Shown in pieces: positions 1-64,000 of a stretch of DNA of 64,000 nucleotides. Position numbers and translations under genes: made by a program. Numbering within the stretch: the first letter of the stretch is position 1; each line of letters opens with the position of its first letter. The notes under the pieces are model-generated. The model was not told where the DNA came from, searched no databases, and saw only the letters and a program-made list of their open reading frames with translations. Where the stretch lies: IMG/VR virus record IMGVR_UViG_3300046471_000063; one strand, given 5' to 3'. Source of the stretch: an uncultured virus (IMG/VR IMGVR_UViG_3300046471_000063). Taxonomy: Duplodnaviria; Heunggongvirae; Uroviricota; Caudoviricetes.

Positions 1-2
1 CT

Positions 3-752
3 CCGGTCGATCTGACCGAGCTGCAGAACACCACCGTGAAGGTGGCTGGTGGTTTCGGCCCAGTCCGCTATGAGCCTTCCCAGATGACCTGGCTGCAACG
101 CCCGACTGCTCAGGGCATCGAAGTGGCTTCGCGCGCGTTCGCCGAAATCCTCCTGAAGGATCAGTTGAACACTGCCATCGCTGCGCTGGTCGCCGCGATC
201 ACCGCTCAGGCTGCCGCCGTCAACGACGTGTCGGCCACCGCTGGCATCTCGCAGGCTGGACTGAACAGCTCGCACGCGAAGTTTGGTGATGCCAGCCAGA
301 ACCTCGTCGCCCAGGTCATGACCGGCAGTTCGTGGCACAAGCTGGTCGGCCAGAACCTGGCGAACGTCAACAACCTGTTCCTGGCCGGCAACGTCCGCGT
401 GGTTGATATCCTCGGCAAGACTTCCGTGGTCACCGACGCTCCGGCGCTTTCCCAGACCGGCACGCCGAACAAGGAAATCATCCTCAGCTTGGCGTCCGGC
501 GCCGCGCTTGTGCATGACAGCCGCGACATCATCTCGAACGTCGAGACCAGCAATGGCCAGACTCGTATCGAGACCACCATTCAGGTCGATTACACCTTCG
601 GCCTCGGCCTGAAGGGCTACACCTGGGACACCGCGAACGGCGGCAAGTCGCCTTCCAGCGCGGCGCTGGCCACCGGCACCAACTGGGACAAGACCGCAGC
701 CAGCATCAAGGACACCGCTGGTGTTGCCCTGATCGGTGATGCCTCCAAGTAA
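3..752 (+). CDS. Major capsid protein, 5'-truncated by window edge
   Basis: Frame open from base 3; position before neck genes; C-terminal YTWD..GGKSP...NW motif typical of this capsid family. Confidence 0.8.
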   Translation, partial: PVDLTELQNTTVKVAGGFGPVRYEPSQMTWLQRPTAQGIEVASRAFAEILLKDQLNTAIAALVAAITAQAAAVNDVSATAGISQAGLNSSHAKFGDASQNLVAQVMTGSSWHKLVGQNLANVNNLFLAGNVRVVDILGKTSVVTDAPALSQTGTPNKEIILSLASGAALVHDSRDIISNVETSNGQTRIETTIQVDYTFGLGLKGYTWDTANGGKSPSSAALATGTNWDKTAASIKDTAGVALIGDASK

Positions 753-802
753 CCCCTGATGTCCAAGCCGGGACGTGTGCCCGGCTTGGCGGAGATGCGA
801 TC

Positions 803-1117
803 ATGAGCGAGAACAACATCTGGTATCTACCGGGCCCATTCCACCGGTACGAAGGCGACGTGAAGGCGCAGGCCAAGAAGGCCGGGCTGATCATCGTCGA
901 TGCGAACGTTACGGACAGCCGTGACGGTGCCGCGGACAAAACGCCGACTGCCAAGCTTAAGCCAGAGTGGTTCGCAAAGTCTGAAAAGACCGGCCCTGAA
1001 ACCGATTCGAAGAAAATGAACGTTGAAGACCTGCGCGCTTGGTTGACGTCCAAGGGCATCGAGTATGATGCCAATGCACTGAAGCCAGACCTTCAAGCCC
1101 TCATCCCAGCGGAATAA
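803..1117 (+). CDS. Head-associated protein with C-terminal HeH/LEM-like motif
   Basis: MNVEDLRAWLTSKGIEYDANALKPDLQAL; follows capsid gene. Confidence 0.65.
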   Translation: MSENNIWYLPGPFHRYEGDVKAQAKKAGLIIVDANVTDSRDGAADKTPTAKLKPEWFAKSEKTGPETDSKKMNVEDLRAWLTSKGIEYDANALKPDLQALIPAE

Positions 1118-1120
1118 ATT

Positions 1121-1624
1121 ATGGCACTCATCACCGAGGACGGCACCGGCAAGCCTGATGCCGAAAGCTATGCCAGCGCTGCTGACCTGATCATCTACGC
1201 GGGAAAGTTCGGTGCGACGATCCCGGCAGACGAGCCAGCGCAGGAAGCATTGCTGCGCCGAGCCGCCTTGGCGATGGATGGCATGACGTGGAAGGGGCGC
1301 AAGACGTCGAGTGATCAGGCGCTGGCATGGCCTCGGCGCGGGGTCGAGCTGGATTGCGAGATCAAGCCCGACAACTACCTGCCAGCTCGCATCGAATACG
1401 GCCAGATGGCGTTGGCGGCCGAGATTCACGCTGACGATATCGATCCAATTGAGCAGCGCAAGGGTGCTGTGACGTTGGATAGGGTCGAAGGAGCTGTGAC
1501 TCGCGAATACGCCGTGATACCGAGCAATAGCTCGCGCCTTCTGGCAGCGGCGCCGGGTCGGCCGAGCGCTACACAGTTTGCTGACTATCTGCTCAAGCGA
1601 GGATTATTTGCGGTAAGGGGATAA
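1121..1624 (+). CDS. Head-tail adaptor (DnaT-like annotated family)
   Basis: MALITEDGTG..AESYAS, QALAWPR motifs; synteny. Confidence 0.8.
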   Translation: MALITEDGTGKPDAESYASAADLIIYAGKFGATIPADEPAQEALLRRAALAMDGMTWKGRKTSSDQALAWPRRGVELDCEIKPDNYLPARIEYGQMALAAEIHADDIDPIEQRKGAVTLDRVEGAVTREYAVIPSNSSRLLAAAPGRPSATQFADYLLKRGLFAVRG

Positions 1625-1781
1625 CGCGTATCCCCTTGTACGGTCGCATTTTTTGACTTGTGTAAATTGGTCTACGCTTGCGTCAATGAGGACTGGTTTT
1701 TCGAAGCTTGGCCCGACTGGCAAACCCCGACAGCCCCTATAGAAATGCTGCAGATCTTCAGCGATATGGTCAGGGGGCTAA

Positions 1782-2585
1782 ATGGAAAGTGAAAAACAAG
1801 GTTTTCTTGAACGGCATGAGAAAAAGGTACCAACTATTGCATCGATTGTTCAATCTATTGCAATTATTGTAGCCGGCCTCTGGCTCGGGGGAGTGTTCTA
1901 TTATTCCGAGATACTCAAGCCATCATTTTCTGAAGGTTTTTTGAACTCTACTGTCGGACTTTCTAAAGTGGGAGTTGAGAAGGAGGTAGGTGGGGTCACT
2001 TATGTCGTCATGAGTTTGAATTTGGATCTGCAAAACAATAGCGGGCAGAAATTGCGAATTCCATCATCTTTTTTTGTGGTTAATGGGGAAAAATATTCCA
2101 CAGGACCCAGTTCCTTCACAGCAGATGATGTTCAGAAAAACGTTGATGCGTTTCGCGGCAGTCGAGCAAAATTTAAAGGAGATGCGAAATTCTCTGAGGT
2201 TGTCTACGTTGGCAGCGAGTACTCGGGATGGGAGCTTGCAGTTGGGGAGAAGGTTACTCACTCCCGGCTATTTAGAGTTCCTGCGGATAGGTATGATCAG
2301 CTCGTCGCGGACTGGTACGTCACCAGGAGGAACGCAGATCTTAGCTCGATAAATGTTAGCCAAGTGGTAACGCCGGATCCCACTTATCAGTTTAAATTTG
2401 ACTCGTGCATATGTGTCAATGTCTGCCCTGAGATCGCGGATATAAAAAAATCAGTTGCCCATTCGGGTAATTGTCCTTCTCCGTGGCTAGATCTTGAGAG
2501 TCCCGAAGGGGATAGACTTCTCGGTGATACCAACAAAACAGGAAAAACTACGGTGACATCGTATTTTGTTATGACTCAGCCCTAA
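1782..2585 (+). CDS. Moron: N-terminally anchored membrane protein, unknown function
   Basis: AT-rich insert between neck genes; one hydrophobic segment near aa 18-41. Confidence 0.75.
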   Translation: MESEKQGFLERHEKKVPTIASIVQSIAIIVAGLWLGGVFYYSEILKPSFSEGFLNSTVGLSKVGVEKEVGGVTYVVMSLNLDLQNNSGQKLRIPSSFFVVNGEKYSTGPSSFTADDVQKNVDAFRGSRAKFKGDAKFSEVVYVGSEYSGWELAVGEKVTHSRLFRVPADRYDQLVADWYVTRRNADLSSINVSQVVTPDPTYQFKFDSCICVNVCPEIADIKKSVAHSGNCPSPWLDLESPEGDRLLGDTNKTGKTTVTSYFVMTQP

Positions 2586-2639
2586 CGGGCATTCCATAAG
2601 TAGCACAATATTTTCTGTCTCAATGAACCGGAGCCGTCC

Positions 2640-3008
2640 ATGGCGTTATACGACGAGATGGCAGTGATGGCCCGTGAGCTGATCACCGAGTTCGGTCAGC
2701 CAGTAAACCTTCGTGACACGGTTAAGGGAGTCTACGACCCCAGCTCCGGCAAGACCGGCCCAGATACAGTCACCGAGCGGACCGCCCAAGGCATCCTGCT
2801 TGACTTCACCGGCCAAGAATTTCAAACCAACAGCCTGATCAAAGTCGGCGACAAGAAGCTGAAGATCGCCGCGAGCGGGCTTAGCGCGCCGCCAACACTA
2901 CTGAGCAAGGCGGTGATCCAGGGTAAGACCTGGTCAATCGTCCCCCCTCTGAAAGAGATCAATCCAGCCGGAACGCCGCTACTGTATGAACTGCAGGTGC
3001 GGTCATGA
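2640..3008 (+). CDS. Head closure protein
   Basis: Synteny; INPAGTPLLYELQVR C-terminus. Confidence 0.7.
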   Translation: MALYDEMAVMARELITEFGQPVNLRDTVKGVYDPSSGKTGPDTVTERTAQGILLDFTGQEFQTNSLIKVGDKKLKIAASGLSAPPTLLSKAVIQGKTWSIVPPLKEINPAGTPLLYELQVRS

Positions 3009-3661
3009 GCCGCGCGGGCGCTGGACAATCCGGCAGCTTCGCGCTGAGCCTGGCCCAGTTCGCTGAGCAGGCCAAGGAAGCTATTGATGCCAGCCTGCGC
3101 GAGATCATCATCGAGCTCGGCAGCAGCGTGATTCGCATGTCGCCCGTGGGCAATCCCGAGATCTGGGCCGCCAACGTCGCGCATCGGGCAAAGAACAAGG
3201 CCGAGGCTGATGCCTACGACGCGCATGTCGAAGTGCGCAACGTCATCACCTCGCTGACGCCGAGCAACTTCACCCGCAACGGCAACCTAAAGCGCAGCGT
3301 GAAGTACGCCAAGCCGCTGACCAAAGCCGAGCGGGTGCAGAATTTCAACGTGAACGGTCTCGTTTCCGGCAAGGATTACGTCGGTGGCCGGTTCCGTGGC
3401 AACTGGATGTTCAGCATCGGTACGCCGGACAACACCACGACCGATGAGATCGACCCGAGCGGACGCAAATCCACCGCGCGCATCGTCGACGGCGCGATTG
3501 AGTTCAAGGCAGGCGACACGGCCTACATCACCAACTCGCTGCCGTACGCGATACCGCTGGAGTTCGGCCATTCCCAACAGGCGCCCGGCGGCATGGTCCG
3601 AATCACCGTTGCGCGCTTCCAGCAGATCGTGCTGGAGGCCATCAGGAACAATCAGGTATGA
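3005..3661 (+). CDS. Neck/tail completion protein (HK97 gp10-like)
   Basis: SPV..GRFRGNW and NSLPYAIPLEFGHSQQAPGGMV motifs. Confidence 0.8.
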   Translation: MSRAGAGQSGSFALSLAQFAEQAKEAIDASLREIIIELGSSVIRMSPVGNPEIWAANVAHRAKNKAEADAYDAHVEVRNVITSLTPSNFTRNGNLKRSVKYAKPLTKAERVQNFNVNGLVSGKDYVGGRFRGNWMFSIGTPDNTTTDEIDPSGRKSTARIVDGAIEFKAGDTAYITNSLPYAIPLEFGHSQQAPGGMVRITVARFQQIVLEAIRNNQV

Positions 3662-4068
3662 GCCACCGAATAATTCGCCGACTGTATGAGCAACGCCTTT
3701 CGACCTGGGCGACTGCTCGCAACTTGAACATCGCGTTCGAGGGCGTTGAATACGAGCCAGGGGCCGACGAGACATATCTGCGCGCCTTCACGCTGCCCGC
3801 CGGTACCGACACGCAGACGTTGGAAGGCACTGACCGGGTTTATACCGGCGTCTTTCAGATCAGCATCGTTTCTCCGGCTGGCAATGGCACTGGCGATGCA
3901 GAAGGGCTGGTCGATGACCTGGACGAACTCTTCCCGGCATTTCTGCGACTGAAACAGGGCGAGTTCGAGGTGATGGTCTTGACCCCTGTCGAGCCCGGCC
4001 CCGCCATTGTCGACGACACCACGCTTACCGTATCGGCTTCGTTTCAGTATCGGGCCGACCGCGCATAA
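3658..4068 (+). CDS. Tail terminator protein
   Basis: Position before tail tube; GVFQISIV motif. Confidence 0.7.
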   Translation: MSHRIIRRLYEQRLSTWATARNLNIAFEGVEYEPGADETYLRAFTLPAGTDTQTLEGTDRVYTGVFQISIVSPAGNGTGDAEGLVDDLDELFPAFLRLKQGEFEVMVLTPVEPGPAIVDDTTLTVSASFQYRADRA

Positions 4069-4093
4069 CCCGCCCATTGGGCAAACCCTGAAC

Positions 4094-4118
4094 CCCGCCA
4101 AGTGCGGGTTTTTCTTTT
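4094..4118 (+). terminator. Intrinsic terminator
   Basis: CCCGC-caagt-GCGGG followed by T run. Confidence 0.7.
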
Positions 4119-4138
4119 CCGTACGAGGACAAAACCCA

Positions 4139-4789
4139 ATGAGCGCCATTCTTCCCAACGGCTCCATTCTGGAGATCGCGTCGACCTACAGCGTAGCCAA
4201 GCTGGTGTCTGCGATCAGCAACGCGAATCCGGCTGTGGCGAGTGCTGCTGCGCACGGTCTGGCCGAAGGCGACATCATAGTCGTGAACTCGGGCTGGACC
4301 CGCCTGAACGACAAGGTCGTTCGCGTGGCTGACCCGGATTCGGGCACCTTCGAACTGGAAGGCATCGACACCACCAAGACCACCGTCTACACGGCGGGCT
4401 CTGGCGTTGGTTCGGTCCGCGCCGCAAGTGGCTGGGCGCAGATCAGCCAGGTGACCGACAGCACCAGTTCTGGCGGTGAGCAACAGTTCACAACTTTCGG
4501 CTTCCTGGAGGAGTCCGATGATCGTCAGCTGCCGACCACCAAGTCGCCGATCAGCATGTCGATCACCGTTGCCGATGATCCGTCCCTGCCGTACGTGGGC
4601 CCAGTTGAGGCTGCGGATGAGGATCGTGAGCCGCGTGTAGTCCGCCTGACCCTGCCGAACGGCTCGGTCATTTACTACAACGCGTACGTGTCGATCACTT
4701 CGACCCCGACACTTTCGCGCAACAACATCATGACCCGCGTCATCACCCTGTCGCTGGCTTCGCGCCCGACTCGTTACCAGGCGGCGTAA
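4139..4789 (+). CDS. Tail tube (major tail) protein
   Basis: ATG 4139 after GAGG RBS; LPNG...SSSGGEQQF motifs; synteny. Confidence 0.85.
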   Translation: MSAILPNGSILEIASTYSVAKLVSAISNANPAVASAAAHGLAEGDIIVVNSGWTRLNDKVVRVADPDSGTFELEGIDTTKTTVYTAGSGVGSVRAASGWAQISQVTDSTSSGGEQQFTTFGFLEESDDRQLPTTKSPISMSITVADDPSLPYVGPVEAADEDREPRVVRLTLPNGSVIYYNAYVSITSTPTLSRNNIMTRVITLSLASRPTRYQAA

Positions 4790-4792
4790 CCC

Positions 4793-5185
4793 ATGGCGAC
4801 CACGTTCAAAATCGCACAGTCCGCCACGTTCAAGGCGGACGTGGAAATCCCGCGCGTCGGCGGCTCCACGGTGAAGGTGTCGTTCGAGTTCAAATACCGC
4901 AACCGCAAGGAACTGGCCGCACTGTTCGCTGGCTGGCAGCAGGCGGCGAAAGATGATCAGGAGCGGTTCAAGGAGAAGGGCGACGACATCACCCTGGTCG
5001 ACATCACCGACGCGAACATCGAGCGGCAGGTCGAGCAGGTAAGCGAGCTCGTGGTGGGCTGGGGCTTTGAAGACAAGTTCACGCCTGATGCCATTCGCGC
5101 CCTCGTCGAAACCTCTGCCGGTGCCGGTGACGCGATCGTCACTACCTACCAGAACGCCTTCGCGGTGGCCCGGCTGGGAAACTGA
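4793..5185 (+). CDS. Tail assembly chaperone (gpG-like)
   Basis: Between tube and tape measure; ends at slippery GGGAAAC. Confidence 0.85.
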   Translation: MATTFKIAQSATFKADVEIPRVGGSTVKVSFEFKYRNRKELAALFAGWQQAAKDDQERFKEKGDDITLVDITDANIERQVEQVSELVVGWGFEDKFTPDAIRALVETSAGAGDAIVTTYQNAFAVARLGN

Positions 5186-5496
5186 GAGCGGTCGCGCGCC
5201 TGATGTACGAAGCAGGGCCGTCAGATTCCGATCTGGCGGCCTTCGGCTTGTCACGCGCCGATATTCCAGATGAGGAGTTCGACGTCTTTCCTGACGCCTG
5301 GCCTGCATTTTTGACCTTCAACGCCATGTCAACGCAGTGGCGTACCGGCTTTGGCGGCGCTGTCGGCCTGGACTATGCCGTCATCAACGACGTGGCCGCC
5401 TTCCTCGGTTACACCAAAAAACAGACAGCCAAGCTCTTTCCGGACCTTCGGGTCATGGAGGCCGAGGCGTTGCTCGTCATGAGCGAATCGAAATAG
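5176..5496 (+). CDS. Tail assembly chaperone extension (gpT-like), reached by -1 frameshift
   Basis: G GGA AAC at 5176-5182; the -1 frame is open and in frame with ATG 5203. Confidence 0.8.
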   Translation, partial: GKLRAVARLMYEAGPSDSDLAAFGLSRADIPDEEFDVFPDAWPAFLTFNAMSTQWRTGFGGAVGLDYAVINDVAAFLGYTKKQTAKLFPDLRVMEAEALLVMSESK

Positions 5497-5506
5497 CGGA
5501 GCAATC

Positions 5507-8500
5507 ATGTCGGGCACAATCGCAGAACTGGGCATAGCGGTTGATTCGGGTGATGCCGTCCAGGCCGCGACCGACCTCGAAAAACTGACGGCGGCAGGCA
5601 TCAAGGCCGAGAAAGCGGCTGATGACGTCGCCGCTGGCTTCAAAAAGACAGCTGACGCTGCTGACAAGCTGGCCGAGGCCGAGGCGAGAGCTGCGCAGGC
5701 AACTGACGAGGCCAAGGCTCGACTGATTGAGGTGGCAAAAACCTCGCTTCAGAACAGCGAGTATTACCAGAAGCTCACCACCAGTGTTACCAGCACCGCC
5801 GGAGCCATGGATGCCAGTCGGGATTCAACGGCCAGCCTGGCTGCGTTGCAGAAACGGCTTCAAGCTGAGTCCGATGCCCTTGTGGGCACGAATCAGCAGG
5901 GCGCTAAGGCCGCAAAGGATGCAGCGGCGGCCGTTGGTGTCCAGGCCGATGGTCTGCAGGCGCTGCTCGGCAAGATCAACCCAGCGTTGGCTGCACTGCA
6001 AAAACTCGACGATCAGCAAGCCGAGCTCAAGAAGTACAAAGACGCAAAGCTGATTGATTCCGCGACGTTTGATGATCTCTCTGCACATATTGAAGCCTCT
6101 CGCAGCAAGCTGAAAGGCTTCGGCGACGACACTGTGGCGGCAAAGACCGGTCTATCCGGGCTTGCTCTCGGATCGAAGCAAGCGCGGGAAAACGTCCTGC
6201 AGCTTGGTAACGCACTGGCAGAAGGCAATGTCCGTGTAGCAGCGCACAATCTCCTTGAGATCGGCACCAATGCCGGGGCTTCAGCACTGCGAATCGCAGC
6301 CATCGCCGCACCGCTTGCTCTGGTAGCCGCGGGTGTTATTGGCTTGGCCGTTGCTTACGAGAAGGGCGCTGCGGAATCTGATGAGTACAACAAGCAGCTG
6401 ATCTTGACCGGCAATTACGCCGGCACAAGCGCGGGCCAGCTTGCTGATGTCGCGCGCCAAGTCAGCGCAACTGTCGGCACTACTGGCGCGGCCGCCGCAA
6501 CTCTGGCTCAGCTAGCTGGGTCCGGCAAGATCGCCAGCGGCAGCTTCCAAGAGATTACCGAAGCGGCGCTCTCGATGGAGAAAGCCACGGGTAAATCCGT
6601 GGACGCCACCATTGCAGAGTTCGTCAAGATTGCGGACGACCCAGTATCCGCCGCGAAGTCGCTGAACGAGCAATTCCATTTTCTGACGGCTTCGGTCTAT
6701 TCCCAAATCCTCGCACTGAAGGAGCAGGGCGACACGATCGGCGCCACCAAACTGCTGACGGACACCTACGCGGAAACCGTGTCGTCACGATCTGGCGAGA
6801 TCCTCAAAAACCTTGGATTGATCGAGCGCGGCTGGAACGCTATCAAGGGCGCGGCTGCTGGAGCGCTGGATGCGACACTGAACGTTGGCCGGGAACAGAC
6901 GCTTGAGCAGCAAATCGCAGCCCTGCAGAAGCGTATTAATACGCCGTCCAGCTACGATGCAATCCCGATCATCGGCGAAGACAATCCTGATCTGACCAAG
7001 ACCGGGTCAACCAAGGAGCAGGATCAGTCCCATCTGACATTTCTGCTACTTCAGCGCGATGCTGAAGCGTCGAAAAGCAAGTATGTAGCTGATCGTGCAA
7101 GAGTCGAGCAGGACGCCATTCTTGCGACTGATCGGGCTGATGCAAGGCATCTGGCAACATTGTCGAATGCGGAAAAACGCGCCCTTGAGATCAAGAAGAT
7201 CAACGAGGACACGCAGAAAATTCGTGCGGCAAATCCGAACGACAAGCGCGTCACCTCGGAATATGTCGCCAAGCAGATCAAGGACGTCAACGACAAGTAC
7301 AAGGACCCTAAAGGTCCAGCCAACCAGCTCGACCTGACTGGTTTCAACGATGCTCAGCACAACCTGAAGTCGATCACCGGCTACTACCAGAATCTCGAAA
7401 AAGAACTGGATTCGGCGCAGAAGGCTGGTTTGGTTTCTGCTGAGTCGTATAGCAGCCAGCGCATCGCCATCGCCGAGCAGGAGAAAGGCGATGTCACGGC
7501 GGCGTATGAATCGGAAATCGCGGCGCTGGAGGCCGCGCGAGACAAGTCCACGACCAGCGCGCAGCAGCGCATTCAGCTCGACCAGAAGATCGCCGACGCC
7601 CGGACCAGTATGGTCAAAGCGCAACAGGACTCTGACAGTCAACTGACCGTACTCGCGAACAACGAGCAGGGGCGGCTCGCGAAGCAAGAACGGTCGATCA
7701 ACTCCTACGTTCAGGCGCTGGGACAGCAGCAGAAAGCGCTCGAGCTGGCGGGGCAACGCGCCGTGCTGGGAGTTGGCCGAGGCGATCGTCAAAACGCACT
7801 TGATGCTCAACTGAACAGCCAGCAAGACCGGTTTGCTCAGCAAGCACTCGACCTGGCAAACCAGAAGTCCGACCCGTCCCGGAATATGTCGGATGAGGAG
7901 TTCGCCAAAAAGTCCCAGGCTCTGGCCGATGCCAACAAAAAGGCGACCGACCAGATCCGGCAGAACTACTCGGATGTGCAGACTGCTCAGGGTGACTGGA
8001 CCAACGGCGCGACCGCCGCTTGGGAAAACTACCTCGACAGTGCAAAGGACGTCGCTGGCCAGACGAAGAGCCTTTTCGGCAACGCCTTCAGCTCCATGGA
8101 AGACGCCGTGACGAACTTCGCCCTGACCGGGAAGCTGTCGTTCTCGGATTTCACGAAGTCTGTGATTTCTGATCTGGCACGGATCGCTGCGCGCAAGGCC
8201 ACGGCAGGCATCTTCAGTTCAGCTTTGGGGCTGGTTTCGTCTGCTGCGGGCTCGTATTTCGGCGGCAGCGAAACGGCAGGCTCATCCCAGTCCGATTACA
8301 CCGGCTCGGCATTTCAGGATTACGTGGCTGGCCAGCGTGCCACCGGCGGCGATGTTGCGCCGAACTCGCTGTACCAGGTGAACGAGCTGGGTCCTGAGCT
8401 CTTCAATCAGGGTGGGAAGTCCTACCTGATGACTGGGGCGGACGGCGGCAGCGTCACTCCGCTAGGGTCTGGCGGAGCCTCGGTTTCTGCCGGTGCTGGC

Positions 8501-8692
8501 GGGTCTTCCCCCGTCGCGGTATCGATCCAGATCAGCGGCGACGGAAACTCTCAGGTCAGCAGCAATACCTCTGGCATGGAGCAGTTCGGTGCCGAGGTCG
8601 GACGCTTTGTGGAGGCCCGCTACAAGCAGTTGGAAGCAAAATCGCTTGGCCCGCAAGGAAACATCCGTAAAGCCATCAATGGGAGGGCGTAA
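5507..8692 (+). CDS. Tape measure protein (lambda H family)
   Basis: 1061 aa, Ala-rich helical; LILTGNYAG motif; synteny. Confidence 0.92.
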   Translation: MSGTIAELGIAVDSGDAVQAATDLEKLTAAGIKAEKAADDVAAGFKKTADAADKLAEAEARAAQATDEAKARLIEVAKTSLQNSEYYQKLTTSVTSTAGAMDASRDSTASLAALQKRLQAESDALVGTNQQGAKAAKDAAAAVGVQADGLQALLGKINPALAALQKLDDQQAELKKYKDAKLIDSATFDDLSAHIEASRSKLKGFGDDTVAAKTGLSGLALGSKQARENVLQLGNALAEGNVRVAAHNLLEIGTNAGASALRIAAIAAPLALVAAGVIGLAVAYEKGAAESDEYNKQLILTGNYAGTSAGQLADVARQVSATVGTTGAAAATLAQLAGSGKIASGSFQEITEAALSMEKATGKSVDATIAEFVKIADDPVSAAKSLNEQFHFLTASVYSQILALKEQGDTIGATKLLTDTYAETVSSRSGEILKNLGLIERGWNAIKGAAAGALDATLNVGREQTLEQQIAALQKRINTPSSYDAIPIIGEDNPDLTKTGSTKEQDQSHLTFLLLQRDAEASKSKYVADRARVEQDAILATDRADARHLATLSNAEKRALEIKKINEDTQKIRAANPNDKRVTSEYVAKQIKDVNDKYKDPKGPANQLDLTGFNDAQHNLKSITGYYQNLEKELDSAQKAGLVSAESYSSQRIAIAEQEKGDVTAAYESEIAALEAARDKSTTSAQQRIQLDQKIADARTSMVKAQQDSDSQLTVLANNEQGRLAKQERSINSYVQALGQQQKALELAGQRAVLGVGRGDRQNALDAQLNSQQDRFAQQALDLANQKSDPSRNMSDEEFAKKSQALADANKKATDQIRQNYSDVQTAQGDWTNGATAAWENYLDSAKDVAGQTKSLFGNAFSSMEDAVTNFALTGKLSFSDFTKSVISDLARIAARKATAGIFSSALGLVSSAAGSYFGGSETAGSSQSDYTGSAFQDYVAGQRATGGDVAPNSLYQVNELGPELFNQGGKSYLMTGADGGSVTPLGSGGASVSAGAGGSSPVAVSIQISGDGNSQVSSNTSGMEQFGAEVGRFVEARYKQLEAKSLGPQGNIRKAINGRA

Positions 8693-9030
8693 TGGCTGAC
8701 ACATTCACCTGGCGCCCCGACAAATCAGCGCCAGGAACATTTACTCAGCGCATCCGTTCCGCCCAGTTCGGGCAAGGCTACAAGCAGCGGGCGGCGGACG
8801 GTATCAATAACGAAACCCAGTCATGGAGCCTGACGTTTACCGGAGAGAAAGAGCGAATCGCCGCGATCATTGCGTTCCTTCGCGCCCAGAAAGGATACAA
8901 GTCCTTCATCTGGGCGACACCGTTCGACGGCCCCCTCTATTTCACTTGTGACACCTTTGCGCCGACGGATCTGGGCGGCAAGGCGTGGTCGCTGACGGCC
9001 ACGTTCGAACAGACCTACCAGGTGACCTGA
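8692..9030 (+). CDS. Distal tail protein (lambda M-like)
   Basis: FTW...AQFGQGYKQRAADGIN, ATFEQ. Confidence 0.88.
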   Translation: MADTFTWRPDKSAPGTFTQRIRSAQFGQGYKQRAADGINNETQSWSLTFTGEKERIAAIIAFLRAQKGYKSFIWATPFDGPLYFTCDTFAPTDLGGKAWSLTATFEQTYQVT

Positions 9031-9728
9031 TGGCCGAGAGTATTTACGAAGACGTCCAGAAGCTTGAGGCGGGACAGTACGTCGAGCTGTTTGAATTGGA
9101 CCTGAGCGCGATCGCAGGCGACATCTACTACTTCCACGGTTACACCAAGCTAGGGGGGATTACCTGGCAGGGCGTCGAGTATTCGCCATGGCCGATCAAG
9201 GTCGACGGCATGGGCATGACTGGGGAAGGGCAGCAGGGTAACCCTACGCTGGCCGTAGGCAACGTCACCGGATTCATCACCGCCCTTTGTGCAACCTATC
9301 AGGACCTGATCGACGCGAAGGTTGTGAGGCACCGGACGCTGGGCCGCTACCTTGATGCCGTCAACTTCCCGGAGGGAAACCCGGAAGCGAATCCTGACGA
9401 GCATTTCACCGATGACGTCTACACCATCGATCAGAAGCAAGCGGCCGACGCGTCGAATGCGACCTTCATCCTGAAGTCTCCGCTGATTGCGACCGATCGC
9501 AAGTTGCCCGGGCGACAGATTGTTGCCAACTGCTGTCAGTGGTTGGTGATCGGCGGATATCGGGGTGCCTACTGCGGCTACACCGGCTCGGCTTACTTCA
9601 CCGACAAGGACGCCCCTACGGACGATCCTGCCAGAGACATGTGCTCCGGCACTCTCCTTGGTTGCAAGCTGCGCTTTGGCGCGAACAACCCGTTGCGCTA
9701 CGGCTCATACCCGAGCGCAGGGTACTGA
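9030..9728 (+). CDS. Minor tail protein (lambda L-like)
   Basis: Conserved Cys pattern C..YRG..CGY...C....GCKLRF; TGATG coupling to previous gene. Confidence 0.9.
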   Translation: MAESIYEDVQKLEAGQYVELFELDLSAIAGDIYYFHGYTKLGGITWQGVEYSPWPIKVDGMGMTGEGQQGNPTLAVGNVTGFITALCATYQDLIDAKVVRHRTLGRYLDAVNFPEGNPEANPDEHFTDDVYTIDQKQAADASNATFILKSPLIATDRKLPGRQIVANCCQWLVIGGYRGAYCGYTGSAYFTDKDAPTDDPARDMCSGTLLGCKLRFGANNPLRYGSYPSAGY

Positions 9729-9736
9729 GGTGCTGG

Positions 9737-10504
9737 ATGAGGCTTTCGAAGGACACCGTCAAAGCGATCTATGAACACGCCAGAGCATCGGCTCCCCAAG
9801 AGTCCTGCGGCTTGATCATTCGTTCTGGTCGAGCAAACAAATATGTGCCGGTCTCAAACTCCGCAGAGAAGCCGGAAGACGACTTCAGGATCAGCGCTGA
9901 ATCATGGGCGCTTGCCGAAGACCAAGGCGAGATAACCGCCATCGTCCACAGCCATCCTGGGCAGTCAGCGCGGCTCAGCCACGCAGATCGAGTCTCAATG
10001 GAAGGCACTGCTCTGCCATGGCTGATCGTTGAGGTTCGCGAGGGTGAGCCGGTCAGCCACCTGATCCATGAGCCGAGCGGTTATCAGGCGCCACTCATAG
10101 GGCGTCCGTTCAGGCATGGGGTTCTCGACTGCTACTCGCTGGTTCGCGATTACTACCAGCGTGAGATGGGCATCGCGCTGCCTGAATACGACCGCGAAGA
10201 TGGATGGTGGAACGAAGGGAAGAACCTTTACACCGACAATTTCGAAGGTGCTGGCTTTGTCCAGGTCGGGCAGACAGACCTGCGTCACGGCGATTTGATC
10301 CTGATGCAGGTTCGGTCGCCAGTTCCGAATCACGCGGGCATCTACCTTGCTGACGGTCTGCTCAAGACCGAACCGGCCCACCACCCAGTGCCGGGCGCAA
10401 TTCTGCATCACCTCTACGGCCGTGACTCAAAGCGCGATGTATACGGCGGGTATTGGACCGAAGCCACACGCCTGATCCTCAGGCACAAAGACGCGAAACA
10501 GTGA
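9737..10504 (+). CDS. Tail tip assembly protein (lambda K-like; JAB + NlpC/P60)
   Basis: ESCG, HSHP..SHAD, DCYSLVRDYY, NHAGIY. Confidence 0.9.
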   Translation: MRLSKDTVKAIYEHARASAPQESCGLIIRSGRANKYVPVSNSAEKPEDDFRISAESWALAEDQGEITAIVHSHPGQSARLSHADRVSMEGTALPWLIVEVREGEPVSHLIHEPSGYQAPLIGRPFRHGVLDCYSLVRDYYQREMGIALPEYDREDGWWNEGKNLYTDNFEGAGFVQVGQTDLRHGDLILMQVRSPVPNHAGIYLADGLLKTEPAHHPVPGAILHHLYGRDSKRDVYGGYWTEATRLILRHKDAKQ

Positions 10505-10649
10505 GCGGCTAAGCCGCAAGGGGTTCTTATGGAACAGGCAGTTGGAGCAAAAACTGAGCGGAACGGGTGCACTGCCGAAGTAAAATCCTTCGACAATGCA
10601 CGGGACGTTCTGTTGTGGATGCAGAAGCAGATTAACAACTCGCAGCTTG

Positions 10650-10898
10650 CTACTTCGGCTGTGTTGCCTTTATCTGCTCAATAACTTGGAGAGCACCCTC
10701 AATTGGAGAGCGGTAGAACTCCAGCTGAGTGGCGTCCATTCCTGTCGTTGAATCCTGAAGATAAACCTGGAGCTGTTTTTCAATAAGCTCTCGCTCAGAC
10801 GAGGTTCTGTACACCACAGCTGTCAGAGCTTGAATTGCGCGAACGACGCCAAGATTGAACGCGTCATATCTGGTTAAGCCTTCTGGAACATTACTCAC
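10650..10898 (-). CDS. Antisense moron, 82-aa hypothetical protein
   Basis: AGGAGG RBS before GTG start; inserted between K and I. Confidence 0.7.
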   Translation of the reverse strand: MSNVPEGLTRYDAFNLGVVRAIQALTAVVYRTSSERELIEKQLQVYLQDSTTGMDATQLEFYRSPIEGALQVIEQIKATQPK

Positions 10899-11020
10899 AT
10901 CGACCTCCTAGGTCACATTGCCCCGGTCCATGGGCTTGCAGACAACGGACCGAGGCGGTTCATTGGAGGCGAAAAGCTACTACGGCCTGTGTCAGGTTCG
11001 TTACTGATCGTTTGTCCACG

Positions 11021-11036
11021 CTGGATGGGTACACAG
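11021..11036. promoter_or_regulatory. Putative LexA (SOS) box
   Basis: CTGGATGGGTACACAG = CTG-N10-CAG; adjacent degenerate CTGATCGTTTGTCCAC at 11004-11019. Confidence 0.5.
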
Positions 11037-11110
11037 GACACATGTATCGTTGCATTCCGTTTTCTCGCAATTGGCGAGCAGAACGGTTAATGCCCCACTA
11101 GGAGAACCGC

Positions 11111-11656
11111 ATGAGCGACGATATGGACCAAAAGCAGCCCAAGATTGGAAAGCTAGATCTTCCGGATGAGATGATGCTCCTCGGTGGGGCCATGCTGGCT
11201 GCGCAAAAGCTAGAATTCGTCTTATATGGGATGGCCTCTCACCTTAAAAAGCGCGGGGGGAAATTCAAAAATCTAGATCCAGAAGAGTTCTTGCGTGGAG
11301 ATGGCTCCACAACCAAGGCCACACTGGGTGACATAGTTCGCGAGTTCGCGTCTGATTTTCAAATCGATAGCGAGGAGCTCACCCGTCTGGTAGGTGACAG
11401 AAATTTGATAGCTCACGACTACTGGCGGATGACTAAGGCGAAAATAAGAGGCGGGAGGTCGTTGCAGGATCCAGAAGACTTTCTTTTCCGGTTCATCAGT
11501 CGGTGTGAGTCCTGGACTGCTAAATGCGAAGGGTGGCTCCAATTAGCAATTGCCACTATCGCCGAAAGAGACGGTCGGTCTGATGAGTTTGTTGTGACGC
11601 CGGAATCGACAGCGAAACTCTTGGAGTACCTCAAGCACATCGCGAATCGGCAATAG
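11111..11656 (+). CDS. Moron: putative HEPN-like protein
   Basis: AQKLE, TLGD and RNLIAH (R-x4-H) motifs in a helical 181-aa protein; AGGAG RBS. Confidence 0.65.
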   Translation: MSDDMDQKQPKIGKLDLPDEMMLLGGAMLAAQKLEFVLYGMASHLKKRGGKFKNLDPEEFLRGDGSTTKATLGDIVREFASDFQIDSEELTRLVGDRNLIAHDYWRMTKAKIRGGRSLQDPEDFLFRFISRCESWTAKCEGWLQLAIATIAERDGRSDEFVVTPESTAKLLEYLKHIANRQ

Positions 11657-11752
11657 CTGAACATCTTTGTGACCGGGCGATGCTTGGATCGGGGGAATGT
11701 ATGCTTACGCCGATTAGCGTTATCCTCGGCCCTTTCTCAATGAGGGATCATC

Positions 11753-12094
11753 ATGCGAATTTTGATAGGGGCGCTGGCAGTTGCCCTGCTGGCGGGGTGT
11801 GCAAGCTCTCTGGAAGAGCACCGAGCCGAAGGACCGACGGATAGCTTCACCACCGCAAAATCGGTCGATGAGGTATCGCGCTGCATTCTGTTCAGTTGGC
11901 AGGAATACAAATGGTACGGCCAACCAATGCAGGCTCTGCTTCAACCCAATCAGCACGGCGGTAATACTGTGCTGATGGCTCAGACCCAGCTGTTTGCGGA
12001 CATTCTTCCATCCGATGGTAAGACGCGGATCAACTACTACAGTAGTGGCGCCATTGGTAAAGAGCTAAGGCCAAGGGTGCGTTCCTGTATTTAA
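11753..12094 (+). CDS. Moron lipoprotein
   Basis: Signal peptide with lipobox LAGC; followed by terminator. Confidence 0.8.
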   Translation: MRILIGALAVALLAGCASSLEEHRAEGPTDSFTTAKSVDEVSRCILFSWQEYKWYGQPMQALLQPNQHGGNTVLMAQTQLFADILPSDGKTRINYYSSGAIGKELRPRVRSCI

Positions 12095-12111
12095 CCCACA
12101 CTAACTTTCTA

Positions 12112-12134
12112 AGCCGCCTTCGGGCGGTTTTTTT
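12112..12134 (+). terminator. Intrinsic terminator
   Basis: CCGCC-ttcg-GGCGG + T7. Confidence 0.85.
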
Positions 12135-12150
12135 ATGCCTGGAGAAAAGC

Positions 12151-12780
12151 ATGGCGGAGCGCATTCGGACAATTCGGCTCTACGGAAAGCTGGGCGCTCG
12201 CTTCGGACGGATTCACTACTTGGCTGTCAACTCGGCAGCGGAGGCCGTTCGCGCCCTGGGCGTCCTTCACAAGGGATTCAATCAGTTCCTTACGGATTCG
12301 AAGGACTTAGGTGTGTCCTTTGCGGTGTTTTACGGCAAACGCAACCTCAGCCAAGACCAGCTTCGCGATCCTCCGAGTAGCAACGACATCCGCATAGCGC
12401 CAGTGGTACAGGGCAGCAAGAACGGCGGCGGCCTGCAGACTGTGATCGGGGTGGTCTTAATCGCAGTGGCGAGCTATTTCTCTGGTGGTGCGGCCGCCGG
12501 CACAGCTGGCGCAGGATTGTACGGAGCTACAGCCACTGCGGCCTGGACCGTGGTTGGCTCGATCGGTTTCTCTCTCGCCATCGGCGGTGTGGCGCAGTTG
12601 ATCAGCGGCCAGCAGTCCGGCATCGACAGCAGCGAAGCCGCGGACAACCAGCCTAGCTACAACTTTTCAGGCATCAAGAACACCGTCACCCAAGGCAACC
12701 CGGTACCGCTGTGCTACGGCGAGATGACCGTGGGTTCCGCCATGATTTCACTGGGCATCGTCGCCGAAGACGAACAGTAA
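12151..12780 (+). CDS. Tail assembly protein (lambda I-like)
   Basis: IRLYGKLGARFG, IRIAPV..GSK, QGNPVPLCYGE. Confidence 0.9.
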   Translation: MAERIRTIRLYGKLGARFGRIHYLAVNSAAEAVRALGVLHKGFNQFLTDSKDLGVSFAVFYGKRNLSQDQLRDPPSSNDIRIAPVVQGSKNGGGLQTVIGVVLIAVASYFSGGAAAGTAGAGLYGATATAAWTVVGSIGFSLAIGGVAQLISGQQSGIDSSEAADNQPSYNFSGIKNTVTQGNPVPLCYGEMTVGSAMISLGIVAEDEQ

Positions 12781-12790
12781 GGGCTTTCCA

Positions 12791-15700
12791 ATGACCGACA
12801 CCATCGTCCGCGGCTCCAAAGGCAGCGAGAGCAGCCACACGCCTGTTGAAAGCCCGGACAGCCTGATCAACACCAGTTACGCGAACATCTTGGATGCCAT
12901 CAGCGAGGGGCCGATCGTTGGCTTGGTGAGTGGCGCTCGGTCCATTTATCTGGACGAGACACCGATTCAAGGCACCGATGGGTCCATGAACTTCACCGGC
13001 GTGACTTGGGAGCAGCGCTTCGGCGAGCACGATCAGGATTACATCACCGGCTTTCCGTCTGTAGAGACCGAACATGCGGTCGGCGTCGAGTTGAAGGCCT
13101 CCCAGCCGTGGACCCAGAGCCTGAGCAATCTGCAGTTGTCTGGCGTTCGTCTGCGTCTCGGGGCGTCTGCGCTTTATCAGCAAAACAGCGACGGCGATAC
13201 CGATGGCTTCACTGTGAACTACGTGGTCGAGCTTTCTACGGACGGCTCCGACTACGTGCCGATCATCACCACTGCGTTCAACGGCAAAACCACCACCGGT
13301 TATCAGCGCTCGCACCGCATCGATCTTCCAGCAGCTGAAGAAGGTTGGTCTATCCGCGTACGCCGCACCACGCCTGACTACACCGATGCAAAAATCGGCG
13401 ACACCACCACTGTTGTCAGCTACACCGAAGTCATCGACGCCAAGCTGCAATATCCCTACACCGCTTTGGTTGGGATCAAGATCGATGCGAGCCAGTTTTC
13501 GAACATTCCTGAGCGCGCCTTCCGCATCAAGGGCCGCATCATCCAGGTGCCGAACAACTACACCCCAGAGCTGCGCACCTATTCCGGAACTTGGGATGGC
13601 ACGTTCAAGCTGGCGTGGACCGACAATCCAGCATGGATCTACCGCGACATCATCATCAATGATCGTTACGGTCTGGGCCGCTTCATCAGCAGCGACAACG
13701 TCGACAAGTGGGAGCTTTACCAGATCGCGCAGTATTGCGATGCGATGGTCTCGGATGGCAAGGGCGGGCAGGAGCCTCGGTTCACCTGCAATCTGTATTT
13801 GCAGTCGCGAGCCGATGCGCTCCAGGTACTGCAAGATCTGGCCAGCATCTTTCGCGGCATGGCCTATTACGCTGGGAGCGAAGTAGTCGCGTCCGCCGAT
13901 ATGCCAAACGACCCGGTGTACACCTACACCAATGCCAACGTTATCGAAGGCTATTTCAGCCGCCCAGGCTCGTCCGGCTCCACTCGTTTCAGCGTTGCGA
14001 AAGTCAGCTGGACTGATCGCGACGACTTCGGCGCGCAGAAAGTCGAGTATGTGCCGAACACAAGGGCCATCGCTCGCTATGGAATTCGCGAGACTGAAAT
14101 CACGGCGTTCGGCTGCGTGTCGCAAGGCCAGGCCCAGCGTCTCGGTCATTACACGTTGCTGACCAACCAGTTGGAAACCGGCACCATTCAGTTCAGTGTC
14201 GGGCTGGATGGAGTGCTCGCGCGCCCAGGTCAGATCATCCGTGTTGCAGACCAGCACTACGCGGGCAAGCCCATCGGCGGCCGAGTCAAGGCTTCGACCA
14301 CGAACAGCGTCACCGTTGACGATGACCTGACCGTCGCCGCCGGCGACACCCTGGTCGTCATCCAGCCGAACGGTACAGCTCAGACTCGCATCATCAAAAC
14401 CGTTGCTGGGCGCGTGATCACCGTCACCGAAAGCTTCAGCGCGGCTCCAGTAACCGAGTCGGTCTACGCGATCGAAACCACAGAGGTCGTGCCTGAAACC
14501 TATCGCATCCTGACCATCACCGAGAACTTCGGTGACGACAAGCTTCAATACGACGTGGTCGCGGTTCAGCACAACGCGAGCAAATTTGCCGCCATCGACA
14601 GCGGCGCCCAGATCGTAACGCCTCCAACCACCACACTTCCTGGTGCGGTGCAGGCAATGCCCACTAACATCCAACTTTCGACCTATGAGGCCGTGAAGCA
14701 GGGCCTGACTGTCGCAACTATGCGCATTACGTGGGAGCCTGCACGCAGCGCACAGAGCTATCAGGTCTGGTGGAAGAAGGATTCGGGCGACTGGGTCTAT
14801 GCCGGTATCACTTACACCTCATCGATCGAGGTGTCGGGCATCTACACTGGCACCTATACGGCTCGGGTTTCGGCTGTTGGCGTAAATGGCAACTCGTCCC
14901 TATGGGCGTATTCCGAACCAACGCTGCTGAACGGCAAGGAAGGTTTGCCACCCGCAATCACGTCGCTGACCACCGAAAGCCTGATCTTTGGTATCGGCAT
15001 CAAGTGGACTTTCCCACCAGGTGCTGAAGACACCCAGCGTACCGAGCTCTGGTACAGCGAGGCGCCGCAGCTCGACAGCGCAACCAAGCTGGCGGATTTG
15101 GCGTATCCACAATCCGACTACACCATGCAGGGCCTGAAGGCAGGGCAATCGTTCTTCTTTTGGGCGCGCCTCGTCGACCGCACCGGCAACGTCGGCCCGT
15201 GGTATCCAGAAGCTCCTACTGTCGTGAACGGTCAGGCCAGCGCCGATGCCGACGACATTCTGGATTACCTCGTCGGCCAAATTACCGAGAGCCAGCTTGG
15301 CCAAGAGCTGCTGTCGGAAATCGGCAAGATCGGAGGCGACGGCCCGGGCTCGGTGAATGAACGACTTGACCAGGTGAAGTCCGACCTGAGCGACCAGATC
15401 ACCGACGTCAGCAACACCGTGACCGAAGTGCAGACCGAGCTGCAGGCGCAGATCGATCAGATTGCGGATCTGGCTGACTCGATGCCTTACAAGGCCGACC
15501 AGACATACACGGCCGGGCAGGGCGTGCTCGGCGCTGACGGGATCATCTATCAGGCGACCCAGAACGTGCCGGTCAACACGGCACCGCCGAACGCCACCTA
15601 CTGGCTGAACGTTGGCCAGGCAGTGCAGGCAGCGAACGGCCTGGCCGCGCGCGTCACCACCGCTGAAACCAAGATCACCAGCATCGAGGGCGTGAACGCC

Positions 15701-18700
15701 GCGCAGGCGAACCAGATCACCGGCCTGCAAACCTCGCTGGATGGCAAAGCCGATTCGTCCGTGGTCAGCAGTTTGTCGAGCCGCGTCACGACTGCCGAGA
15801 ACAGCCTCAGCAGCCAGGGCACGGCAATCACCGGCCTGACCAACAGCCTCACGACCACCAACCAGAGCGTCACGGCAGCACAGAACGCAGCGAATGCGGC
15901 GAACACGCTGGCGGGCGGGAAGGGCAAGGTCATCGTTCAGTCGGCAGCACCGGCCGCTGCCGATCAGTTGGCCCAGAACCTCTGGATCGACATCACTGGC
16001 AACGCGAATACCCCGAAACGCTGGACGGGGAGCGCGTGGGCGGCAGTTACAGACAAGGCTGCGACGGATGCTGCGGCGGCGGCTGCGAGCGCGCTGGCGC
16101 AGGTAGCGACCAAGGCTGAGGCGGCGACAGTACAGGCGCTCAGCAACACTGTGACCCAGCAGGGAACCGATCTGACAGCGGCGGGGAGCGCGATCACCAA
16201 CATCACCGCGAACCTGTCGAGCGTTGGTGGTGAGAACCTGCTGTACAACCCTTCGTTTGATCGGTTCGCCACCGCCAGTTCACCAATTGCGGACGGCTGG
16301 GTAAGTTCTGTTCCTGCAGGGCCGGTTGCGACGTTCTCTCAAGTCGCCTCCACTTTGGACCCTGCTGGTAAATCCCAACGGATCGACGTCACGGGCATGA
16401 CGACGACTACCTACGCGGACGTGACTCCAGTGGTGGCCAACCGCCCTGCGGTGTCGGCGGGTCAGGTGATCACGCTGTCCGCGTACGTCCGAGGGACGCC
16501 AGGACTTGGCTTCCAGATGTTCATGCAGCATCGTGATGCCTCCGGCGCAGTGCTGGCGACTGCGTCGCAAGGTGTCAGCGTGTTGGCTGATGGCTGGCAG
16601 CGGATTGTGCTGACCAGTGCGGCCCTGCCCGTGGGGACGGTGGTCACTACGCCGCTGTTGCGCGTGCGTCCTAACTCCGCAGGCACAATCACGGCCGGAT
16701 TCGTGGAAATAGACCGTGCTCAGCTTGAGGTCTCGGCTGTTGCGAGCGGATGGAAAGATAGCGGCAAGGTGGCGGCTGCGGATATCGCGACACAGGCTTC
16801 GGCCACAACCGCGCTGACTGGTCGCGTCACTCAGGCTGAAACTGGCCTGACAAGCGTGAGCGGTCAACTGACCACGCTGAATAACAGCATCGGGCAAATG
16901 GGCGGTGACAACTTGCTTCCCAATAGCTCGTTTGAGCAGACGCCAACTGGGGACGCTACGCGCCCTCTGTACTGGAGGGCGGGTAGCAGCGCTGGCGCCA
17001 CACCCACGCTGACATTCGTGGATTCGACGCTGAATTCAAGCATTAAAGCTGTTCGCCTCACTCGCGCTGCACTGGCAAACGGTGGCTATATCGACTTGAA
17101 CTGGCAGCCAACGGATGCCGATCAGCCAAAAGTTACGGCTGGAACTGCATACACCTTCAGTGTCTATGCGCGCCTCTCCAATGCCTCTGCGCGTCTGGTG
17201 ACGTACATCCAGTGGATGGACGCGGTGGGGACGGTGATTTCCACCTCTCAACTTGCTGAGACCGCCGTCGGCACTACTTTCGCGCGGGCGAGCCTCACGG
17301 CAACCGCTCCAGCTGGCGCTGTAAAGGCGCAGATATTTGCCGGGCGGTTAATCAATCGTTCTGGTGCAGCTGCAGACATGTGGATTGAGCTGGACAACGT
17401 ACAGCTGCAAGAAGGGGCTGTTGCGACCGCGTACAGCCCGTCAGTCCAGGCTGTGACTACTGCACAGGCGGCGACCTCGGCGGCAGTCGATTCGCTCTCG
17501 TCGACGGTTACCCAGCAGGGCACCACGCTGACCAGCGTTGCGGCGCGGACTACAACGCTTGAGAACGCCGTAAACAGCACCACTGATGGACTGGCAACCA
17601 AGGCCAGTTCGGCTGCATTGCAGACGTTGACGAACCGGGTAACCAGCGCCGAGGGCGTGAACACGGCTCAGGCGTCAAGCATCACCGATCTGCAAACCTC
17701 AGTGGGCACGATCCAGGGGGCGCTTGGGGCTTCTGGCCTTGATCCGGCGGAGAACGCGACGTGGAACTTCGACAGCACTGTAGACGGATGGGCGGCAGCT
17801 AATGCCTCGATCACATCAAATGCTGGGTATGTAACGGTTACTGCTACCACTGCAGATCCTCAGCTCACCCGTTCGGCAATCTCGGTTCAGGGCGCACTCT
17901 ATCCGATCATCCGAGCCAAGATCACGCGGCGAGCTGGTGCAGTTGGAGATTGGGACGGTCAGCTGTTTTATGTGACGTCTGGCCATGGATTTTCTGGCAG
18001 TTATCGCAAAGTGGCTGCCAACCCAAACCTAGCGGTAGGTGCGAGCGCCGTTGTTGAGTGGGACATGAGCGCGCTCACAAACGGCGGAACAGATTGGCTG
18101 AGCAACACTATCACCAGCCTGCGAATCGACCTTGGATCGACTGTAGGCGGTTCGTTCGACATCGACTGGATCGTTGTAGGTCGCGTGGGCCCAGCGGCAT
18201 CGAGTCGTGCATTGCAGTCGCTGACATCGACCGTCACCACCCAAGGCGCAACTCAGTCCGCGCAGTCACAGCAGATAACCGGGCTGCAAAGCTCTGTTGG
18301 CAGCAATACTGCCCAGTTGCAGCAGCAAGCAACCACAATCGCAGACTCCGCTGGGAAGATATCCTCGGCCTATACCCTTCGGCTGGCTACATCGGCCAAC
18401 GGGGTCAATTACGTTGCAGGGTTTGGCATCGGACTGGACAACAGCTCCGGAGTTACTCAGTCGCAGTTCGTGGTTACGGCTGACCGGTTTGCAGTGCTGA
18501 ACACGGCGGACGCTGGCGGAACATTGACATCACCTTTCATCATTGAGAACGGCCAAGTGTTCATGGCTGACGCAGTGATTAAGAGAGCCACCATTCAGAA
18601 CGCAATTGTGGGGAATTATTTGGTGTCGTCGGCCAATACAACGTGGGGCGGTCCAGTAATGTCACTCAATATGGTCACGGGCGAAATCATCGCTCGCCAT

Positions 18701-18793
18701 CCTACAAGAGCAAACACTTATACCGCCTATAACTCTGGCGGGGTTGATGTGATCGTAGATGGTGTGCGGCGCGTCAGAATGGGGACCTGGTAA
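12791..18793 (+). CDS. Tip attachment / central tail fibre (lambda J-like) with extra carbohydrate-binding-like modules
   Basis: ISEGPI, WTDNPAW, FN3-like segments, C-terminal VAGFGIG...ADRFAV; 2000 aa. Confidence 0.92.
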   Translation: MTDTIVRGSKGSESSHTPVESPDSLINTSYANILDAISEGPIVGLVSGARSIYLDETPIQGTDGSMNFTGVTWEQRFGEHDQDYITGFPSVETEHAVGVELKASQPWTQSLSNLQLSGVRLRLGASALYQQNSDGDTDGFTVNYVVELSTDGSDYVPIITTAFNGKTTTGYQRSHRIDLPAAEEGWSIRVRRTTPDYTDAKIGDTTTVVSYTEVIDAKLQYPYTALVGIKIDASQFSNIPERAFRIKGRIIQVPNNYTPELRTYSGTWDGTFKLAWTDNPAWIYRDIIINDRYGLGRFISSDNVDKWELYQIAQYCDAMVSDGKGGQEPRFTCNLYLQSRADALQVLQDLASIFRGMAYYAGSEVVASADMPNDPVYTYTNANVIEGYFSRPGSSGSTRFSVAKVSWTDRDDFGAQKVEYVPNTRAIARYGIRETEITAFGCVSQGQAQRLGHYTLLTNQLETGTIQFSVGLDGVLARPGQIIRVADQHYAGKPIGGRVKASTTNSVTVDDDLTVAAGDTLVVIQPNGTAQTRIIKTVAGRVITVTESFSAAPVTESVYAIETTEVVPETYRILTITENFGDDKLQYDVVAVQHNASKFAAIDSGAQIVTPPTTTLPGAVQAMPTNIQLSTYEAVKQGLTVATMRITWEPARSAQSYQVWWKKDSGDWVYAGITYTSSIEVSGIYTGTYTARVSAVGVNGNSSLWAYSEPTLLNGKEGLPPAITSLTTESLIFGIGIKWTFPPGAEDTQRTELWYSEAPQLDSATKLADLAYPQSDYTMQGLKAGQSFFFWARLVDRTGNVGPWYPEAPTVVNGQASADADDILDYLVGQITESQLGQELLSEIGKIGGDGPGSVNERLDQVKSDLSDQITDVSNTVTEVQTELQAQIDQIADLADSMPYKADQTYTAGQGVLGADGIIYQATQNVPVNTAPPNATYWLNVGQAVQAANGLAARVTTAETKITSIEGVNAAQANQITGLQTSLDGKADSSVVSSLSSRVTTAENSLSSQGTAITGLTNSLTTTNQSVTAAQNAANAANTLAGGKGKVIVQSAAPAAADQLAQNLWIDITGNANTPKRWTGSAWAAVTDKAATDAAAAAASALAQVATKAEAATVQALSNTVTQQGTDLTAAGSAITNITANLSSVGGENLLYNPSFDRFATASSPIADGWVSSVPAGPVATFSQVASTLDPAGKSQRIDVTGMTTTTYADVTPVVANRPAVSAGQVITLSAYVRGTPGLGFQMFMQHRDASGAVLATASQGVSVLADGWQRIVLTSAALPVGTVVTTPLLRVRPNSAGTITAGFVEIDRAQLEVSAVASGWKDSGKVAAADIATQASATTALTGRVTQAETGLTSVSGQLTTLNNSIGQMGGDNLLPNSSFEQTPTGDATRPLYWRAGSSAGATPTLTFVDSTLNSSIKAVRLTRAALANGGYIDLNWQPTDADQPKVTAGTAYTFSVYARLSNASARLVTYIQWMDAVGTVISTSQLAETAVGTTFARASLTATAPAGAVKAQIFAGRLINRSGAAADMWIELDNVQLQEGAVATAYSPSVQAVTTAQAATSAAVDSLSSTVTQQGTTLTSVAARTTTLENAVNSTTDGLATKASSAALQTLTNRVTSAEGVNTAQASSITDLQTSVGTIQGALGASGLDPAENATWNFDSTVDGWAAANASITSNAGYVTVTATTADPQLTRSAISVQGALYPIIRAKITRRAGAVGDWDGQLFYVTSGHGFSGSYRKVAANPNLAVGASAVVEWDMSALTNGGTDWLSNTITSLRIDLGSTVGGSFDIDWIVVGRVGPAASSRALQSLTSTVTTQGATQSAQSQQITGLQSSVGSNTAQLQQQATTIADSAGKISSAYTLRLATSANGVNYVAGFGIGLDNSSGVTQSQFVVTADRFAVLNTADAGGTLTSPFIIENGQVFMADAVIKRATIQNAIVGNYLVSSANTTWGGPVMSLNMVTGEIIARHPTRANTYTAYNSGGVDVIVDGVRRVRMGTW

Positions 18794-19086
18794 TGCCTGC
18801 AGGAATTCAGATATTTGATGCGCAAGGAGTTCTAATAGTTGACATTACCGATAACCTTCCTAGGTTTATCGGTTCTGTCTATACAGGGACTTCGCCTGGC
18901 TCGATAGCGATCCCTGCCTTTTCAGGAGGCAGGGGATTTGCCTATAGCACTGACACGACTGACACGTATCCAGGCGATGCGGTCAACCGGCCTATATTTC
19001 AGGTGACTACCTCCGGTATCTCCTGGTCGTGGGGTAGTGGCCCACCAGCTATTCGCCCCACCACCATTCTCTATGGAGTTTACTGA
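18793..19086 (+). CDS. Tail-tip accessory protein
   Basis: MPAGIQIFDAQG..VD; coupled to J. Confidence 0.7.
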   Translation: MPAGIQIFDAQGVLIVDITDNLPRFIGSVYTGTSPGSIAIPAFSGGRGFAYSTDTTDTYPGDAVNRPIFQVTTSGISWSWGSGPPAIRPTTILYGVY

Positions 19087-19748
19087 TGGCTGCAGGTTTT
19101 CAATCTTTCAACGATTCGGGGAACGTGCAAATTGATGCCGACTACAGCAACTATGTAATGGTCGCTAAAGGCACCGCGGTCAGCGGTCCGCGGTCAGACG
19201 CAGGGTTCGGTGCCGACATATCGAGTGGCAAGAAAAACAGCATTATTGCCATCCGGTCTGGTGCATTTGCTGCAGTCTTCAATAGCCTGGACTCGGCGGG
19301 CAACGTCGTTCATAGAGTTCTCACCGAGACAAATGGTGCCTCATTCGAATATTGGATATTTTCGGCCGACCCAGCCCCGGCAGCGAACAGCGGGATCGAG
19401 ATTTATAACGCTGCAGGGCAGCGAGTATTCCAAGGCATTGCACCGTACCTTAGGCTTTTGGGTTTTTATAACGTACCAGTTAACGCAGGTACGAACGGAT
19501 CGGTATCAACGCCGGGGAAAAATCCGGCATGGGTATCGGCTTCTTACTGTGCGCTTTGGGAAGGAGCGACAGTTCCAAATCCAGGAGGTGCGCCTATCTC
19601 GCAGGGAATACTGCGGACTTTGATGGGGAGAAGTGTTTCAGGGGGCGCGCAGTACCAATCGAAAACGATTTACTCATTCCCAGCAAACCGTGGAACGTCA
19701 GATAACGCATACGGCGCTTTCATGCTCATCGATACCACTAACTTATAA
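19086..19748 (+). CDS. Tail-tip accessory protein
   Basis: MAAGFQSFNDSG and internal GIEIYNAAG repeat; coupled to previous gene. Confidence 0.7.
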   Translation: MAAGFQSFNDSGNVQIDADYSNYVMVAKGTAVSGPRSDAGFGADISSGKKNSIIAIRSGAFAAVFNSLDSAGNVVHRVLTETNGASFEYWIFSADPAPAANSGIEIYNAAGQRVFQGIAPYLRLLGFYNVPVNAGTNGSVSTPGKNPAWVSASYCALWEGATVPNPGGAPISQGILRTLMGRSVSGGAQYQSKTIYSFPANRGTSDNAYGAFMLIDTTNL

Positions 19749-19764
19749 CCAGCGAGTGACAACT

Positions 19765-19992
19765 ATGCCTTTCATCGTAATCAACACCAGCAACAGCTAC
19801 GACCCAAGCAACCAGACCGAGTACGCCACCGAGGCAGAAGCGGACGCCAAGGCCCGCGAGATCCTGCAGGCGTTCCCCCAGTCCAACATCCGGACCGCTC
19901 AGCTGCTGAACAGCTATTCAGCGAAGGTGACCATCACCTCGAAGGCAGTGCCTGAGACACCAGCCGAACCGGACCCCGCGCCGGCTGAATAA
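19765..19992 (+). CDS. Small hypothetical phage protein
   Basis: ATG 19765; phage-like codon usage; followed by terminator. Confidence 0.6.
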   Translation: MPFIVINTSNSYDPSNQTEYATEAEADAKAREILQAFPQSNIRTAQLLNSYSAKVTITSKAVPETPAEPDPAPAE

Positions 19993-20008
19993 TGCAGAAG
20001 CTGACCAT

Positions 20009-20032
20009 GCCCGCCGAGTGCGGGCTTTTTTT
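20009..20032 (+). terminator. Intrinsic terminator
   Basis: GCCCGC-cgagt-GCGGGC + T7. Confidence 0.8.
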
Positions 20033-20047
20033 CGTCTGGAGAAAGTG

Positions 20048-20473
20048 ATGGACGTGACTGAAAAAGATCGTGATGTGCTGGCGCGAACCCTGTGGGGCGA
20101 AGCACGCGGGGAGGGGCTGGCGGGTATGGTGGCCGTAGCCTGGACGATCCGCAACCGGGTCGACGACGGCAAGGACAGATCATGGTGGGGCGAGGGCTAT
20201 GCCGGCGTCTGTCAGAAGCCATACCAGTTCAGCTGCTGGAACAAGAACGACCCGAACTATCCATACCTGAGTGGCGCGAAGCCGATCCCCGCGGCTGAGT
20301 TCACGATGTGTCGTCTCGCTGCCGAGCAGGTCATTGGTGGGCTGAAGCCTGACCCAACCGGCGGCGCGACTCACTATTACGCGACCACCATGCCGAAGCC
20401 ACCGGCCTGGGCTGCGAAGGCGAAGCAGACGCTGAAGCTCGGGCACCACATCTTCTTCAGGGACGTGCCATGA
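20048..20473 (+). CDS. Endolysin, SleB/Hydrolase_2-type cell wall hydrolase
   Basis: LARTLWGEARGE, YQFSCWN, DPTGGATHYY, GHHIFF. Confidence 0.9.
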   Translation: MDVTEKDRDVLARTLWGEARGEGLAGMVAVAWTIRNRVDDGKDRSWWGEGYAGVCQKPYQFSCWNKNDPNYPYLSGAKPIPAAEFTMCRLAAEQVIGGLKPDPTGGATHYYATTMPKPPAWAAKAKQTLKLGHHIFFRDVP

Positions 20474-21000
20474 GCCCAGCTGCTGCGCTTTATCTGAAGA
20501 TCGGCGGCGCGCTGGCGGTCCTCCTCAGCATCGCGGCGATTCTCTACGGCGCCTATCACCACGGCGAATTGGTGGCCGATGCGCGCTGGCAGCTGAAATG
20601 GGCCGATCAGCAGACACTTCAGGCCAAAGGCCTCGCCGCTGCTACGTCCGAAAACCGAACCGAAGAACAGCGCCGCCAGACGGCGGTCAACCAGGTGGGA
20701 AATGATGCGAGACAACAACAGGCTGTTGCGACTGCTGACGCTGTCAGTGCTGATGCTGCTGGCGACCGGGTGCGCGACCAAGCAGGAAAACTGGCTGCCA
20801 GCGCAAGTTGCACCACCGGCGATCCCGGCGCTTCCCAGCGAAGCGAAACAGCCACTCGCGCCGCAATGGTGCTCTCCGACCTGTTCCAGCGCGCTGACAA
20901 AAGAGCGGGAGAACTGGCAAAAGCTTATGACGCCGCCCGAATAGCGGGATGGGCCTGCGAGCAATCTTACAAGTCAGTAGCGGGCGATCGTGGCGGGTAA
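20470..21000 (+). CDS. i-spanin (Rz-like, DUF2514-type)
   Basis: N-terminal TM, coiled coil, CEQSY end; follows endolysin. Confidence 0.8.
   Translation: MSPAAALYLKIGGALAVLLSIAAILYGAYHHGELVADARWQLKWADQQTLQAKGLAAATSENRTEEQRRQTAVNQVGNDARQQQAVATADAVSADAAGDRVRDQAGKLAASASCTTGDPGASQRSETATRAAMVLSDLFQRADKRAGELAKAYDAARIAGWACEQSYKSVAGDRGG
20702..20944 (+). CDS. o-spanin (Rz1-like lipoprotein) nested in Rz
   Basis: +1 frame inside Rz; lipobox ATGC; Pro-rich. Confidence 0.75.
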   Translation: MMRDNNRLLRLLTLSVLMLLATGCATKQENWLPAQVAPPAIPALPSEAKQPLAPQWCSPTCSSALTKERENWQKLMTPPE

Positions 21001-21390
21001 CAGAGATTGAACAGCCTCTATCAGCGTATTGATAGGCCATGGCTTCTGAAGGTAGGTCACGCCCTCCGGAATGGATGACGTATCAAGTTCGTAGCCGCTG
21101 GTGAGAATGACCGGTACGTCAGGCCATTTATGTCGAACCATAGACGCGAGCTCCGCACCTTTAATCTGGCCCGGAACGCCATGGTCTGTGATGAGCAGTG
21201 AGCATTTTCCGCGGGATTCCACGACATGCATCAATGCATCGTCCGCTGTAACAAACGTCACAGTTTCTGCCTCAACGTCCACGAGGAGCTCAGTCATCAG
21301 CGTTCGTAGAAGGGGGTCGTCTTCGACAATCACGATCTCCCTGGCCGGGGGAAAAGTCTCCGTTCGGTCCGGTTTCACGACGTCCTCCAA
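20974..21390 (-). CDS. Stand-alone response regulator receiver (CheY-like)
   Basis: VEDD, LLITD, TSGY and KP motifs all present; no output domain. Confidence 0.88.
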   Translation of the reverse strand: MEDVVKPDRTETFPPAREIVIVEDDPLLRTLMTELLVDVEAETVTFVTADDALMHVVESRGKCSLLITDHGVPGQIKGAELASMVRHKWPDVPVILTSGYELDTSSIPEGVTYLQKPWPINTLIEAVQSLLPATIARY

Positions 21391-21496
21391 ACATGTGTGC
21401 CAGGCTGATTCAAAGCTCGCAGGGAGAAAAATAGCAGCCTTTCAGACGGTCAGCTACCGATGTTGCCGACAAATAATCTGTGCTAGTTAGGGCTTT

Positions 21497-21763
21497 TCAC
21501 CAAATCAGCTTCTGCGGCTCAGTGCATGCCGTGCAACTCAGCTCCCCTAATCGTAAATTCACGGCGTTTTCGAATAGCACATACAGCGCTTCAATCTCAA
21601 AATCATACAACCCGCTTAAAACCTCAAAGCCCCGCACGACACCTTCGGCGAGCAAGCCAGACTGAACGACAGTATTGTTATCACTGGCGTCATTTATTAA
21701 CTTTAAAATCCGGAGACACTCAGCCTTCACTGAACCTGGCAGGTCATCTTGATCTAGGATCAT
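21497..21763 (-). CDS. Hypothetical protein
   Basis: GGAGG RBS before ATG 21763. Confidence 0.65.
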   Translation of the reverse strand: MILDQDDLPGSVKAECLRILKLINDASDNNTVVQSGLLAEGVVRGFEVLSGLYDFEIEALYVLFENAVNLRLGELSCTACTEPQKLIW

Positions 21764-22077
21764 CGCTGCCTCCGTTTGAAGGAATCGAGTTGTACTGTGG
21801 GTATAGGCTATTTGGAGCGCTTTGCGGTTACCACTCGGCATATCGGGCACTCTGCTATCGCGCCCATATTGCCAGCATTGCCGTCACGATCCATACACAT
21901 AAAATGCCGCCCACACGGATTTGGGCGAAACCATGGACCTTCGACTTGCTGGGTTATCCTTTCTCCTGACCCTCACCTGGGTAGGCATCGTCCTGAGCCT
22001 GTTCTGGATCTACGTCTGATCCCTCCGTCGCAAATCACCTCATACAGTATTGACCCGTGCCCTGTGATTCTCATTAA

Positions 22078-22093
22078 CTGGACGCATATACAG
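22078..22093. promoter_or_regulatory. LexA (SOS) box
   Basis: CTGGACGCATATACAG (CTG-N10-CAG, followed by TA) 15 bp before ATG 22109. Confidence 0.75.
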
Positions 22094-22108
22094 TATTGAG
22101 CGACCGCC

Positions 22109-22402
22109 ATGCATTTTCTTGTAACCCCTCGCCGACGCCTTGGCGTGGCGCTGACTGCCAAAGAGGTCAGAGACGCCACACCTATAAAGGGTGACGTCCA
22201 GATGAATGAATCAGGCAACAGCACCCTGGGCCGCGGAACGGTCGAGGCATTCATCATGAGGACAGGAGCAGGACCTGACATTCTTCCGCGATTGCTCGAC
22301 GCGAAGGTGACCGGCTTGGGAACGACGGGCTTGAATATAACCGGCGTCGAAGAAGTCGACGGAGCTTTCTATTTCCAGTCGTGGTGGTGTCGGTTTGGTT
22401 GA
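22109..22402 (+). CDS. Hypothetical protein, probably SOS-inducible
   Basis: ORF directly behind SOS box. Confidence 0.75.
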   Translation: MHFLVTPRRRLGVALTAKEVRDATPIKGDVQMNESGNSTLGRGTVEAFIMRTGAGPDILPRLLDAKVTGLGTTGLNITGVEEVDGAFYFQSWWCRFG

Positions 22403-22673
22403 GAATCCTCTGGCTGATTGGCGGGTCGCAATCAAGGCTCGAGATGATCTGGTCACCGATCCGGAGGCTCATCGGCGCAAGCTGGTCGAACTGGCCATGC
22501 TCGCGCGCCGCCGGAACCAGGTCAGCGCTGAAGAGTTGAACGAAATGCTCGAGCTTTCGGACGCGGCCAAGCTCTGGGGATTACTCGAATGGGAGGAGGC
22601 CGAACTCATCGGCATTTTCGCTGGCGGCAGGTGCCTGGAGGATGGCATTCAAATAATGAGAGGGAGAGGGTGA
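22395..22673 (+). CDS. Hypothetical protein
   Basis: Overlaps the previous ORF by 8 nt; helical. Confidence 0.65.
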   Translation: MVENPLADWRVAIKARDDLVTDPEAHRRKLVELAMLARRRNQVSAEELNEMLELSDAAKLWGLLEWEEAELIGIFAGGRCLEDGIQIMRGRG

Positions 22674-22739
22674 TCGTCGGCAGAACGCCGGAGGATGGTA
22701 GGTCTGGTGGCTACGTCCGTGTACGCAGCCCCCATAGCC

Positions 22740-22892
22740 TTACAGCATCGCCAAGACGACAGTAGCCAAAAGAGCCAGTGCAACAGCGGACACCGGATCA
22801 ATGCCCATCGAGCCTAAGCCGATGGCCATGCTACCGAACGCATAAATGCGCTTGTGCAAAACTGCTGAACCAGCTTGTTTAGATATACCCAT
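22740..22892 (-). CDS. 50-aa hydrophobic peptide (absent from ORF track)
   Basis: GGGAGG RBS; MGISKQAGSAVLHKRIYAFGSMAIGLGSMGIDPVSAVALALLATVVLAML*. Confidence 0.6.
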   Translation of the reverse strand: MGISKQAGSAVLHKRIYAFGSMAIGLGSMGIDPVSAVALALLATVVLAML

Positions 22893-23251
22893 GGGTAATC
22901 CTCCCTTGCTGTTCTCCCAGTCTCATGATGTGGCTGGCGGGGAGGTTCAGACTGTTGCTGTTTCTTCGCGTGTTCACTGGACACAAAGGGTCAGCAGCCC
23001 AACCAGTTCAGCGGCAATACCGGTTGAGGCCGGTAATGTCGAAACGATGGCCTAAGCATGCCGTGAAGAAGCCAGCCGCGCAATAGGTTAACGGAACCGA
23101 TGCATGCGATTACTAGGGCGGGATGATGCGCAAAACCTCCCCTACAGGCCGCGTGTTTTCGTTTGCAAAATCACAGGAAACGCCGTATTTTGCAGGCTCT
23201 ATTAGGGGCTATTTTCTATATGAATCATGCGGTTGCGTGCGTACAGGCCCC

Positions 23252-23299
23252 AGCATGGGGTGCTAGGGGTCGAGTGTTCGAATCACTCCGTCCCGACCA
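23252..23299 (+). other. att core: 3' part of tRNA-Pro(GGG), not an intact tRNA
   Basis: AGCATGGGGTGCT anticodon arm, GTTCGAATC T-loop, CCA end; 5' acceptor strand and D-arm absent; next to integrase. Confidence 0.9.
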
Positions 23300-23357
23300 T
23301 ATTTTGTAAAGGGAATCAGCCACTTACCGGCTCGATTCCCTTTTTCATTTCTGGCTT

Positions 23358-23388
23358 GCGCAAAACCCGCGCAAAACTGGCGCAAAAC
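23358..23388 (+). repeat. Three GCGCAAAAC direct repeats (integrase arm-type sites)
   Basis: Copies at 23358, 23369 and 23380 (11-bp period); a fourth at 23128-23136. Confidence 0.8.
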
Positions 23389-24503
23389 TATCCGGCGATG
23401 TCGCTGATATCGAGGTCCGGAATGGCCTCCGACCAGATAACCTCCGCGTGCTCCTTCTGGTAGTTTTTGGTCATCTCCTCGCTGGCGTGCCCGGCGATCT
23501 TCTGCCCATCTTTACCGGCTTTCTTGTACAGGTGCAGCGACAGTGCCCGGACTTCGTGGAAGCCTGGCATCTCTTCTTCCTTCCATCCCTTGTAACTATC
23601 CGCCGCATCCCTGGCGTCCTTGAATGCGCGCGTCAGGTAGCGTTCTTCGACCTTGGTCCAGTGTTCTTTGGACTCGGCCTGCTTTTGCCGCTTACGATCA
23701 GGTCTGCGGTGCACCAGGAATGGGGAGACGACGTTGTCACGACAATGGCTGATCACGCGGTGCAGCTCTGGCGTCACCTTGAACCTGATCCACGCCGCGT
23801 CGCTGGCTTTCGCTGTCTTCTGCTGAACCACGTATAGATAACCGTCCCTCACGTCTTCGAACTTCATAGCGAGGATATCGGTACGCCGCTGCGCAGTGAT
23901 CAACGCCAAATCGATCGCGTTTTGCAGCCAGGCGGGTGCTTTCTCCCGAATTGCCTTGAGGCCATCGACCGTATGCCGTTTGCGGGTTTTCTTCTCGATG
24001 CGGTTGATGGTGCTCGCCGCGGGGTTGTCGGGGCACAGCCCCTTGGCCGCAGCGTGATTGAAAATGTCGATCAGCAGCGCCCGGCACTGGTTGGCTGTGC
24101 GCGGCGTCAACAAGTCGAGCATTTGCGCGATCATGCGGATCGAGATCTGATCGACAGCCTTCCCTTCGAACTCACGTCGGAATCTGCGGAAGTGCACGGC
24201 GTAAAGTCCGAGCGTTCCCTTCGACAGCTCGCGCGGCGGCAGCACGTTCTTCTCGTACTCATCCAGGAAGGCGGTGAACAGCTCGGCTGATTCGCCCAGT
24301 ACTACACCGACAAGGTCGGCGCCCTGCATGAATGCCAGGTTCAGTTGCTTGGCCGCATCCACAGCCTTAACCCGGTCGGTGCCGAACTGAAACCACTTTC
24401 CATCAGTTGGGCGCCGGTACCGGTATGTCCCTCGCCGGTCATCCAGGTAAAGGTTCTGCGGCAAGCCTTTGTTCGACTTGTTGCGCGGCCGTGGGACCAT
24501 CAT
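23388..24503 (-). CDS. int: Tyrosine integrase (lambda-like arm-binding N-terminus)
   Basis: TAQRR, QQKT, FHEVR, AGH, TKNY catalytic motifs; start at 24503 or 24500. Confidence 0.95.
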   Translation of the reverse strand: MMVPRPRNKSNKGLPQNLYLDDRRGTYRYRRPTDGKWFQFGTDRVKAVDAAKQLNLAFMQGADLVGVVLGESAELFTAFLDEYEKNVLPPRELSKGTLGLYAVHFRRFRREFEGKAVDQISIRMIAQMLDLLTPRTANQCRALLIDIFNHAAAKGLCPDNPAASTINRIEKKTRKRHTVDGLKAIREKAPAWLQNAIDLALITAQRRTDILAMKFEDVRDGYLYVVQQKTAKASDAAWIRFKVTPELHRVISHCRDNVVSPFLVHRRPDRKRQKQAESKEHWTKVEERYLTRAFKDARDAADSYKGWKEEEMPGFHEVRALSLHLYKKAGKDGQKIAGHASEEMTKNYQKEHAEVIWSEAIPDLDISDIAG

Positions 24504-24712
24504 GCAGCTCCTTTCAATACCATCGCGACGAGATCGTTGCCGGCGGCTTTGTTGAACGCCGCCCAGTCGATATACCAGAGTTTGCCGATCTGCTCGCCCG
24601 GGAGCTTGCCATCTCGGATGTAGTTGCGGATTGCCTGGGGGCACGGCGGTGTCCCGTTTTCTCCCCAGCGTCGGCGCTGGAACTCACTGATCTTGATCAG
24701 TTCGCGCTTCAT
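24500..24712 (-). CDS. xis: Excisionase
   Basis: Small basic winged-helix-like protein overlapping the int start. Confidence 0.75.
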   Translation of the reverse strand: MKRELIKISEFQRRRWGENGTPPCPQAIRNYIRDGKLPGEQIGKLWYIDWAAFNKAAGNDLVAMVLKGAA

Positions 24713-24732
24713 GGGTTACCTCCGTCCGGGGT

Positions 24733-25239
24733 CTATGCGGGGTTGAGTGGCGGGTACTTCGCCAGAACTTCGTCGGCAACTTTCATCGCGGCTTGGGCGT
24801 CGTCCACGTAGGCCGGATCGAAGCCGCCGGCGTAATGGATGGTTGCCTGGCAGGCGCGGAGGTTTTCGTGAGTTAGCTTGAGCGCCGCGGTCAACGCTTC
24901 GCGCATCTCTCCCTCGGCCCTGCACATGTCCCAGAAGCGTTTCTCCCAATGGCCCTCGGGCGGCGGGTTCGAGTTCTGGTATCCGAACGCCATGGCGCCG
25001 ACGATGCTGTCGCACAGATCGCGCTTATAGGCGTTGTCGCCCTCGATGCTCAAGCCCCGCCGACGTATTGCGCTGACCAACTCGTCCCGATCAAGACCTT
25101 GGTCCTCAATGACGATGTCCCGCTCGGGCTCGCCTGGGGTGTAGATGACAAGCGCCAACCTGGCACCGGGAAGGCAGTGCTCGCTGAGTTTGACCAGCGC
25201 GTCGTTGGCGGCTTGGTGGAAACGTTGAACTGCAGACAT
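24733..25239 (-). CDS. Hypothetical early phage protein
   Basis: GAGGA RBS before MSAVQRFH. Confidence 0.7.
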   Translation of the reverse strand: MSAVQRFHQAANDALVKLSEHCLPGARLALVIYTPGEPERDIVIEDQGLDRDELVSAIRRRGLSIEGDNAYKRDLCDSIVGAMAFGYQNSNPPPEGHWEKRFWDMCRAEGEMREALTAALKLTHENLRACQATIHYAGGFDPAYVDDAQAAMKVADEVLAKYPPLNPA

Positions 25240-25637
25240 AGGAAATCCTCGCCCGCCATACATCGGCGTGCATCTTGATAAAGGGGAAGGGGTTAGAGGT
25301 TTACGGACTGGGCAATTGCGACAGACTTCGCGGCTGAGTCGGTGCGAAATATGAGGTTGCGGATCTCTACCCTGTCCGGCTGGTGTATTCTGAGTACGCT
25401 ACACTTGCTCCGCTCACCTCGCGAAGTCTCGGACGCTGAACTCAAGGCCGGTTACTCCACTGCCATAGGGCGGCTCGGTTTGCAGTGATCAGCCGGTACT
25501 AAACTGCGCAGCGATACTCAGGAGTTGTAGGGATCACCAACCGCTGCCGCGCTTTCAGGCGTCAGCGGCTTTTAAACTAATCTAAAAATTTACTGACATG
25601 GCCCAAAGATCCCGCCGTGAGCGCTCGTACTACTGGC

Positions 25638-26411
25638 TTACAGCCGCTCCATGGGTAGCTCTCCCAGTACCAACTTAGTCGGCTGCAAATATGGAAATCT
25701 GTCGGAGCACATCATAGTGGCCTGGACAACTAGTGAAGCGTCGTCATGCTTTGCATTATCGTCTTCATACGGCGTTACGATCAGTGAGAGTTTGTCTTGA
25801 ACGCCTTCAGCGGTATTAATCGAGACGATTCGACACCTCCTATCAGCCGGGAAGTCAACGAGAGCGAGGTGATCGCCGGTGATTCCATAATGAAGGATAT
25901 CGCATAGCTCGCCCGAATATGCTTTATGCCTAAGGTGTAGGCATGTCGAGTACTTCAAATTGCAAATAGAGCAGATTTGTTGTTTGGCAGTGAACCCAGC
26001 GCTGACAAAGTTCTGCTTTGGAAAGATGAGCTGTTCTATGGTTGTTAATCGAAGGCTAATTTCTCCGCCGTGCTGAAAACCTTCGTGGGCTCGACAAGCG
26101 TCCATTAAGGCCATCTGAGCGGCTACATACTGATCCCATGCTTCATTTGGTTTGTCGAACTTAAGCAATATCCACATTCTTATTTCGCTCAGCACCGCAC
26201 CAGCGGCACACTGGTAGCCTAGGAAAAGATTGGCAACATTCTCCTCTCCATGCTCGATCGCTTTCTTCTTATTTAGCAGAGCATAATAAATCAGATTTTC
26301 TAATATTCCGCACTGCTCAAGCTGGAGCTTTGTGTCCCTTGCGGGTGAACTGAATTCTTCTGCAGTTTTTATTATGGAGTTGTACTGCTGAATTATTTCG
26401 TCCAAGTTCAT
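25638..26411 (-). CDS. Cys-rich protein with prohead-protease-like C-terminal motifs; candidate defence gene
   Basis: AT-rich; FVSAGF...CSIC...C.H...C...DHLALVDFPADRRCRI. Confidence 0.7.
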   Translation of the reverse strand: MNLDEIIQQYNSIIKTAEEFSSPARDTKLQLEQCGILENLIYYALLNKKKAIEHGEENVANLFLGYQCAAGAVLSEIRMWILLKFDKPNEAWDQYVAAQMALMDACRAHEGFQHGGEISLRLTTIEQLIFPKQNFVSAGFTAKQQICSICNLKYSTCLHLRHKAYSGELCDILHYGITGDHLALVDFPADRRCRIVSINTAEGVQDKLSLIVTPYEDDNAKHDDASLVVQATMMCSDRFPYLQPTKLVLGELPMERL

Positions 26412-26911
26412 TGCTCAATTCTTTCTAAGATGCTTGAAAGCTCGGCCATGCCCTCTATTGGCCCGCTGTACGATAATTTTCTAAACTCACCGGTCTTGGT
26501 TTCCCTAATTATGTTGAGTTTTACAGTTTGAGTCTTGCTACCTTTGAATGCGTCATAAAGATAGTTTGTGATGAGCCCGAGTATCACTGACGTCACGTTC
26601 GGGTTCTGAAGGAGCGCAGCTAGTGGAATGAGGATGGTTGGGCCAAACCAGTCGTCGCTGTAGTTCTGGTGGTAGACGATACCTTCGTTAGAATCAAATA
26701 ATTCTTGATAGGGGATCTGGTTTTGATTGAGCAGAGTCCTCAGCGTGTCGGCCTCAGCAGCCTGAACTAACTCGGCGACCTCGGTTGCCGAGAAAATATT
26801 ATCCGGAACCACTGAAATTTCACTGATCGGTGCCGCACCGAGACGCGTGAGTTTCGCCATAAAATCGGGTAACGCGTGGTTTTCAATTGCCATTGTCTTG
26901 TGTCCTTTCAT
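26408..26911 (-). CDS. Protein with internal hydrophobic hairpin; partner of 25638-26411
   Basis: AT-rich; ATGA overlap with downstream gene. Confidence 0.75.
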   Translation of the reverse strand: MKGHKTMAIENHALPDFMAKLTRLGAAPISEISVVPDNIFSATEVAELVQAAEADTLRTLLNQNQIPYQELFDSNEGIVYHQNYSDDWFGPTILIPLAALLQNPNVTSVILGLITNYLYDAFKGSKTQTVKLNIIRETKTGEFRKLSYSGPIEGMAELSSILERIEQ

Positions 26912-27094
26912 AATTGTGGTTTACCGCTCGCCAGCATGAGGGGCACGCAACTCCCTTACCCGCAGCCCTTGCGGAACGTTCTCTACTAACCTTTGAGTCC
27001 AAATTGTGCCGCTTGCCTTTTATAGCCGCCGTCAAGGCGCCGCGCCAGCAAATACAGGTTCAGTTCTAGCAATCGGTGCGGTATCCGCTGTGGC

Positions 27095-27421
27095 TCATGT
27101 CGTCATCATTGGTCTGACCCAGACGCAGACAGGACCGTCTTCAGTATCGTGAATCGAGAAGATGAACCAGCCGTCACCGGCAGGCTTCGTCGGTGTCCAA
27201 GGTGTGCAATCGATTTCCCCTTCGCCAAACCAGGCAGCTACCCAGTCTTCTGGGCCATCGTTTTCCATTTCAACGAGGCCGAGCTCAAGACCGTGCTCGG
27301 CGAACCAGCTATAGGGGGGCTGACTTTCTTCGCCGTCATCCGGCCAGGCTGGGTGTGTCCATTGGCCGTACTAGTCGCGCTCGACCGGCAATTGACTTAT
27401 TTCCTGCTTTTCTTCAGGCAT
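27095..27421 (-). pseudogene. Early phage gene with in-frame TAG at codon 17
   Basis: MPEEKQEISQLPVERD*YGQWTHP...GWFIFSIHDTEDGP; RBS present; frame continues 91 more codons. Confidence 0.75.
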
Positions 27422-27566
27422 GACTTCGTCCTCGCCGCATACGCAGCAGGCAATTGGAATGAGATATATAAGCCGTCGATCCGGTTAAATTGAATTAGCT
27501 GATCAACCACGACTCACAGATAGATGGAATCGATAACCGATTGCTTTTAGTAAGTAGGTTTTCCGC

Positions 27567-27785
27567 ATGCAGACCGCAGACGATTTCCGTTTCACAGCCC
27601 ATTCGCTTCTACTTGCCTTGGATGAGTCGACCATCAATATGATGAAGATAGTGGTGCTCTCTTCCATGGGAAGTCCTGCCTGGAAGTCTGCCGTCATCGT
27701 TCAGCAGGCGTCGTTCGCCGCTCTGCATCTGCACCTCGGGCACGTAGACGCTCCAGCTTTAATGCTGCAGGGGTCGGCCCGATAG
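27567..27785 (+). CDS. Antisense moron, 72-aa hypothetical protein
   Basis: Opposite to operon; lies inside a 13-bp direct repeat. Confidence 0.55.
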   Translation: MQTADDFRFTAHSLLLALDESTINMMKIVVLSSMGSPAWKSAVIVQQASFAALHLHLGHVDAPALMLQGSAR

Positions 27786-27833
27786 CCGCGCAGCAGGCAA
27801 TAGGGATAGGGTGGGGTCGAACGGGCGGCGGGG

Positions 27834-28397
27834 TTACTGCGGGATGGCTTGCTCGCAAAGTTGCAGGATCCAGTCGACCCATTCCTTGCGCTGTCGATAC
27901 TGCGGCTCATCGTCACCAGGCACGCGAACCTCATGCGCCTCGCCGTGGTTTATCGAGCGGACCGCACTGACGATTTCGGAAAGTTGAGTTTGCAGCTCAT
28001 CAACCTGCTGGTCAGCCACGTTCAAGCGCTGCTGGAGTGCGGCGATCTCGGCCTGCAGGCGGGTGATTTCATCGGCAGCCTTCGTCACGGCCTCGCCGTC
28101 GAGATGGTCCCACGAGTGCCCGTTGCGGTAATTCAGCGCCATCGCACGCAACACATATTGTTGGCTTTGCAAGTTTCTACCCGTCATCCGCGCTTCAATC
28201 ATCTGCCAGACGATTTCATATTCTGGCCAGTCGCTTTCGATGACCAGAAACTTGCGTTGTGGTATCAGCACGTCATGGCAATTGAGGCGATGGAGTGCTG
28301 TGTAAAATTGCTGTCTCACGTCGGATCTGAACGCGGTGTCCAAGTCCTTGCGCTTGATGACGATGTAGCGATCTTCGCGCTGGAATTCCTGACTCAT
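27834..28397 (-). CDS. Early phage protein (Ead/Ea22-like mosaic)
   Basis: REDRYIVIK...ESDWPEYE motif plus coiled coil. Confidence 0.7.
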   Translation of the reverse strand: MSQEFQREDRYIVIKRKDLDTAFRSDVRQQFYTALHRLNCHDVLIPQRKFLVIESDWPEYEIVWQMIEARMTGRNLQSQQYVLRAMALNYRNGHSWDHLDGEAVTKAADEITRLQAEIAALQQRLNVADQQVDELQTQLSEIVSAVRSINHGEAHEVRVPGDDEPQYRQRKEWVDWILQLCEQAIPQ

Positions 28398-28708
28398 AAC
28401 CCCTCCCGCGGCGAAACAATGCCGCTCGCTTGAATGACTTCCATGCCGAGATGTCCAGCGAGTTCGATTTCGACGTTGGCGCCGCGCGACTGACGCCAGC
28501 CCGGCAGGAATGCGACAGCATCACATGTGAGCATCTGTCGGATGGCGTCGCGCATGCACAGGTGCCAGGGCGCGTCGGCGGGCAGAGGATTCTCTGCCGG
28601 GTTCTCGACGACGTAGCCCAGCGCGCGTAGCCGGTCGGCTTCAGCGTTGAACGCCGGGTAGTTGTAATCGGGCAGGCCCGTCATCGGCCCGCTGAGATAT
28701 ATGCGCAT
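28394..28708 (-). CDS. DUF4406-family protein
   Basis: RIYLSGPMTG..NYPAF, LPGW..SRGANVE. Confidence 0.85.
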   Translation of the reverse strand: MRIYLSGPMTGLPDYNYPAFNAEADRLRALGYVVENPAENPLPADAPWHLCMRDAIRQMLTCDAVAFLPGWRQSRGANVEIELAGHLGMEVIQASGIVSPREGL

Positions 28709-28778
28709 GGATTGATTCCCTGTAACCCAATTGGGTTACTTTTCGAGATGTAACCTCTGGAGGTTACTTTGGGGTTGG

Positions 28779-30695
28779 TCAGGCGGCGATTCGCCGGTAG
28801 AGGTCGATCAGGTCTGCAGCGTTTGCCGCCACCAGCGCTTCAGCTTCATACGGCGATACGCTGTTGCCGATCAGTTTCACCTGGTCGGTTTTGTTGATGT
28901 CCCGCCATTCTTCGGCGCCGGTCACCGGATCCACGAAGAGGCCGCGGTCGATGATGTAATCATGCGGAAAGCCTTGGGCCTTCTTAAGCTCTGGCGGCTG
29001 AAGCATGCGCAGCGTGATGTCGATCAGCACATACCCGTCGAGCATCACCAGATCGGCTGGCTCCTTGAAGTGCTCCGGCAGATGCTCGTGCATGAACGCG
29101 GCGCAGCGCCGGCCGCCTTCAAGTTGCTCGGGCGACAGCGCGCTCATTACCCGCTCGACCTCGATCACTGCGACACGGTCCTTGGTGGGCAGGGTGTGCA
29201 TGGGCTCTTGCAGAGATATACCGTCCTTCTCGTTCCCGTAGTACTTCACCAGGTAAGCGTTCACCAGCCGCTGGTTTGCGCCGGACTGGCAGATGGTCGA
29301 CAGCGGCGCCTCGGCGGCACGGCCATCACCGTCGTAAAACCCGCCGTTGGCCTGCTCAAAGAACGCGGCCACCACGCCATGACGCGCGGCGCCAGCGAGG
29401 GCTGTTTGCATCGGCTCAGATGGCAGACTGCCGACCGCGTTTTGGCCGAATGCGGTCATGTGGGCTGCGACGAGCGCCTGCTCACCTCGGTTCGCGCCGG
29501 TTACAGTGCGGGCGGGCTCGTTGAGCGAATACCCGCTGCGGTCGCCGTGGTGGGTCAAATGGGTGAGGTGCCCAGCCACCAACGCGAAATGACCGCCCTT
29601 GACCTGGGCGACTTGGGTGCGAAGCGGTTCCTGAACGTCGAAATTTCTCTGTGAGGATCCGTTGGCGCATTCGGTGAGGAATGGCGCGGTTATTGGTTGA
29701 ACCAGAGCATGATGGTTGCCGCCGGCGCTCACGGTCGATAAAGGCTCGCCTACTTCGTGAGTGCTGGTGTGGGCCTGGGAAGTACCGCGCATTGGCACGA
29801 TGAACGGCTTCGCGCTGGTCAGAACGTGTCGCCACAACCCCTTGGCAACCCGGCGCATGGTGTTCTTCGCCATAGGTTTCGCCCGGAAGATGGTCCGACC
29901 CAAGTTCGACCAGTCGATGCATTCGGCAGAGCTGCGCCACGCGTCCTGCTGTTTCGTCGGGGACTTGTGCCGAGTCGGCTCTGGCCAGACGATTGGTTTA
30001 CCGTCACGCCGTGCCACTAGGTACAGGCGCTTGCGAATCGTTGGCGCGCCAGCGTTGGCCGCCACACGCTCCCGCCACTCGACGTTGTAACCCATGCCGC
30101 GCACCAACGCTTCGACCGGCACGAACTCGCCTATGGCGTTGATGATTTCCGGCATGTCTGGGTGATCTTCCGGCAGGCCAGTGCTCATTGCCGCGATGAA
30201 CGCCTTGAAGGTACGGCCACGCTCGGACTTGATCGGCAGGCCCTCATCATCGATCGGTCCCCAGTCGCAGAACTCTTCCACGTTCTCCAGGTGCATCAGG
30301 CGCGGCCGCGTTGCGTGCAGCCACCGAATCACGACCCATGCCAACCCGCGCACCTTGCGATCGCGCGGCGCTCCCCCCTTGGCTTTGCTGAAGTGCTTGC
30401 AGTCCGGCGAAGCCCAGAGCAGTGCCACCGGAAGCCCGCGGGTTGCCATCAGCGGATCAACCTCGAAGACATCCGCCACATAATGCGCAGTCGTCGGGTG
30501 GTTGGCGCGGTGAACGGCCAAGGCGATCTCGTTGTGGTTTACAGCTACGTCCGGTTCCCGCCACGCCTTGGCGATTCCCTTGCTGGCGCCACCGCCGCCG
30601 GCGAACAGGTCAACGATGAGTTCCTGTTCGAAGGGCAGGGCCAATGATGGTGATTGCTCGCTGGCGAGCTTGTGCACTTTCTGAAATGCAGTCAT
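28779..30695 (-). CDS. Orphan C5 DNA cytosine methyltransferase
   Basis: DLFAGGGG (I), SPDC (IV), ENV (VI), R.R (VIII), IGNSV (X). Confidence 0.92.
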   Translation of the reverse strand: MTAFQKVHKLASEQSPSLALPFEQELIVDLFAGGGGASKGIAKAWREPDVAVNHNEIALAVHRANHPTTAHYVADVFEVDPLMATRGLPVALLWASPDCKHFSKAKGGAPRDRKVRGLAWVVIRWLHATRPRLMHLENVEEFCDWGPIDDEGLPIKSERGRTFKAFIAAMSTGLPEDHPDMPEIINAIGEFVPVEALVRGMGYNVEWRERVAANAGAPTIRKRLYLVARRDGKPIVWPEPTRHKSPTKQQDAWRSSAECIDWSNLGRTIFRAKPMAKNTMRRVAKGLWRHVLTSAKPFIVPMRGTSQAHTSTHEVGEPLSTVSAGGNHHALVQPITAPFLTECANGSSQRNFDVQEPLRTQVAQVKGGHFALVAGHLTHLTHHGDRSGYSLNEPARTVTGANRGEQALVAAHMTAFGQNAVGSLPSEPMQTALAGAARHGVVAAFFEQANGGFYDGDGRAAEAPLSTICQSGANQRLVNAYLVKYYGNEKDGISLQEPMHTLPTKDRVAVIEVERVMSALSPEQLEGGRRCAAFMHEHLPEHFKEPADLVMLDGYVLIDITLRMLQPPELKKAQGFPHDYIIDRGLFVDPVTGAEEWRDINKTDQVKLIGNSVSPYEAEALVAANAADLIDLYRRIAA

Positions 30696-30775
30696 GCGGG
30701 ATCCTCGCCAGTGGCGCGATTCGTGGAAGTGGGGTATTTGTGTCAGTCCCTACGACGTGCCATGAAGGAAGCGCC

Positions 30776-31045
30776 ATGACTGTTTCGAGCGACACAATTT
30801 GGAAACTCAAGCAAGCGGCCGAAAGGCTGGCAGTCGGCAGCGGAAGCGCCCTTGAACGAGCTCAAGATGCGTTGAACGAGCTTAAGGGCATTCGCTCAGA
30901 CGAATTTGCGGGTAACGTTGCTGGTGTCCTTTGGAGCTATGTGGAGTCGATTGCCAAATCAATCAGCAGTGGAACTGCCGATACCGCCCAGATTACTAAG
31001 TTCAACATCTCAATCTGGCAGCTGTTCGACGCCTATCGTCAGTAG
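30776..31045 (+). CDS. Antisense moron, hypothetical
   Basis: AAGGA RBS; ATG 30776. Confidence 0.65.
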   Translation: MTVSSDTIWKLKQAAERLAVGSGSALERAQDALNELKGIRSDEFAGNVAGVLWSYVESIAKSISSGTADTAQITKFNISIWQLFDAYRQ

Positions 31046-31106
31046 ACGCTCTCTCCAGTCAGCATTGAATGGCCTACGCTTACCTCTCCACAGGAAGGAG
31101 AAGGTC

Positions 31107-31307
31107 ATGAGCGAAGAGAGGGAGTTGGCGATGCAGATGGCGATCAAAGCGCTCCTGCTGGCAGCAAGAACGCAAGGGGTCCATGTGCAGGCCCTTTGTG
31201 AGGGCGCAGTTGATTTGATCGGCGCGAATTTCGGGCTGAGCCAGCAAAGCGTCATTGCGGCAACCACTATCCAGCGTCTGGCATATGAAGTCTCAGCCGA
31301 TCGCTGA
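31107..31307 (+). CDS. Antisense moron, hypothetical
   Basis: AAGGAG RBS; ATG 31107. Confidence 0.65.
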   Translation: MSEERELAMQMAIKALLLAARTQGVHVQALCEGAVDLIGANFGLSQQSVIAATTIQRLAYEVSADR

Positions 31308-31350
31308 GGCTGTCATTGCTATTGAGGTGGCCGCTGACGCGCTGGTGTGA

Positions 31351-31977
31351 TCAGGCGGCATCCCGTTTACCAATGAAGGAATCCCACGCATCTTTATCGC
31401 CGTTGGACACGTACCAACTCAGATCGAGGCTTTCCTCAGTGTCGCTTACCGACCCGCCGTACTGCGCTCCGGGAAAGGTGAAGGTCGCACGATTTGCGCA
31501 CCAGGGATAACCGCCCGTGAATTCTTTGAAGGTGAGGCCAGGCTGTTCCGCAATCACCTTTGCTTTGAATTCCTCAAACTTGGCGTTCCGGGCGCTGACT
31601 TCCGCATCGTGCTCGGCCTTGCATTCGGCCGAGCAATAGACCGTCCTGCCGTCAAACACCATTTCCAGCGGAACGTCCTCGCCAGACTCCTCATCCCAGC
31701 ATGAGGCGTCACTGTCACAGTGGGTGCCACAATGGCCGCAGTCAAACCACCACCCGGCGTCGATGTATGCCTTGGCCGGGATAAAACCCTGGTGGGCGTA
31801 TTGATCCGCCCACGGTGCGCGGCGGCAGGAGACATAACCGAAGTCAGCCCCAATCTCATCAGCACCTTGGCGTCGAGCGGCCACGCTGGTCGTCGCGAAC
31901 TGGATTGTGGACTCTTCCGGGTCATCGGTTTGAACGCTGAAGGCCAACACCTTGTGTGTCGTGGGTTTCTCGCTCAT
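31351..31977 (-). CDS. Hypothetical phage protein with CxxC/CxxxC zinc-binding motifs
   Basis: CRRAPWAD, WWFDCGHC, YCSAEC. Confidence 0.75.
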   Translation of the reverse strand: MSEKPTTHKVLAFSVQTDDPEESTIQFATTSVAARRQGADEIGADFGYVSCRRAPWADQYAHQGFIPAKAYIDAGWWFDCGHCGTHCDSDASCWDEESGEDVPLEMVFDGRTVYCSAECKAEHDAEVSARNAKFEEFKAKVIAEQPGLTFKEFTGGYPWCANRATFTFPGAQYGGSVSDTEESLDLSWYVSNGDKDAWDSFIGKRDAA

Positions 31978-32053
31978 GGCAGTGCTCCATGCGAAAGCCT
32001 CCGAAAGTTCGGTGGCGAATAGGTTGGTGGTGGGCTATACGTGGTGACCGATG

Positions 32054-32278
32054 TCACGCCCGTTGGACTGGGCGAATGCTGCGAGCGATGCCCGGAGTCT
32101 TGGTGATCGCGCCTTTCCGGATCATCGCGGTGATGCGGTCAGAGATTGCATTGCCATTCACGCCGGCGGCCTTTGCCATTTCGGCAACTGTCGGCGAGTA
32201 GCCGTTCTTCTTGCGGTAATCCGCGATGAAGGCCAGAGTTTCTGCCTGCACTGGGGTCAGTTCATTCTTCGTCTGCAT
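32054..32278 (-). CDS. LexA DNA-binding-domain-only protein
   Basis: LTPVQAETLAFI...GYSPTVAEMA...KGAI..PGIARSI; no peptidase domain. Confidence 0.85.
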   Translation of the reverse strand: MQTKNELTPVQAETLAFIADYRKKNGYSPTVAEMAKAAGVNGNAISDRITAMIRKGAITKTPGIARSIRPVQRA

Positions 32279-32591
32279 CTGGGTCAGGCTCCGCCATTCC
32301 GAGTTCTTTCAACTGACGCGCCAGCCTTGGTGTAACTACAAAAGCTGACGCGTCAGGTTTTCTCAAGCGACGAGCTTGTTCATCGCGCGGAGATGCCAAG
32401 AAGGACAGCGCCAGGTCCTGCCACAACTCCTGAATCTGGCTGTAACCGTGATCTTCCATCGCGGTTTCCATCCCCGACCGAATGCCGACCGGGACATCGA
32501 CGGACATCTTCTCGATGCCCAGCTTCGCCTTGGCCGTCTTCTGCCGTGCCCGGTAGTCCGCCGAGTGCTTCGCGGCTGCTGTCTTTTCCAT
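32262..32591 (-). CDS. Hypothetical phage protein
   Basis: GAGG RBS; operon coupling. Confidence 0.7.
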   Translation of the reverse strand: MEKTAAAKHSADYRARQKTAKAKLGIEKMSVDVPVGIRSGMETAMEDHGYSQIQELWQDLALSFLASPRDEQARRLRKPDASAFVVTPRLARQLKELGMAEPDPDADEE

Positions 32592-32675
32592 GGGGTGCCT
32601 CTTTGATCTGCTGCGCTGGCAAGTCCAGCCAGGCTTGCCGACGGCGCTGGTGTACGCGGGTGTTGATCTTGCGCA

Positions 32676-32990
32676 TCAGGTCGGTTCGGCCAAGCTGATG
32701 TCGTGCTCTTTGGCGATACGCCGGACGGTCCGGCTATCGATGCCGATCACCGTGGCGATTGTCGATGCCGACTTGCCCCCGGCGGCCAGTTCGCGAACTC
32801 GAGGCTCATGCTTGTCGCGCTTTGCCTTTAGGTTCTTCGGGTGGTTGCCGATCTCGGTGAACGGAATTTCGCCGCTTTTCCCGGCCGGAACCACTTCAAT
32901 GCGGTGGCCGGTCGCGAGGTAGTGATCGATCTGGGCCGACAGCTGCGCGATGGCCTGCTTGTGCTGGTCCGGCATGCTTTCGCCAATCAT
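32676..32990 (-). CDS. HTH-containing phage protein
   Basis: GKSASTIATVIGIDSRTVRRI. Confidence 0.75.
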   Translation of the reverse strand: MIGESMPDQHKQAIAQLSAQIDHYLATGHRIEVVPAGKSGEIPFTEIGNHPKNLKAKRDKHEPRVRELAAGGKSASTIATVIGIDSRTVRRIAKEHDISLAEPT

Positions 32991-33274
32991 TGCAGCACCG
33001 CCTGTGACAGCGTGACCTTCACACCGTCTGCGCGCGCCTCAAGGGCCTGGGCAAAGTTGACCGCATCCTTCCAGTTGAAGCGGAAGCCGCGCACCTTTCC
33101 GGTTTCGATTTCCACGACGTGGTAGGCGCTAACTCCCTTGGCGACAACCTGATAGCGAATTTTTTGGGCTGGTGGCTCTTTACCGATCATGGCGTAGAAC
33201 TCCGCAGTGGCGACTTTGGCGCGGATGGACATGGCTTTCAGGCCGTCCAGGCGCATTTGGATTTGTGGGTGCAT
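32987..33274 (-). CDS. Hypothetical phage protein
   Basis: RBS and ATGA coupling. Confidence 0.7.
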   Translation of the reverse strand: MHPQIQMRLDGLKAMSIRAKVATAEFYAMIGKEPPAQKIRYQVVAKGVSAYHVVEIETGKVRGFRFNWKDAVNFAQALEARADGVKVTLSQAVLQ

Positions 33275-33373
33275 GTCCTTTCCTCGGTGGGTTGCGTGTA
33301 CTCGTCAGCGCTCTGACCGCCTGCCATTTGCCGTTGGGCGCAGGGAAGAGCGCTGGCGGGTAAACGCCGTGTG

Positions 33374-33406
33374 AAAAAAAGCCCAGTCGAAACCGGGCTT
33401 TTCTTT
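33374..33406. terminator. Bidirectional intrinsic terminator
   Basis: A7-GCCC...GGGC-TTTT. Confidence 0.7.
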
Positions 33407-33598
33407 CATCCAGGGTTCAGTACGCCTCCGTAAGTGAACCGATTCGCCTGGCGCTGCGTGAGGCAGTAGGCCGGGTTCAATGTCGTTTACATGGCTGCAA
33501 ATCCTCATGAGTTGAAAGACACAATGCAGGTGGGCGGTTATGGGCCGCAGTTACGTCCGCATCCCGCTGCCCACTCGTTGAATGGGCAGAAGGATGAG

Positions 33599-33769
33599 TC
33601 AGGGCTTTTTGATCAGCGGCCAGATCAGCAACAAGATCAGGACAGCGAGAAACCCATCGGCGCACATGCTGATGATTCGAGACACTGAGTCGATCAGCAC
33701 CACGCCAACGAGCAGGGCCATAATGAGGAACGCCCGCAAGCGATTCCCCATCTGTTTGACCCAGGCCAT
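33599..33769 (-). CDS. Small two-TM membrane protein (TciB-like position)
   Basis: TGATG coupling to the TerB-like gene; hydrophobic. Confidence 0.65.
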   Translation of the reverse strand: MAWVKQMGNRLRAFLIMALLVGVVLIDSVSRIISMCADGFLAVLILLLIWPLIKKP

Positions 33770-34215
33770 CAGTCTTCGAAGTCTTTCAGATTCAGCCCCA
33801 GCCACTTGGCTGCTTGCTCCAGCGCTTTGCGCTCGGCGTCGTCGATGCCGCCTTCATCTGCGATGGTCAGCATGATGTTCATCACCGTCTTCGCTTCTTC
33901 CGGTGAGTGCTTCAGATCGCTCAGTTCTTTCTCAGCGTTCTGGCGCAGGATGCGGCGGCCACCATCTTTGAAGTCCGCTTCTGCACGGTCGATCGTGTCG
34001 CTCAGTTCGGCGCCGAAGCCCTTGAGTAGCGGGTTGTTTGCTATCAGCTTCTCGGTCTTCTTCAGTTCCGATTCAGCCAAGTCGCCGTCAGCAGCGGCGA
34101 TGAAGATCGCGCCATAAACAACGGCCTGCATCAGGTCACGGTTCACGTTTTTCGACATGGCCGCGGTTGCCTCAGCAGACGCCTTTTTAAACTTCTTTCC
34201 GAAAATTCCTAACAT
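33769..34215 (-). CDS. TerB-family protein (P1 TciA-like)
   Basis: IAAADG...SE and IADEGGIDDAER acidic helical repeats. Confidence 0.8.
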   Translation of the reverse strand: MLGIFGKKFKKASAEATAAMSKNVNRDLMQAVVYGAIFIAAADGDLAESELKKTEKLIANNPLLKGFGAELSDTIDRAEADFKDGGRRILRQNAEKELSDLKHSPEEAKTVMNIMLTIADEGGIDDAERKALEQAAKWLGLNLKDFED

Positions 34216-34276
34216 GGTGATGCCTCGGGTTGGGGGATTTCCCATCAGCCCCTCGCGAGAAGGGCTGCTAGCGAAA

Positions 34277-34738
34277 TCAGTAGTCGCTGCTGTTACTGCT
34301 GGAATCCGAAGAGCTGCAACTGTCGCTCGAGTAACTGTTCGAGCTGTAATCGCTGCTGCTGTGGCTGTTGGTGCAATGGTCTGTGGAGCGATGGGCCGTG
34401 CTTTCGTACGCGGTGTTGAGTGGACTCAACGGACTGATAGGGTTCAGTGGGTTGGAGATATCTGTGCTGCTGTCCGTCGCCCTAGCGCGTGAAGCCTCAT
34501 TTGGTCGACCGGACGCTGGCGCCCGAGATTGAGAGACTCGCGCGGCGCCACCATGAGTGAGTCCCACTTTCCCGGCGCCGTTAATGTGAACCAGGCGCTG
34601 GTCGAGAAGACGCTCCCAAATCTCCTGACCGATTGGCTCATGGTCTTCGAGGAAATTAGCGAGCGTCGCATTGCCGTTGGTGTTTTGGATGTACTGCAGA
34701 GCTTTGAGATGGGTGCTTATCATCGGTGCGGACTCCAT
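34277..34738 (-). CDS. Hypothetical protein with Ser-rich low-complexity tail
   Basis: NPLNPISP motif then SSSDYSS... Confidence 0.65.
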   Translation of the reverse strand: MESAPMISTHLKALQYIQNTNGNATLANFLEDHEPIGQEIWERLLDQRLVHINGAGKVGLTHGGAARVSQSRAPASGRPNEASRARATDSSTDISNPLNPISPLSPLNTAYESTAHRSTDHCTNSHSSSDYSSNSYSSDSCSSSDSSSNSSDY

Positions 34739-35278
34739 GTTGATTTCCCGTCTGGCCCTGTCTCCAAGGCCAGCCAGTGAAATCAGGTGCCGGTCTCTTC
34801 CCGGCTGTCATCCAGTCCTCGGCACTGGCGCCGCCCGTTACCCGCTGCTGATTGCAGGCTCTGAGTCATCGTTGGTTTGGGCGTTGCGCTTCCTCCTCGT
34901 CACCTCAATCAGCATCTGTAGGCGGCGAATCACAGGTCCTTACAACATGCACGCTGCAGCGCGTTGTGCCCGACTTAGTGGGGCAGGGTGCATGAGGTCC
35001 GGCGCTCCCAGCCGAGGCTATCGGGCGCGCTAATTCTTCAAATCTTCTCCATTACCGCCGGTTTGGCGGGGCGCATTGCTTACCGGGTCATTCGCACGGT
35101 CGGTAATCCTCGTCCGCCGCAGGTTGTTGCCTGTGTTCTCTGGCCCCTCAATGGCTTCGAGACGGACGCCGGTCGCCGGTAGAGGCAATGCGGTCTGTTA
35201 GTGGTTTGTCTTGGCTGTGTTTTTAAAGAGCGGCGCGGCTTTCGCTGCTGGCCGATTATGTGTCGGCATGGGCAAAAT

Positions 35279-35317
35279 ATAGGTCTACACATATTTGGTG
35301 TCAATGGGTAATCCCAT
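35279..35317. promoter_or_regulatory. OL: two CI operators
   Basis: ATAGGTCTACACAT (35279) and ATGGGTAATCCCAT (35304) match the OR consensus. Confidence 0.8.
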
Positions 35318-35362
35318 AAAATTAATGGAAGGCGATAAAAAGCCCGCACAAGCGGGCTTCAG

Positions 35363-35614
35363 TCAGATGTCGATATACCTCTTCCAGCCAATACGCACGC
35401 ACCCCGGTTCCAAGCGTTCAACGGTTATCCCGTCGGTTTCGTCCAGCTCTCGCAAAACCCTGTCCCACGCGTCGGGAGATTCTTCCTCGCGCCTTGAGAC
35501 GTTCACGGCTTGGTACTTCTGGACCTTTGGATCTGAAACGATTTGCTGAATGCGACGTCCCACTTTTTCGTATGAACTGGGCTCGTATATGGTGCTGGCA
35601 GTGGTAGGGGTCAT
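35363..35614 (-). CDS. DUF1654-like protein
   Basis: YEKVGRRIQQIV..PKVQ...WDRVL; AAGGAGG RBS. Confidence 0.75.
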   Translation of the reverse strand: MTPTTASTIYEPSSYEKVGRRIQQIVSDPKVQKYQAVNVSRREEESPDAWDRVLRELDETDGITVERLEPGCVRIGWKRYIDI

Positions 35615-35634
35615 GTCATCCTCCTTGGTTAATG

Positions 35635-35650
35635 CTGTACGAATATACAG
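35635..35650. promoter_or_regulatory. LexA (SOS) box
   Basis: CTGTACGAATATACAG, 20 bp upstream of the start at 35614. Confidence 0.85.
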
Positions 35651-35794
35651 TAATGACCTTGTAGGAAATCGGCAACGCCCTACCGTCCTCTTGTTCGAAA
35701 TGTGTAAACTTTTCAGGCATGTCTTTCTTTTTTTGGACAAAGAAAAGCCCGCTGGTAGGCGGGCCGGTCCGTCGATGATCGATCTAATCTGACG

Positions 35795-36448
35795 TCAAAG
35801 TTTACCCGTCATGCGGACGGCCACTCCAATGATCCGACAGTTTTCATCGCACTCGACCATCTTGTAGTCCGGGTTCAAAGGTTTCAAATACCGAATCCCT
35901 CCGTCCTCTACGAGCTTTTTGAAAGTCGCCTCGTTGCTGGCGGGAAGCTTGGCTATCACCAGCTTTCCTGGCTTCACGTCGGCTTCGGTGTCGACAAGGA
36001 TCATCATTCCTTCGGGAACGCTTGTCCCCGATGGGGCAGTCATCGAATCGCCTTTTACTTCAAGCCAAAACGCAGGTCCTTTCGAGTCGTAATCAGACAA
36101 TTCATATCGATCAGAGAAGCCGTCCGGGTATGGCTGTACTGCCTCCTCCCAGGAACCGGCCGAGACCCAGCTGATGACAGGATAGCGATAGAGCATCTCA
36201 GGCTGGACTACGGACTTGACGTTCGATGGCTCAACAGGCTCTGAGATCATCTGACCAGCTCCGCTTTCTATCCATATCGCAGAAACCCCACAGGCTTTTG
36301 CGATGGAAGCGTTGTAAGAGGAGCGGGCGGATCGACCCCTTTCGAGGTCCGATATTGATGCCTGGTCGATGCCGACCAGTTTCGCTAATTGCGCCTGGGT
36401 GAGGCCGGCGTGGCGCCGTGCGGCCTTGATGCGTTCTTTATATTCCAT
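35795..36448 (-). CDS. cI: CI-like repressor (HTH + S24 peptidase)
   Basis: LTQAQLAKLVG HTH, VSAG cleavage site, GDSM Ser, TFKKL Lys; real start MEYKERIK at 36448. Confidence 0.95.
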   Translation of the reverse strand: MEYKERIKAARRHAGLTQAQLAKLVGIDQASISDLERGRSARSSYNASIAKACGVSAIWIESGAGQMISEPVEPSNVKSVVQPEMLYRYPVISWVSAGSWEEAVQPYPDGFSDRYELSDYDSKGPAFWLEVKGDSMTAPSGTSVPEGMMILVDTEADVKPGKLVIAKLPASNEATFKKLVEDGGIRYLKPLNPDYKMVECDENCRIIGVAVRMTGKL

Positions 36449-36460
36449 CTCCCGATTATT

Positions 36461-36522
36461 ACTGGTGCTCCCATATCGTTGCAAAGAGGTATACCTATGC
36501 TCTACGATATGGGTATTCACAT
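36461..36522. promoter_or_regulatory. OR: three 14-bp operators, 24-bp period
   Basis: ACTGGTGCTCCCAT, AGAGGTATACCTAT, ATGGGTATTCACAT between divergent cI and cro. Confidence 0.85.
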
Positions 36523-36535
36523 ACGGAGGGGCAGC

Positions 36536-36751
36536 ATGAACACCATCTTTAAGGACCTCGTTGCCCACTTCGGGACGCAAGAGGTCACCGCCGAGAAGCT
36601 GAAGGTCGATCAAAGCACGGTTTCTGGCTGGGTCCGAGGTAAGCACGGTATGTCTCCTGTTATTGCCAAGCGGGCTGAAGATTTGACTGGCGGGGCATTC
36701 AAAAAAGAAGCCCTGTGTCCCGCTTTTCCATGGGCCGAAATGGTGGCCTGA
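36536..36751 (+). CDS. cro: Cro-like repressor
   Basis: Divergent from cI; HTH QEVTAEKLKVDQSTVSGW. Confidence 0.88.
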   Translation: MNTIFKDLVAHFGTQEVTAEKLKVDQSTVSGWVRGKHGMSPVIAKRAEDLTGGAFKKEALCPAFPWAEMVA

Positions 36752-36839
36752 GCCGACATCCGTGTCGTTCTGATCCTTGAGAAACATTTTGCAATGCGTG
36801 GTGGCAGAGCGCCACGCGAGAAACGATGAGGTTTTCGCA

Positions 36840-37271
36840 ATGGAACATTTTGAGAGAACGCTGCACCGGGAAGTGAAGGCTGATGGCGGCACCGCCCTGG
36901 CGAAACGGATGGGCGTGAACGAAACGCGGCTGCTGGACTGCGCTAACCCAAATCGTGAAGCGCACCGCATGAATCTGGAAATGTTCGGCCAGGTTCTTAC
37001 CCACCTTTCGGAAGAGTCGCGCGCGATCGTGCTGGCATCTCTGCTGGACGAGTTCGGCTATTCGCTGGTGAAGCAGGAAGTGGCGGAAGTGAAGGCTCTG
37101 CCGGCGGCGCTGGCTTTCGTGGGAAAGGAATTCGCTGACCTGACGTTGGCTGTCCACAACGCGCTGGAAGACGGCCACGTTACCCAGATTGAGAAGGCAT
37201 CGATCAGCAAAGAGATCGCGCACATCCGGCGCGAGATCGATTCGATTGAGGCATCCGTCAGGGCTGCATAA
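36840..37271 (+). CDS. CII-like regulatory protein
   Basis: Position after cro; LAKRMG, NPNRE, DGHVT..E. Confidence 0.7.
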   Translation: MEHFERTLHREVKADGGTALAKRMGVNETRLLDCANPNREAHRMNLEMFGQVLTHLSEESRAIVLASLLDEFGYSLVKQEVAEVKALPAALAFVGKEFADLTLAVHNALEDGHVTQIEKASISKEIAHIRREIDSIEASVRAA

Positions 37272-37336
37272 ATCGCAGGCAATAAAAAAGCCGGTGGCTA
37301 GACCGGCTTCTTCAACAACACTTGTGAGGTCCGATT

Positions 37337-38074
37337 ATGCACACCACGACCACCCAGAGCAAGAGCCCGCCTGATTCGTCAGTTTTGGCAGGGGTACGCA
37401 ATATGTCGCGTCAGGTTATGTCTTCTCGCGAGATCGCCGACCTGGTCGGTTCTCGGCACGACAGCGTAAAACGAACAATCGAACGTCTTGCCGAGCGTCG
37501 CACCGTGAGTGTTCCACCGTCGGTGGAATACCTCGATGGGTTGGGACGCTCAGCCACTGAGTACCAGATCTGCAAGCGCGACAGCTTCGTGATCGTTGCT
37601 CAGCTTTCCCCCGAGTTTACCGCCGCGCTTGTTGACCGGTGGGCTGAACTCGAATCGCAGAACATGCCATCGCTTCCAGACTTTTCGAATCCTGCAGCCG
37701 CCGCGCGGGCGTGGGCGGAGCAATTCGAACTCCAGCAAGCGGCAGCGCAAGAGTTGCGCATTGCGGCTCCAAAGGTGGCGTTCGTTGATCAGTACGTCGA
37801 GGCAGCTGGATCAATGAGCTTCCGCCAGGTCGCGAAGCTGTTGAACGCCAAAGAGCGCCAGTTCCGCCAGATGCTGCTGGACAAGGGCGTTATGTACTAC
37901 CTCGGTGGCGTCCTTACCCCATGCAGCCAGCACCAGGCCGCGAAACGTTTCGAACTCAAAACCGGCACCAGTGAAACCAACGGACACGCATTCGCTCAAG
38001 CGCGGTTTACCGCCAAAGGCGTGCAGTGGATCGCAAGTGTTTGGGCCGCGTATCAGCTGGAGCAACGTAATTGA
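37337..38074 (+). CDS. Rha-like N-terminus + KilA-C/ANT antirepressor
   Basis: MSSREIADL..RH, APKVAFVD, FTAKG; start uncertain (37337 or 37403). Confidence 0.85.
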   Translation: MHTTTTQSKSPPDSSVLAGVRNMSRQVMSSREIADLVGSRHDSVKRTIERLAERRTVSVPPSVEYLDGLGRSATEYQICKRDSFVIVAQLSPEFTAALVDRWAELESQNMPSLPDFSNPAAAARAWAEQFELQQAAAQELRIAAPKVAFVDQYVEAAGSMSFRQVAKLLNAKERQFRQMLLDKGVMYYLGGVLTPCSQHQAAKRFELKTGTSETNGHAFAQARFTAKGVQWIASVWAAYQLEQRN

Positions 38075-38775
38075 GCACTATCATCATGAGCGCCTGCTGG
38101 CCGTTGCAGGGCATGAGCGGGCCGCAAAAGGCTGTCCTTATCTCGCTGGCGGACAATGCCAACGATGAGGGCGTGTGCTGGCCGTCAGTGGCTCGTATTG
38201 CTCAACGCACATGCCTTGGCGAGCGCACCGTTCAGACCGCGATCAAATGGCTTACGCAGGTTGGGCTGCTGGAAATCCGTGAGCGCATGGGCCGTTCGAC
38301 GGTATACACGTTGACCCCTGCATCTTATGCACCCCCGCAGGAGATGCACCCCGCACCAGATGCACCACCACCCCCGCAGCTCACGACAGAAACCCCCGCA
38401 GCAGCCGCACCCAGAACCGTAATAGAACCATCAAGTGAACCATCACCTCTTGGCGAAGGCTCGAAATTGGAAGCTCAGGCAAAACCGAAATGCTCGCCTC
38501 AAGCGATCGTCGACTTGTTCAACGAGAAGCTTCCTGAGTTCCCTCGTGTCGTGATGCTCACTCCAGACCGCATTGCCAAGATCACTGCTCGCTGGAACCA
38601 GAGCCCTGTTCACCAGGACATGGGCTTCTGGTCGGATTTCTTCGATCTGGTCCGGGCAAGTCCGTTCTTGATGGGCGCCGTCACTGGCAAGGACAAACCG
38701 TTTCGCTGCAACTTCGATTGGCTGGTACTGCCATCCAACTTCGTGAAAGTCGTCGAGGGCAACTACCGTGCGTGA
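38071..38775 (+). CDS. Replication initiator (HTH)
   Basis: LADNANDEGVCWPS; C-terminal FDWL...KVVEGNY. Confidence 0.85.
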   Translation: MSTIIMSACWPLQGMSGPQKAVLISLADNANDEGVCWPSVARIAQRTCLGERTVQTAIKWLTQVGLLEIRERMGRSTVYTLTPASYAPPQEMHPAPDAPPPPQLTTETPAAAAPRTVIEPSSEPSPLGEGSKLEAQAKPKCSPQAIVDLFNEKLPEFPRVVMLTPDRIAKITARWNQSPVHQDMGFWSDFFDLVRASPFLMGAVTGKDKPFRCNFDWLVLPSNFVKVVEGNYRA

Positions 38776-40138
38776 TCCCTACAGCATCGAATCCGAGCAA
38801 AGCGTACTGGGCGCGATGATGCTCCGGCCTGAACTCATCGACGTGCTATCCGCCGATCTTTCAGCCGAAGATTTCTACCTTGCGGACCACTCTGAGATAT
38901 TCCGAGCCATCATGGCGCTGCACTCGGACAGCAGGCCTGTTGATGCGATCACTGTAGGCGCCCGGGTAGGCGACTTCAGCGAAGGCGGAAGCGCGTTGGC
39001 CTACGCCGCGGAGATCGTTCGGAACACGCCCAGCGTGGCGAATGCCCGGGCTTATGCTGAGACGGTCCGTGAGCGGAGCCTCGACCGCGCACTGATCAGC
39101 CTGGGCGCACGAATCAACGATATTGCATTCGGCGATCAGCCAACTGCGGACAAGGTCGCGTATGCACAGTCCGAAGCGCTGGCGCTCGAGGGCGAATCGG
39201 CGACCGCTGAGGTGATCAAGGCCGAGGACATCCTCGACGACTACATCGAAGTGCTTCAGGCCCGTGCGGATCGTGGCGAAGGCATTGATGGGCTGTCGAC
39301 CGGCATTGACGATCTGGACGCAAAGCTGCAGGGGCTCAAGCCTGAGCAGCTCCTGATCATTGCGGGGCGTCCGGCCATGGGTAAAACCACGCTGGCCATG
39401 AACATCGTTTCAGATGCTGCCATCCGGCAAAACAAAAGCGTGATGGTGTTCAGCCTGGAGATGAGCAAAACCCAGCTGATGGACCGATTCATGGCGTCCG
39501 AAGGCCGCATCCCGTTACAGATGATCAAGAACGGCACGGCGCCGCATGACTACGGCGCAAACCTGATGTCTGCCGCCGGCAAGCTCAAGAGCGCGAACCT
39601 GTTTATCTCCGACCGATCTGGCATGACGATCAATCGCATCCGCTCAGCGGCCCGCCGGCACAAGCGCCGTTATGGTCTCGACCTGATCGCCGTCGACTAC
39701 CTGCAACTTTTGGATTCTGACCTGACCAGCGCGATACGGGAGCAGGAAATCAGCTACATGACCCGCAGCGCGAAGAATATGGCGCGCGAGCTTCAGGTGC
39801 CGGTTGTTCTGCTAAGCCAGCTCTCCCGTAAATGCGAAGAGCGCCCGAATAAGCGTCCGATCAACTCGGACCTGCGCGAATCAGGGGCTATCGAGCAAGA
39901 CGCAGACATCATCCTCTTCGTGTACCGGGATGAGGTTTACAACGAAGACACGGAAGCCAAGGGCATTGCGGAAATCATCATCGGCAAGGGCCGGGATATT
40001 GAAACCGGCACAGTCCGCACCGCTTTCCTCGGGCAGTACAGCCGTTTTGAACAGCTGGCTGGTGGCTGGGTTGAGCAACCGAAAGCGGAGAAGGTGACCA
40101 GCCTTGCTGACCGCTACGCCAGAAAGGGCCAGTTCTGA
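38768..40138 (+). CDS. dnaB: DnaB-like replicative helicase
   Basis: GRPAMGKT, VDYLQL, SQLSR, DLRESGAIEQDAD. Confidence 0.95.
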   Translation: MRDPYSIESEQSVLGAMMLRPELIDVLSADLSAEDFYLADHSEIFRAIMALHSDSRPVDAITVGARVGDFSEGGSALAYAAEIVRNTPSVANARAYAETVRERSLDRALISLGARINDIAFGDQPTADKVAYAQSEALALEGESATAEVIKAEDILDDYIEVLQARADRGEGIDGLSTGIDDLDAKLQGLKPEQLLIIAGRPAMGKTTLAMNIVSDAAIRQNKSVMVFSLEMSKTQLMDRFMASEGRIPLQMIKNGTAPHDYGANLMSAAGKLKSANLFISDRSGMTINRIRSAARRHKRRYGLDLIAVDYLQLLDSDLTSAIREQEISYMTRSAKNMARELQVPVVLLSQLSRKCEERPNKRPINSDLRESGAIEQDADIILFVYRDEVYNEDTEAKGIAEIIIGKGRDIETGTVRTAFLGQYSRFEQLAGGWVEQPKAEKVTSLADRYARKGQF

Positions 40139-40344
40139 TGAGCACTCAAAACCCAATGCTGGCGATGCCCACCAGCTGCGCTTATCGGTTCGCCGTGTAC
40201 AGCGGCTCCTACAAGCTCGACCTGACCAGCCATCCGGAAGAGCCTCAGGCCCTGTTCGCCGATCAAGAAATTGCAAAGGCCTACGCCTCTGGCAAGTGGC
40301 CGACCACCTACGAAGTGATTGACCTCTGGGAGCCCTACCCATGA
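40138..40344 (+). CDS. Hypothetical protein
   Basis: Translationally coupled to helicase. Confidence 0.6.
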   Translation: MSTQNPMLAMPTSCAYRFAVYSGSYKLDLTSHPEEPQALFADQEIAKAYASGKWPTTYEVIDLWEPYP

Positions 40345-40450
40345 AGACCCTGTTCGCGCTGATCAGAGTGGCTCGCTGCGCCTGCTCGTTAATGGAGTGC
40401 GCGTACTCGCACCAGGTGCCGCCGGCGGATTTCCAGTTCGGGGGCGGCCT

Positions 40451-40879
40451 GTGATTGCTGCGCAACCCAAAATATTCAAGAAGCGCACCCGGGCGAAGCC
40501 AGTCGACCGCGAGGGCATGGAGCAGGCCGCGCTGATGAAGGAACTGACGCTGCGCCTGCCGAAGGTTGCTGCGCTGATCTATCACGTTCCCAACGGTGGC
40601 CAGCGGCACAAGCTGGTGGCCATCAAGCTGAAACAGCAGGGCGTGAAAGCCGGTGTTCCCGATCTGGTGCTACCAATGGCCCGCGGCGGGTACTTCGGCC
40701 TGTACCTGGAATTCAAGGCCACGGCACCGAATGACGCTGCCGTATCGGCCAGCCAGCACGCATGGATTCATCAGCTCAACGAGCAAGGCTATCTCGCGAT
40801 CGTATGCCGTGGGCACTTCGACGCGATGGAACAGATCCGTGCCTACCTCACACTCCCTCAGACCGTGGCGGCAGCATGA
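40451..40879 (+). CDS. VRR-NUC nuclease
   Basis: HVPNGG, GVKAGVPDL, LEFK, SASQ..W. Confidence 0.88.
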   Translation: MIAAQPKIFKKRTRAKPVDREGMEQAALMKELTLRLPKVAALIYHVPNGGQRHKLVAIKLKQQGVKAGVPDLVLPMARGGYFGLYLEFKATAPNDAAVSASQHAWIHQLNEQGYLAIVCRGHFDAMEQIRAYLTLPQTVAAA

Positions 40880-42165
40880 CCAGCACAGCAGCGGTAAAAA
40901 TCACAGATCCCGAGATCAAACGGCAGGCAGCGGGAACCGTCCGAGATCTGCGCGACGTTGAGAACAAAGGCCTGTACCTGCGCTTCGGCCAGGACAGGTC
41001 GCGGCCTGTCTGGTATCTGGTCCGCAAGCGCCGGTGGAGCCGGATCGGCGCGTTTCCCGACCTGACCACCAAGCAGGTTGTCGCGGCGTTGCCCGGCATC
41101 AGGCTGCGAGTGGAAGAGGGTGCCCGCACGGCGCTGTCGAAGTGGGAAACCACCGGCGAGCTGCTGGATTGGTACGCGGAACGAATGTCGAAGGATCGCA
41201 ACCTGTCCGCCAAGCGCAAGAAAACAGGTGCCTCGGCGATCAAGTGCCACTTGCGTCCGCGCCTTGCTGACACCCGCCTGATCGACATCACCAAGGCCAC
41301 CCTGGACACAGAACTGATGTGGCCGCTGCAGGAGACGCTTTCAATCGACTATGTGCGGCTGGTCTTCCAGTTGCTGGCGCTGGCGTTCCGGCAGGCTTAT
41401 CGGTTGGGCCTGATCACAGCCAACCCGATGAAAGACATAAAGTTCAGCGACTTCTCAAAGGCCCGGGTCGGCATCAAGCCGTCGAGGCTGCGCGGCGTCC
41501 AACTCTCTGACCTTCTCGCTCAGCTGGCGGATGTGTTCGACAGCAACCCCAAGGACGCCATGCTGGCTCTGCTGATGCTTTGCCACGGCACGCGCATCGG
41601 TGAAAGCCGGTTGGCGCAGTGGCCACACATGACGTTGGGCGAGCGCGAGTGGTTCATTCCCGGCGAGCACACGAAGACCGGCGTCGAGCATCACCTGCCA
41701 CTGACTGAGCAGGTCTGCGCCATCCTGATCCGTTACCGCGAATGGCAACACGCCAACGGCTATGACGGGCAGTACCTGTTCCCGTCCCGCAACGGCAAGC
41801 CACTGAGCGAAGGCCAGGCCAGCGCCGTGTTCGCCCGGCTGGGCGGTGGTGAGTGGACAAGCCACGACCTGCGCAAGGTGGCGCGAACCGGCTGGGCAGA
41901 CATCGGCATTGACCATCTGATCGGTGAACTGCTGATCAACCACGCCATGGGCCACAACGTGAAGGTGTACATCCAGTCGGACGTGATGAGCCGCAAGCGC
42001 GATGCCTTGGAACGCTGGCACGCACTGTTAGATAGCAAGGGGCTGACCCTCATCCATAAGTTGACAGAGGATAGATTCGGAGATTCTGGTAATTCTCTGG
42101 AAGCCACGGCGGATAAGGGCTGCGAGCCTTCCCGCGAATCAACCATAGGCGAGGTTTCAAAATGA
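40876..42165 (+). CDS. Second tyrosine recombinase (integrase family)
   Basis: GTRIGE, HTKT, HDLRK, INH, VY catalytic residues; arm-binding-like N-terminus. Confidence 0.88.
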   Translation: MTSTAAVKITDPEIKRQAAGTVRDLRDVENKGLYLRFGQDRSRPVWYLVRKRRWSRIGAFPDLTTKQVVAALPGIRLRVEEGARTALSKWETTGELLDWYAERMSKDRNLSAKRKKTGASAIKCHLRPRLADTRLIDITKATLDTELMWPLQETLSIDYVRLVFQLLALAFRQAYRLGLITANPMKDIKFSDFSKARVGIKPSRLRGVQLSDLLAQLADVFDSNPKDAMLALLMLCHGTRIGESRLAQWPHMTLGEREWFIPGEHTKTGVEHHLPLTEQVCAILIRYREWQHANGYDGQYLFPSRNGKPLSEGQASAVFARLGGGEWTSHDLRKVARTGWADIGIDHLIGELLINHAMGHNVKVYIQSDVMSRKRDALERWHALLDSKGLTLIHKLTEDRFGDSGNSLEATADKGCEPSRESTIGEVSK

Positions 42166-42350
42166 GCGAAATCACCATCGGCTACTACCTCGACAACCGC
42201 CTGATCGCAACTCGGTATCGCGGGCCGGTGCCGCGCCTCGGTGATGAAGTGCGTGTGAATGGGGTCTGCTACCCAGTCATCCTGGTGGTCTGGATTGAAG
42301 ATGAAGGCCCTCACCCCAGAGTAAATATCGGCCTTGCGAGGAATGGCTGA
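42162..42350 (+). CDS. Hypothetical protein
   Basis: Coupled at both ends. Confidence 0.6.
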   Translation: MSEITIGYYLDNRLIATRYRGPVPRLGDEVRVNGVCYPVILVVWIEDEGPHPRVNIGLARNG

Positions 42351-42664
42351 TGAAGAAGAGCCACGGCCCCGACTTTCGCCGCCAGATGAAGCCGTTGATG
42401 GAGTGCGCGCTTTGCAGAGGCGCTGGCAGCACCAAGGGGATCTTCCACCAGATCGACTGCACGGCCTGCAACGCGTCGGGCTGGATCTGCCAGGCGACGG
42501 GCGAACCGCTGCCGCTGGAAGAGCTGGTCCCGCAGCTGAGCATGCGGCTTCGCAATGTCACTGCCCAGTTGTCCAGGGCAAGGCAGGCACAGGGTGGTGC
42601 CCACGAACAATACGAACAGAACAACCAGCGCGGCGCCGGCTGCACGAATTTCACAGGGGACTGA
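42350..42664 (+). CDS. Zinc-finger protein (CxxCxGxG repeats)
   Basis: CALCRGAG, CTACNASG. Confidence 0.75.
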   Translation: MKKSHGPDFRRQMKPLMECALCRGAGSTKGIFHQIDCTACNASGWICQATGEPLPLEELVPQLSMRLRNVTAQLSRARQAQGGAHEQYEQNNQRGAGCTNFTGD

Positions 42665-42666
42665 GC

Positions 42667-43050
42667 ATGAATACTCGCAAACCGCTTCACCGCCCGTTGG
42701 GTGACACCGAACACATGCTCGAGCAGTGGGGCTTCTGGCGCATGAATGGGATGGGGGTTCCCAGCTATGCCTCGCCGATGTGGGCAATCATGCGCGACGT
42801 GATGCCATCAGAATCGAAGGGATTCACCATCACTGATGATCTTGCCTGCGCTGTGGATGCCGCTTTGGCGCGTCTTTGCAAGCGTGAGCAGCAGATGGGC
42901 GACATGATCTGGCTCTACTACGGCGCGAAGTGGCCAGCCGTTCGAGTCGGCCGCCACTACCAGGTAAGCGAGATGAAGGCGCGCGAACTGATCAAGGCTG
43001 GTGTGGCCTGGATTGACTGCGTGCTTGAGACTGTCCGGGAAGCCGCATAA
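42667..43050 (+). CDS. Late antiterminator Q-like protein
   Basis: MLEQWGFW, ITDD...VD, AWID; precedes terminator and holin. Confidence 0.8.
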   Translation: MNTRKPLHRPLGDTEHMLEQWGFWRMNGMGVPSYASPMWAIMRDVMPSESKGFTITDDLACAVDAALARLCKREQQMGDMIWLYYGAKWPAVRVGRHYQVSEMKARELIKAGVAWIDCVLETVREAA

Positions 43051-43126
43051 AACAGTTGTCCATATGGAATAACCCTGTTTTCATGGCACCGTGTTCAGCT
43101 GTTTCAGCGCCGACACACCCAAACTC

Positions 43127-43160
43127 AAAGCCCCGCCATCGTGCGGGGCTTTTTCGTTTT
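43127..43160 (+). terminator. tR'-like terminator of late leader
   Basis: AAAGCCCCGC-catcgt-GCGGGGCTTTTT. Confidence 0.85.
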
Positions 43161-43250
43161 CAGCCCCGCCACACCCATCGCCCCGAGCTGGGAGTGCTGC
43201 GGGGCTGATCCATTCCCGCTCCCTGAAAGGGAGGTCAGTCGGACGTCGTC

Positions 43251-43580
43251 ATGCTAGATAAAGATCCCGGCGTTTTGATGCAGGCTTGGGACTGGCTGAT
43301 CCTGAAACTCAGTGACCCGCTGTGGCAAGGAGCGGTTATGGCCGCAACCATTTCACTATTGCGCGTGCTTTACGAAGGCAAAGAGGCCAACAAACGGCGC
43401 GTGATACTGGAGGCTTTGATCTGCGGTGCGCTAAGCATGTCTGCCAGCAGTGTCATTGAATGGATGGCATGGCCGTCAAGCTTGTCCGTAGCCGCCGGCG
43501 GCGCCATCGGCTTCATCGGGGTGACCGCAATCCGCGAGCTGATCATCAGGTTCCTCGGACGCAAGGCGGATTCAATATGA
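43251..43580 (+). CDS. Holin, lambda S family
   Basis: Three hydrophobic segments, GGAIGFIG, basic C-terminus. Confidence 0.88.
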   Translation: MLDKDPGVLMQAWDWLILKLSDPLWQGAVMAATISLLRVLYEGKEANKRRVILEALICGALSMSASSVIEWMAWPSSLSVAAGGAIGFIGVTAIRELIIRFLGRKADSI

Positions 43581-43963
43581 AAGCGATTGCCACCGCACTG
43601 ATCATTGCTCTGGTAGCCACGCTGCTTGCTGGCATTCAACAGTACCGCGTCATCGCGCTGCGCGGTGAGGTTGCCATCGAGACCAAGGCGAAGGTCGACG
43701 CGATCGCAGCCAATGCGGAAAGCCAAGCGACTATCACCACGCTGCGCGCCGAGGCCGCACGCAATGCTGCCTACCAGGCAGACCTGAGTAACCGGCTCAA
43801 GGCCAGTGAGCAGAAAGCCCTGAAGGCGAGGAAAGACTTTGAAAAGCTCAAGCGTGATAGCCCGGCTGTTCGTAAGTGGGCTGATCAGCCTTTGCCTGAC
43901 GGCCTGCGCGGCAAGCCAGCCAGCCCCGGTAAAGACAACAACGGTAAGGCTCGAACCCCCTGA
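43577..43963 (+). CDS. i-spanin (LysB/Rz-like)
   Basis: N-terminal TM, coiled coil, WADQPLP. Confidence 0.82.
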   Translation: MKAIATALIIALVATLLAGIQQYRVIALRGEVAIETKAKVDAIAANAESQATITTLRAEAARNAAYQADLSNRLKASEQKALKARKDFEKLKRDSPAVRKWADQPLPDGLRGKPASPGKDNNGKARTP

Positions 43964-44111
43964 GCTGGTCCCGTGCGAGCGCATCAGCGAAAGCGATGAT
44001 GACCTTGCCTTAAACGGTGACCTTTGGGCGTTGAAGGATCGGGCAGTAAATCTGCTCGATACCTGCGCTGATCAGGTCGACGCTCAAATCCTTCGCAGCA
44101 AGAGCAAATAG
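43839..44111 (+). CDS. o-spanin lipoprotein (LysC/Rz1-like)
   Basis: Lipobox LTAC; overlaps Rz 3' end; start uncertain. Confidence 0.8.
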   Translation: MKSSSVIARLFVSGLISLCLTACAASQPAPVKTTTVRLEPPELVPCERISESDDDLALNGDLWALKDRAVNLLDTCADQVDAQILRSKSK

Positions 44112-44165
44112 CCGTGGCCTGTAGCGGATGCGCCGCGCGGCGCGAACGAATGAAGAGGTGGATGA

Positions 44166-44354
44166 ATGTTAGTTACGAACGAGCACGCGACCTCCTTGTT
44201 GGAAAGGGTAGTGGCAGCACAGGAAGCGCAGGCCAAGGCGATGCAGGTGATAGCCGAGCGCCTCGATCTTCTGATTCAGGCGATGGCAGAGGGTGAGCCT
44301 GAAGATCCTGACGCGCAGCCCCTCAGATACATGGACGGGTCGCCGTGCCGCTAA
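44166..44354 (+). CDS. Hypothetical protein
   Basis: Small ORF ending YMDGSPC before HNH gene. Confidence 0.6.
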   Translation: MLVTNEHATSLLERVVAAQEAQAKAMQVIAERLDLLIQAMAEGEPEDPDAQPLRYMDGSPCR

Positions 44355-44719
44355 GACCACAGAAGCCGTGCAATGCCCAGGGCTGCAACGTTCTCACCCG
44401 CAACCCTCGGTACTGCGATGCTCACGTCCACCTGTTGAAGAGCGCTGTGCGTGCCAAGCCTCGCGAGAGCAGCACCAAACGTCACTACAACTACAAGTGG
44501 CAGCAGGCCCGGGCAGGCTGGCTGGTCAAGCATCCGCTGTGTGTTCACTGCGAGCAGCGCGGTCGAGTCACCGAGGCGAGTGATGTTGACCACATCATTC
44601 CTCACAAAGGTGACATGAGCCTGTTCTGGGACCGCACCAATTGGCAAAGCCTGTGCGGCCCGTGCCACTCGGCCAAGACAGCCGCCGAAGATGGTGGATT
44701 CGGCAACGCGCGGCGCTGA
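44345..44719 (+). CDS. HNH endonuclease (terminase-associated, HK97 gp74-like)
   Basis: CxxC, VDHIIPHKG, NWQSLCGPCH. Confidence 0.92.
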   Translation: MPLRPQKPCNAQGCNVLTRNPRYCDAHVHLLKSAVRAKPRESSTKRHYNYKWQQARAGWLVKHPLCVHCEQRGRVTEASDVDHIIPHKGDMSLFWDRTNWQSLCGPCHSAKTAAEDGGFGNARR

Positions 44720-44755
44720 AATGCAAAAAAACCTCGGAAAAACAGAAAAAATGCT

Positions 44756-44860
44756 TGAAATGAGACGAATTCTCGTTTCAGGGGTGGGGGAGGGTCAAAA
44801 GTCCATGGCCTTCGGCTTCTAGACCGCGCCCTCAGCCTTTCTTACACACCCGCGAAATTA
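44756..44860. other. Putative cos packaging region
   Basis: Between HNH and terS; inverted repeat 44756-44780, G run, GCGCCCTCA at 44826-44834. Confidence 0.6.
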
Positions 44861-44879
44861 AAAATCCAGGAGTTGCGCG

Positions 44880-45365
44880 ATGGGAGGCACCGCCACGGTC
44901 GCCGGCCGTGGTCGCAAACCCAAGCCAACGGCCAAGAAACAGCTGGCCGGTAACCCTGGCAAGCGGGCGCTGAACACCGCTGAGCCCCAGTTTTCGAAGA
45001 TCACACAGATCGACCCGCCCGAGTGGTTCAGCGACCGGGCGGCCACGATGTGGAACATGATTGTTCCCGAGCTGCTGCGCGAGAACGTCGTCGCTATCAC
45101 CGACCTGCATAACGTCGAAGCCTTCTGCAGCGCCTATGACAACTGGCGCATGGCGCAGGAATCAATACGCGAGCACGGCATTATCGTGACGGGCGCAACC
45201 GGTGGCCCGATGAAGAACCCCGCGCTAACAGCGGCGAATGAAACGATGCGGCAGATGGTTACTTTCGGCTCGATGCTCGGCCTTGACCCTGCGAGTCGCA
45301 CGCGCCTGATCGGTGGCAACAAGGAGAAAGAAACCAACGAATTCGCCAAGCTACTGAGCTCATAA
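44880..45365 (+). CDS. terS: Terminase small subunit (P27 family)
   Basis: GRKPKPT...GNPGKR, KNPA, LGLDPASR. Confidence 0.92.
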   Translation: MGGTATVAGRGRKPKPTAKKQLAGNPGKRALNTAEPQFSKITQIDPPEWFSDRAATMWNMIVPELLRENVVAITDLHNVEAFCSAYDNWRMAQESIREHGIIVTGATGGPMKNPALTAANETMRQMVTFGSMLGLDPASRTRLIGGNKEKETNEFAKLLSS

Positions 45366-47093
45366 ATGACCAAAACCCTGCACCCAAACGTCGATAAGGC
45401 GACGGCGTGGGGAAGGTCTGTGCTGCGTGGAAAGGTTCCTGCGTGCCGCTACATTCACCAGGCCGTTCAACGGCACTTCGATGACCTCGCTGCCAGTAGA
45501 AAGCGCGGATTCAAATTCAAGTTCGATCCGGCAAAAGCAGAGAAAAAGCTCAAGCTGATCCAGCTGTTGCCGCACACCAAAGGCGAATGGGCGTTCAAGC
45601 GTCAGCTGATCAGCCTGGAGCCCTGGCAGCTTTTTGGCATGGCCGTCACCTTCGGCTGGGTCAAGAAGAAGGGCGGACACCGGCGGTTCCGCGAGAGCTA
45701 CTGGGAGGTGCCTCGCAAGAACGGAAAGTCCGTAATTGCGGCGGGCGTCGGCATCAGCATGTTCGTGGCCGACGGCGAGTTCGGCGCCGAGGTGTACTCA
45801 GGTGCCACCACAGAGAAGCAGGCGTGGGAAGTTTTCAGGCCGGCCAAGTTGATGGTTGCTAAATCGCCGATGCTGGTTCAGGCCGCTGGCATCGAGGTCA
45901 ACGCCTCGAACATGAACATTCCGTCCGACTTCAGCCGCTTTGAGCCGCTGATCGGCGATCCAGGCGACGGCGCTTCGCCAAGCTGCGCGATCGTGGACGA
46001 GTACCACGAACACAGAACCTCGGCCCAGTACGACACCATGCTCACCGGTATGGGCGCCCGTCGCCAGCCGCTCATGTTTATCATCACGACCGCCGGCGCG
46101 GACATCGAGGGGCCGTGTTACGACAAGCGCCGCCAGGTGATCGAGATGCTCGAGGGCACGGTGCCCGACGAGGAGTTGTTTGGCTTCATCTGGACGCTCG
46201 ACGAAGGTGACGACTGGACCGACCCGAAGATGCTGGCCAAGGCCAACCCAAACCACGGGGTGTCGGTGTTCCAGGAGTATCTGGAGAGCCAGCAGGCCAG
46301 GGCGATTCGGTCGGCACGCTTCACCAACACGTTCAAAACCAAACACCTGAACCTCTGGGTTAGCGCCAAATCCGGCTTCTTCAACATGGAAGACTGGAAA
46401 GCCTGCGAAGACACCACGCTTACGCTCGAGCAGTTTGAGGGGCAAGAGTGGATTGCGGGCTTCGACCTAGCGCGCAAGTTGGATATGAACTCACGAGCGC
46501 GGATTTTCTGGAGGGTCATCGACGGCAAGACCCATTACTACAGCGTGGCTCCTAAGTTCTGGGTGCCGTATGACACCGCCTACAACACCGACAACAAACG
46601 CATGTCGGAGCGGTTCCAGGCTTGGATCAACTCTGGACATCTGGAAGTAACCGACGGCGCCGAGATCGACTACCGGGAAATCCTTGAGGACACTAAGGAA
46701 GCCAATCACCAGGCACCGCTTCGCGAATCACCCATTGACCCTCACGGAGCTACGGGCTTGAGCCATGACCTCGATGACGAGGGTTTCAACCCGATCACCA
46801 TCACGCAGAACTACACGAACATGTCGGACCCCATGAAAGAGCTCGAGGCTGCAGTAACTGCCGGTCGGTTCCACCATGACGGCAATCCGATCATGACTTG
46901 GTGTATCGGAAACGTGATCGGCAAGAACCTGCCGGGCAATGACGATGTCGTGCGCCCGATCAAGCAGGGCGAAGACAACAAGATCGACGGCGCGGTCGCA
47001 ACGATCATGGCGGTAGGCCGGATCCTGATCTTGGTCAACGACAGCAGCGGCAACATTAGCGACTTCTTCTCAAAACCAATCATCGTTGGATAA
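45366..47093 (+). CDS. terL: Terminase large subunit
   Basis: PRKNGKS Walker A, VDEYH, ITTAG, KIDG. Confidence 0.96.
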
Positions 47094-47104
47094 CTGGACT
47101 GACC

Positions 47105-47269
47105 ATGAATACAGGCCTGCTCGTATTTCTTCTGGCGGCCATGGCTGGCCTGTGCCTGCTCGTTGGCGGCGTATTCGTTCTGTCCGGTCTGGGCTGGGCA
47201 CTAGTGGCTGGCGGCGCTGCTTTCTTGGTCGCTGCGGGCTTCGTTCGCAAGGGGCTTACCGGTGAGTAA
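47105..47269 (+). CDS. Small membrane protein between terL and portal
   Basis: 54-aa hydrophobic ORF overlapping the portal start. Confidence 0.7.
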   Translation: MNTGLLVFLLAAMAGLCLLVGGVFVLSGLGWALVAGGAAFLVAAGFVRKGLTGE

Positions 47270-48599
47270 ACCCCTCAAAGCTGTCCTACAGCAGGCGCTG
47301 TTCAAGTCGGCTGAACCCGGGCTTATGAAGTCGTCGCTCGCCGGATGGGTTGGGCGCCGAATCGGTCTGGGTGATTCCTCATTCTGGAACAGCTTCTACG
47401 GGACCGACTCCGCATCCGGAAAGACGGTTAGCCAGCAAACGGCGCTGCAGCTCTCCACTGTCTGGGCGTGCGTCCGCCTGATTGCGGAGACACTGGCCAC
47501 GCTACCTATCGCGCTGTACGAGGACCAGAACGGTGTGCCCGTCGTCGCCTCGACTCACCCTGTGCACCGCGTGATTAGCATGCAGCCGAACGCTGACCAG
47601 ACTCCTGTGGAGTTCTGGGAATGCGTGGTTGCAAGCTTGCTGCTCAGCGGCAACAGCTTCAACGAACCACACCTGGTGGGGCGCGATGTTTCGTCGTTGG
47701 AATTCATACTGCCGCAGAGCGTGTCGCCGCCGAAGCGACTCAGCAATGGCGCTATCGAATATCGTTTCATCGATAGCCTGGGCAAGCCTCATACCCTGCT
47801 CGACGAGCAAATGATGCACACCCGCGGCTTTGGTACTGACCCGCTTTATGGACTCAGTCCATTGTCGATGGGGCGTAACGTCTTCGGCGCCGCGATGGCG
47901 GCCGATGAGTCTGCCAGCAAGATGTTCGCGAACGGTATGAAGCTGGGCGGCGTGCTTTCTACCGACCAGATCCTGAACAAACAGCAGCGTGAAGACATCC
48001 GCGAGGACATGGCCGCCAAGTTCGCCGGCGCCGTCAACACCGGGAAGACCATGGTGCTGGAAGCGGGCATGAAGTATCAGCAGGTGTCGATGACGCCTGA
48101 AGATGCTCAGATGCTGCAGACCCGAGCGTTCAACGTCGAGGAAATCTGTCGATGGTTCCGTGTGCCGCCTTGGATGGTGGGTCACACATCCAACAGCACT
48201 AGCTGGGGCACCGGGATGGAGCAGCAGATGCTGGGCTTTCTCAGCTTTACCTTGCTGCCTTGGATGAAACGCATCGAGCAGAGCATCAACCGTCGCCTAC
48301 TGCGGCCTGATGAGCGTCGCCGGTTTTACGCCAAGTTCAACCCGGAAGGCCTGCTACGCGCCGACAGTGCCGCTCGCGCAGCGTTTTACAGCTCGATGAC
48401 ACAGAACGGCATCTACACCCGTGACGATTGCCGGATTAAAGAGAACCTGGCGCCCATGGGCGGTAACGCCGCGAAGCTCACCGTCCAGTCCAACATGCTG
48501 CCGATCGACAAGCTCGGTGCCGACGGCGGTGATGCGATCAAGGCTCGGTCGGCGCTGCTCGACTGGCTCAACGACAAGCCGAAAGGTAATTCAGAATGA
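47262..48599 (+). CDS. Portal protein, HK97 family
   Basis: VWACVRLIA, GLSP, EEICRWFRVPP. Confidence 0.95.
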   Translation: MSKPLKAVLQQALFKSAEPGLMKSSLAGWVGRRIGLGDSSFWNSFYGTDSASGKTVSQQTALQLSTVWACVRLIAETLATLPIALYEDQNGVPVVASTHPVHRVISMQPNADQTPVEFWECVVASLLLSGNSFNEPHLVGRDVSSLEFILPQSVSPPKRLSNGAIEYRFIDSLGKPHTLLDEQMMHTRGFGTDPLYGLSPLSMGRNVFGAAMAADESASKMFANGMKLGGVLSTDQILNKQQREDIREDMAAKFAGAVNTGKTMVLEAGMKYQQVSMTPEDAQMLQTRAFNVEEICRWFRVPPWMVGHTSNSTSWGTGMEQQMLGFLSFTLLPWMKRIEQSINRRLLRPDERRRFYAKFNPEGLLRADSAARAAFYSSMTQNGIYTRDDCRIKENLAPMGGNAAKLTVQSNMLPIDKLGADGGDAIKARSALLDWLNDKPKGNSE

Positions 48600-49297
48600 A
48601 GCGCAAAGACCAATCGGTGGCGGTGAAATACCGCTCATTCGACTATGACGTAAAGGCTGTCGGCGAAGACGGCCTTTTTTCTGGGTACGGTTCCGTGTTC
48701 GGGGTCGTCGACAGCTACAACGAGGTTGTCGCGCCAGGCGCGTTCCTGGAGTCAATCGCGGATGCCAAGGCGAAGTCACGCACTTTTCCGGTTCTGTGGC
48801 AGCACCGTACCGGCGAGCCGATCGGTAGCTGGGATATTGAGAGTCTGAAGGAGGACGACCGCGGCCTTTTCGGCTCCGGCCAGCTCTGGCTCGAAGATGC
48901 GCCGTATGCCCGAATCGCTAACCGCGGAATGCAGTCTCGTTCGATCACCGGACTCTCCATCGGCTACTACGTGCGCGAGTCCAGTTTCGATGAGAAGACC
49001 AGGATTCGCACGCTGACCAAGCTGGACCTAGTCGAGATTTCCATTGTCACCGTGCCGGCTAACGATGAGGCCCGCACTGACACCATCAAGTCGAAGCTGG
49101 CCCACGGCGGCCTGCCTTCGCTCCCTGAATTTGAGTTGCTCCTGCGTGAGGCAGGCTTCTCGAAAACTCAGTCTGCAGTGATTGCCAACCGTGGATTGAA
49201 GCATTTGCTCCGGAGTGAGTCCGAGGGCGACCTGGCAGAAATCGAAATTGTCGAGGCGTTGAAAGCGCGCCCGGCACTGTCTCTCCCCTCATTTTAA
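48596..49297 (+). CDS. Prohead protease, HK97 family
   Basis: LWQH, GLSIGY, EISIVTVPAN. Confidence 0.95.
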   Translation: MKRKDQSVAVKYRSFDYDVKAVGEDGLFSGYGSVFGVVDSYNEVVAPGAFLESIADAKAKSRTFPVLWQHRTGEPIGSWDIESLKEDDRGLFGSGQLWLEDAPYARIANRGMQSRSITGLSIGYYVRESSFDEKTRIRTLTKLDLVEISIVTVPANDEARTDTIKSKLAHGGLPSLPEFELLLREAGFSKTQSAVIANRGLKHLLRSESEGDLAEIEIVEALKARPALSLPSF

Positions 49298-49306
49298 GGA
49301 TTCATC

Positions 49307-50560
49307 ATGCATAACGTCATGAGCAACGGCGCGCGCGCCGAAAGCCGCCAGATGCAGCGTAAAGAGCACGCTGGCGATAAGATCGAGCTGAAAGCGGTTA
49401 ACGAACTGCTCGACCAGCGCGATCAGGAAATCAAGGCATTTGCCGAGAAGGCCAACAAGGAAATCAAAGAGCACGGTACCATTCTGGCGGACACCAAAAC
49501 CGTTCTGGACGGTCTGGTGAAAGATGGTCTGGGCCTGCAAGATCGCCTGCAGGACATCGAGCAGAAGATGGCGCGCCGCTTCGCTGCCAACGATCCTGCC
49601 GAGCAAAAGTCCGCTGGCGAAGAGCTGTCGGAATCCGAGGACTTCCAAGCCCTGCAAACCCGTGGTCGCGGTATTGCCCGTATCGGTCGCAAGGCGGTCA
49701 CCAACATCACTAGCTCCACCACCGGCACCGGTGGTGTTGGCGTAGGCATCCAGCCTACCCGTGTTCCTGGCATCGTTGCCGGGCCAGATCGCGAGTTCAC
49801 GATCCGCGACCTGATCATGCCCGGCCGCACCGCGTCGAACGCAATCGAGTTCGTGCAGGAGAGCGGTTTCCAGAACATGGCGGCCGTGCAGGCGACTGAA
49901 GGCGCGGCGAAAGCTCAGTCCGACATCTCGTTCGCACTGAAGACGACCAACGTTGTCACCATTGCTCACTGGTTCCGGGCGTCCAAGCAGGTGCTGTCGG
50001 ACATCCCGCTGCTGCAGAGCTACATCAACGGTCGTGCGATCTACGGCCTGAAGTACAAGGAAGAAGAGCAAATCCTCGCTGGCAACGGCGTAGGCGGCAA
50101 CCTGCTCGGCCTTATCCCTCAAGCCACCGCGTTCAACAATGCTCTGCGCAAGGCTGGCGACACCAAGATCGACACTTTGCGTCGAGCCATCCTGCAGGTA
50201 CGTATCGCTGAATACCGTGCCTCGGCTATCGCGCTGAACCCGGTCGACTGGGCGGATATCGAGCTCACCAAGGACGCCAACGGCTCCTACATCTGGGTCA
50301 ACGTCCAGGAAGGCGGCGCTCAGCGCCTGTGGAAGCTGCCGGTTGTGGACAGCAACGCTGTTCCAGAAGGTGAATTCCTCGTCGGCGCGATGAATATCGC
50401 GGCCCAAGTGTTCGACCGCGAAGACGCTGCTGTCGAGGTTTCGACCGAAGACGGTGACAACTTCCGCACCAACATGGTGACCATTCGTGCGGAAGAGCGC
50501 CTGGCGCTCGCTGTTTACCGCGAAGAGTCCTTCGTCCACGGTGAGTTTGACGCGGCTTAA
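49307..50560 (+). CDS. Major capsid protein, HK97 family
   Basis: Coiled-coil delta domain; TIAHW..SKQ, IRAEERLA. Confidence 0.95.
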   Translation: MHNVMSNGARAESRQMQRKEHAGDKIELKAVNELLDQRDQEIKAFAEKANKEIKEHGTILADTKTVLDGLVKDGLGLQDRLQDIEQKMARRFAANDPAEQKSAGEELSESEDFQALQTRGRGIARIGRKAVTNITSSTTGTGGVGVGIQPTRVPGIVAGPDREFTIRDLIMPGRTASNAIEFVQESGFQNMAAVQATEGAAKAQSDISFALKTTNVVTIAHWFRASKQVLSDIPLLQSYINGRAIYGLKYKEEEQILAGNGVGGNLLGLIPQATAFNNALRKAGDTKIDTLRRAILQVRIAEYRASAIALNPVDWADIELTKDANGSYIWVNVQEGGAQRLWKLPVVDSNAVPEGEFLVGAMNIAAQVFDREDAAVEVSTEDGDNFRTNMVTIRAEERLALAVYREESFVHGEFDAA

Positions 50561-50610
50561 GTCGTCACCACCAAACTGGAGCGCGCTCAGGCAACTGGGC
50601 GCGAACACCG

Positions 50611-50853
50611 ATGCCAGAAATTACCGTTAAGGCCATCAAGAGCTTCAACGCTGATGGCTTGAAAACTGACGTGCCCTACGTCAAGCGCGGGTCAGAATTC
50701 CCGGTCGATGAATCTGTCGCGCGCGACCTTCTGCGTTCCGGGCTCATCGAGGATTACGGCGTGAAAAACGCAGAGAAACCTGAAAACAAAAAGGCGACAG
50801 AACCAGCCAACAAATCCGCGCCGAAACCGTCAACCAAACAGGCAGACAAATAA
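50611..50853 (+). CDS. Small head-associated protein
   Basis: After capsid; Lys/Pro-rich tail. Confidence 0.7.
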   Translation: MPEITVKAIKSFNADGLKTDVPYVKRGSEFPVDESVARDLLRSGLIEDYGVKNAEKPENKKATEPANKSAPKPSTKQADK

Positions 50854-50855
50854 CC

Positions 50856-51332
50856 ATGAGCGTGATCGCCATCGAACTGGCCATGGCCCACCTGCTGGCT
50901 GAGCCTGAGGATCAAGAGTTGATCCAGGCACAGCTGGACGCGGCCGAGGAAGCGGCAATGCGCTTCTTGAACCGCCGGTTCTTTGTCGATCAGGCAGCAG
51001 TTGATTCAGCTAAAGCAGACACCACTCAGCGCACACGCGATGCTCGGGGTGTCTACGCCATCGCGATATCCGAGGCCGATTTGCCAGAGAATGCGGATAT
51101 TCGCTGCAAGCTCCGGGAGAACGCCAGAAACACGCTGGCTGAAACCTATGAGGTAATCGACATGGATGAGCGCGGCATGGTCATCAACGCCGCTATCACA
51201 GCGGCTTGTCTGCTGAAGCTCGGCCACCTGTTCGCCAATCGCGAAGAAGTTGTCACGGGAACCATCGCTACCGAGTTGCCGCTATCTTCGAAGTCTCTTT
51301 TGATGCCTTACCGCATCAAGATGGGTGTTTGA
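50856..51332 (+). CDS. Head-tail connector (gp6-like)
   Basis: GHLFANRE, LLMPYR. Confidence 0.88.
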   Translation: MSVIAIELAMAHLLAEPEDQELIQAQLDAAEEAAMRFLNRRFFVDQAAVDSAKADTTQRTRDARGVYAIAISEADLPENADIRCKLRENARNTLAETYEVIDMDERGMVINAAITAACLLKLGHLFANREEVVTGTIATELPLSSKSLLMPYRIKMGV

Positions 51333-51670
51333 TGCTGGCCGGTAAGCTGCGGCACCGCATCGATTTCCAAACGCTTGGCCAGGTGCAGGACCCGGGCAGC
51401 GGCGAGATGGTGCCAGGCTGGGCGACGATCTGGTCCAAGGTGCCAGCCTCGGTGACGCCGCTCAGTGCGCGCGACTTGATCGCTGCGCAGTCAGCCCAGT
51501 CCGAGGCATCGGCCCGCATTATGATCCGTTACCGCGCCGGCGTTCTGCCGACCATGCGCATCATGTATCGCGGCGAGGTGTACGACATCAAGGGGCCGCC
51601 GCTGCCTGATCCTGATTCTGGTCTGGAATACCTCACCATCCTGGTGGCGAAAGGAGTGAACGATGGCTGA
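51332..51670 (+). CDS. Head closure / head-tail adaptor
   Basis: AGKLRHRI, IRYR. Confidence 0.88.
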   Translation: MLAGKLRHRIDFQTLGQVQDPGSGEMVPGWATIWSKVPASVTPLSARDLIAAQSAQSEASARIMIRYRAGVLPTMRIMYRGEVYDIKGPPLPDPDSGLEYLTILVAKGVNDG

Positions 51671-52202
51671 CGGCATCGAGTTCAAGCTCGAGGGGATCGA
51701 CTCGTTGGTTTCCAAGCTTGAGGCGATCAGCTACGACGCCAAGCGCAAGGGCGGCCGCGCAGCGTTACGTAAAGCGGCATCCCTCATCAGCACCAAAGTA
51801 GCCGAAAGCGCCAAGCGCGTGGATGACTCGAAAACGGCTGAGGACATCAGCAAGAACATCACCATTCGCTGGAATGGTCGCTTGTTCAAAGCGTCTGGTG
51901 ATTTGGGTTTCCGTGTGGGCGTTCTCGGCGGAGCCCGCCAGTATGGCAACACCAAAGAGAACGTCCGCAAAGGTAGAGCAGGGAAGCCCTACGAAACCTT
52001 GGGCAGCAAAGATAACCCCGGTGGAGACACCTGGTACTGGCGATTTGTCGAGTTCGGTACTTCTCGGGTAGCTGCGCGCCCATTCATGCGTCCTGCACTG
52101 GCGCAGAGCATCTCCGAGGCAACGGCCGTTTTTATATCCGAATACGAAAAAGCCATCGACCGAGCAATCAAGCGAGCGGCCAAGAAAGGAACGACAGCGT
52201 GA
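51663..52202 (+). CDS. HK97 gp10-like tail completion protein
   Basis: YWRFVEFGT..ARPFMRPA. Confidence 0.88.
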   Translation: MADGIEFKLEGIDSLVSKLEAISYDAKRKGGRAALRKAASLISTKVAESAKRVDDSKTAEDISKNITIRWNGRLFKASGDLGFRVGVLGGARQYGNTKENVRKGRAGKPYETLGSKDNPGGDTWYWRFVEFGTSRVAARPFMRPALAQSISEATAVFISEYEKAIDRAIKRAAKKGTTA

Positions 52203-52567
52203 ACTCAGCCCCGATCTTCGCCGCGTGCGCCGCCGATGCTGGCGTGACTGCGCTTCTGGGCGTGTCGCCAACCAGGCTCTACCCGTTCGGGGAAGCGCCC
52301 GGGGGTGTCACCAAGCCCTATGCCGTATGGCAGCTGGTCACCGGCAGCCCGGAGAACTACCTGGCAGGTCGGCCAGACATGGACGGATACACGCTGCAGG
52401 TTGACGTCTACGGCGCCACGGCCGCCTCGGCCCGCGCAGTTACTGCGGCGATCAGCGCCGCAATCGAGTTGCAAGCCTACGTGACCCGCTGGGGCGGCGA
52501 GAGCAAGGACACCGAAACAAAGCTCTACCGGTCGAGCTTCGATATCGACTGGCTCGTTCCCCGATAG
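52199..52567 (+). CDS. Tail terminator (DUF3168-like)
   Basis: PYAVW, QVDVY; synteny. Confidence 0.8.
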
Positions 52568-52585
52568 CCAAACCCAAAACCACCG

Positions 52586-52608
52586 ACCCGCCATGTGCGG
52601 GTTTTTTT
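52586..52608 (+). terminator. Intrinsic terminator
   Basis: ACCCGC-catgt-GCGGGT + T run. Confidence 0.75.
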
Positions 52609-52631
52609 ATGCCCGACATTTGGAGATCACC

Positions 52632-53363
52632 ATGTCGATGCTGTCTCAAGGAACCCAGATTTACGCCCTGGTGCGATCCCTCGCCAACCCTTCGGCGTTC
52701 GAGATTATGGAAGTCGAGTGCGCTACGACTTTCAGTCCTGGCGGTAACCCTGCCGATCCGATTGAAACAACCTGCCTCAGTCAGAAGGTGCGTACGTACA
52801 TGCGTGGTCTTCGGACGCCGGGCCAGGCATCGATGACGATCAACGCCGATCCTCGCATCGACTCCCATATGCGCCTTCATCAGTTGTCCGAGGACGATAC
52901 CGACGAGACTATTCACTGGGCGGTGGGATGGTCTGACGGCATTGATATTGCTCCGACAGTTGGGCTGCCTGGTGCGCTGCAGGCGCTCAGCCTCACGAAT
53001 GGCGGCACGGGCTACACCTCTGCGCCAACTGTAGGCCTAACCGGTGGCGGCGGCACTGGCGCGACTGCCACGGCTCAGATCGCCGACGGCAAAGTCACCG
53101 GCTTTACCATCACAAGCCCTGGCACGGGTTACACCTCTGCGCCGACAGTAGCCCTCACGGGTGGTGCGGGCAGCGGCGCAACAGCTGCAGCTGTGGTTTC
53201 TGATGAGGTGGACTTCGTACTGCCTCCGACGCGCACTTGGTTCCTCTTTGACGGTTACGTCTCCGACTTCCCCTTTGACTTCACCGCCAATGCTGTCGTA
53301 AGCACCGCCGCAACTATCCAGCGTTCGGGTGGCTCGGCCTGGATTCGTAAGGTGGCCGCGTAA
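52632..53363 (+). CDS. Tail tube protein with internal repeat insertion
   Basis: SQGTQIY, IETTCL, GLRTPG; two [10 protein letters not shown] repeats. Confidence 0.85.
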
Positions 53364-53746
53364 TGGACCTGAGTCTCGACAACCTCAAGAAATCCAAGGC
53401 CTTCACGTCGCGTCCGGTGGAAAAGACCATCACGTGGAAAAAAGACGGTGAGGTGCACATTTTCACCACCTTTGTGCGTCCTCTTTCTTACCAAACCGCT
53501 GTAGGTGACATCGCTACTCATCGTGGCGCTGATCCGCTGGCGTCGCGCATTGCCGCAAGCATTTGCGACGCTACTGGGAAGGCAATTTTCAAAGTGTCAG
53601 ATGTGACCGGGGAAGTAGTGCTACCAGCTGACTGGAAAGAGGGGGATCCCATTCCAGAAAGCAAAGGGGCGCTTGACCCCAATCTGACAAACCTGCTGCT
53701 GATCGCCATCGGCGAAGTGCAGAACTTGGGAAAGAAGCCGAGCTAA
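53363..53746 (+). CDS. Tail assembly chaperone (gpG-like)
   Basis: Synteny; slippery GGGAAAG near end. Confidence 0.82.
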   Translation: MDLSLDNLKKSKAFTSRPVEKTITWKKDGEVHIFTTFVRPLSYQTAVGDIATHRGADPLASRIAASICDATGKAIFKVSDVTGEVVLPADWKEGDPIPESKGALDPNLTNLLLIAIGEVQNLGKKPS

Positions 53747-54042
53747 ATCCGGTCGATGAGTTTTGGTGCGAGCTGGTTATGAATGGAATCGGCGGCCGCA
53801 CCATCGCCGAAGCTCAGGAGAACATGACTCACACCGAATTTATCGTGTGGTGCAAGTTCCGCAACAAGCGTGGATCCCTGCATCAGGGCATGCGAGTTGA
53901 GATGGCTTTAGCTCAGTTGCAAGCCTTCTACGCCAACTGCAAAACCGGCAAAGACACGGCGAAATTGTTCATTCAGGACTTTGCGCCGCACATGGATCCG
54001 CGCGAGTTGACGCTTGATGAAGCGATGAAAACCTGGAGTTAG
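53728..54042 (+). CDS. Chaperone extension (gpT-like) via -1 frameshift
   Basis: G GGA AAG at 53728-53734; the -1 frame is open into ATG 53779. Confidence 0.8.
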   Translation, partial: GKEAELNPVDEFWCELVMNGIGGRTIAEAQENMTHTEFIVWCKFRNKRGSLHQGMRVEMALAQLQAFYANCKTGKDTAKLFIQDFAPHMDPRELTLDEAMKTWS

Positions 54043-54045
54043 GTA

Positions 54046-56619
54046 ATGGCTGGATCTCTCGGCACACTCACGCTCGACTTGATTGCCAAAATCGGCGGTT
54101 ATACAGGCCCGCTGGATAAGGCGAGCCAGGAAACCAAGAAGCGCAACGCTGAGATTGCGAAATCTTTTGACAGTCTGGCAAAAGGGATCGGCACCGCGAT
54201 TGGCAGCATTCCTGCCGTCCTTACCGCGCTGGTGGTCTCCTCGTCGAATTCAGCGAAAGAAATCGCCAATTTGTCAGCGCTGGCTGGGCTTGGCACGACT
54301 GAATTTCAAAAGCTGGCCGCCGGCGCTCGCAGTGTTGGTGTGGACCAGGACAAACTGGCGGATATCTTCAAGGACACCAACGACAAGCTCGGGGACTTCA
54401 TTAACACCGGCGGCGGGGCGCTGAAGGATTTCTTCACCAATATCGCGCCCATGGTAGGCGTGACGGCTGATCAGTTCAAAAAGCTGAACAGCAAAGATGC
54501 GCTGGCGCTGTACGTCACCAGTCTGGAAAAGGCCAACGTCAGCCAGTCTGAAATGACCTTCTACATGGAGGCCATTGCGAACGACTCGACGGCGCTGGTC
54601 CCGCTTCTTCGTGATAACGCGAAAAGCTTTGACGAGCTCGGCGCGTCAGCGGAAGACGCCGGCATTGTCATGAGCGAGGGCACAATTGCCGCCGCCAAGC
54701 AATTCGGCTTAGAGCTTCAGGGGCTCGGCCAGTATGTGAAGTCGGCGCAAGTCGCGCTGGCGGCTGAGTTTTTGCCTGTATTGCTGCAATTCAGCAAGGA
54801 TGTTAACCAGTCGGCCAAGGATTCAGGCGGCCTCTCGAAGGTTGTAAAAGGTCTCGGTGAAGATCTGGTATCCACCACGGCATTCATCGTCAATGCCGGT
54901 GATGGCGTTGCCCGCGTCTTCGACATCGTTGCCAATGTGATCGTAGGGTCTTTCGCCACGGCTTCCGCGCGGATCAGCAATCTTTCCTCGCAGGCGAACA
55001 CCGCGCTCGGAGCTCTCACATTCGGAGACACCTCGAAGCAATTCAAGGCAAATGCCGCGAGCTTCGCGAGTGACGCGCAGATCCAGTTCGGAGTGGCTGC
55101 CCAGGCTGCCGCAAAAATCACAGAGGATCTGGAAAAGCCCTTGGCCGGTGACCGGTTCAAGGAATATGTGGCCAACGCCAAAAAGGCCGCTTCTGAAATT
55201 GCCATTACCAACCAGGCGATTACGAAGGGTACTGGCAGCGGCGTGGACCCGGCGGCGATTGCCGCCAATGCAGCGGCGCAGAAAAAGGCCGCGAGCGATG
55301 CGGCGGCCGCTGCAAAGAAAATTCAGGACACCTTCAACAGCACCGAGACTGATTACAAGCGCCAGATCGACCTCATCAACACCAGCACCGACGCTCGAAA
55401 AAACGCCACGGAAGTCGCGAAGCTCCAATTCGAAATCGAGTCGGGCAAGTTGGTCGGCATCAACGCCGCCCAGCAGGAGCGTTTGAAGGGACTGGCGGCC
55501 GAACTCGACGTACAGCTCAAGCTTAAAAAAGCCAGCGAGGATGCCGCCAAACTCGCCGCGTTTGGCGATTCCCTCCGCGATGGCAATCGCACCGTGAAGG
55601 AAGGATTCCAGATCGAGCTGGCCGGCAGTGGCTCCGGCGACAAGCTCAAGGACCGGCTGAAGGCGGACCTTGCCATCAGGCAGGACTTCGACAAGCAGCA
55701 GGCCGATCTGCAGAAGCAGTACAACGGCGGCGACATCAGCCAGGAGATGTACGACAGGGAAACCGAGATGCTGCAGGAGGCGTTGGCAGAGCGGCTGGTG
55801 CTACAGCAGGACTACTACAACCAGATCGACGATGCCCAATCGAATTGGCTGGATGGCGTCAGCAGTGCCTGGGAAAACTACAAGGACACCGCCACCGACT
55901 ACCAGCAGCAGGCGAAGGATGCGACCACCAGCATTCTGGGGGACACCACTTCATCAATCGCCAGCAACCTTGAGGGAATCCGGCAAGGGACGGTAGATGC
56001 CGGCGAGGCTGCCAAGAACGTGATGTCTGACCTCGCTCTGTCGGTGATCACCGCGCTCGAGCGTATGGCTGCTCAATGGATCGTGTACCAGGGCATTCAA
56101 CTGCTGACTGGCAAGGCGACTCAGGCCAGTGCCTCGGTGGCGATGGTGGCGAACGCGCAGGCAACAGCGTTTCAGGCATCGCTCGCGGCGTTCGCGAGCA
56201 CGGCGGCGATTCCAATCGTTGGCCCGATTGCCGCTCCGGCAGCAGCAGCGGCGGCCGCCAGCTTTGCAGCACCGTTGGTTGCTGGCGTGGCCACGGCCAG
56301 CCTTGCCGGTATGGCGCACGACGGTCTCGATGCTGTTCCGGAAACGGGTACCTGGCTGCTCCAGAAGGGCGAGCGAGTAACCACTGCCGAAACCAGCGCC
56401 AAGCTGGACAAGACCCTGAACGACGTGCAGAGCGCGAATGGATCGCGCGGCGGGACTGTGGTCAATCTATTCGAGGATGCGTCGAAAGCAGGGCAGAGCA
56501 GAACACGGACGGAAAACGGACAAGACGTCGTTGAACTCTGGGTTGCAAACATCATGAACGATGGTGCTGCGCACCAGGCCATGGAACAGAAATACGGACT
56601 CGGAACGGTGGGATCATGA
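54046..56619 (+). CDS. Tape measure protein
   Basis: LGTLTLDLIA start; 857 aa, Ala-rich. Confidence 0.92.
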   Translation: MAGSLGTLTLDLIAKIGGYTGPLDKASQETKKRNAEIAKSFDSLAKGIGTAIGSIPAVLTALVVSSSNSAKEIANLSALAGLGTTEFQKLAAGARSVGVDQDKLADIFKDTNDKLGDFINTGGGALKDFFTNIAPMVGVTADQFKKLNSKDALALYVTSLEKANVSQSEMTFYMEAIANDSTALVPLLRDNAKSFDELGASAEDAGIVMSEGTIAAAKQFGLELQGLGQYVKSAQVALAAEFLPVLLQFSKDVNQSAKDSGGLSKVVKGLGEDLVSTTAFIVNAGDGVARVFDIVANVIVGSFATASARISNLSSQANTALGALTFGDTSKQFKANAASFASDAQIQFGVAAQAAAKITEDLEKPLAGDRFKEYVANAKKAASEIAITNQAITKGTGSGVDPAAIAANAAAQKKAASDAAAAAKKIQDTFNSTETDYKRQIDLINTSTDARKNATEVAKLQFEIESGKLVGINAAQQERLKGLAAELDVQLKLKKASEDAAKLAAFGDSLRDGNRTVKEGFQIELAGSGSGDKLKDRLKADLAIRQDFDKQQADLQKQYNGGDISQEMYDRETEMLQEALAERLVLQQDYYNQIDDAQSNWLDGVSSAWENYKDTATDYQQQAKDATTSILGDTTSSIASNLEGIRQGTVDAGEAAKNVMSDLALSVITALERMAAQWIVYQGIQLLTGKATQASASVAMVANAQATAFQASLAAFASTAAIPIVGPIAAPAAAAAAASFAAPLVAGVATASLAGMAHDGLDAVPETGTWLLQKGERVTTAETSAKLDKTLNDVQSANGSRGGTVVNLFEDASKAGQSRTRTENGQDVVELWVANIMNDGAAHQAMEQKYGLGTVGS

Positions 56620-57068
56620 TTGTTTACCCATCGCAGCTGCCCTTGCCGTTGCTGGACGGTTACAAGCTGAGCACGGTCAGTCCGCTGATGAGGACCCAAC
56701 TCAACAGCGGCAGATCGCGCCAGCGCAGGAAATTCACCAGCGTCCCAACTCAACCCACTGTGAAATGGATTTTCAGCGATCAACAGGCGGCTTTCTTCGA
56801 AGCCTGGTTTGCCAGAACCTTGGTCGATGGCTCGCTGTGGTTTCAGGCCACGCTGAAAACGCCCACGGGCCTGCGGGATTATGAATGCAGGTTCACCGAC
56901 ATCTATGAAGGGCCTGAGCTTATCGGCGTCGATCACTGGCGTTACTCAGCGGTCCTTGAGCTTAAGGAGCGTCCATTGATTGAGCCGGGCTGGGAAATGT
57001 TCCCTGATCTGTGGTTCGGCGCAAAACTGATTGATATCGCGCTGAACCGGGAGTGGCCAGTTCCATGA
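56616..57068 (+). CDS. Distal tail protein
   Basis: YP..LPLP, GRSRQRR; follows tape measure. Confidence 0.75.
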   Translation: MIVYPSQLPLPLLDGYKLSTVSPLMRTQLNSGRSRQRRKFTSVPTQPTVKWIFSDQQAAFFEAWFARTLVDGSLWFQATLKTPTGLRDYECRFTDIYEGPELIGVDHWRYSAVLELKERPLIEPGWEMFPDLWFGAKLIDIALNREWPVP

Positions 57069-57547
57069 ATCCACTCGACGTTGCATACGCTTCTCCCGGG
57101 TCTGAGGTTCTTATTCCAACAATTGAAATTAGCTCAGCGGCCTCCGAAACGCAGCTGATCTGTGCAGGGTTTGAGAATCAGACATGCGGTACCGAAGACG
57201 GGCGGGTTGTCACCTTCGAGGCCACTGGCCTCGATATCTCGCTTCCTAATAAGGACAACACTGGCAGCCAGTCGGTGACGTTCGCTATCGATGGCGTCCT
57301 GGGCATTGCACAGAGCCTCATTATTCAGGCCATGGAAGCCGAAGCGGTCATCAGATTGACGCTGAGGTTGTACCTCAGCACTGATCTGAGCCAGCCAGCG
57401 CAACGCCCGTACTACCTGGTTGTGCGTGGCGGGAGCATGGAAGGGGAAACGGTGACCGTCCAAGGCGGTTACTTCAGCCTGATCGACATCAATTTCAACC
57501 GGGATACCTACAACGCCAATACGGCCCCCTGCATCAAGTACCTCTGA
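57065..57547 (+). CDS. Minor tail protein (DUF1833-like)
   Basis: Synteny; YLSTDLSQP. Confidence 0.7.
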   Translation: MNPLDVAYASPGSEVLIPTIEISSAASETQLICAGFENQTCGTEDGRVVTFEATGLDISLPNKDNTGSQSVTFAIDGVLGIAQSLIIQAMEAEAVIRLTLRLYLSTDLSQPAQRPYYLVVRGGSMEGETVTVQGGYFSLIDINFNRDTYNANTAPCIKYL

Positions 57548-57549
57548 CC

Positions 57550-57957
57550 ATGCTGACTCGATACCTCTCCGCTCGCTATGTCGATGGCGGCCGCGAACTG
57601 CCGTGCCTGGATTGTTGGGGCATGACCATTCTCGCCCGTCACGAGTTGTTCGGGCTGCCCATGCTTTCCAGTTTCGGCGAAGTGCATCGGCAGCACACCT
57701 TGGAGTTCCAGCGCGCGTATCGGGGGGAGGTGAGTCGGGCCTTAGAAGAATGTGCGCCCTTTCCCGGTGCGATCGCCGCCGTGCTGCGCGGAGCGGTTTG
57801 CACGCATGTCGGCCTTGTGGTCATGAAGGATGGTCGGCTGCAAGTCCTCGAAATAAATCCAGCCAGCGGTGCCCGCGTAGTGCGCCTGCAGGAATTCAAA
57901 GACAGTTACATGAAGGTGGTCTTCTACCGTGATCGAGATCCTGACGAACAAGCTTGA
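57550..57957 (+). CDS. NlpC/P60-like tail assembly protein
   Basis: GGR...LDCWG, HVGLV. Confidence 0.8.
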   Translation: MLTRYLSARYVDGGRELPCLDCWGMTILARHELFGLPMLSSFGEVHRQHTLEFQRAYRGEVSRALEECAPFPGAIAAVLRGAVCTHVGLVVMKDGRLQVLEINPASGARVVRLQEFKDSYMKVVFYRDRDPDEQA

Positions 57958-60658
57958 TCCTCAGGTTCTGCGTGAGCATCGCCTGAAAGCCCCGGTGACT
58001 ATCGAAGCTTGGCTGATGGCTGCCACCAGAAACTATGAGCGGCGCGAAGTGCCTCCGATCAGCATCACTGCCAACGCGGTGCCGGTTCCTCCGAATCTGT
58101 GGTCGGAATTCGTCATCAGTCCTGAGGATCAGGTTCAGATCTGGATTGAGCCGAAAGGTACAGACCCTGTTTCGATCACTATCGCAGCGATCAAGGGCGT
58201 GCAGGCTGTGATGAAACTCATCACCCCGCGCATCAAGATGCCCAAGACCGGATCGCCAAATCAGGGCTCGACCCTGGCTGGCGCGAACGCCAAGGCGAAC
58301 CAGGTGAAATTCGGTGATCCTGTTCGTGAAGTGGCAGGGGAGGACCAGGTTTTCCCGGACTATATCGTCGAGCCGCGGCGCTGGTTCAAATCGGCACGTG
58401 ATGAGTGGCAGCAGATGTTGCTGTGCATCGGCGTCGGTGAACATGAGGTTAAGGTCAGCGACATCAAGATCGGCAACACGCCGATCATCTCACTTGGCGC
58501 AAACGCTACATATCAGGTCTATCAGCCTGGGGCGGACCTGAGCGCAGAGCCTGCCGCGCAGTGGTGGTACCAGGCCCCGGAAGTTGGGTCGACATCAACG
58601 GGAACCTCGGGTCTCGACTTGAAAACAACGACGACCGTTCCGCAAAACCCCGGAGCTCAGGCGTATCAGTTCAACGGTCCGTTGGTAAGCATTCCCTCTG
58701 GTGCTGGCGCTTTCCCAACCGGCTGGGCTGCGGGAATGATCGTGAGGATCGAGGCTGCCTACCAGTACACCGTGACGTCTGGCGCTGGAGTAGGTGGGCG
58801 CGACGTAGTGTCCGGCCCGCTCGCGCAGTTGGCGCCATTCCCGGGGATGTCCATTGAGGTCGTCGGCGCGAACCAAGGGTTTTACCTGGTGAACAGCTAC
58901 ACGCCGCCTGCGGGTAGCACGCCAGCCCAAATAACGCTCAACACTACCGGCGGCGCACCTGTCTCCGGTTTGCAGTCCGGCGTCGGTTGGGCCGCGATCG
59001 GATACCGGAGTCTTCGTTACCGTATCACTGCGGCAAGCACCTCGCAGCTCAGCGTTCAACGCCTTACCGCTGCCGGTGCTGTTGATGCTGCGTGGCCAGG
59101 CTTCGATTTCCTGCAAAGCAACTCGGCGTTGATAACCCTCGACAGCTCAACCCTGGAAGGTGATTGGGCCGGTCCTTATGCACTCTGCCCGCCGGGGATG
59201 AAAGCCAGCAAGTTTGCATTCACGGTGATGTTTCCGTCCGGCCTCGCTGGCGTGGACAAAAAGGGCGCCTTGTTTCAATGGTCGGTGGACTACGAGTTTC
59301 AGTACCGCGACCGGACGACGGCCGGAGCCTGGGTTTCTTACAAGGAAACCATCACCGAGGCGACACTCGATCAACTGGGATACACCCGGGAAATCACGGC
59401 GGCCGAGCCTATCGAGGCAGAAGGTCGCATGCGCCGGATTGGTGCAAAATCTACCTCGACCAGCATTCAGGACAATATCCAGTGGTATGACATGCGGGCG
59501 TTACTTCCGAGTCCGAAGTCATACCCAAACTGGACACTGCTTGCGATATCGGCAGCCGGCGGCGGCAAGCTGGCGGCGCAATCCGAAAACCGTATCAGCG
59601 CCGTGGTTACCCGCAAACTGCCTGTTCTGGAAAACGGAGCGTGGACCACGGATAAACGCCCGACCAGGGATATCTCCGCCTGGTTCAATTACGTGACGAA
59701 GAAGCCCGGTTACACCGATGCCGATATCGACATGGAAGAGCTCTCAGCGCTGCATCAGGTCTGGACGGCGCGGGGCGACACTTTCGACTACTCAACTGAG
59801 GACTTCACTACGGTGAAGGAAGCTTTGAACTCGGCACTCGCGGCCGGATTTTCTGAGCTCACCATCAGTCGTGGGAGGCTTCGCCCGATTCGTGACCAGA
59901 AGCGGGAGGGCATCGATCATGAATACCTGCCCGAAGGCACCCAAGGGTATTCGGCACAAAACCTGATCGGCCCTCTCAAGATCGCTTTCAATCCACCAGA
60001 TCCAGCGGACGACCATGACGGCGTCGACGTTGAATACAAGGACGGGATTACCAGGCAAACGGAAACCGTCCGATGCAGGCTGCCGGGCGACCTCGGACTG
60101 AAGGTTGAGAAGGTGAAGGCAGTCGGCGTCAGCGACAGGAACAAAGCCTACCAGCTCGGAATGCGCCGCCGCCGGGAGGCCAAGTATCGGCGTTGGACCT
60201 ACAGCTTCGATACCGAACTCGACGGTAACAACAGCGAATACGGCAGCTTGGCCGCCGTCTCAGACGATATCCCCGAGCGTGGCCAGAGCGGTTTGCTGAT
60301 GTCATTCGAGACGGTATCCGGGGCTTTCATCTTGGAGAGCTCTGAACCGTTCATTTGGTCGGACGGTGTTTCCCACGTCGTCGGGCTGCGCCGGCAGGAT
60401 GGAACAATGAGCGGGCCATGGCCGGCGACACGGATCGATGACTTTCACCTCAGCATCGCGAGCATCGATTTCAATCCCGACACGAGCTGGGAGAGGGATC
60501 CGCCTCACCTGCTGTTCGGACCTTTGAAGCGCTGGTGCCACCAGGTGGTGATCAGCAAAGTGAACCCCAAAGGTCTCGAGAGCGTTTCGCTACAAGGCTT
60601 CAACTACGACGAGCGTGTGTATCCCGACGACGATAGTCCGGCGCCGGTCGATTTATAG
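57929..60658 (+). CDS. Tail tip attachment protein
   Basis: 909 aa; GDPVREVAG..VFPD, NYDERVY; synteny. Confidence 0.85.
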   Translation: MIEILTNKLDPQVLREHRLKAPVTIEAWLMAATRNYERREVPPISITANAVPVPPNLWSEFVISPEDQVQIWIEPKGTDPVSITIAAIKGVQAVMKLITPRIKMPKTGSPNQGSTLAGANAKANQVKFGDPVREVAGEDQVFPDYIVEPRRWFKSARDEWQQMLLCIGVGEHEVKVSDIKIGNTPIISLGANATYQVYQPGADLSAEPAAQWWYQAPEVGSTSTGTSGLDLKTTTTVPQNPGAQAYQFNGPLVSIPSGAGAFPTGWAAGMIVRIEAAYQYTVTSGAGVGGRDVVSGPLAQLAPFPGMSIEVVGANQGFYLVNSYTPPAGSTPAQITLNTTGGAPVSGLQSGVGWAAIGYRSLRYRITAASTSQLSVQRLTAAGAVDAAWPGFDFLQSNSALITLDSSTLEGDWAGPYALCPPGMKASKFAFTVMFPSGLAGVDKKGALFQWSVDYEFQYRDRTTAGAWVSYKETITEATLDQLGYTREITAAEPIEAEGRMRRIGAKSTSTSIQDNIQWYDMRALLPSPKSYPNWTLLAISAAGGGKLAAQSENRISAVVTRKLPVLENGAWTTDKRPTRDISAWFNYVTKKPGYTDADIDMEELSALHQVWTARGDTFDYSTEDFTTVKEALNSALAAGFSELTISRGRLRPIRDQKREGIDHEYLPEGTQGYSAQNLIGPLKIAFNPPDPADDHDGVDVEYKDGITRQTETVRCRLPGDLGLKVEKVKAVGVSDRNKAYQLGMRRRREAKYRRWTYSFDTELDGNNSEYGSLAAVSDDIPERGQSGLLMSFETVSGAFILESSEPFIWSDGVSHVVGLRRQDGTMSGPWPATRIDDFHLSIASIDFNPDTSWERDPPHLLFGPLKRWCHQVVISKVNPKGLESVSLQGFNYDERVYPDDDSPAPVDL

Positions 60659-60666
60659 ATTTCCCC

Positions 60667-60692
60667 AAGCCCATCCCTGATGGGCTTTTTTT
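60667..60692 (+). terminator. Intrinsic terminator
   Basis: GCCCATC-cct-GATGGGC + T7. Confidence 0.8.
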
Positions 60693-60707
60693 GTCTTGAG
60701 GAAACCC

Positions 60708-62642
60708 ATGACCAATACCTATGACACCACTGGCCTGCCGGTGGGCACCTCTGACCCGCGCGCGCTGTACAACAACGCCTCAAACATGGACGAGGCGCTG
60801 CATAGTCTTACTGCGTGGTGGCTGGACCGCTTCGGCAAACACCGCAAGACCTGGTCCGGATTCGAAGCCGACGTGTTGGCGTTCTTTCAGAACAATGGCT
60901 ACGAAACACCAGTGAATTATGCTGCGGGGTTGTCATTGACCCGCTACGGGCAGACTGTTGTTTACCTTGGTGAGCTGTACGCCCCGGTTGTGTCTGCTCT
61001 GCCATTCACAACGACCACCTGGGCTACGGACGCTGCCAAATTCAAGGCCATCGGGGATGCTTCGTTGCGCGCCGCGCTTGCTGCGTCTGATGGCAGTAAG
61101 AAGTCTGGTTACAAGGCTCGTAACGTTTACGATCGGCTTTCCGATCATTCCAGCGTGAAAGATTTTCCAAACGTGGTCCCAGATGGGGTAACGGACAATC
61201 TGTCGGCGATCAACGCGGCATTTGCTGGCGCGGTTGGTCGTGAGCTTTACCTGCCGGAAGGCGATTACTACTGCTCCGCGTGGCCCCTGAACAATCGCGG
61301 AATCAAAATCACTGGGCCGGGGAAAATTCTCCTCACCACTCCTAACGGCAAGTGGCAAATCAACACCTACGCCAGTGCGACTGGGATCGGGGTCCACTTT
61401 GAACACCTCTTTAAACCGTACCAGCGTTTAAAGACTGGTGGTCAGATTAAGATCATGCTGTTCGGTGACAGCACGGTTGCAGGTCATAATGGCGAAAACC
61501 CTGACTACTACGTCGAAAACCTTATCGGCCAGACAATGGCGAGCAAGGGTTTGACGAACGTAGTGGTGCAGAACTTCGGGGTTGCCGGCTCAAATACCGC
61601 AGCCATCGATGTAGCCTCCCGGATCGACACCACTATCGCGGCAAGCTGTGACATCGCCGTCATCAAGTCTGGGATCAACGACGAACACAACCTGGTCACG
61701 CTTTACAACAACCTCGATACCGTAGTGGGTAATGCGCGGAGTACTGCGAACGGTTCCGTTCAGCAACTGGCGATTGTTTTGATGTTGCCCACGTCAACCT
61801 ATGACATCGCGCACGATCGCAGTTCGACATGGTACGAGCAGGTTCGTGGGGTTTACGTAGCGATCGCTGAAAAGCATCGTTGCGCAGTATTTGACAGTTA
61901 CGCCTTTTTGCAAGACACCTCGGCGGCCGAAGGTTTTTGGCAAGATATGCCATTCGGTGCCGGTGGCGGCAGTGTGCATATGCTCGACGTGGGCAATAAC
62001 TGGATTTGGAACAAGCTCATCCAGTGGATGTTTCCGACCGAAATGCTTTCTCTATACGCCAAAAATCGCGTTATTTTTGGCGGCTCTGCGTCAGGTAGTC
62101 CCGCGCCAGGTGCAGCTATTGGTTCTTACAATTACGGTATTTCGAATTACCGAGCAATAAGCACTTCGGGTTGGCCACAGGACGGATTTGTCACCACGGA
62201 GAGAACGGTGGACGCCGGTGGAAGGCAGACCATTTATGGCTTTGCGAACAACGTTACGCCTATGACGCGGTACTGGTTGACGGCAAGTAACACATGGTCC
62301 GTCTGGTCGAACATGGTGCAAGCCCTTTCTGGATTCTTCGCCGCGGATGTAGCTGCACCGAGCGGTACACGTCGGGCGGCAGGCTACCGTGTAAGCGATA
62401 CCAGTCGTCTTGAGTTGTGCGGTAGCGTCCAGGTGAACGCAGCCAAGGCCGTTGGTGATGTAATTTTCAACCCTCTTCCCAGTCGATGCCGTCCGACCAA
62501 AGGTGACTCGGTATTTTTCGCTTCTGGTTCGGGGGGCGGGGTTCAGTTGCTGATGAACGGATCGGGCATCATCTACGCGCAATCAGCCATCGCTGCTGGA
62601 ACAATCATCTGTCTCGACAATTGCTCAATCATTGTCGATTAA
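60708..62642 (+). CDS. Tail spike/fibre with SGNH/GDSL esterase domain
   Basis: DGVTDN..AI..YLPEGDY, then FGDST, NFGVAG, GIND, SVH blocks. Confidence 0.8.
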   Translation: MTNTYDTTGLPVGTSDPRALYNNASNMDEALHSLTAWWLDRFGKHRKTWSGFEADVLAFFQNNGYETPVNYAAGLSLTRYGQTVVYLGELYAPVVSALPFTTTTWATDAAKFKAIGDASLRAALAASDGSKKSGYKARNVYDRLSDHSSVKDFPNVVPDGVTDNLSAINAAFAGAVGRELYLPEGDYYCSAWPLNNRGIKITGPGKILLTTPNGKWQINTYASATGIGVHFEHLFKPYQRLKTGGQIKIMLFGDSTVAGHNGENPDYYVENLIGQTMASKGLTNVVVQNFGVAGSNTAAIDVASRIDTTIAASCDIAVIKSGINDEHNLVTLYNNLDTVVGNARSTANGSVQQLAIVLMLPTSTYDIAHDRSSTWYEQVRGVYVAIAEKHRCAVFDSYAFLQDTSAAEGFWQDMPFGAGGGSVHMLDVGNNWIWNKLIQWMFPTEMLSLYAKNRVIFGGSASGSPAPGAAIGSYNYGISNYRAISTSGWPQDGFVTTERTVDAGGRQTIYGFANNVTPMTRYWLTASNTWSVWSNMVQALSGFFAADVAAPSGTRRAAGYRVSDTSRLELCGSVQVNAAKAVGDVIFNPLPSRCRPTKGDSVFFASGSGGGVQLLMNGSGIIYAQSAIAAGTIICLDNCSIIVD

Positions 62643-62884
62643 CGAGAGGATCTGTTTTGCGAGAGCCAGCGCATCAGCTCTAAATCATAGCAACATGCAG
62701 AAAGTCTCCACCCCTTTTGTCGGTTTGATTAATGACGCCAATTGATAGGCCGACATAGGGGAGGAGTCACGCAAAAGCGTGGCGCATGCGGCATGGCGCC
62801 ATCATTCATGTCAGATACGAAAAACTTCACGCGCTTTCGTGTTCAAGTCGATATGATTGCCCCATCATTGAACGGAGTCGTGTA

Positions 62885-63058
62885 ATGCGTGTCACAATCT
62901 ATTCGTCTTTTTTTCTTGCGGTTTCTTTGCTGTCTGGCTGCGCACCTGCAGACCCGGTTGAGCAGGCGAGCGCTGTAGAACAGCCGAGTGTTCAGATGGA
63001 ACTGGCTGGCAAACTGCTTCGCGGTGAGTCTCCTAGAGAGAGAGCGGCGGGCGAATGA
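62885..63058 (+). CDS. Small lipoprotein
   Basis: GGAG RBS, lipobox LSGC, ATGA overlap with next gene. Confidence 0.6.
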   Translation: MRVTIYSSFFLAVSLLSGCAPADPVEQASAVEQPSVQMELAGKLLRGESPRERAAGE

Positions 63059-64000
63059 AACTCAATGCTCTGACCTCGCTGCGGTTTTTTGCCGCGCTCG
63101 CGGTGTTTCTGCACCACTTCCATTTCTTCCAGCACACCACCAGCTCCGAACTGCAAGGGCTATACGGCGCCTTCTTCGAAGGGTTCGCCGGTGTGACGTT
63201 CTTCTATGTACTGTCCGGCTTCATCATCAGCTACAGCTACCACGCGCAGGCGAAGAAGCGCCCGTACTCGGCAGGCGAGTTCCTTTTTAACCGGTTCGCC
63301 AGGCTGTACCCGGTCCACCTGCTGACGCTCGGCATCGCAATTGCGGCCTATGTGGGCTTCAACAATTTGAACCTGATCGACGGCAAGGTGCTGGCAGCCA
63401 ACGCGTTACTGATCCAAAGCTATATCCCGGACTCGTCCTACTTCTTTTCCTTTAATGGCGTTGCCTGGAGCATTTCTGCAGAGCTTTTCTTTTACGTGGC
63501 GTTCATTACCCTGCTAGTGAAGCTGCGCACGCGCACGCTGGCCGTCATTGCCGTGGCTATGGTCGTGCTGATCGGCTACCTGATCAACAGCCCCCTGCGC
63601 TACAACCCCGCGTATAACTGGATCTTCTACATCAACCCGGCTTTCCGGGTGATCGACTTTATCTCCGGCATCCTGGTCTTCCGCCTGTTCATGAGCGGCA
63701 AGTTCCGTATCAGTGAGGGGCAGGGCACCGTCGTCGAGGTTGCGTCTCTGGCGCTGCTGGGAATGTTCGGCTATCTGGGGCTCAACGGCGTGTCCATGCT
63801 GTGGCGCTTCGACCTGTTCTATCTGGTGCCGATGGCGCTGGTGGTGTGGGTGTTTGCACAGGGCCAAGGCCTGATCTCGAAGATGATCAGCGGTCGCCTG
63901 TTCGTTACCCTGGGTGAAGCGTCCTTCAGCCTGTACATGATTCACCAAATAGTTATCACCGTGGCGCTGAGCAACATGCCGGTCGATATCAATCAGCCTC
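63055..64000 (+). CDS. Acyltransferase-3 family (OafA-like surface polysaccharide O-acetylase), 3'-truncated by window
   Basis: MKLNALTSLRFFAALAVFLHH, GVTFFYVLSGFII, RFARLYP, WSISAELFFY, LGEASFSLYMIH; absent from ORF track. Confidence 0.92.
   Translation, partial: MKLNALTSLRFFAALAVFLHHFHFFQHTTSSELQGLYGAFFEGFAGVTFFYVLSGFIISYSYHAQAKKRPYSAGEFLFNRFARLYPVHLLTLGIAIAAYVGFNNLNLIDGKVLAANALLIQSYIPDSSYFFSFNGVAWSISAELFFYVAFITLLVKLRTRTLAVIAVAMVVLIGYLINSPLRYNPAYNWIFYINPAFRVIDFISGILVFRLFMSGKFRISEGQGTVVEVASLALLGMFGYLGLNGVSMLWRFDLFYLVPMALVVWVFAQGQGLISKMISGRLFVTLGEASFSLYMIHQIVITVALSNMPVDINQP

What the first reader, a model, noticed from the sequence alone, without database searches (positions are those of the whole stretch)
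25638..26911. Candidate new anti-phage system: prohead-protease/assemblin-like protein plus hydrophobic-hairpin partner
Seen: an AT-rich two-gene cassette (ATGA-coupled) inserted in the early operon. The 257-aa protein has a helical N-half, then FVSAGF-[CSIC-x6-C-x-H-x10-C]-DHLALVDFPADRRCRI. This aligns by eye with this phage's own prohead protease (GLSIGY...EISIVTVPANDEAR, 48596-49297). Established: clan SH proteases (HK97 prohead protease, herpes assemblin) carry the catalytic Ser in the S-x-G/S strand, and assemblin has a His in HVALC. The 167-aa partner has a polar loop, an amphipathic hairpin (WFGPTILIPLAALL...VILGLITNYLYD) and a short beta tail, reminiscent of protease-associated effectors such as EACC1. 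Inference: a domesticated capsid-maturation protease with a Zn insert senses phage assembly and cleaves the partner into a membrane toxin, or acts as a decoy that poisons head assembly.
Basis: partly seen in the sequence, partly recalled or inferred. Interest (0 to 1): 0.88.

Follow-up and report, generated by a model that had tools for sequence, protein, structure and literature searches.

The report
Half-protease and partner prophage cassette
A prophage carries a mobile two-gene cassette whose larger protein is built from the rear half of a phage head-maturation protease and is predicted to clasp a small protein of unknown fold; the pair travels on viruses, plasmids and defence islands of bacteria and archaea and is a good but untested candidate for a new anti-phage system.

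Summary
Two ATGA-overlapping genes lie on the minus strand: B at 26408-26911 and A at 25638-26411. They form a low-GC cassette in the early-left region of a lambdoid Pseudomonas-type prophage.

The protease likeness is real but partial. A combines an N-terminal helical bundle with only the C-terminal half of a zinc-knuckle prohead protease. It matches Bacillus phage 0305phi8-36 gp123 protease/scaffold, and more weakly DUF2213 and S78 profiles. Ser137 and the CxxC...CxH knuckle are invariant in 130 of 130 relatives. Position 181 is Glu or His in 124 of 130. The N-terminal half that carries the catalytic His in gp123 is missing, so a canonical protease is unlikely.

B is a confidently folded soluble protein with no known fold and no transmembrane signal.

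- **Pairing:** the pair occurs together in 20 of 20 further loci, including an archaeal pleolipovirus and plasmids.
- **Binding:** the co-fold score is 0.76 against a best control of 0.02, and B sits on A's vestigial active-site face.
- **Defence context:** 4 of 10 genomic loci adjoin Pycsar, CBASS or SoFic, and one relative is fused to a Shedu nuclease.
- **Known systems:** there is no match in PADLOC.

My best reading, at about 0.5 confidence, is a new sensor-effector defence module. The membrane-toxin and cleavage ideas are not supported.

The parts
26408..26911 (-). Gene B, the partner. The longest ORF is 167 aa. The likely start is Met7 at 26893, giving 161 aa.
26651..26767 (-). B residues 49-87: a helix (53-63) and a strand (79-81) that make most of the predicted contacts with A.
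   Evidence: Interface list of the co-fold. These residues include the conserved D55, T56, R58, T59, Y80, Q82 and Y84 of alignment A2.
26546..26650 (-).
   Evidence: Modelled as strand 88-95 plus helices 97-102 and 106-122. Maximum KD19 is 1.54 here and 1.06-1.54 across 15 homologues. Bacteroidota and archaeal homologues carry K/D/E inside the stretch.
25638..26411 (-). Gene A, 257 aa: a helical domain plus a half prohead-protease-like domain.
   Evidence: ORF. AF2 gives pLDDT 89.6 and pTM 0.87. The family has 1286 cluster representatives at E<=1e-3.
26082..26411 (-). A residues 1-110: an N-terminal four-helix, TPR-like bundle with invariant W92.
25767..26069 (-). A residues 115-215: the region homologous to the C-terminal half of prohead proteases (helix, Ser strand, Zn knuckle, E/H-x-S/A-x-V strand, PAD(K/R)RCR).
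   Evidence: BLASTP to 0305phi8-36 gp123 residues 136-232 gives E 3e-10 pairwise; tblastn gives 5e-4 against 2.3 Gb of phage DNA. hhalign to DUF2213 gives probability 82-88%. hhalign to S78 gives 55%. Reversed controls give <=0.2%. The top Foldseek BFVD hit is 'Prohead protease'.
26001..26003 (-). Codon of Ser137, which aligns with the Ser of gp123 'LSVGG'.
   Evidence: Coordinates checked. Invariant in 130 of 130. Aligned.
25902..25973 (-). Zn knuckle C147-x2-C150-x6-C157-x-H159, plus C170.
   Evidence: All five residues are present in 130 of 130. gp123 shares C, C, C and H but has Ala at the position of C170.
25830..25877 (-). Strand and loop GDHLALVDFPADRRCR (residues 179-194), which matches EISIVTVPANDEAR of the phage's own S78 protease at profile level.
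   Evidence: hhalign of A3 against S78 aligns residues 173-200 with 139-166 of the window's protease. Position 181 is E in 81 and H in 43 of 130; R194 is present in 118 of 130.
24918..27103 (.). The stretch shared at 90% DNA identity with IMG/VR contig L057, whose flanks have diverged. It marks the exchanged cassette plus part of the neighbouring phrog_16138 gene.
   Evidence: blastn. The neighbouring 176-aa gene is found only in the close relatives L057 and L058. The relative Pseudomonas phage Medea1 has other small genes at this place.

Best explanation
The two genes form one mobile module that encodes a heteromeric complex.

Protein A is a domesticated fragment of a phage head-maturation protease. 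It keeps only the rear half of the fold: the helix before the Ser strand, the Ser strand, a CxxC...CxH zinc knuckle and the (E/H)-x-(S/A)-x-V...PAD(K/R)RCR strand. A new N-terminal helical bundle replaces the front half, which carries the catalytic His in real proteases. A is therefore most likely a pseudo-protease that binds rather than cuts.

Protein B is a soluble alpha/beta protein of no known fold. It is predicted to dock on A's vestigial active-site face, touching Ser137-145, the zinc knuckle and residues 178-193.

Shown: the homology, the missing front half, the co-conservation of the pair, its mobile-element and defence-island context, and a passing co-fold.

Inferred: the module is an anti-phage (superinfection-exclusion or abortive-infection) system carried by temperate viruses and plasmids. 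A would act as the sensor or regulator, as in its fusion to a Shedu nuclease. It would recognise a head-assembly component of an incoming tailed virus (capsid or scaffold substrate peptide, or the viral protease) at the same face that holds B. B would then be released or activated as the effector. What B then does is unknown.
For: **Homology to prohead proteases**
- tblastn to 0305phi8-36 ORF123 'protease/scaffold' gives E 5e-4. Pairwise BLASTP gives 3e-10 and 30% identity over 97 aa, including the same CSIC...C-H knuckle.
- hhalign of A1 against DUF2213 gives probability 82-88%.
- hhalign of A3 against S78 gives 55%, E 1.2e-4. Reversed controls give <=0.2%.
- Head-maturation-protease PHROGs match a few members: phrog_530 matches 2 of 25, best E 4.9e-4.
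- The top BFVD Foldseek hit is 'Prohead protease', E 1.2e-2.
- The Atlas lead is a cluster with 12% Peptidase_S78 members, score 0.92.

**Conservation**
- S137, C147, C150, C157, H159, Y165, C170 and W92 are present in 130 of 130. Position 181 is E or H in 124 of 130.

**Pairing**
- A B-like ORF lies directly upstream of A in 11 of 11 genome loci and in 9 of 9 further loci.
- The further loci include the archaeal pleolipovirus Humcor2, Rhizobium and Haloterrigena plasmids and 4 IMG/VR contigs.
- The gene junction overlaps or leaves a gap of <=28 nt in 19 of 19 pairs. Pairwise identities of A and B correlate with r 0.93, with 0 of 2000 permutations as high.

**Binding**
- The co-fold score is 0.76 (three runs); the best of 3 controls is 0.02. 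That mark was reached by 116 of 157 solved complexes and 2 of 215 mismatched pairs.
- The runs agree in >=94% of contacts, and the partner's pLDDT is >=84.

**Defence context**
- Within about 6.5 kb lie Pycsar (L002), CBASS (L003, L007) and SoFic (L005), so 4 of 10 loci hold a named system. L006 has a PD-T4-6-like kinase (Pfam).
- One relative, P0133, carries a C-terminal Shedu SduA nuclease domain (Pfam 7.5e-16; PADLOC 6.9e-28). Shedu N-terminal domains are regulatory or sensor domains (bioRxiv 10.1101/2023.08.10.552793, passages read).

**Distribution**
- The family is rare and patchy: 2 of 396 scored genomes in a family-level sample.
- It sits at different accessory sites of temperate phages and never in a head module.
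Against: - No experiment or expression data exist: no RNA run was listed and no sigma-70-like promoter was found on the minus strand.
- 5 of 10 loci show no clear known defence gene. No background control for enrichment was run.
- The Shedu fusion is a single sequence on one 2.4-kb contig.
- B has no recognisable toxic or enzymatic domain. Only P30, P85, Y142 and G144 are invariant across 15 diverse homologues.
- The profile probabilities to S78 and DUF2213 are modest, and the C-domain was never compared with solved protease structures on its own. The helical domain filled the hit lists.
- Ser137 and E/H181 are conserved as in active enzymes, so catalysis cannot be ruled out.
- Mobile-element context fits an addiction or counter-defence role equally well.
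- Two copies are decayed: L007 is frameshifted, and in L011 the A match stops after about residue 96.
Confidence: 0.5

Rival explanations
1. A is an active serine protease that senses phage assembly and cleaves B into a membrane toxin.
For: Ser137 is invariant in 130 of 130. Position 181 is E or H in 124 of 130, mirroring the E-x-S of S78 and the H-x-A of DUF2213. R194 is present in 118 of 130. B is predicted to lie right on this face. B has a 30-residue uncharged hydrophobic stretch in the window's subgroup.
Against: The N-terminal half of the fold is absent. In gp123 that half holds the '...PVLKNH...' His motif. The only invariant His (H159) sits in the CxxC...CxH knuckle that gp123 also has. 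H109 is present in only 84 of 130. B never reaches the classical hydropathy threshold of 1.6, has charged residues in the stretch in distant homologues and folds as a compact soluble protein.
Confidence: 0.15
2. The pair is a toxin-antitoxin or addiction-type module, or a regulator of the element's own life cycle. It would stabilise prophages and plasmids without a dedicated anti-phage role.
For: The two small genes are translationally coupled and are predicted to form a tight complex. They are found on plasmids, prophages, a pleolipovirus and islands next to MazF and Fic genes. Copies can decay, as in L007.
Against: Neither protein matches any TA family in Pfam, NCBIfam or PADLOC. There is no DNA-binding domain for autoregulation. 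The fusion of A to a Shedu nuclease suggests a sensor role.
Confidence: 0.15
3. The pair is a counter-defence module of mobile elements. A protease look-alike would act as a decoy or inhibitor that keeps host sensors of prohead-protease activity, or the element's own protease, in check.
For: Prohead proteases are triggers of CBASS (PMC12991175, abstract read). The cassette is carried by viruses and plasmids at early or accessory positions. Two loci lie beside CBASS.
Against: The carrier pleolipovirus has no protease or capsid annotated in the 9.3 kb viewed, so there is nothing of its own to hide. The module also sits in chromosomal islands without a phage. The Shedu fusion joins A to a defence nuclease.
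Confidence: 0.1
4. The pair is a virion-assembly accessory: a spare or auxiliary head protease subunit.
For: Homology to a protease/scaffold protein.
Against: The phage has its own complete S78 protease in the head module. The pair is never in a head module. It also occurs on plasmids and a capsid-less pleolipovirus.
Confidence: 0.03

Closest known systems
Prohead (capsid-maturation) serine proteases: Bacillus phage 0305phi8-36 gp123 protease/scaffold, Pfam Peptidase_S78 (PF04586) and DUF2213 (PF09979). That these are grouped with herpesvirus assemblin in MEROPS clan SH / Pfam clan Peptidase_SH is recalled, not checked here.
   Same: A shares the helix before the Ser strand, the Ser strand (S137 aligns with the Ser of gp123 'LSVGG'), the CxxC...CxH knuckle, Y-x-G, and the (E/H)-x-(S/A)-x-V..PA(D/N) strand.
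   Different: A lacks the whole N-terminal half, including the catalytic-His motif, and has an unrelated helical bundle instead. It is not in a head module, is always paired with B, and is found on plasmids and a capsid-less archaeal virus.
Type 1 Shedu (SduA) nucleases with variable N-terminal regulatory domains (bioRxiv 10.1101/2023.08.10.552793)
   Same: One relative (P0133) has the A architecture in front of an SduA_C nuclease domain. There, A occupies the place of a sensor or regulatory domain.
Defence systems triggered by phage head proteins or head protease: CBASS activated by prohead-protease cleavage (PMC12991175, abstract read), and a TIR system sensing capsids (PMC11312562, search listing only). 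CapRel-SJ46 and Lit/Gol are recalled.
   Same: The proposed logic is the same: a late head-assembly component as the infection signal.
   Different: None of those uses a protease-derived domain as the sensor. The trigger here is inferred, not shown.
Type II toxin-antitoxin pairs
   Same: Two small overlapping genes, a predicted tight heterocomplex, and mobile-element carriage.
   Different: No known toxin or antitoxin fold or family, and no DNA-binding domain.
   Same: Only a weak language-model neighbour: score 0.79, in a cluster where 22% of members carry EACC1.
   Different: No Pfam match at E<=1 for B and none at E<=10 in any of 15 homologues.

Membership tests
Prohead serine protease (S78 / DUF2213 / gp123 type, clan SH) | Significant sequence or profile similarity to bona fide prohead proteases | tested here: met
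   Met for residues about 115-206 only. gp123 gives E 5e-4 against the database and 3e-10 pairwise. DUF2213 hhalign gives 82-88%. S78 hhalign gives 55%. Reversed controls give <=0.2%. The Pfam S78 model itself does not match A at E<=1.
Prohead serine protease (S78 / DUF2213 / gp123 type, clan SH) | Nucleophile Ser in the S-x-G strand | tested here: met
   S137 is present in 130 of 130 and aligns with the Ser of gp123 'LSVGG' and DUF2213 'elSaGY'.
Prohead serine protease (S78 / DUF2213 / gp123 type, clan SH) | Catalytic His in the N-terminal beta half ('pll.nH' motif) | tested here: not met
   Residues 1-110 of A are helices. The homology to gp123 starts at its residue 136, downstream of its '...PVLKNH...' motif. 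The only invariant His outside that half is the Zn-knuckle H159.
Prohead serine protease (S78 / DUF2213 / gp123 type, clan SH) | Acidic or His residue in the (E/H)-x-(S/A)-x-V strand | tested here: met
   Position 181 is E in 81 and H in 43 of 130. The window has His.
Prohead serine protease (S78 / DUF2213 / gp123 type, clan SH) | Complete protease fold by structure comparison | tested here: inconclusive
   The BFVD top hit is 'Prohead protease', but at E 1.2e-2 over 114 columns. The PDB searches were filled by the helical domain.
Prohead serine protease (S78 / DUF2213 / gp123 type, clan SH) | Gene placed in the head module between portal and capsid genes | tested here: not met
   The window's head module (terminase, portal, S78 protease at 45366-49297) is 19 kb away. 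In L059 the pair lies between ParB-like and Ant/Q genes.
Known anti-phage systems (PADLOC-DB v2.0.0) | Match of either protein to a model of a known or candidate system | tested here: not met
   0 families for A, B and the 176-aa neighbour at E<=1. Newer DefenseFinder models were not available.
Shedu | SduA_C (DUF4263) PD-(D/E)xK nuclease domain | tested here: not met
   Absent from A and B. Present only in the fused relative P0133.
EACC1 / membrane-hairpin effector (for B) | Match to PF19953, or a transmembrane hairpin | tested here: not met
   No Pfam hit. Maximum KD19 is 1.06-1.54, below 1.6, in 15 of 15 homologues. The AF2 model is globular. No dedicated TM predictor was available.
Two-gene operonic heterocomplex | Conserved adjacency and order, and a predicted interface above controls | tested here: met
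   Adjacency holds in 20 of 20 further loci. The co-fold score is 0.76 against a best control of 0.02. That mark was reached by 116 of 157 solved and 2 of 215 mismatched pairs. Runs agree in >=94% of contacts and the partner's pLDDT is >=84.

The most novel reading that the evidence does not exclude
The module is a virus-derived 'guard'. The rear half of a capsid-maturation protease has been domesticated into a pseudo-enzyme that holds a novel-fold effector on its dead active site. Head-assembly proteins of an invading tailed virus (its capsid or scaffold cleavage peptides, or its own protease) would compete for or cut that site and set the effector free, aborting the infection. The same module would work in bacteria and in haloarchaea, carried by temperate phages, plasmids and even a capsid-less pleolipovirus as a weapon against rival viruses.
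Probability: 0.3. Interest if true: 0.85.

Novelty: new variant of a known kind. Interest (0 to 1): 0.72.

Why it matters
If the pair protects against phages, it would add a widespread system to the defence catalogue: 1286 clusters at 50% identity, spanning two domains of life. Its sensor is visibly recycled from a viral assembly enzyme. That gives a directly testable case of immunity built from the enemy's own protease fold, and a sensor aimed at late, capsid-stage signals. The vestigial active site covered by the partner suggests a simple release mechanism that mutants and escape phages could probe. B would also be a new protein fold with a new effector or adaptor activity. If the pair does not protect, it is still an uncharacterised, strictly paired cargo module of temperate viruses and plasmids that deserves a name.

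Tried and rejected
- **Family libraries:** Pfam, NCBIfam and PADLOC gave nothing for A or B. PHROGs gave only phrog_16951, of unknown function.
- **Profile search of PDB sequences with A3:** only a designed repeat protein, nothing relevant.
- **B as the missing front half of the protease:** hhalign of B's alignment against S78, DUF2213 and A3 gave probability <=0.4%.
- **Longer or fused forms:** none found at 509-2000 aa, which is weak evidence.
- **RNA elements and tRNA near the cassette:** none above noise.
- **Promoter and terminator scan:** no minus-strand site, and counts were at the shuffle level.
- **Own genome:** none is held for this window.
- **Earlier scan notes:** none for this place or sequence.
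- **hhalign power check:** my small DUF2213 and S78 alignments match each other at only 5% probability, so the modest A-to-S78 values understate rather than overstate kinship.
- **Literature:** searches for DUF2213, 'prohead protease' with 'anti-phage' and 'defense system', 'prohead protease' with 'conflict systems', Shedu N-terminal domains, Humcor2 and 0305phi8-36 protease (listing only) turned up no description of this pair. That is not proof that none exists.
Full report
**What is there.** The minus strand holds two ORFs: B at 26408-26911 (167 aa) and A at 25638-26411 (257 aa). They are joined by an ATGA stop/start overlap. Homologues of B begin at its Met7, so the real protein is probably 161 aa, starting at 26893. 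GC drops to 0.425-0.50 over the pair, against 0.58-0.63 around it.

PHROG annotation shows a lambdoid prophage:
- integrase at 23388-24644;
- a run of minus-strand early genes up to a CI-like repressor at 35795-36970;
- then Ant, an O-like initiator, a DnaB-like helicase, a Q-like antiterminator, terminase, portal and an S78 prohead protease at 48596-49297 (Pfam E 1.5e-41).

The motif FVSAGF-CSIC-x6-C-x-H-x10-C...GDHLALVDFPADRRCRI is there as written.

**The cassette is movable cargo.**
- An IMG/VR contig (L057) shares 90% DNA identity with the window only over 24918-27103, while its flanks are alike only at protein level. A second contig (L058) is collinear throughout.
- The related Pseudomonas phage Medea1 matches the methyltransferase side but has other small genes between that region and its integrase.
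- In another temperate phage contig (L059) the pair sits in the early-right region, between a ParB-like gene and Ant/HNH/Q.

**Is A protease-like?** Pairwise BLASTP of A against the phage's own protease is not significant (E 0.15, wrong register). No Pfam, NCBIfam or PADLOC model matches A. Six other results nevertheless point the same way:
1. tblastn against 50,697 phage records finds Bacillus phage 0305phi8-36 ORF123, annotated 'protease/scaffold' (E 5e-4). The pairwise alignment (E 3e-10, 30% over 97 residues) covers A 118-206 and gp123 136-232. It pairs S137 with the Ser of 'LSVGG', the CSIC...C-H knuckle with an identical knuckle in gp123, and GDHLALVDFPAD with GDEISFVNMPAD.
2. Scanning 25 family members singly, 4 touch DUF2213 (best E 0.0063). 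A few touch head-maturation-protease PHROGs: phrog_530 in 2 of 25, best 4.9e-4. 24 of 25 match phrog_16951, of unknown function.
3. hhalign of the family alignment against 22 DUF2213 domains, cut from the 23 loci, gives probability 82-88% (E 1e-5 to 3e-6). It aligns the Ser strand and the His/Glu strand.
4. hhalign of the 130-sequence alignment against 8 S78 proteins, headed by the window's own protease, gives probability 55% (E 1.2e-4). Reversed-sequence controls score probability <=0.2%. My two small protease alignments reach only 5% against each other, so this test has little power.
5. Foldseek of the AF2 model (pLDDT 89.6, pTM 0.87) against BFVD ranks a 'Prohead protease' first (E 1.2e-2, 114 columns), with two more at ranks 13 and 17.
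6. The language-model atlas puts A 112-235 next to a cluster in which 12% of members carry Peptidase_S78 (score 0.92).

Searches of solved structures said nothing about this domain, because the N-terminal helices filled every list.

**What kind of protease relative.** The homology starts at the helix before the Ser strand. Everything upstream in A (residues 1-110) is a four-helix bundle. In gp123 the upstream 135 residues hold the strand-rich half, with a '...PVLKNH...' motif. Reading that motif as the catalytic-His motif of S78-type enzymes is my inference: the same His/Ser pairing appears in the DUF2213-S78 alignment.

A representative search found 1286 clusters at E<=1e-3 (538 at <=1e-10, 267 at <=1e-30). 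From the best 150 I dropped 21 fragments or over-long sequences and aligned the other 129 with the window protein. The counts below are:

| Residue | Count of 130 |
|---|---|
| W92, S137, C147, C150, C157, H159, Y165, C170 | 130 each |
| Position 181 | Glu 81, His 43 |
| Position 183 | Ser 83, Ala 40 |
| K191 | 117 |
| R194 | 118 |
| H109 | 84 |
| C193 | 94 |

So the nucleophile-like Ser and the E/H position are kept. The Zn knuckle is inherited from this protease lineage and is not a new insert. No conserved general-base His is available outside the knuckle. I conclude that A is most likely a pseudo-protease; residual or unusual catalysis is not excluded.

Its maximum 19-residue Kyte-Doolittle value is 1.54 here and 1.06-1.54 across 15 homologues, below the classical 1.6. 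It carries Lys, Asp and Glu in Bacteroidota and archaeal homologues. Across those 15 sequences only P30, P85, Y142 and G144 are invariant, which does not look like an enzyme.

**The two genes belong together.**
- In 11 of 11 loci from species-representative genomes, a B-like ORF lies directly upstream of the A-like ORF. These genomes are Paraburkholderia, Janthinobacterium, Comamonas, alphaproteobacterial MAGs, a Campylobacteraceae MAG, Prolixibacter, Sunxiuqinia and Telmatospirillum. In L007 both genes are frameshifted, and in L011 the A match stops after about residue 96.
- The same holds in 9 of 9 further loci: four IMG/VR contigs, a Rhizobium plasmid, a Haloterrigena plasmid, two distant copies (a Burkholderiaceae genome and Acinetobacter) and the haloarchaeal pleolipovirus Humcor2.
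- In 19 of 19 intact pairs the junction overlaps or leaves <=28 nt. The pairwise identities of A and B correlate (r 0.93; 0 of 2000 permutations as high). Shared descent alone would also give this correlation.

A co-fold of the two alignments scored 0.76 in three runs, against a best control of 0.02. That mark was reached by 116 of 157 solved complexes and 2 of 215 mismatched pairs. The runs agree in >=94% of contacts and the partner's pLDDT is >=84. The model supports binding; it does not show it. In the model, B's helix 53-63 and strand 79-81, which carry its best-conserved polar residues, lie on A residues 137-145, 154-163 and 178-193. That is the Ser strand, the knuckle and the E/H strand.

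**Context.**
- Pfam and PADLOC scans of the neighbours were run on 97 and 92 ORFs of the 11 and 10 loci. Five short or distal ORFs were dropped for the second scan.
- They show a complete Pycsar beside L002, CBASS beside L003 and L007, and SoFic (with MazF) beside L005. That makes 4 of 10 loci with a named system. L006 has a PD-T4-6-like kinase.
- The other five loci show only weak or no matches.
- Mobile-element genes are common: P2 Ogr/GPA, a primase, integrase with IS110, and Zot.
- I ran no background control, so this is suggestive and not a statistic.
- The family is rare: 2 of 396 scored genomes in a family-level sample, with 5 genomes not scored.
- One relative (P0133, 422 aa) continues into a Shedu SduA nuclease domain (Pfam 7.5e-16; PADLOC 6.9e-28). 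It is a singleton on a 2.4-kb contig. In Shedu the N-terminal domains are regulatory or sensor modules (passages of bioRxiv 10.1101/2023.08.10.552793).
- Another relative is a tandem A-A protein from a planctomycete.

**Mechanism proposed.** The shown facts are the homology, the missing half, the pairing, the context and the predicted interface. From these I infer a sensor-effector module. A keeps B on the remnant of the protease's substrate and active-site face. A head-assembly component of an infecting tailed virus engages the same face, and B is freed to act. That prohead-protease activity is already used as an infection signal by CBASS (abstract of PMC12991175) makes a capsid-stage trigger plausible. 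Nothing here identifies the trigger or B's activity.

**Rivals.** Each is weighed in its own section of this report.

**Novelty.** Neither protein matches PADLOC v2.0.0. All ten clusters I looked up are unnamed or 'hypothetical protein'. My literature searches found no description. Newer DefenseFinder models and the Shedu paper's supplement could not be checked. I rate the finding as a new variant of a known kind: a mobile two-gene conflict module with an unusual sensor derived from a viral enzyme.

Noticed in passing
window 1-22700: The left third of the window is the tail module of a second phage. It holds a tape-measure protein at 5507-8692 and a 2000-aa central tail fibre J-like protein at 12791-18793. 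It ends just before the integrase of the prophage studied here. The two are either tandem prophages or a join in a metagenome assembly.
   Followed up: partly
window 40762-42165: A second tyrosine-integrase-like gene (phrog_1, E 1.2e-50) lies inside the prophage, between the DnaB-like helicase and the Q-like antiterminator. It may mark a nested element.
   Followed up: no
window 27095-27268: A 57-aa ORF matches only positions 114-156 of the 194-position phrog_1372. It is an apparent gene remnant, and its end lies just inside the upstream edge (27103) of the exchanged cassette.
   Followed up: partly
window 33599-34245: The same early operon also carries TciB-like and tellurite-resistance-like (phrog_632) moron genes.
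   Followed up: no
L009:795-2162 and L010:6233-7459: In both Bacteroidota loci a 408-455-aa protein ending in a SEC-C zinc motif lies directly upstream of the pair on the same strand. It may be a third component in that lineage.
   Followed up: no
L004:6039-7487 and L004:8716-10173: In an alphaproteobacterial MAG the pair is overlapped upstream by an HTH-M78 (IrrE-like) ScfRs-type regulator and downstream by a 485-aa protein with no Pfam match. This suggests a four-gene operon there.
   Followed up: no
P0041 (Frigoriglobus tundricola, 497 aa): A single protein made of two tandem copies of the whole A architecture.
   Followed up: partly
L048:2596-4065 (Bacillus phage 0305phi8-36 gp123): A bona fide protease/scaffold protein carries a CxxC...CxH knuckle between its Ser strand and its last conserved strand. 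Zinc-knuckle prohead proteases therefore form a lineage of their own, which Pfam S78 did not detect in this copy at E<=0.1.
   Followed up: partly
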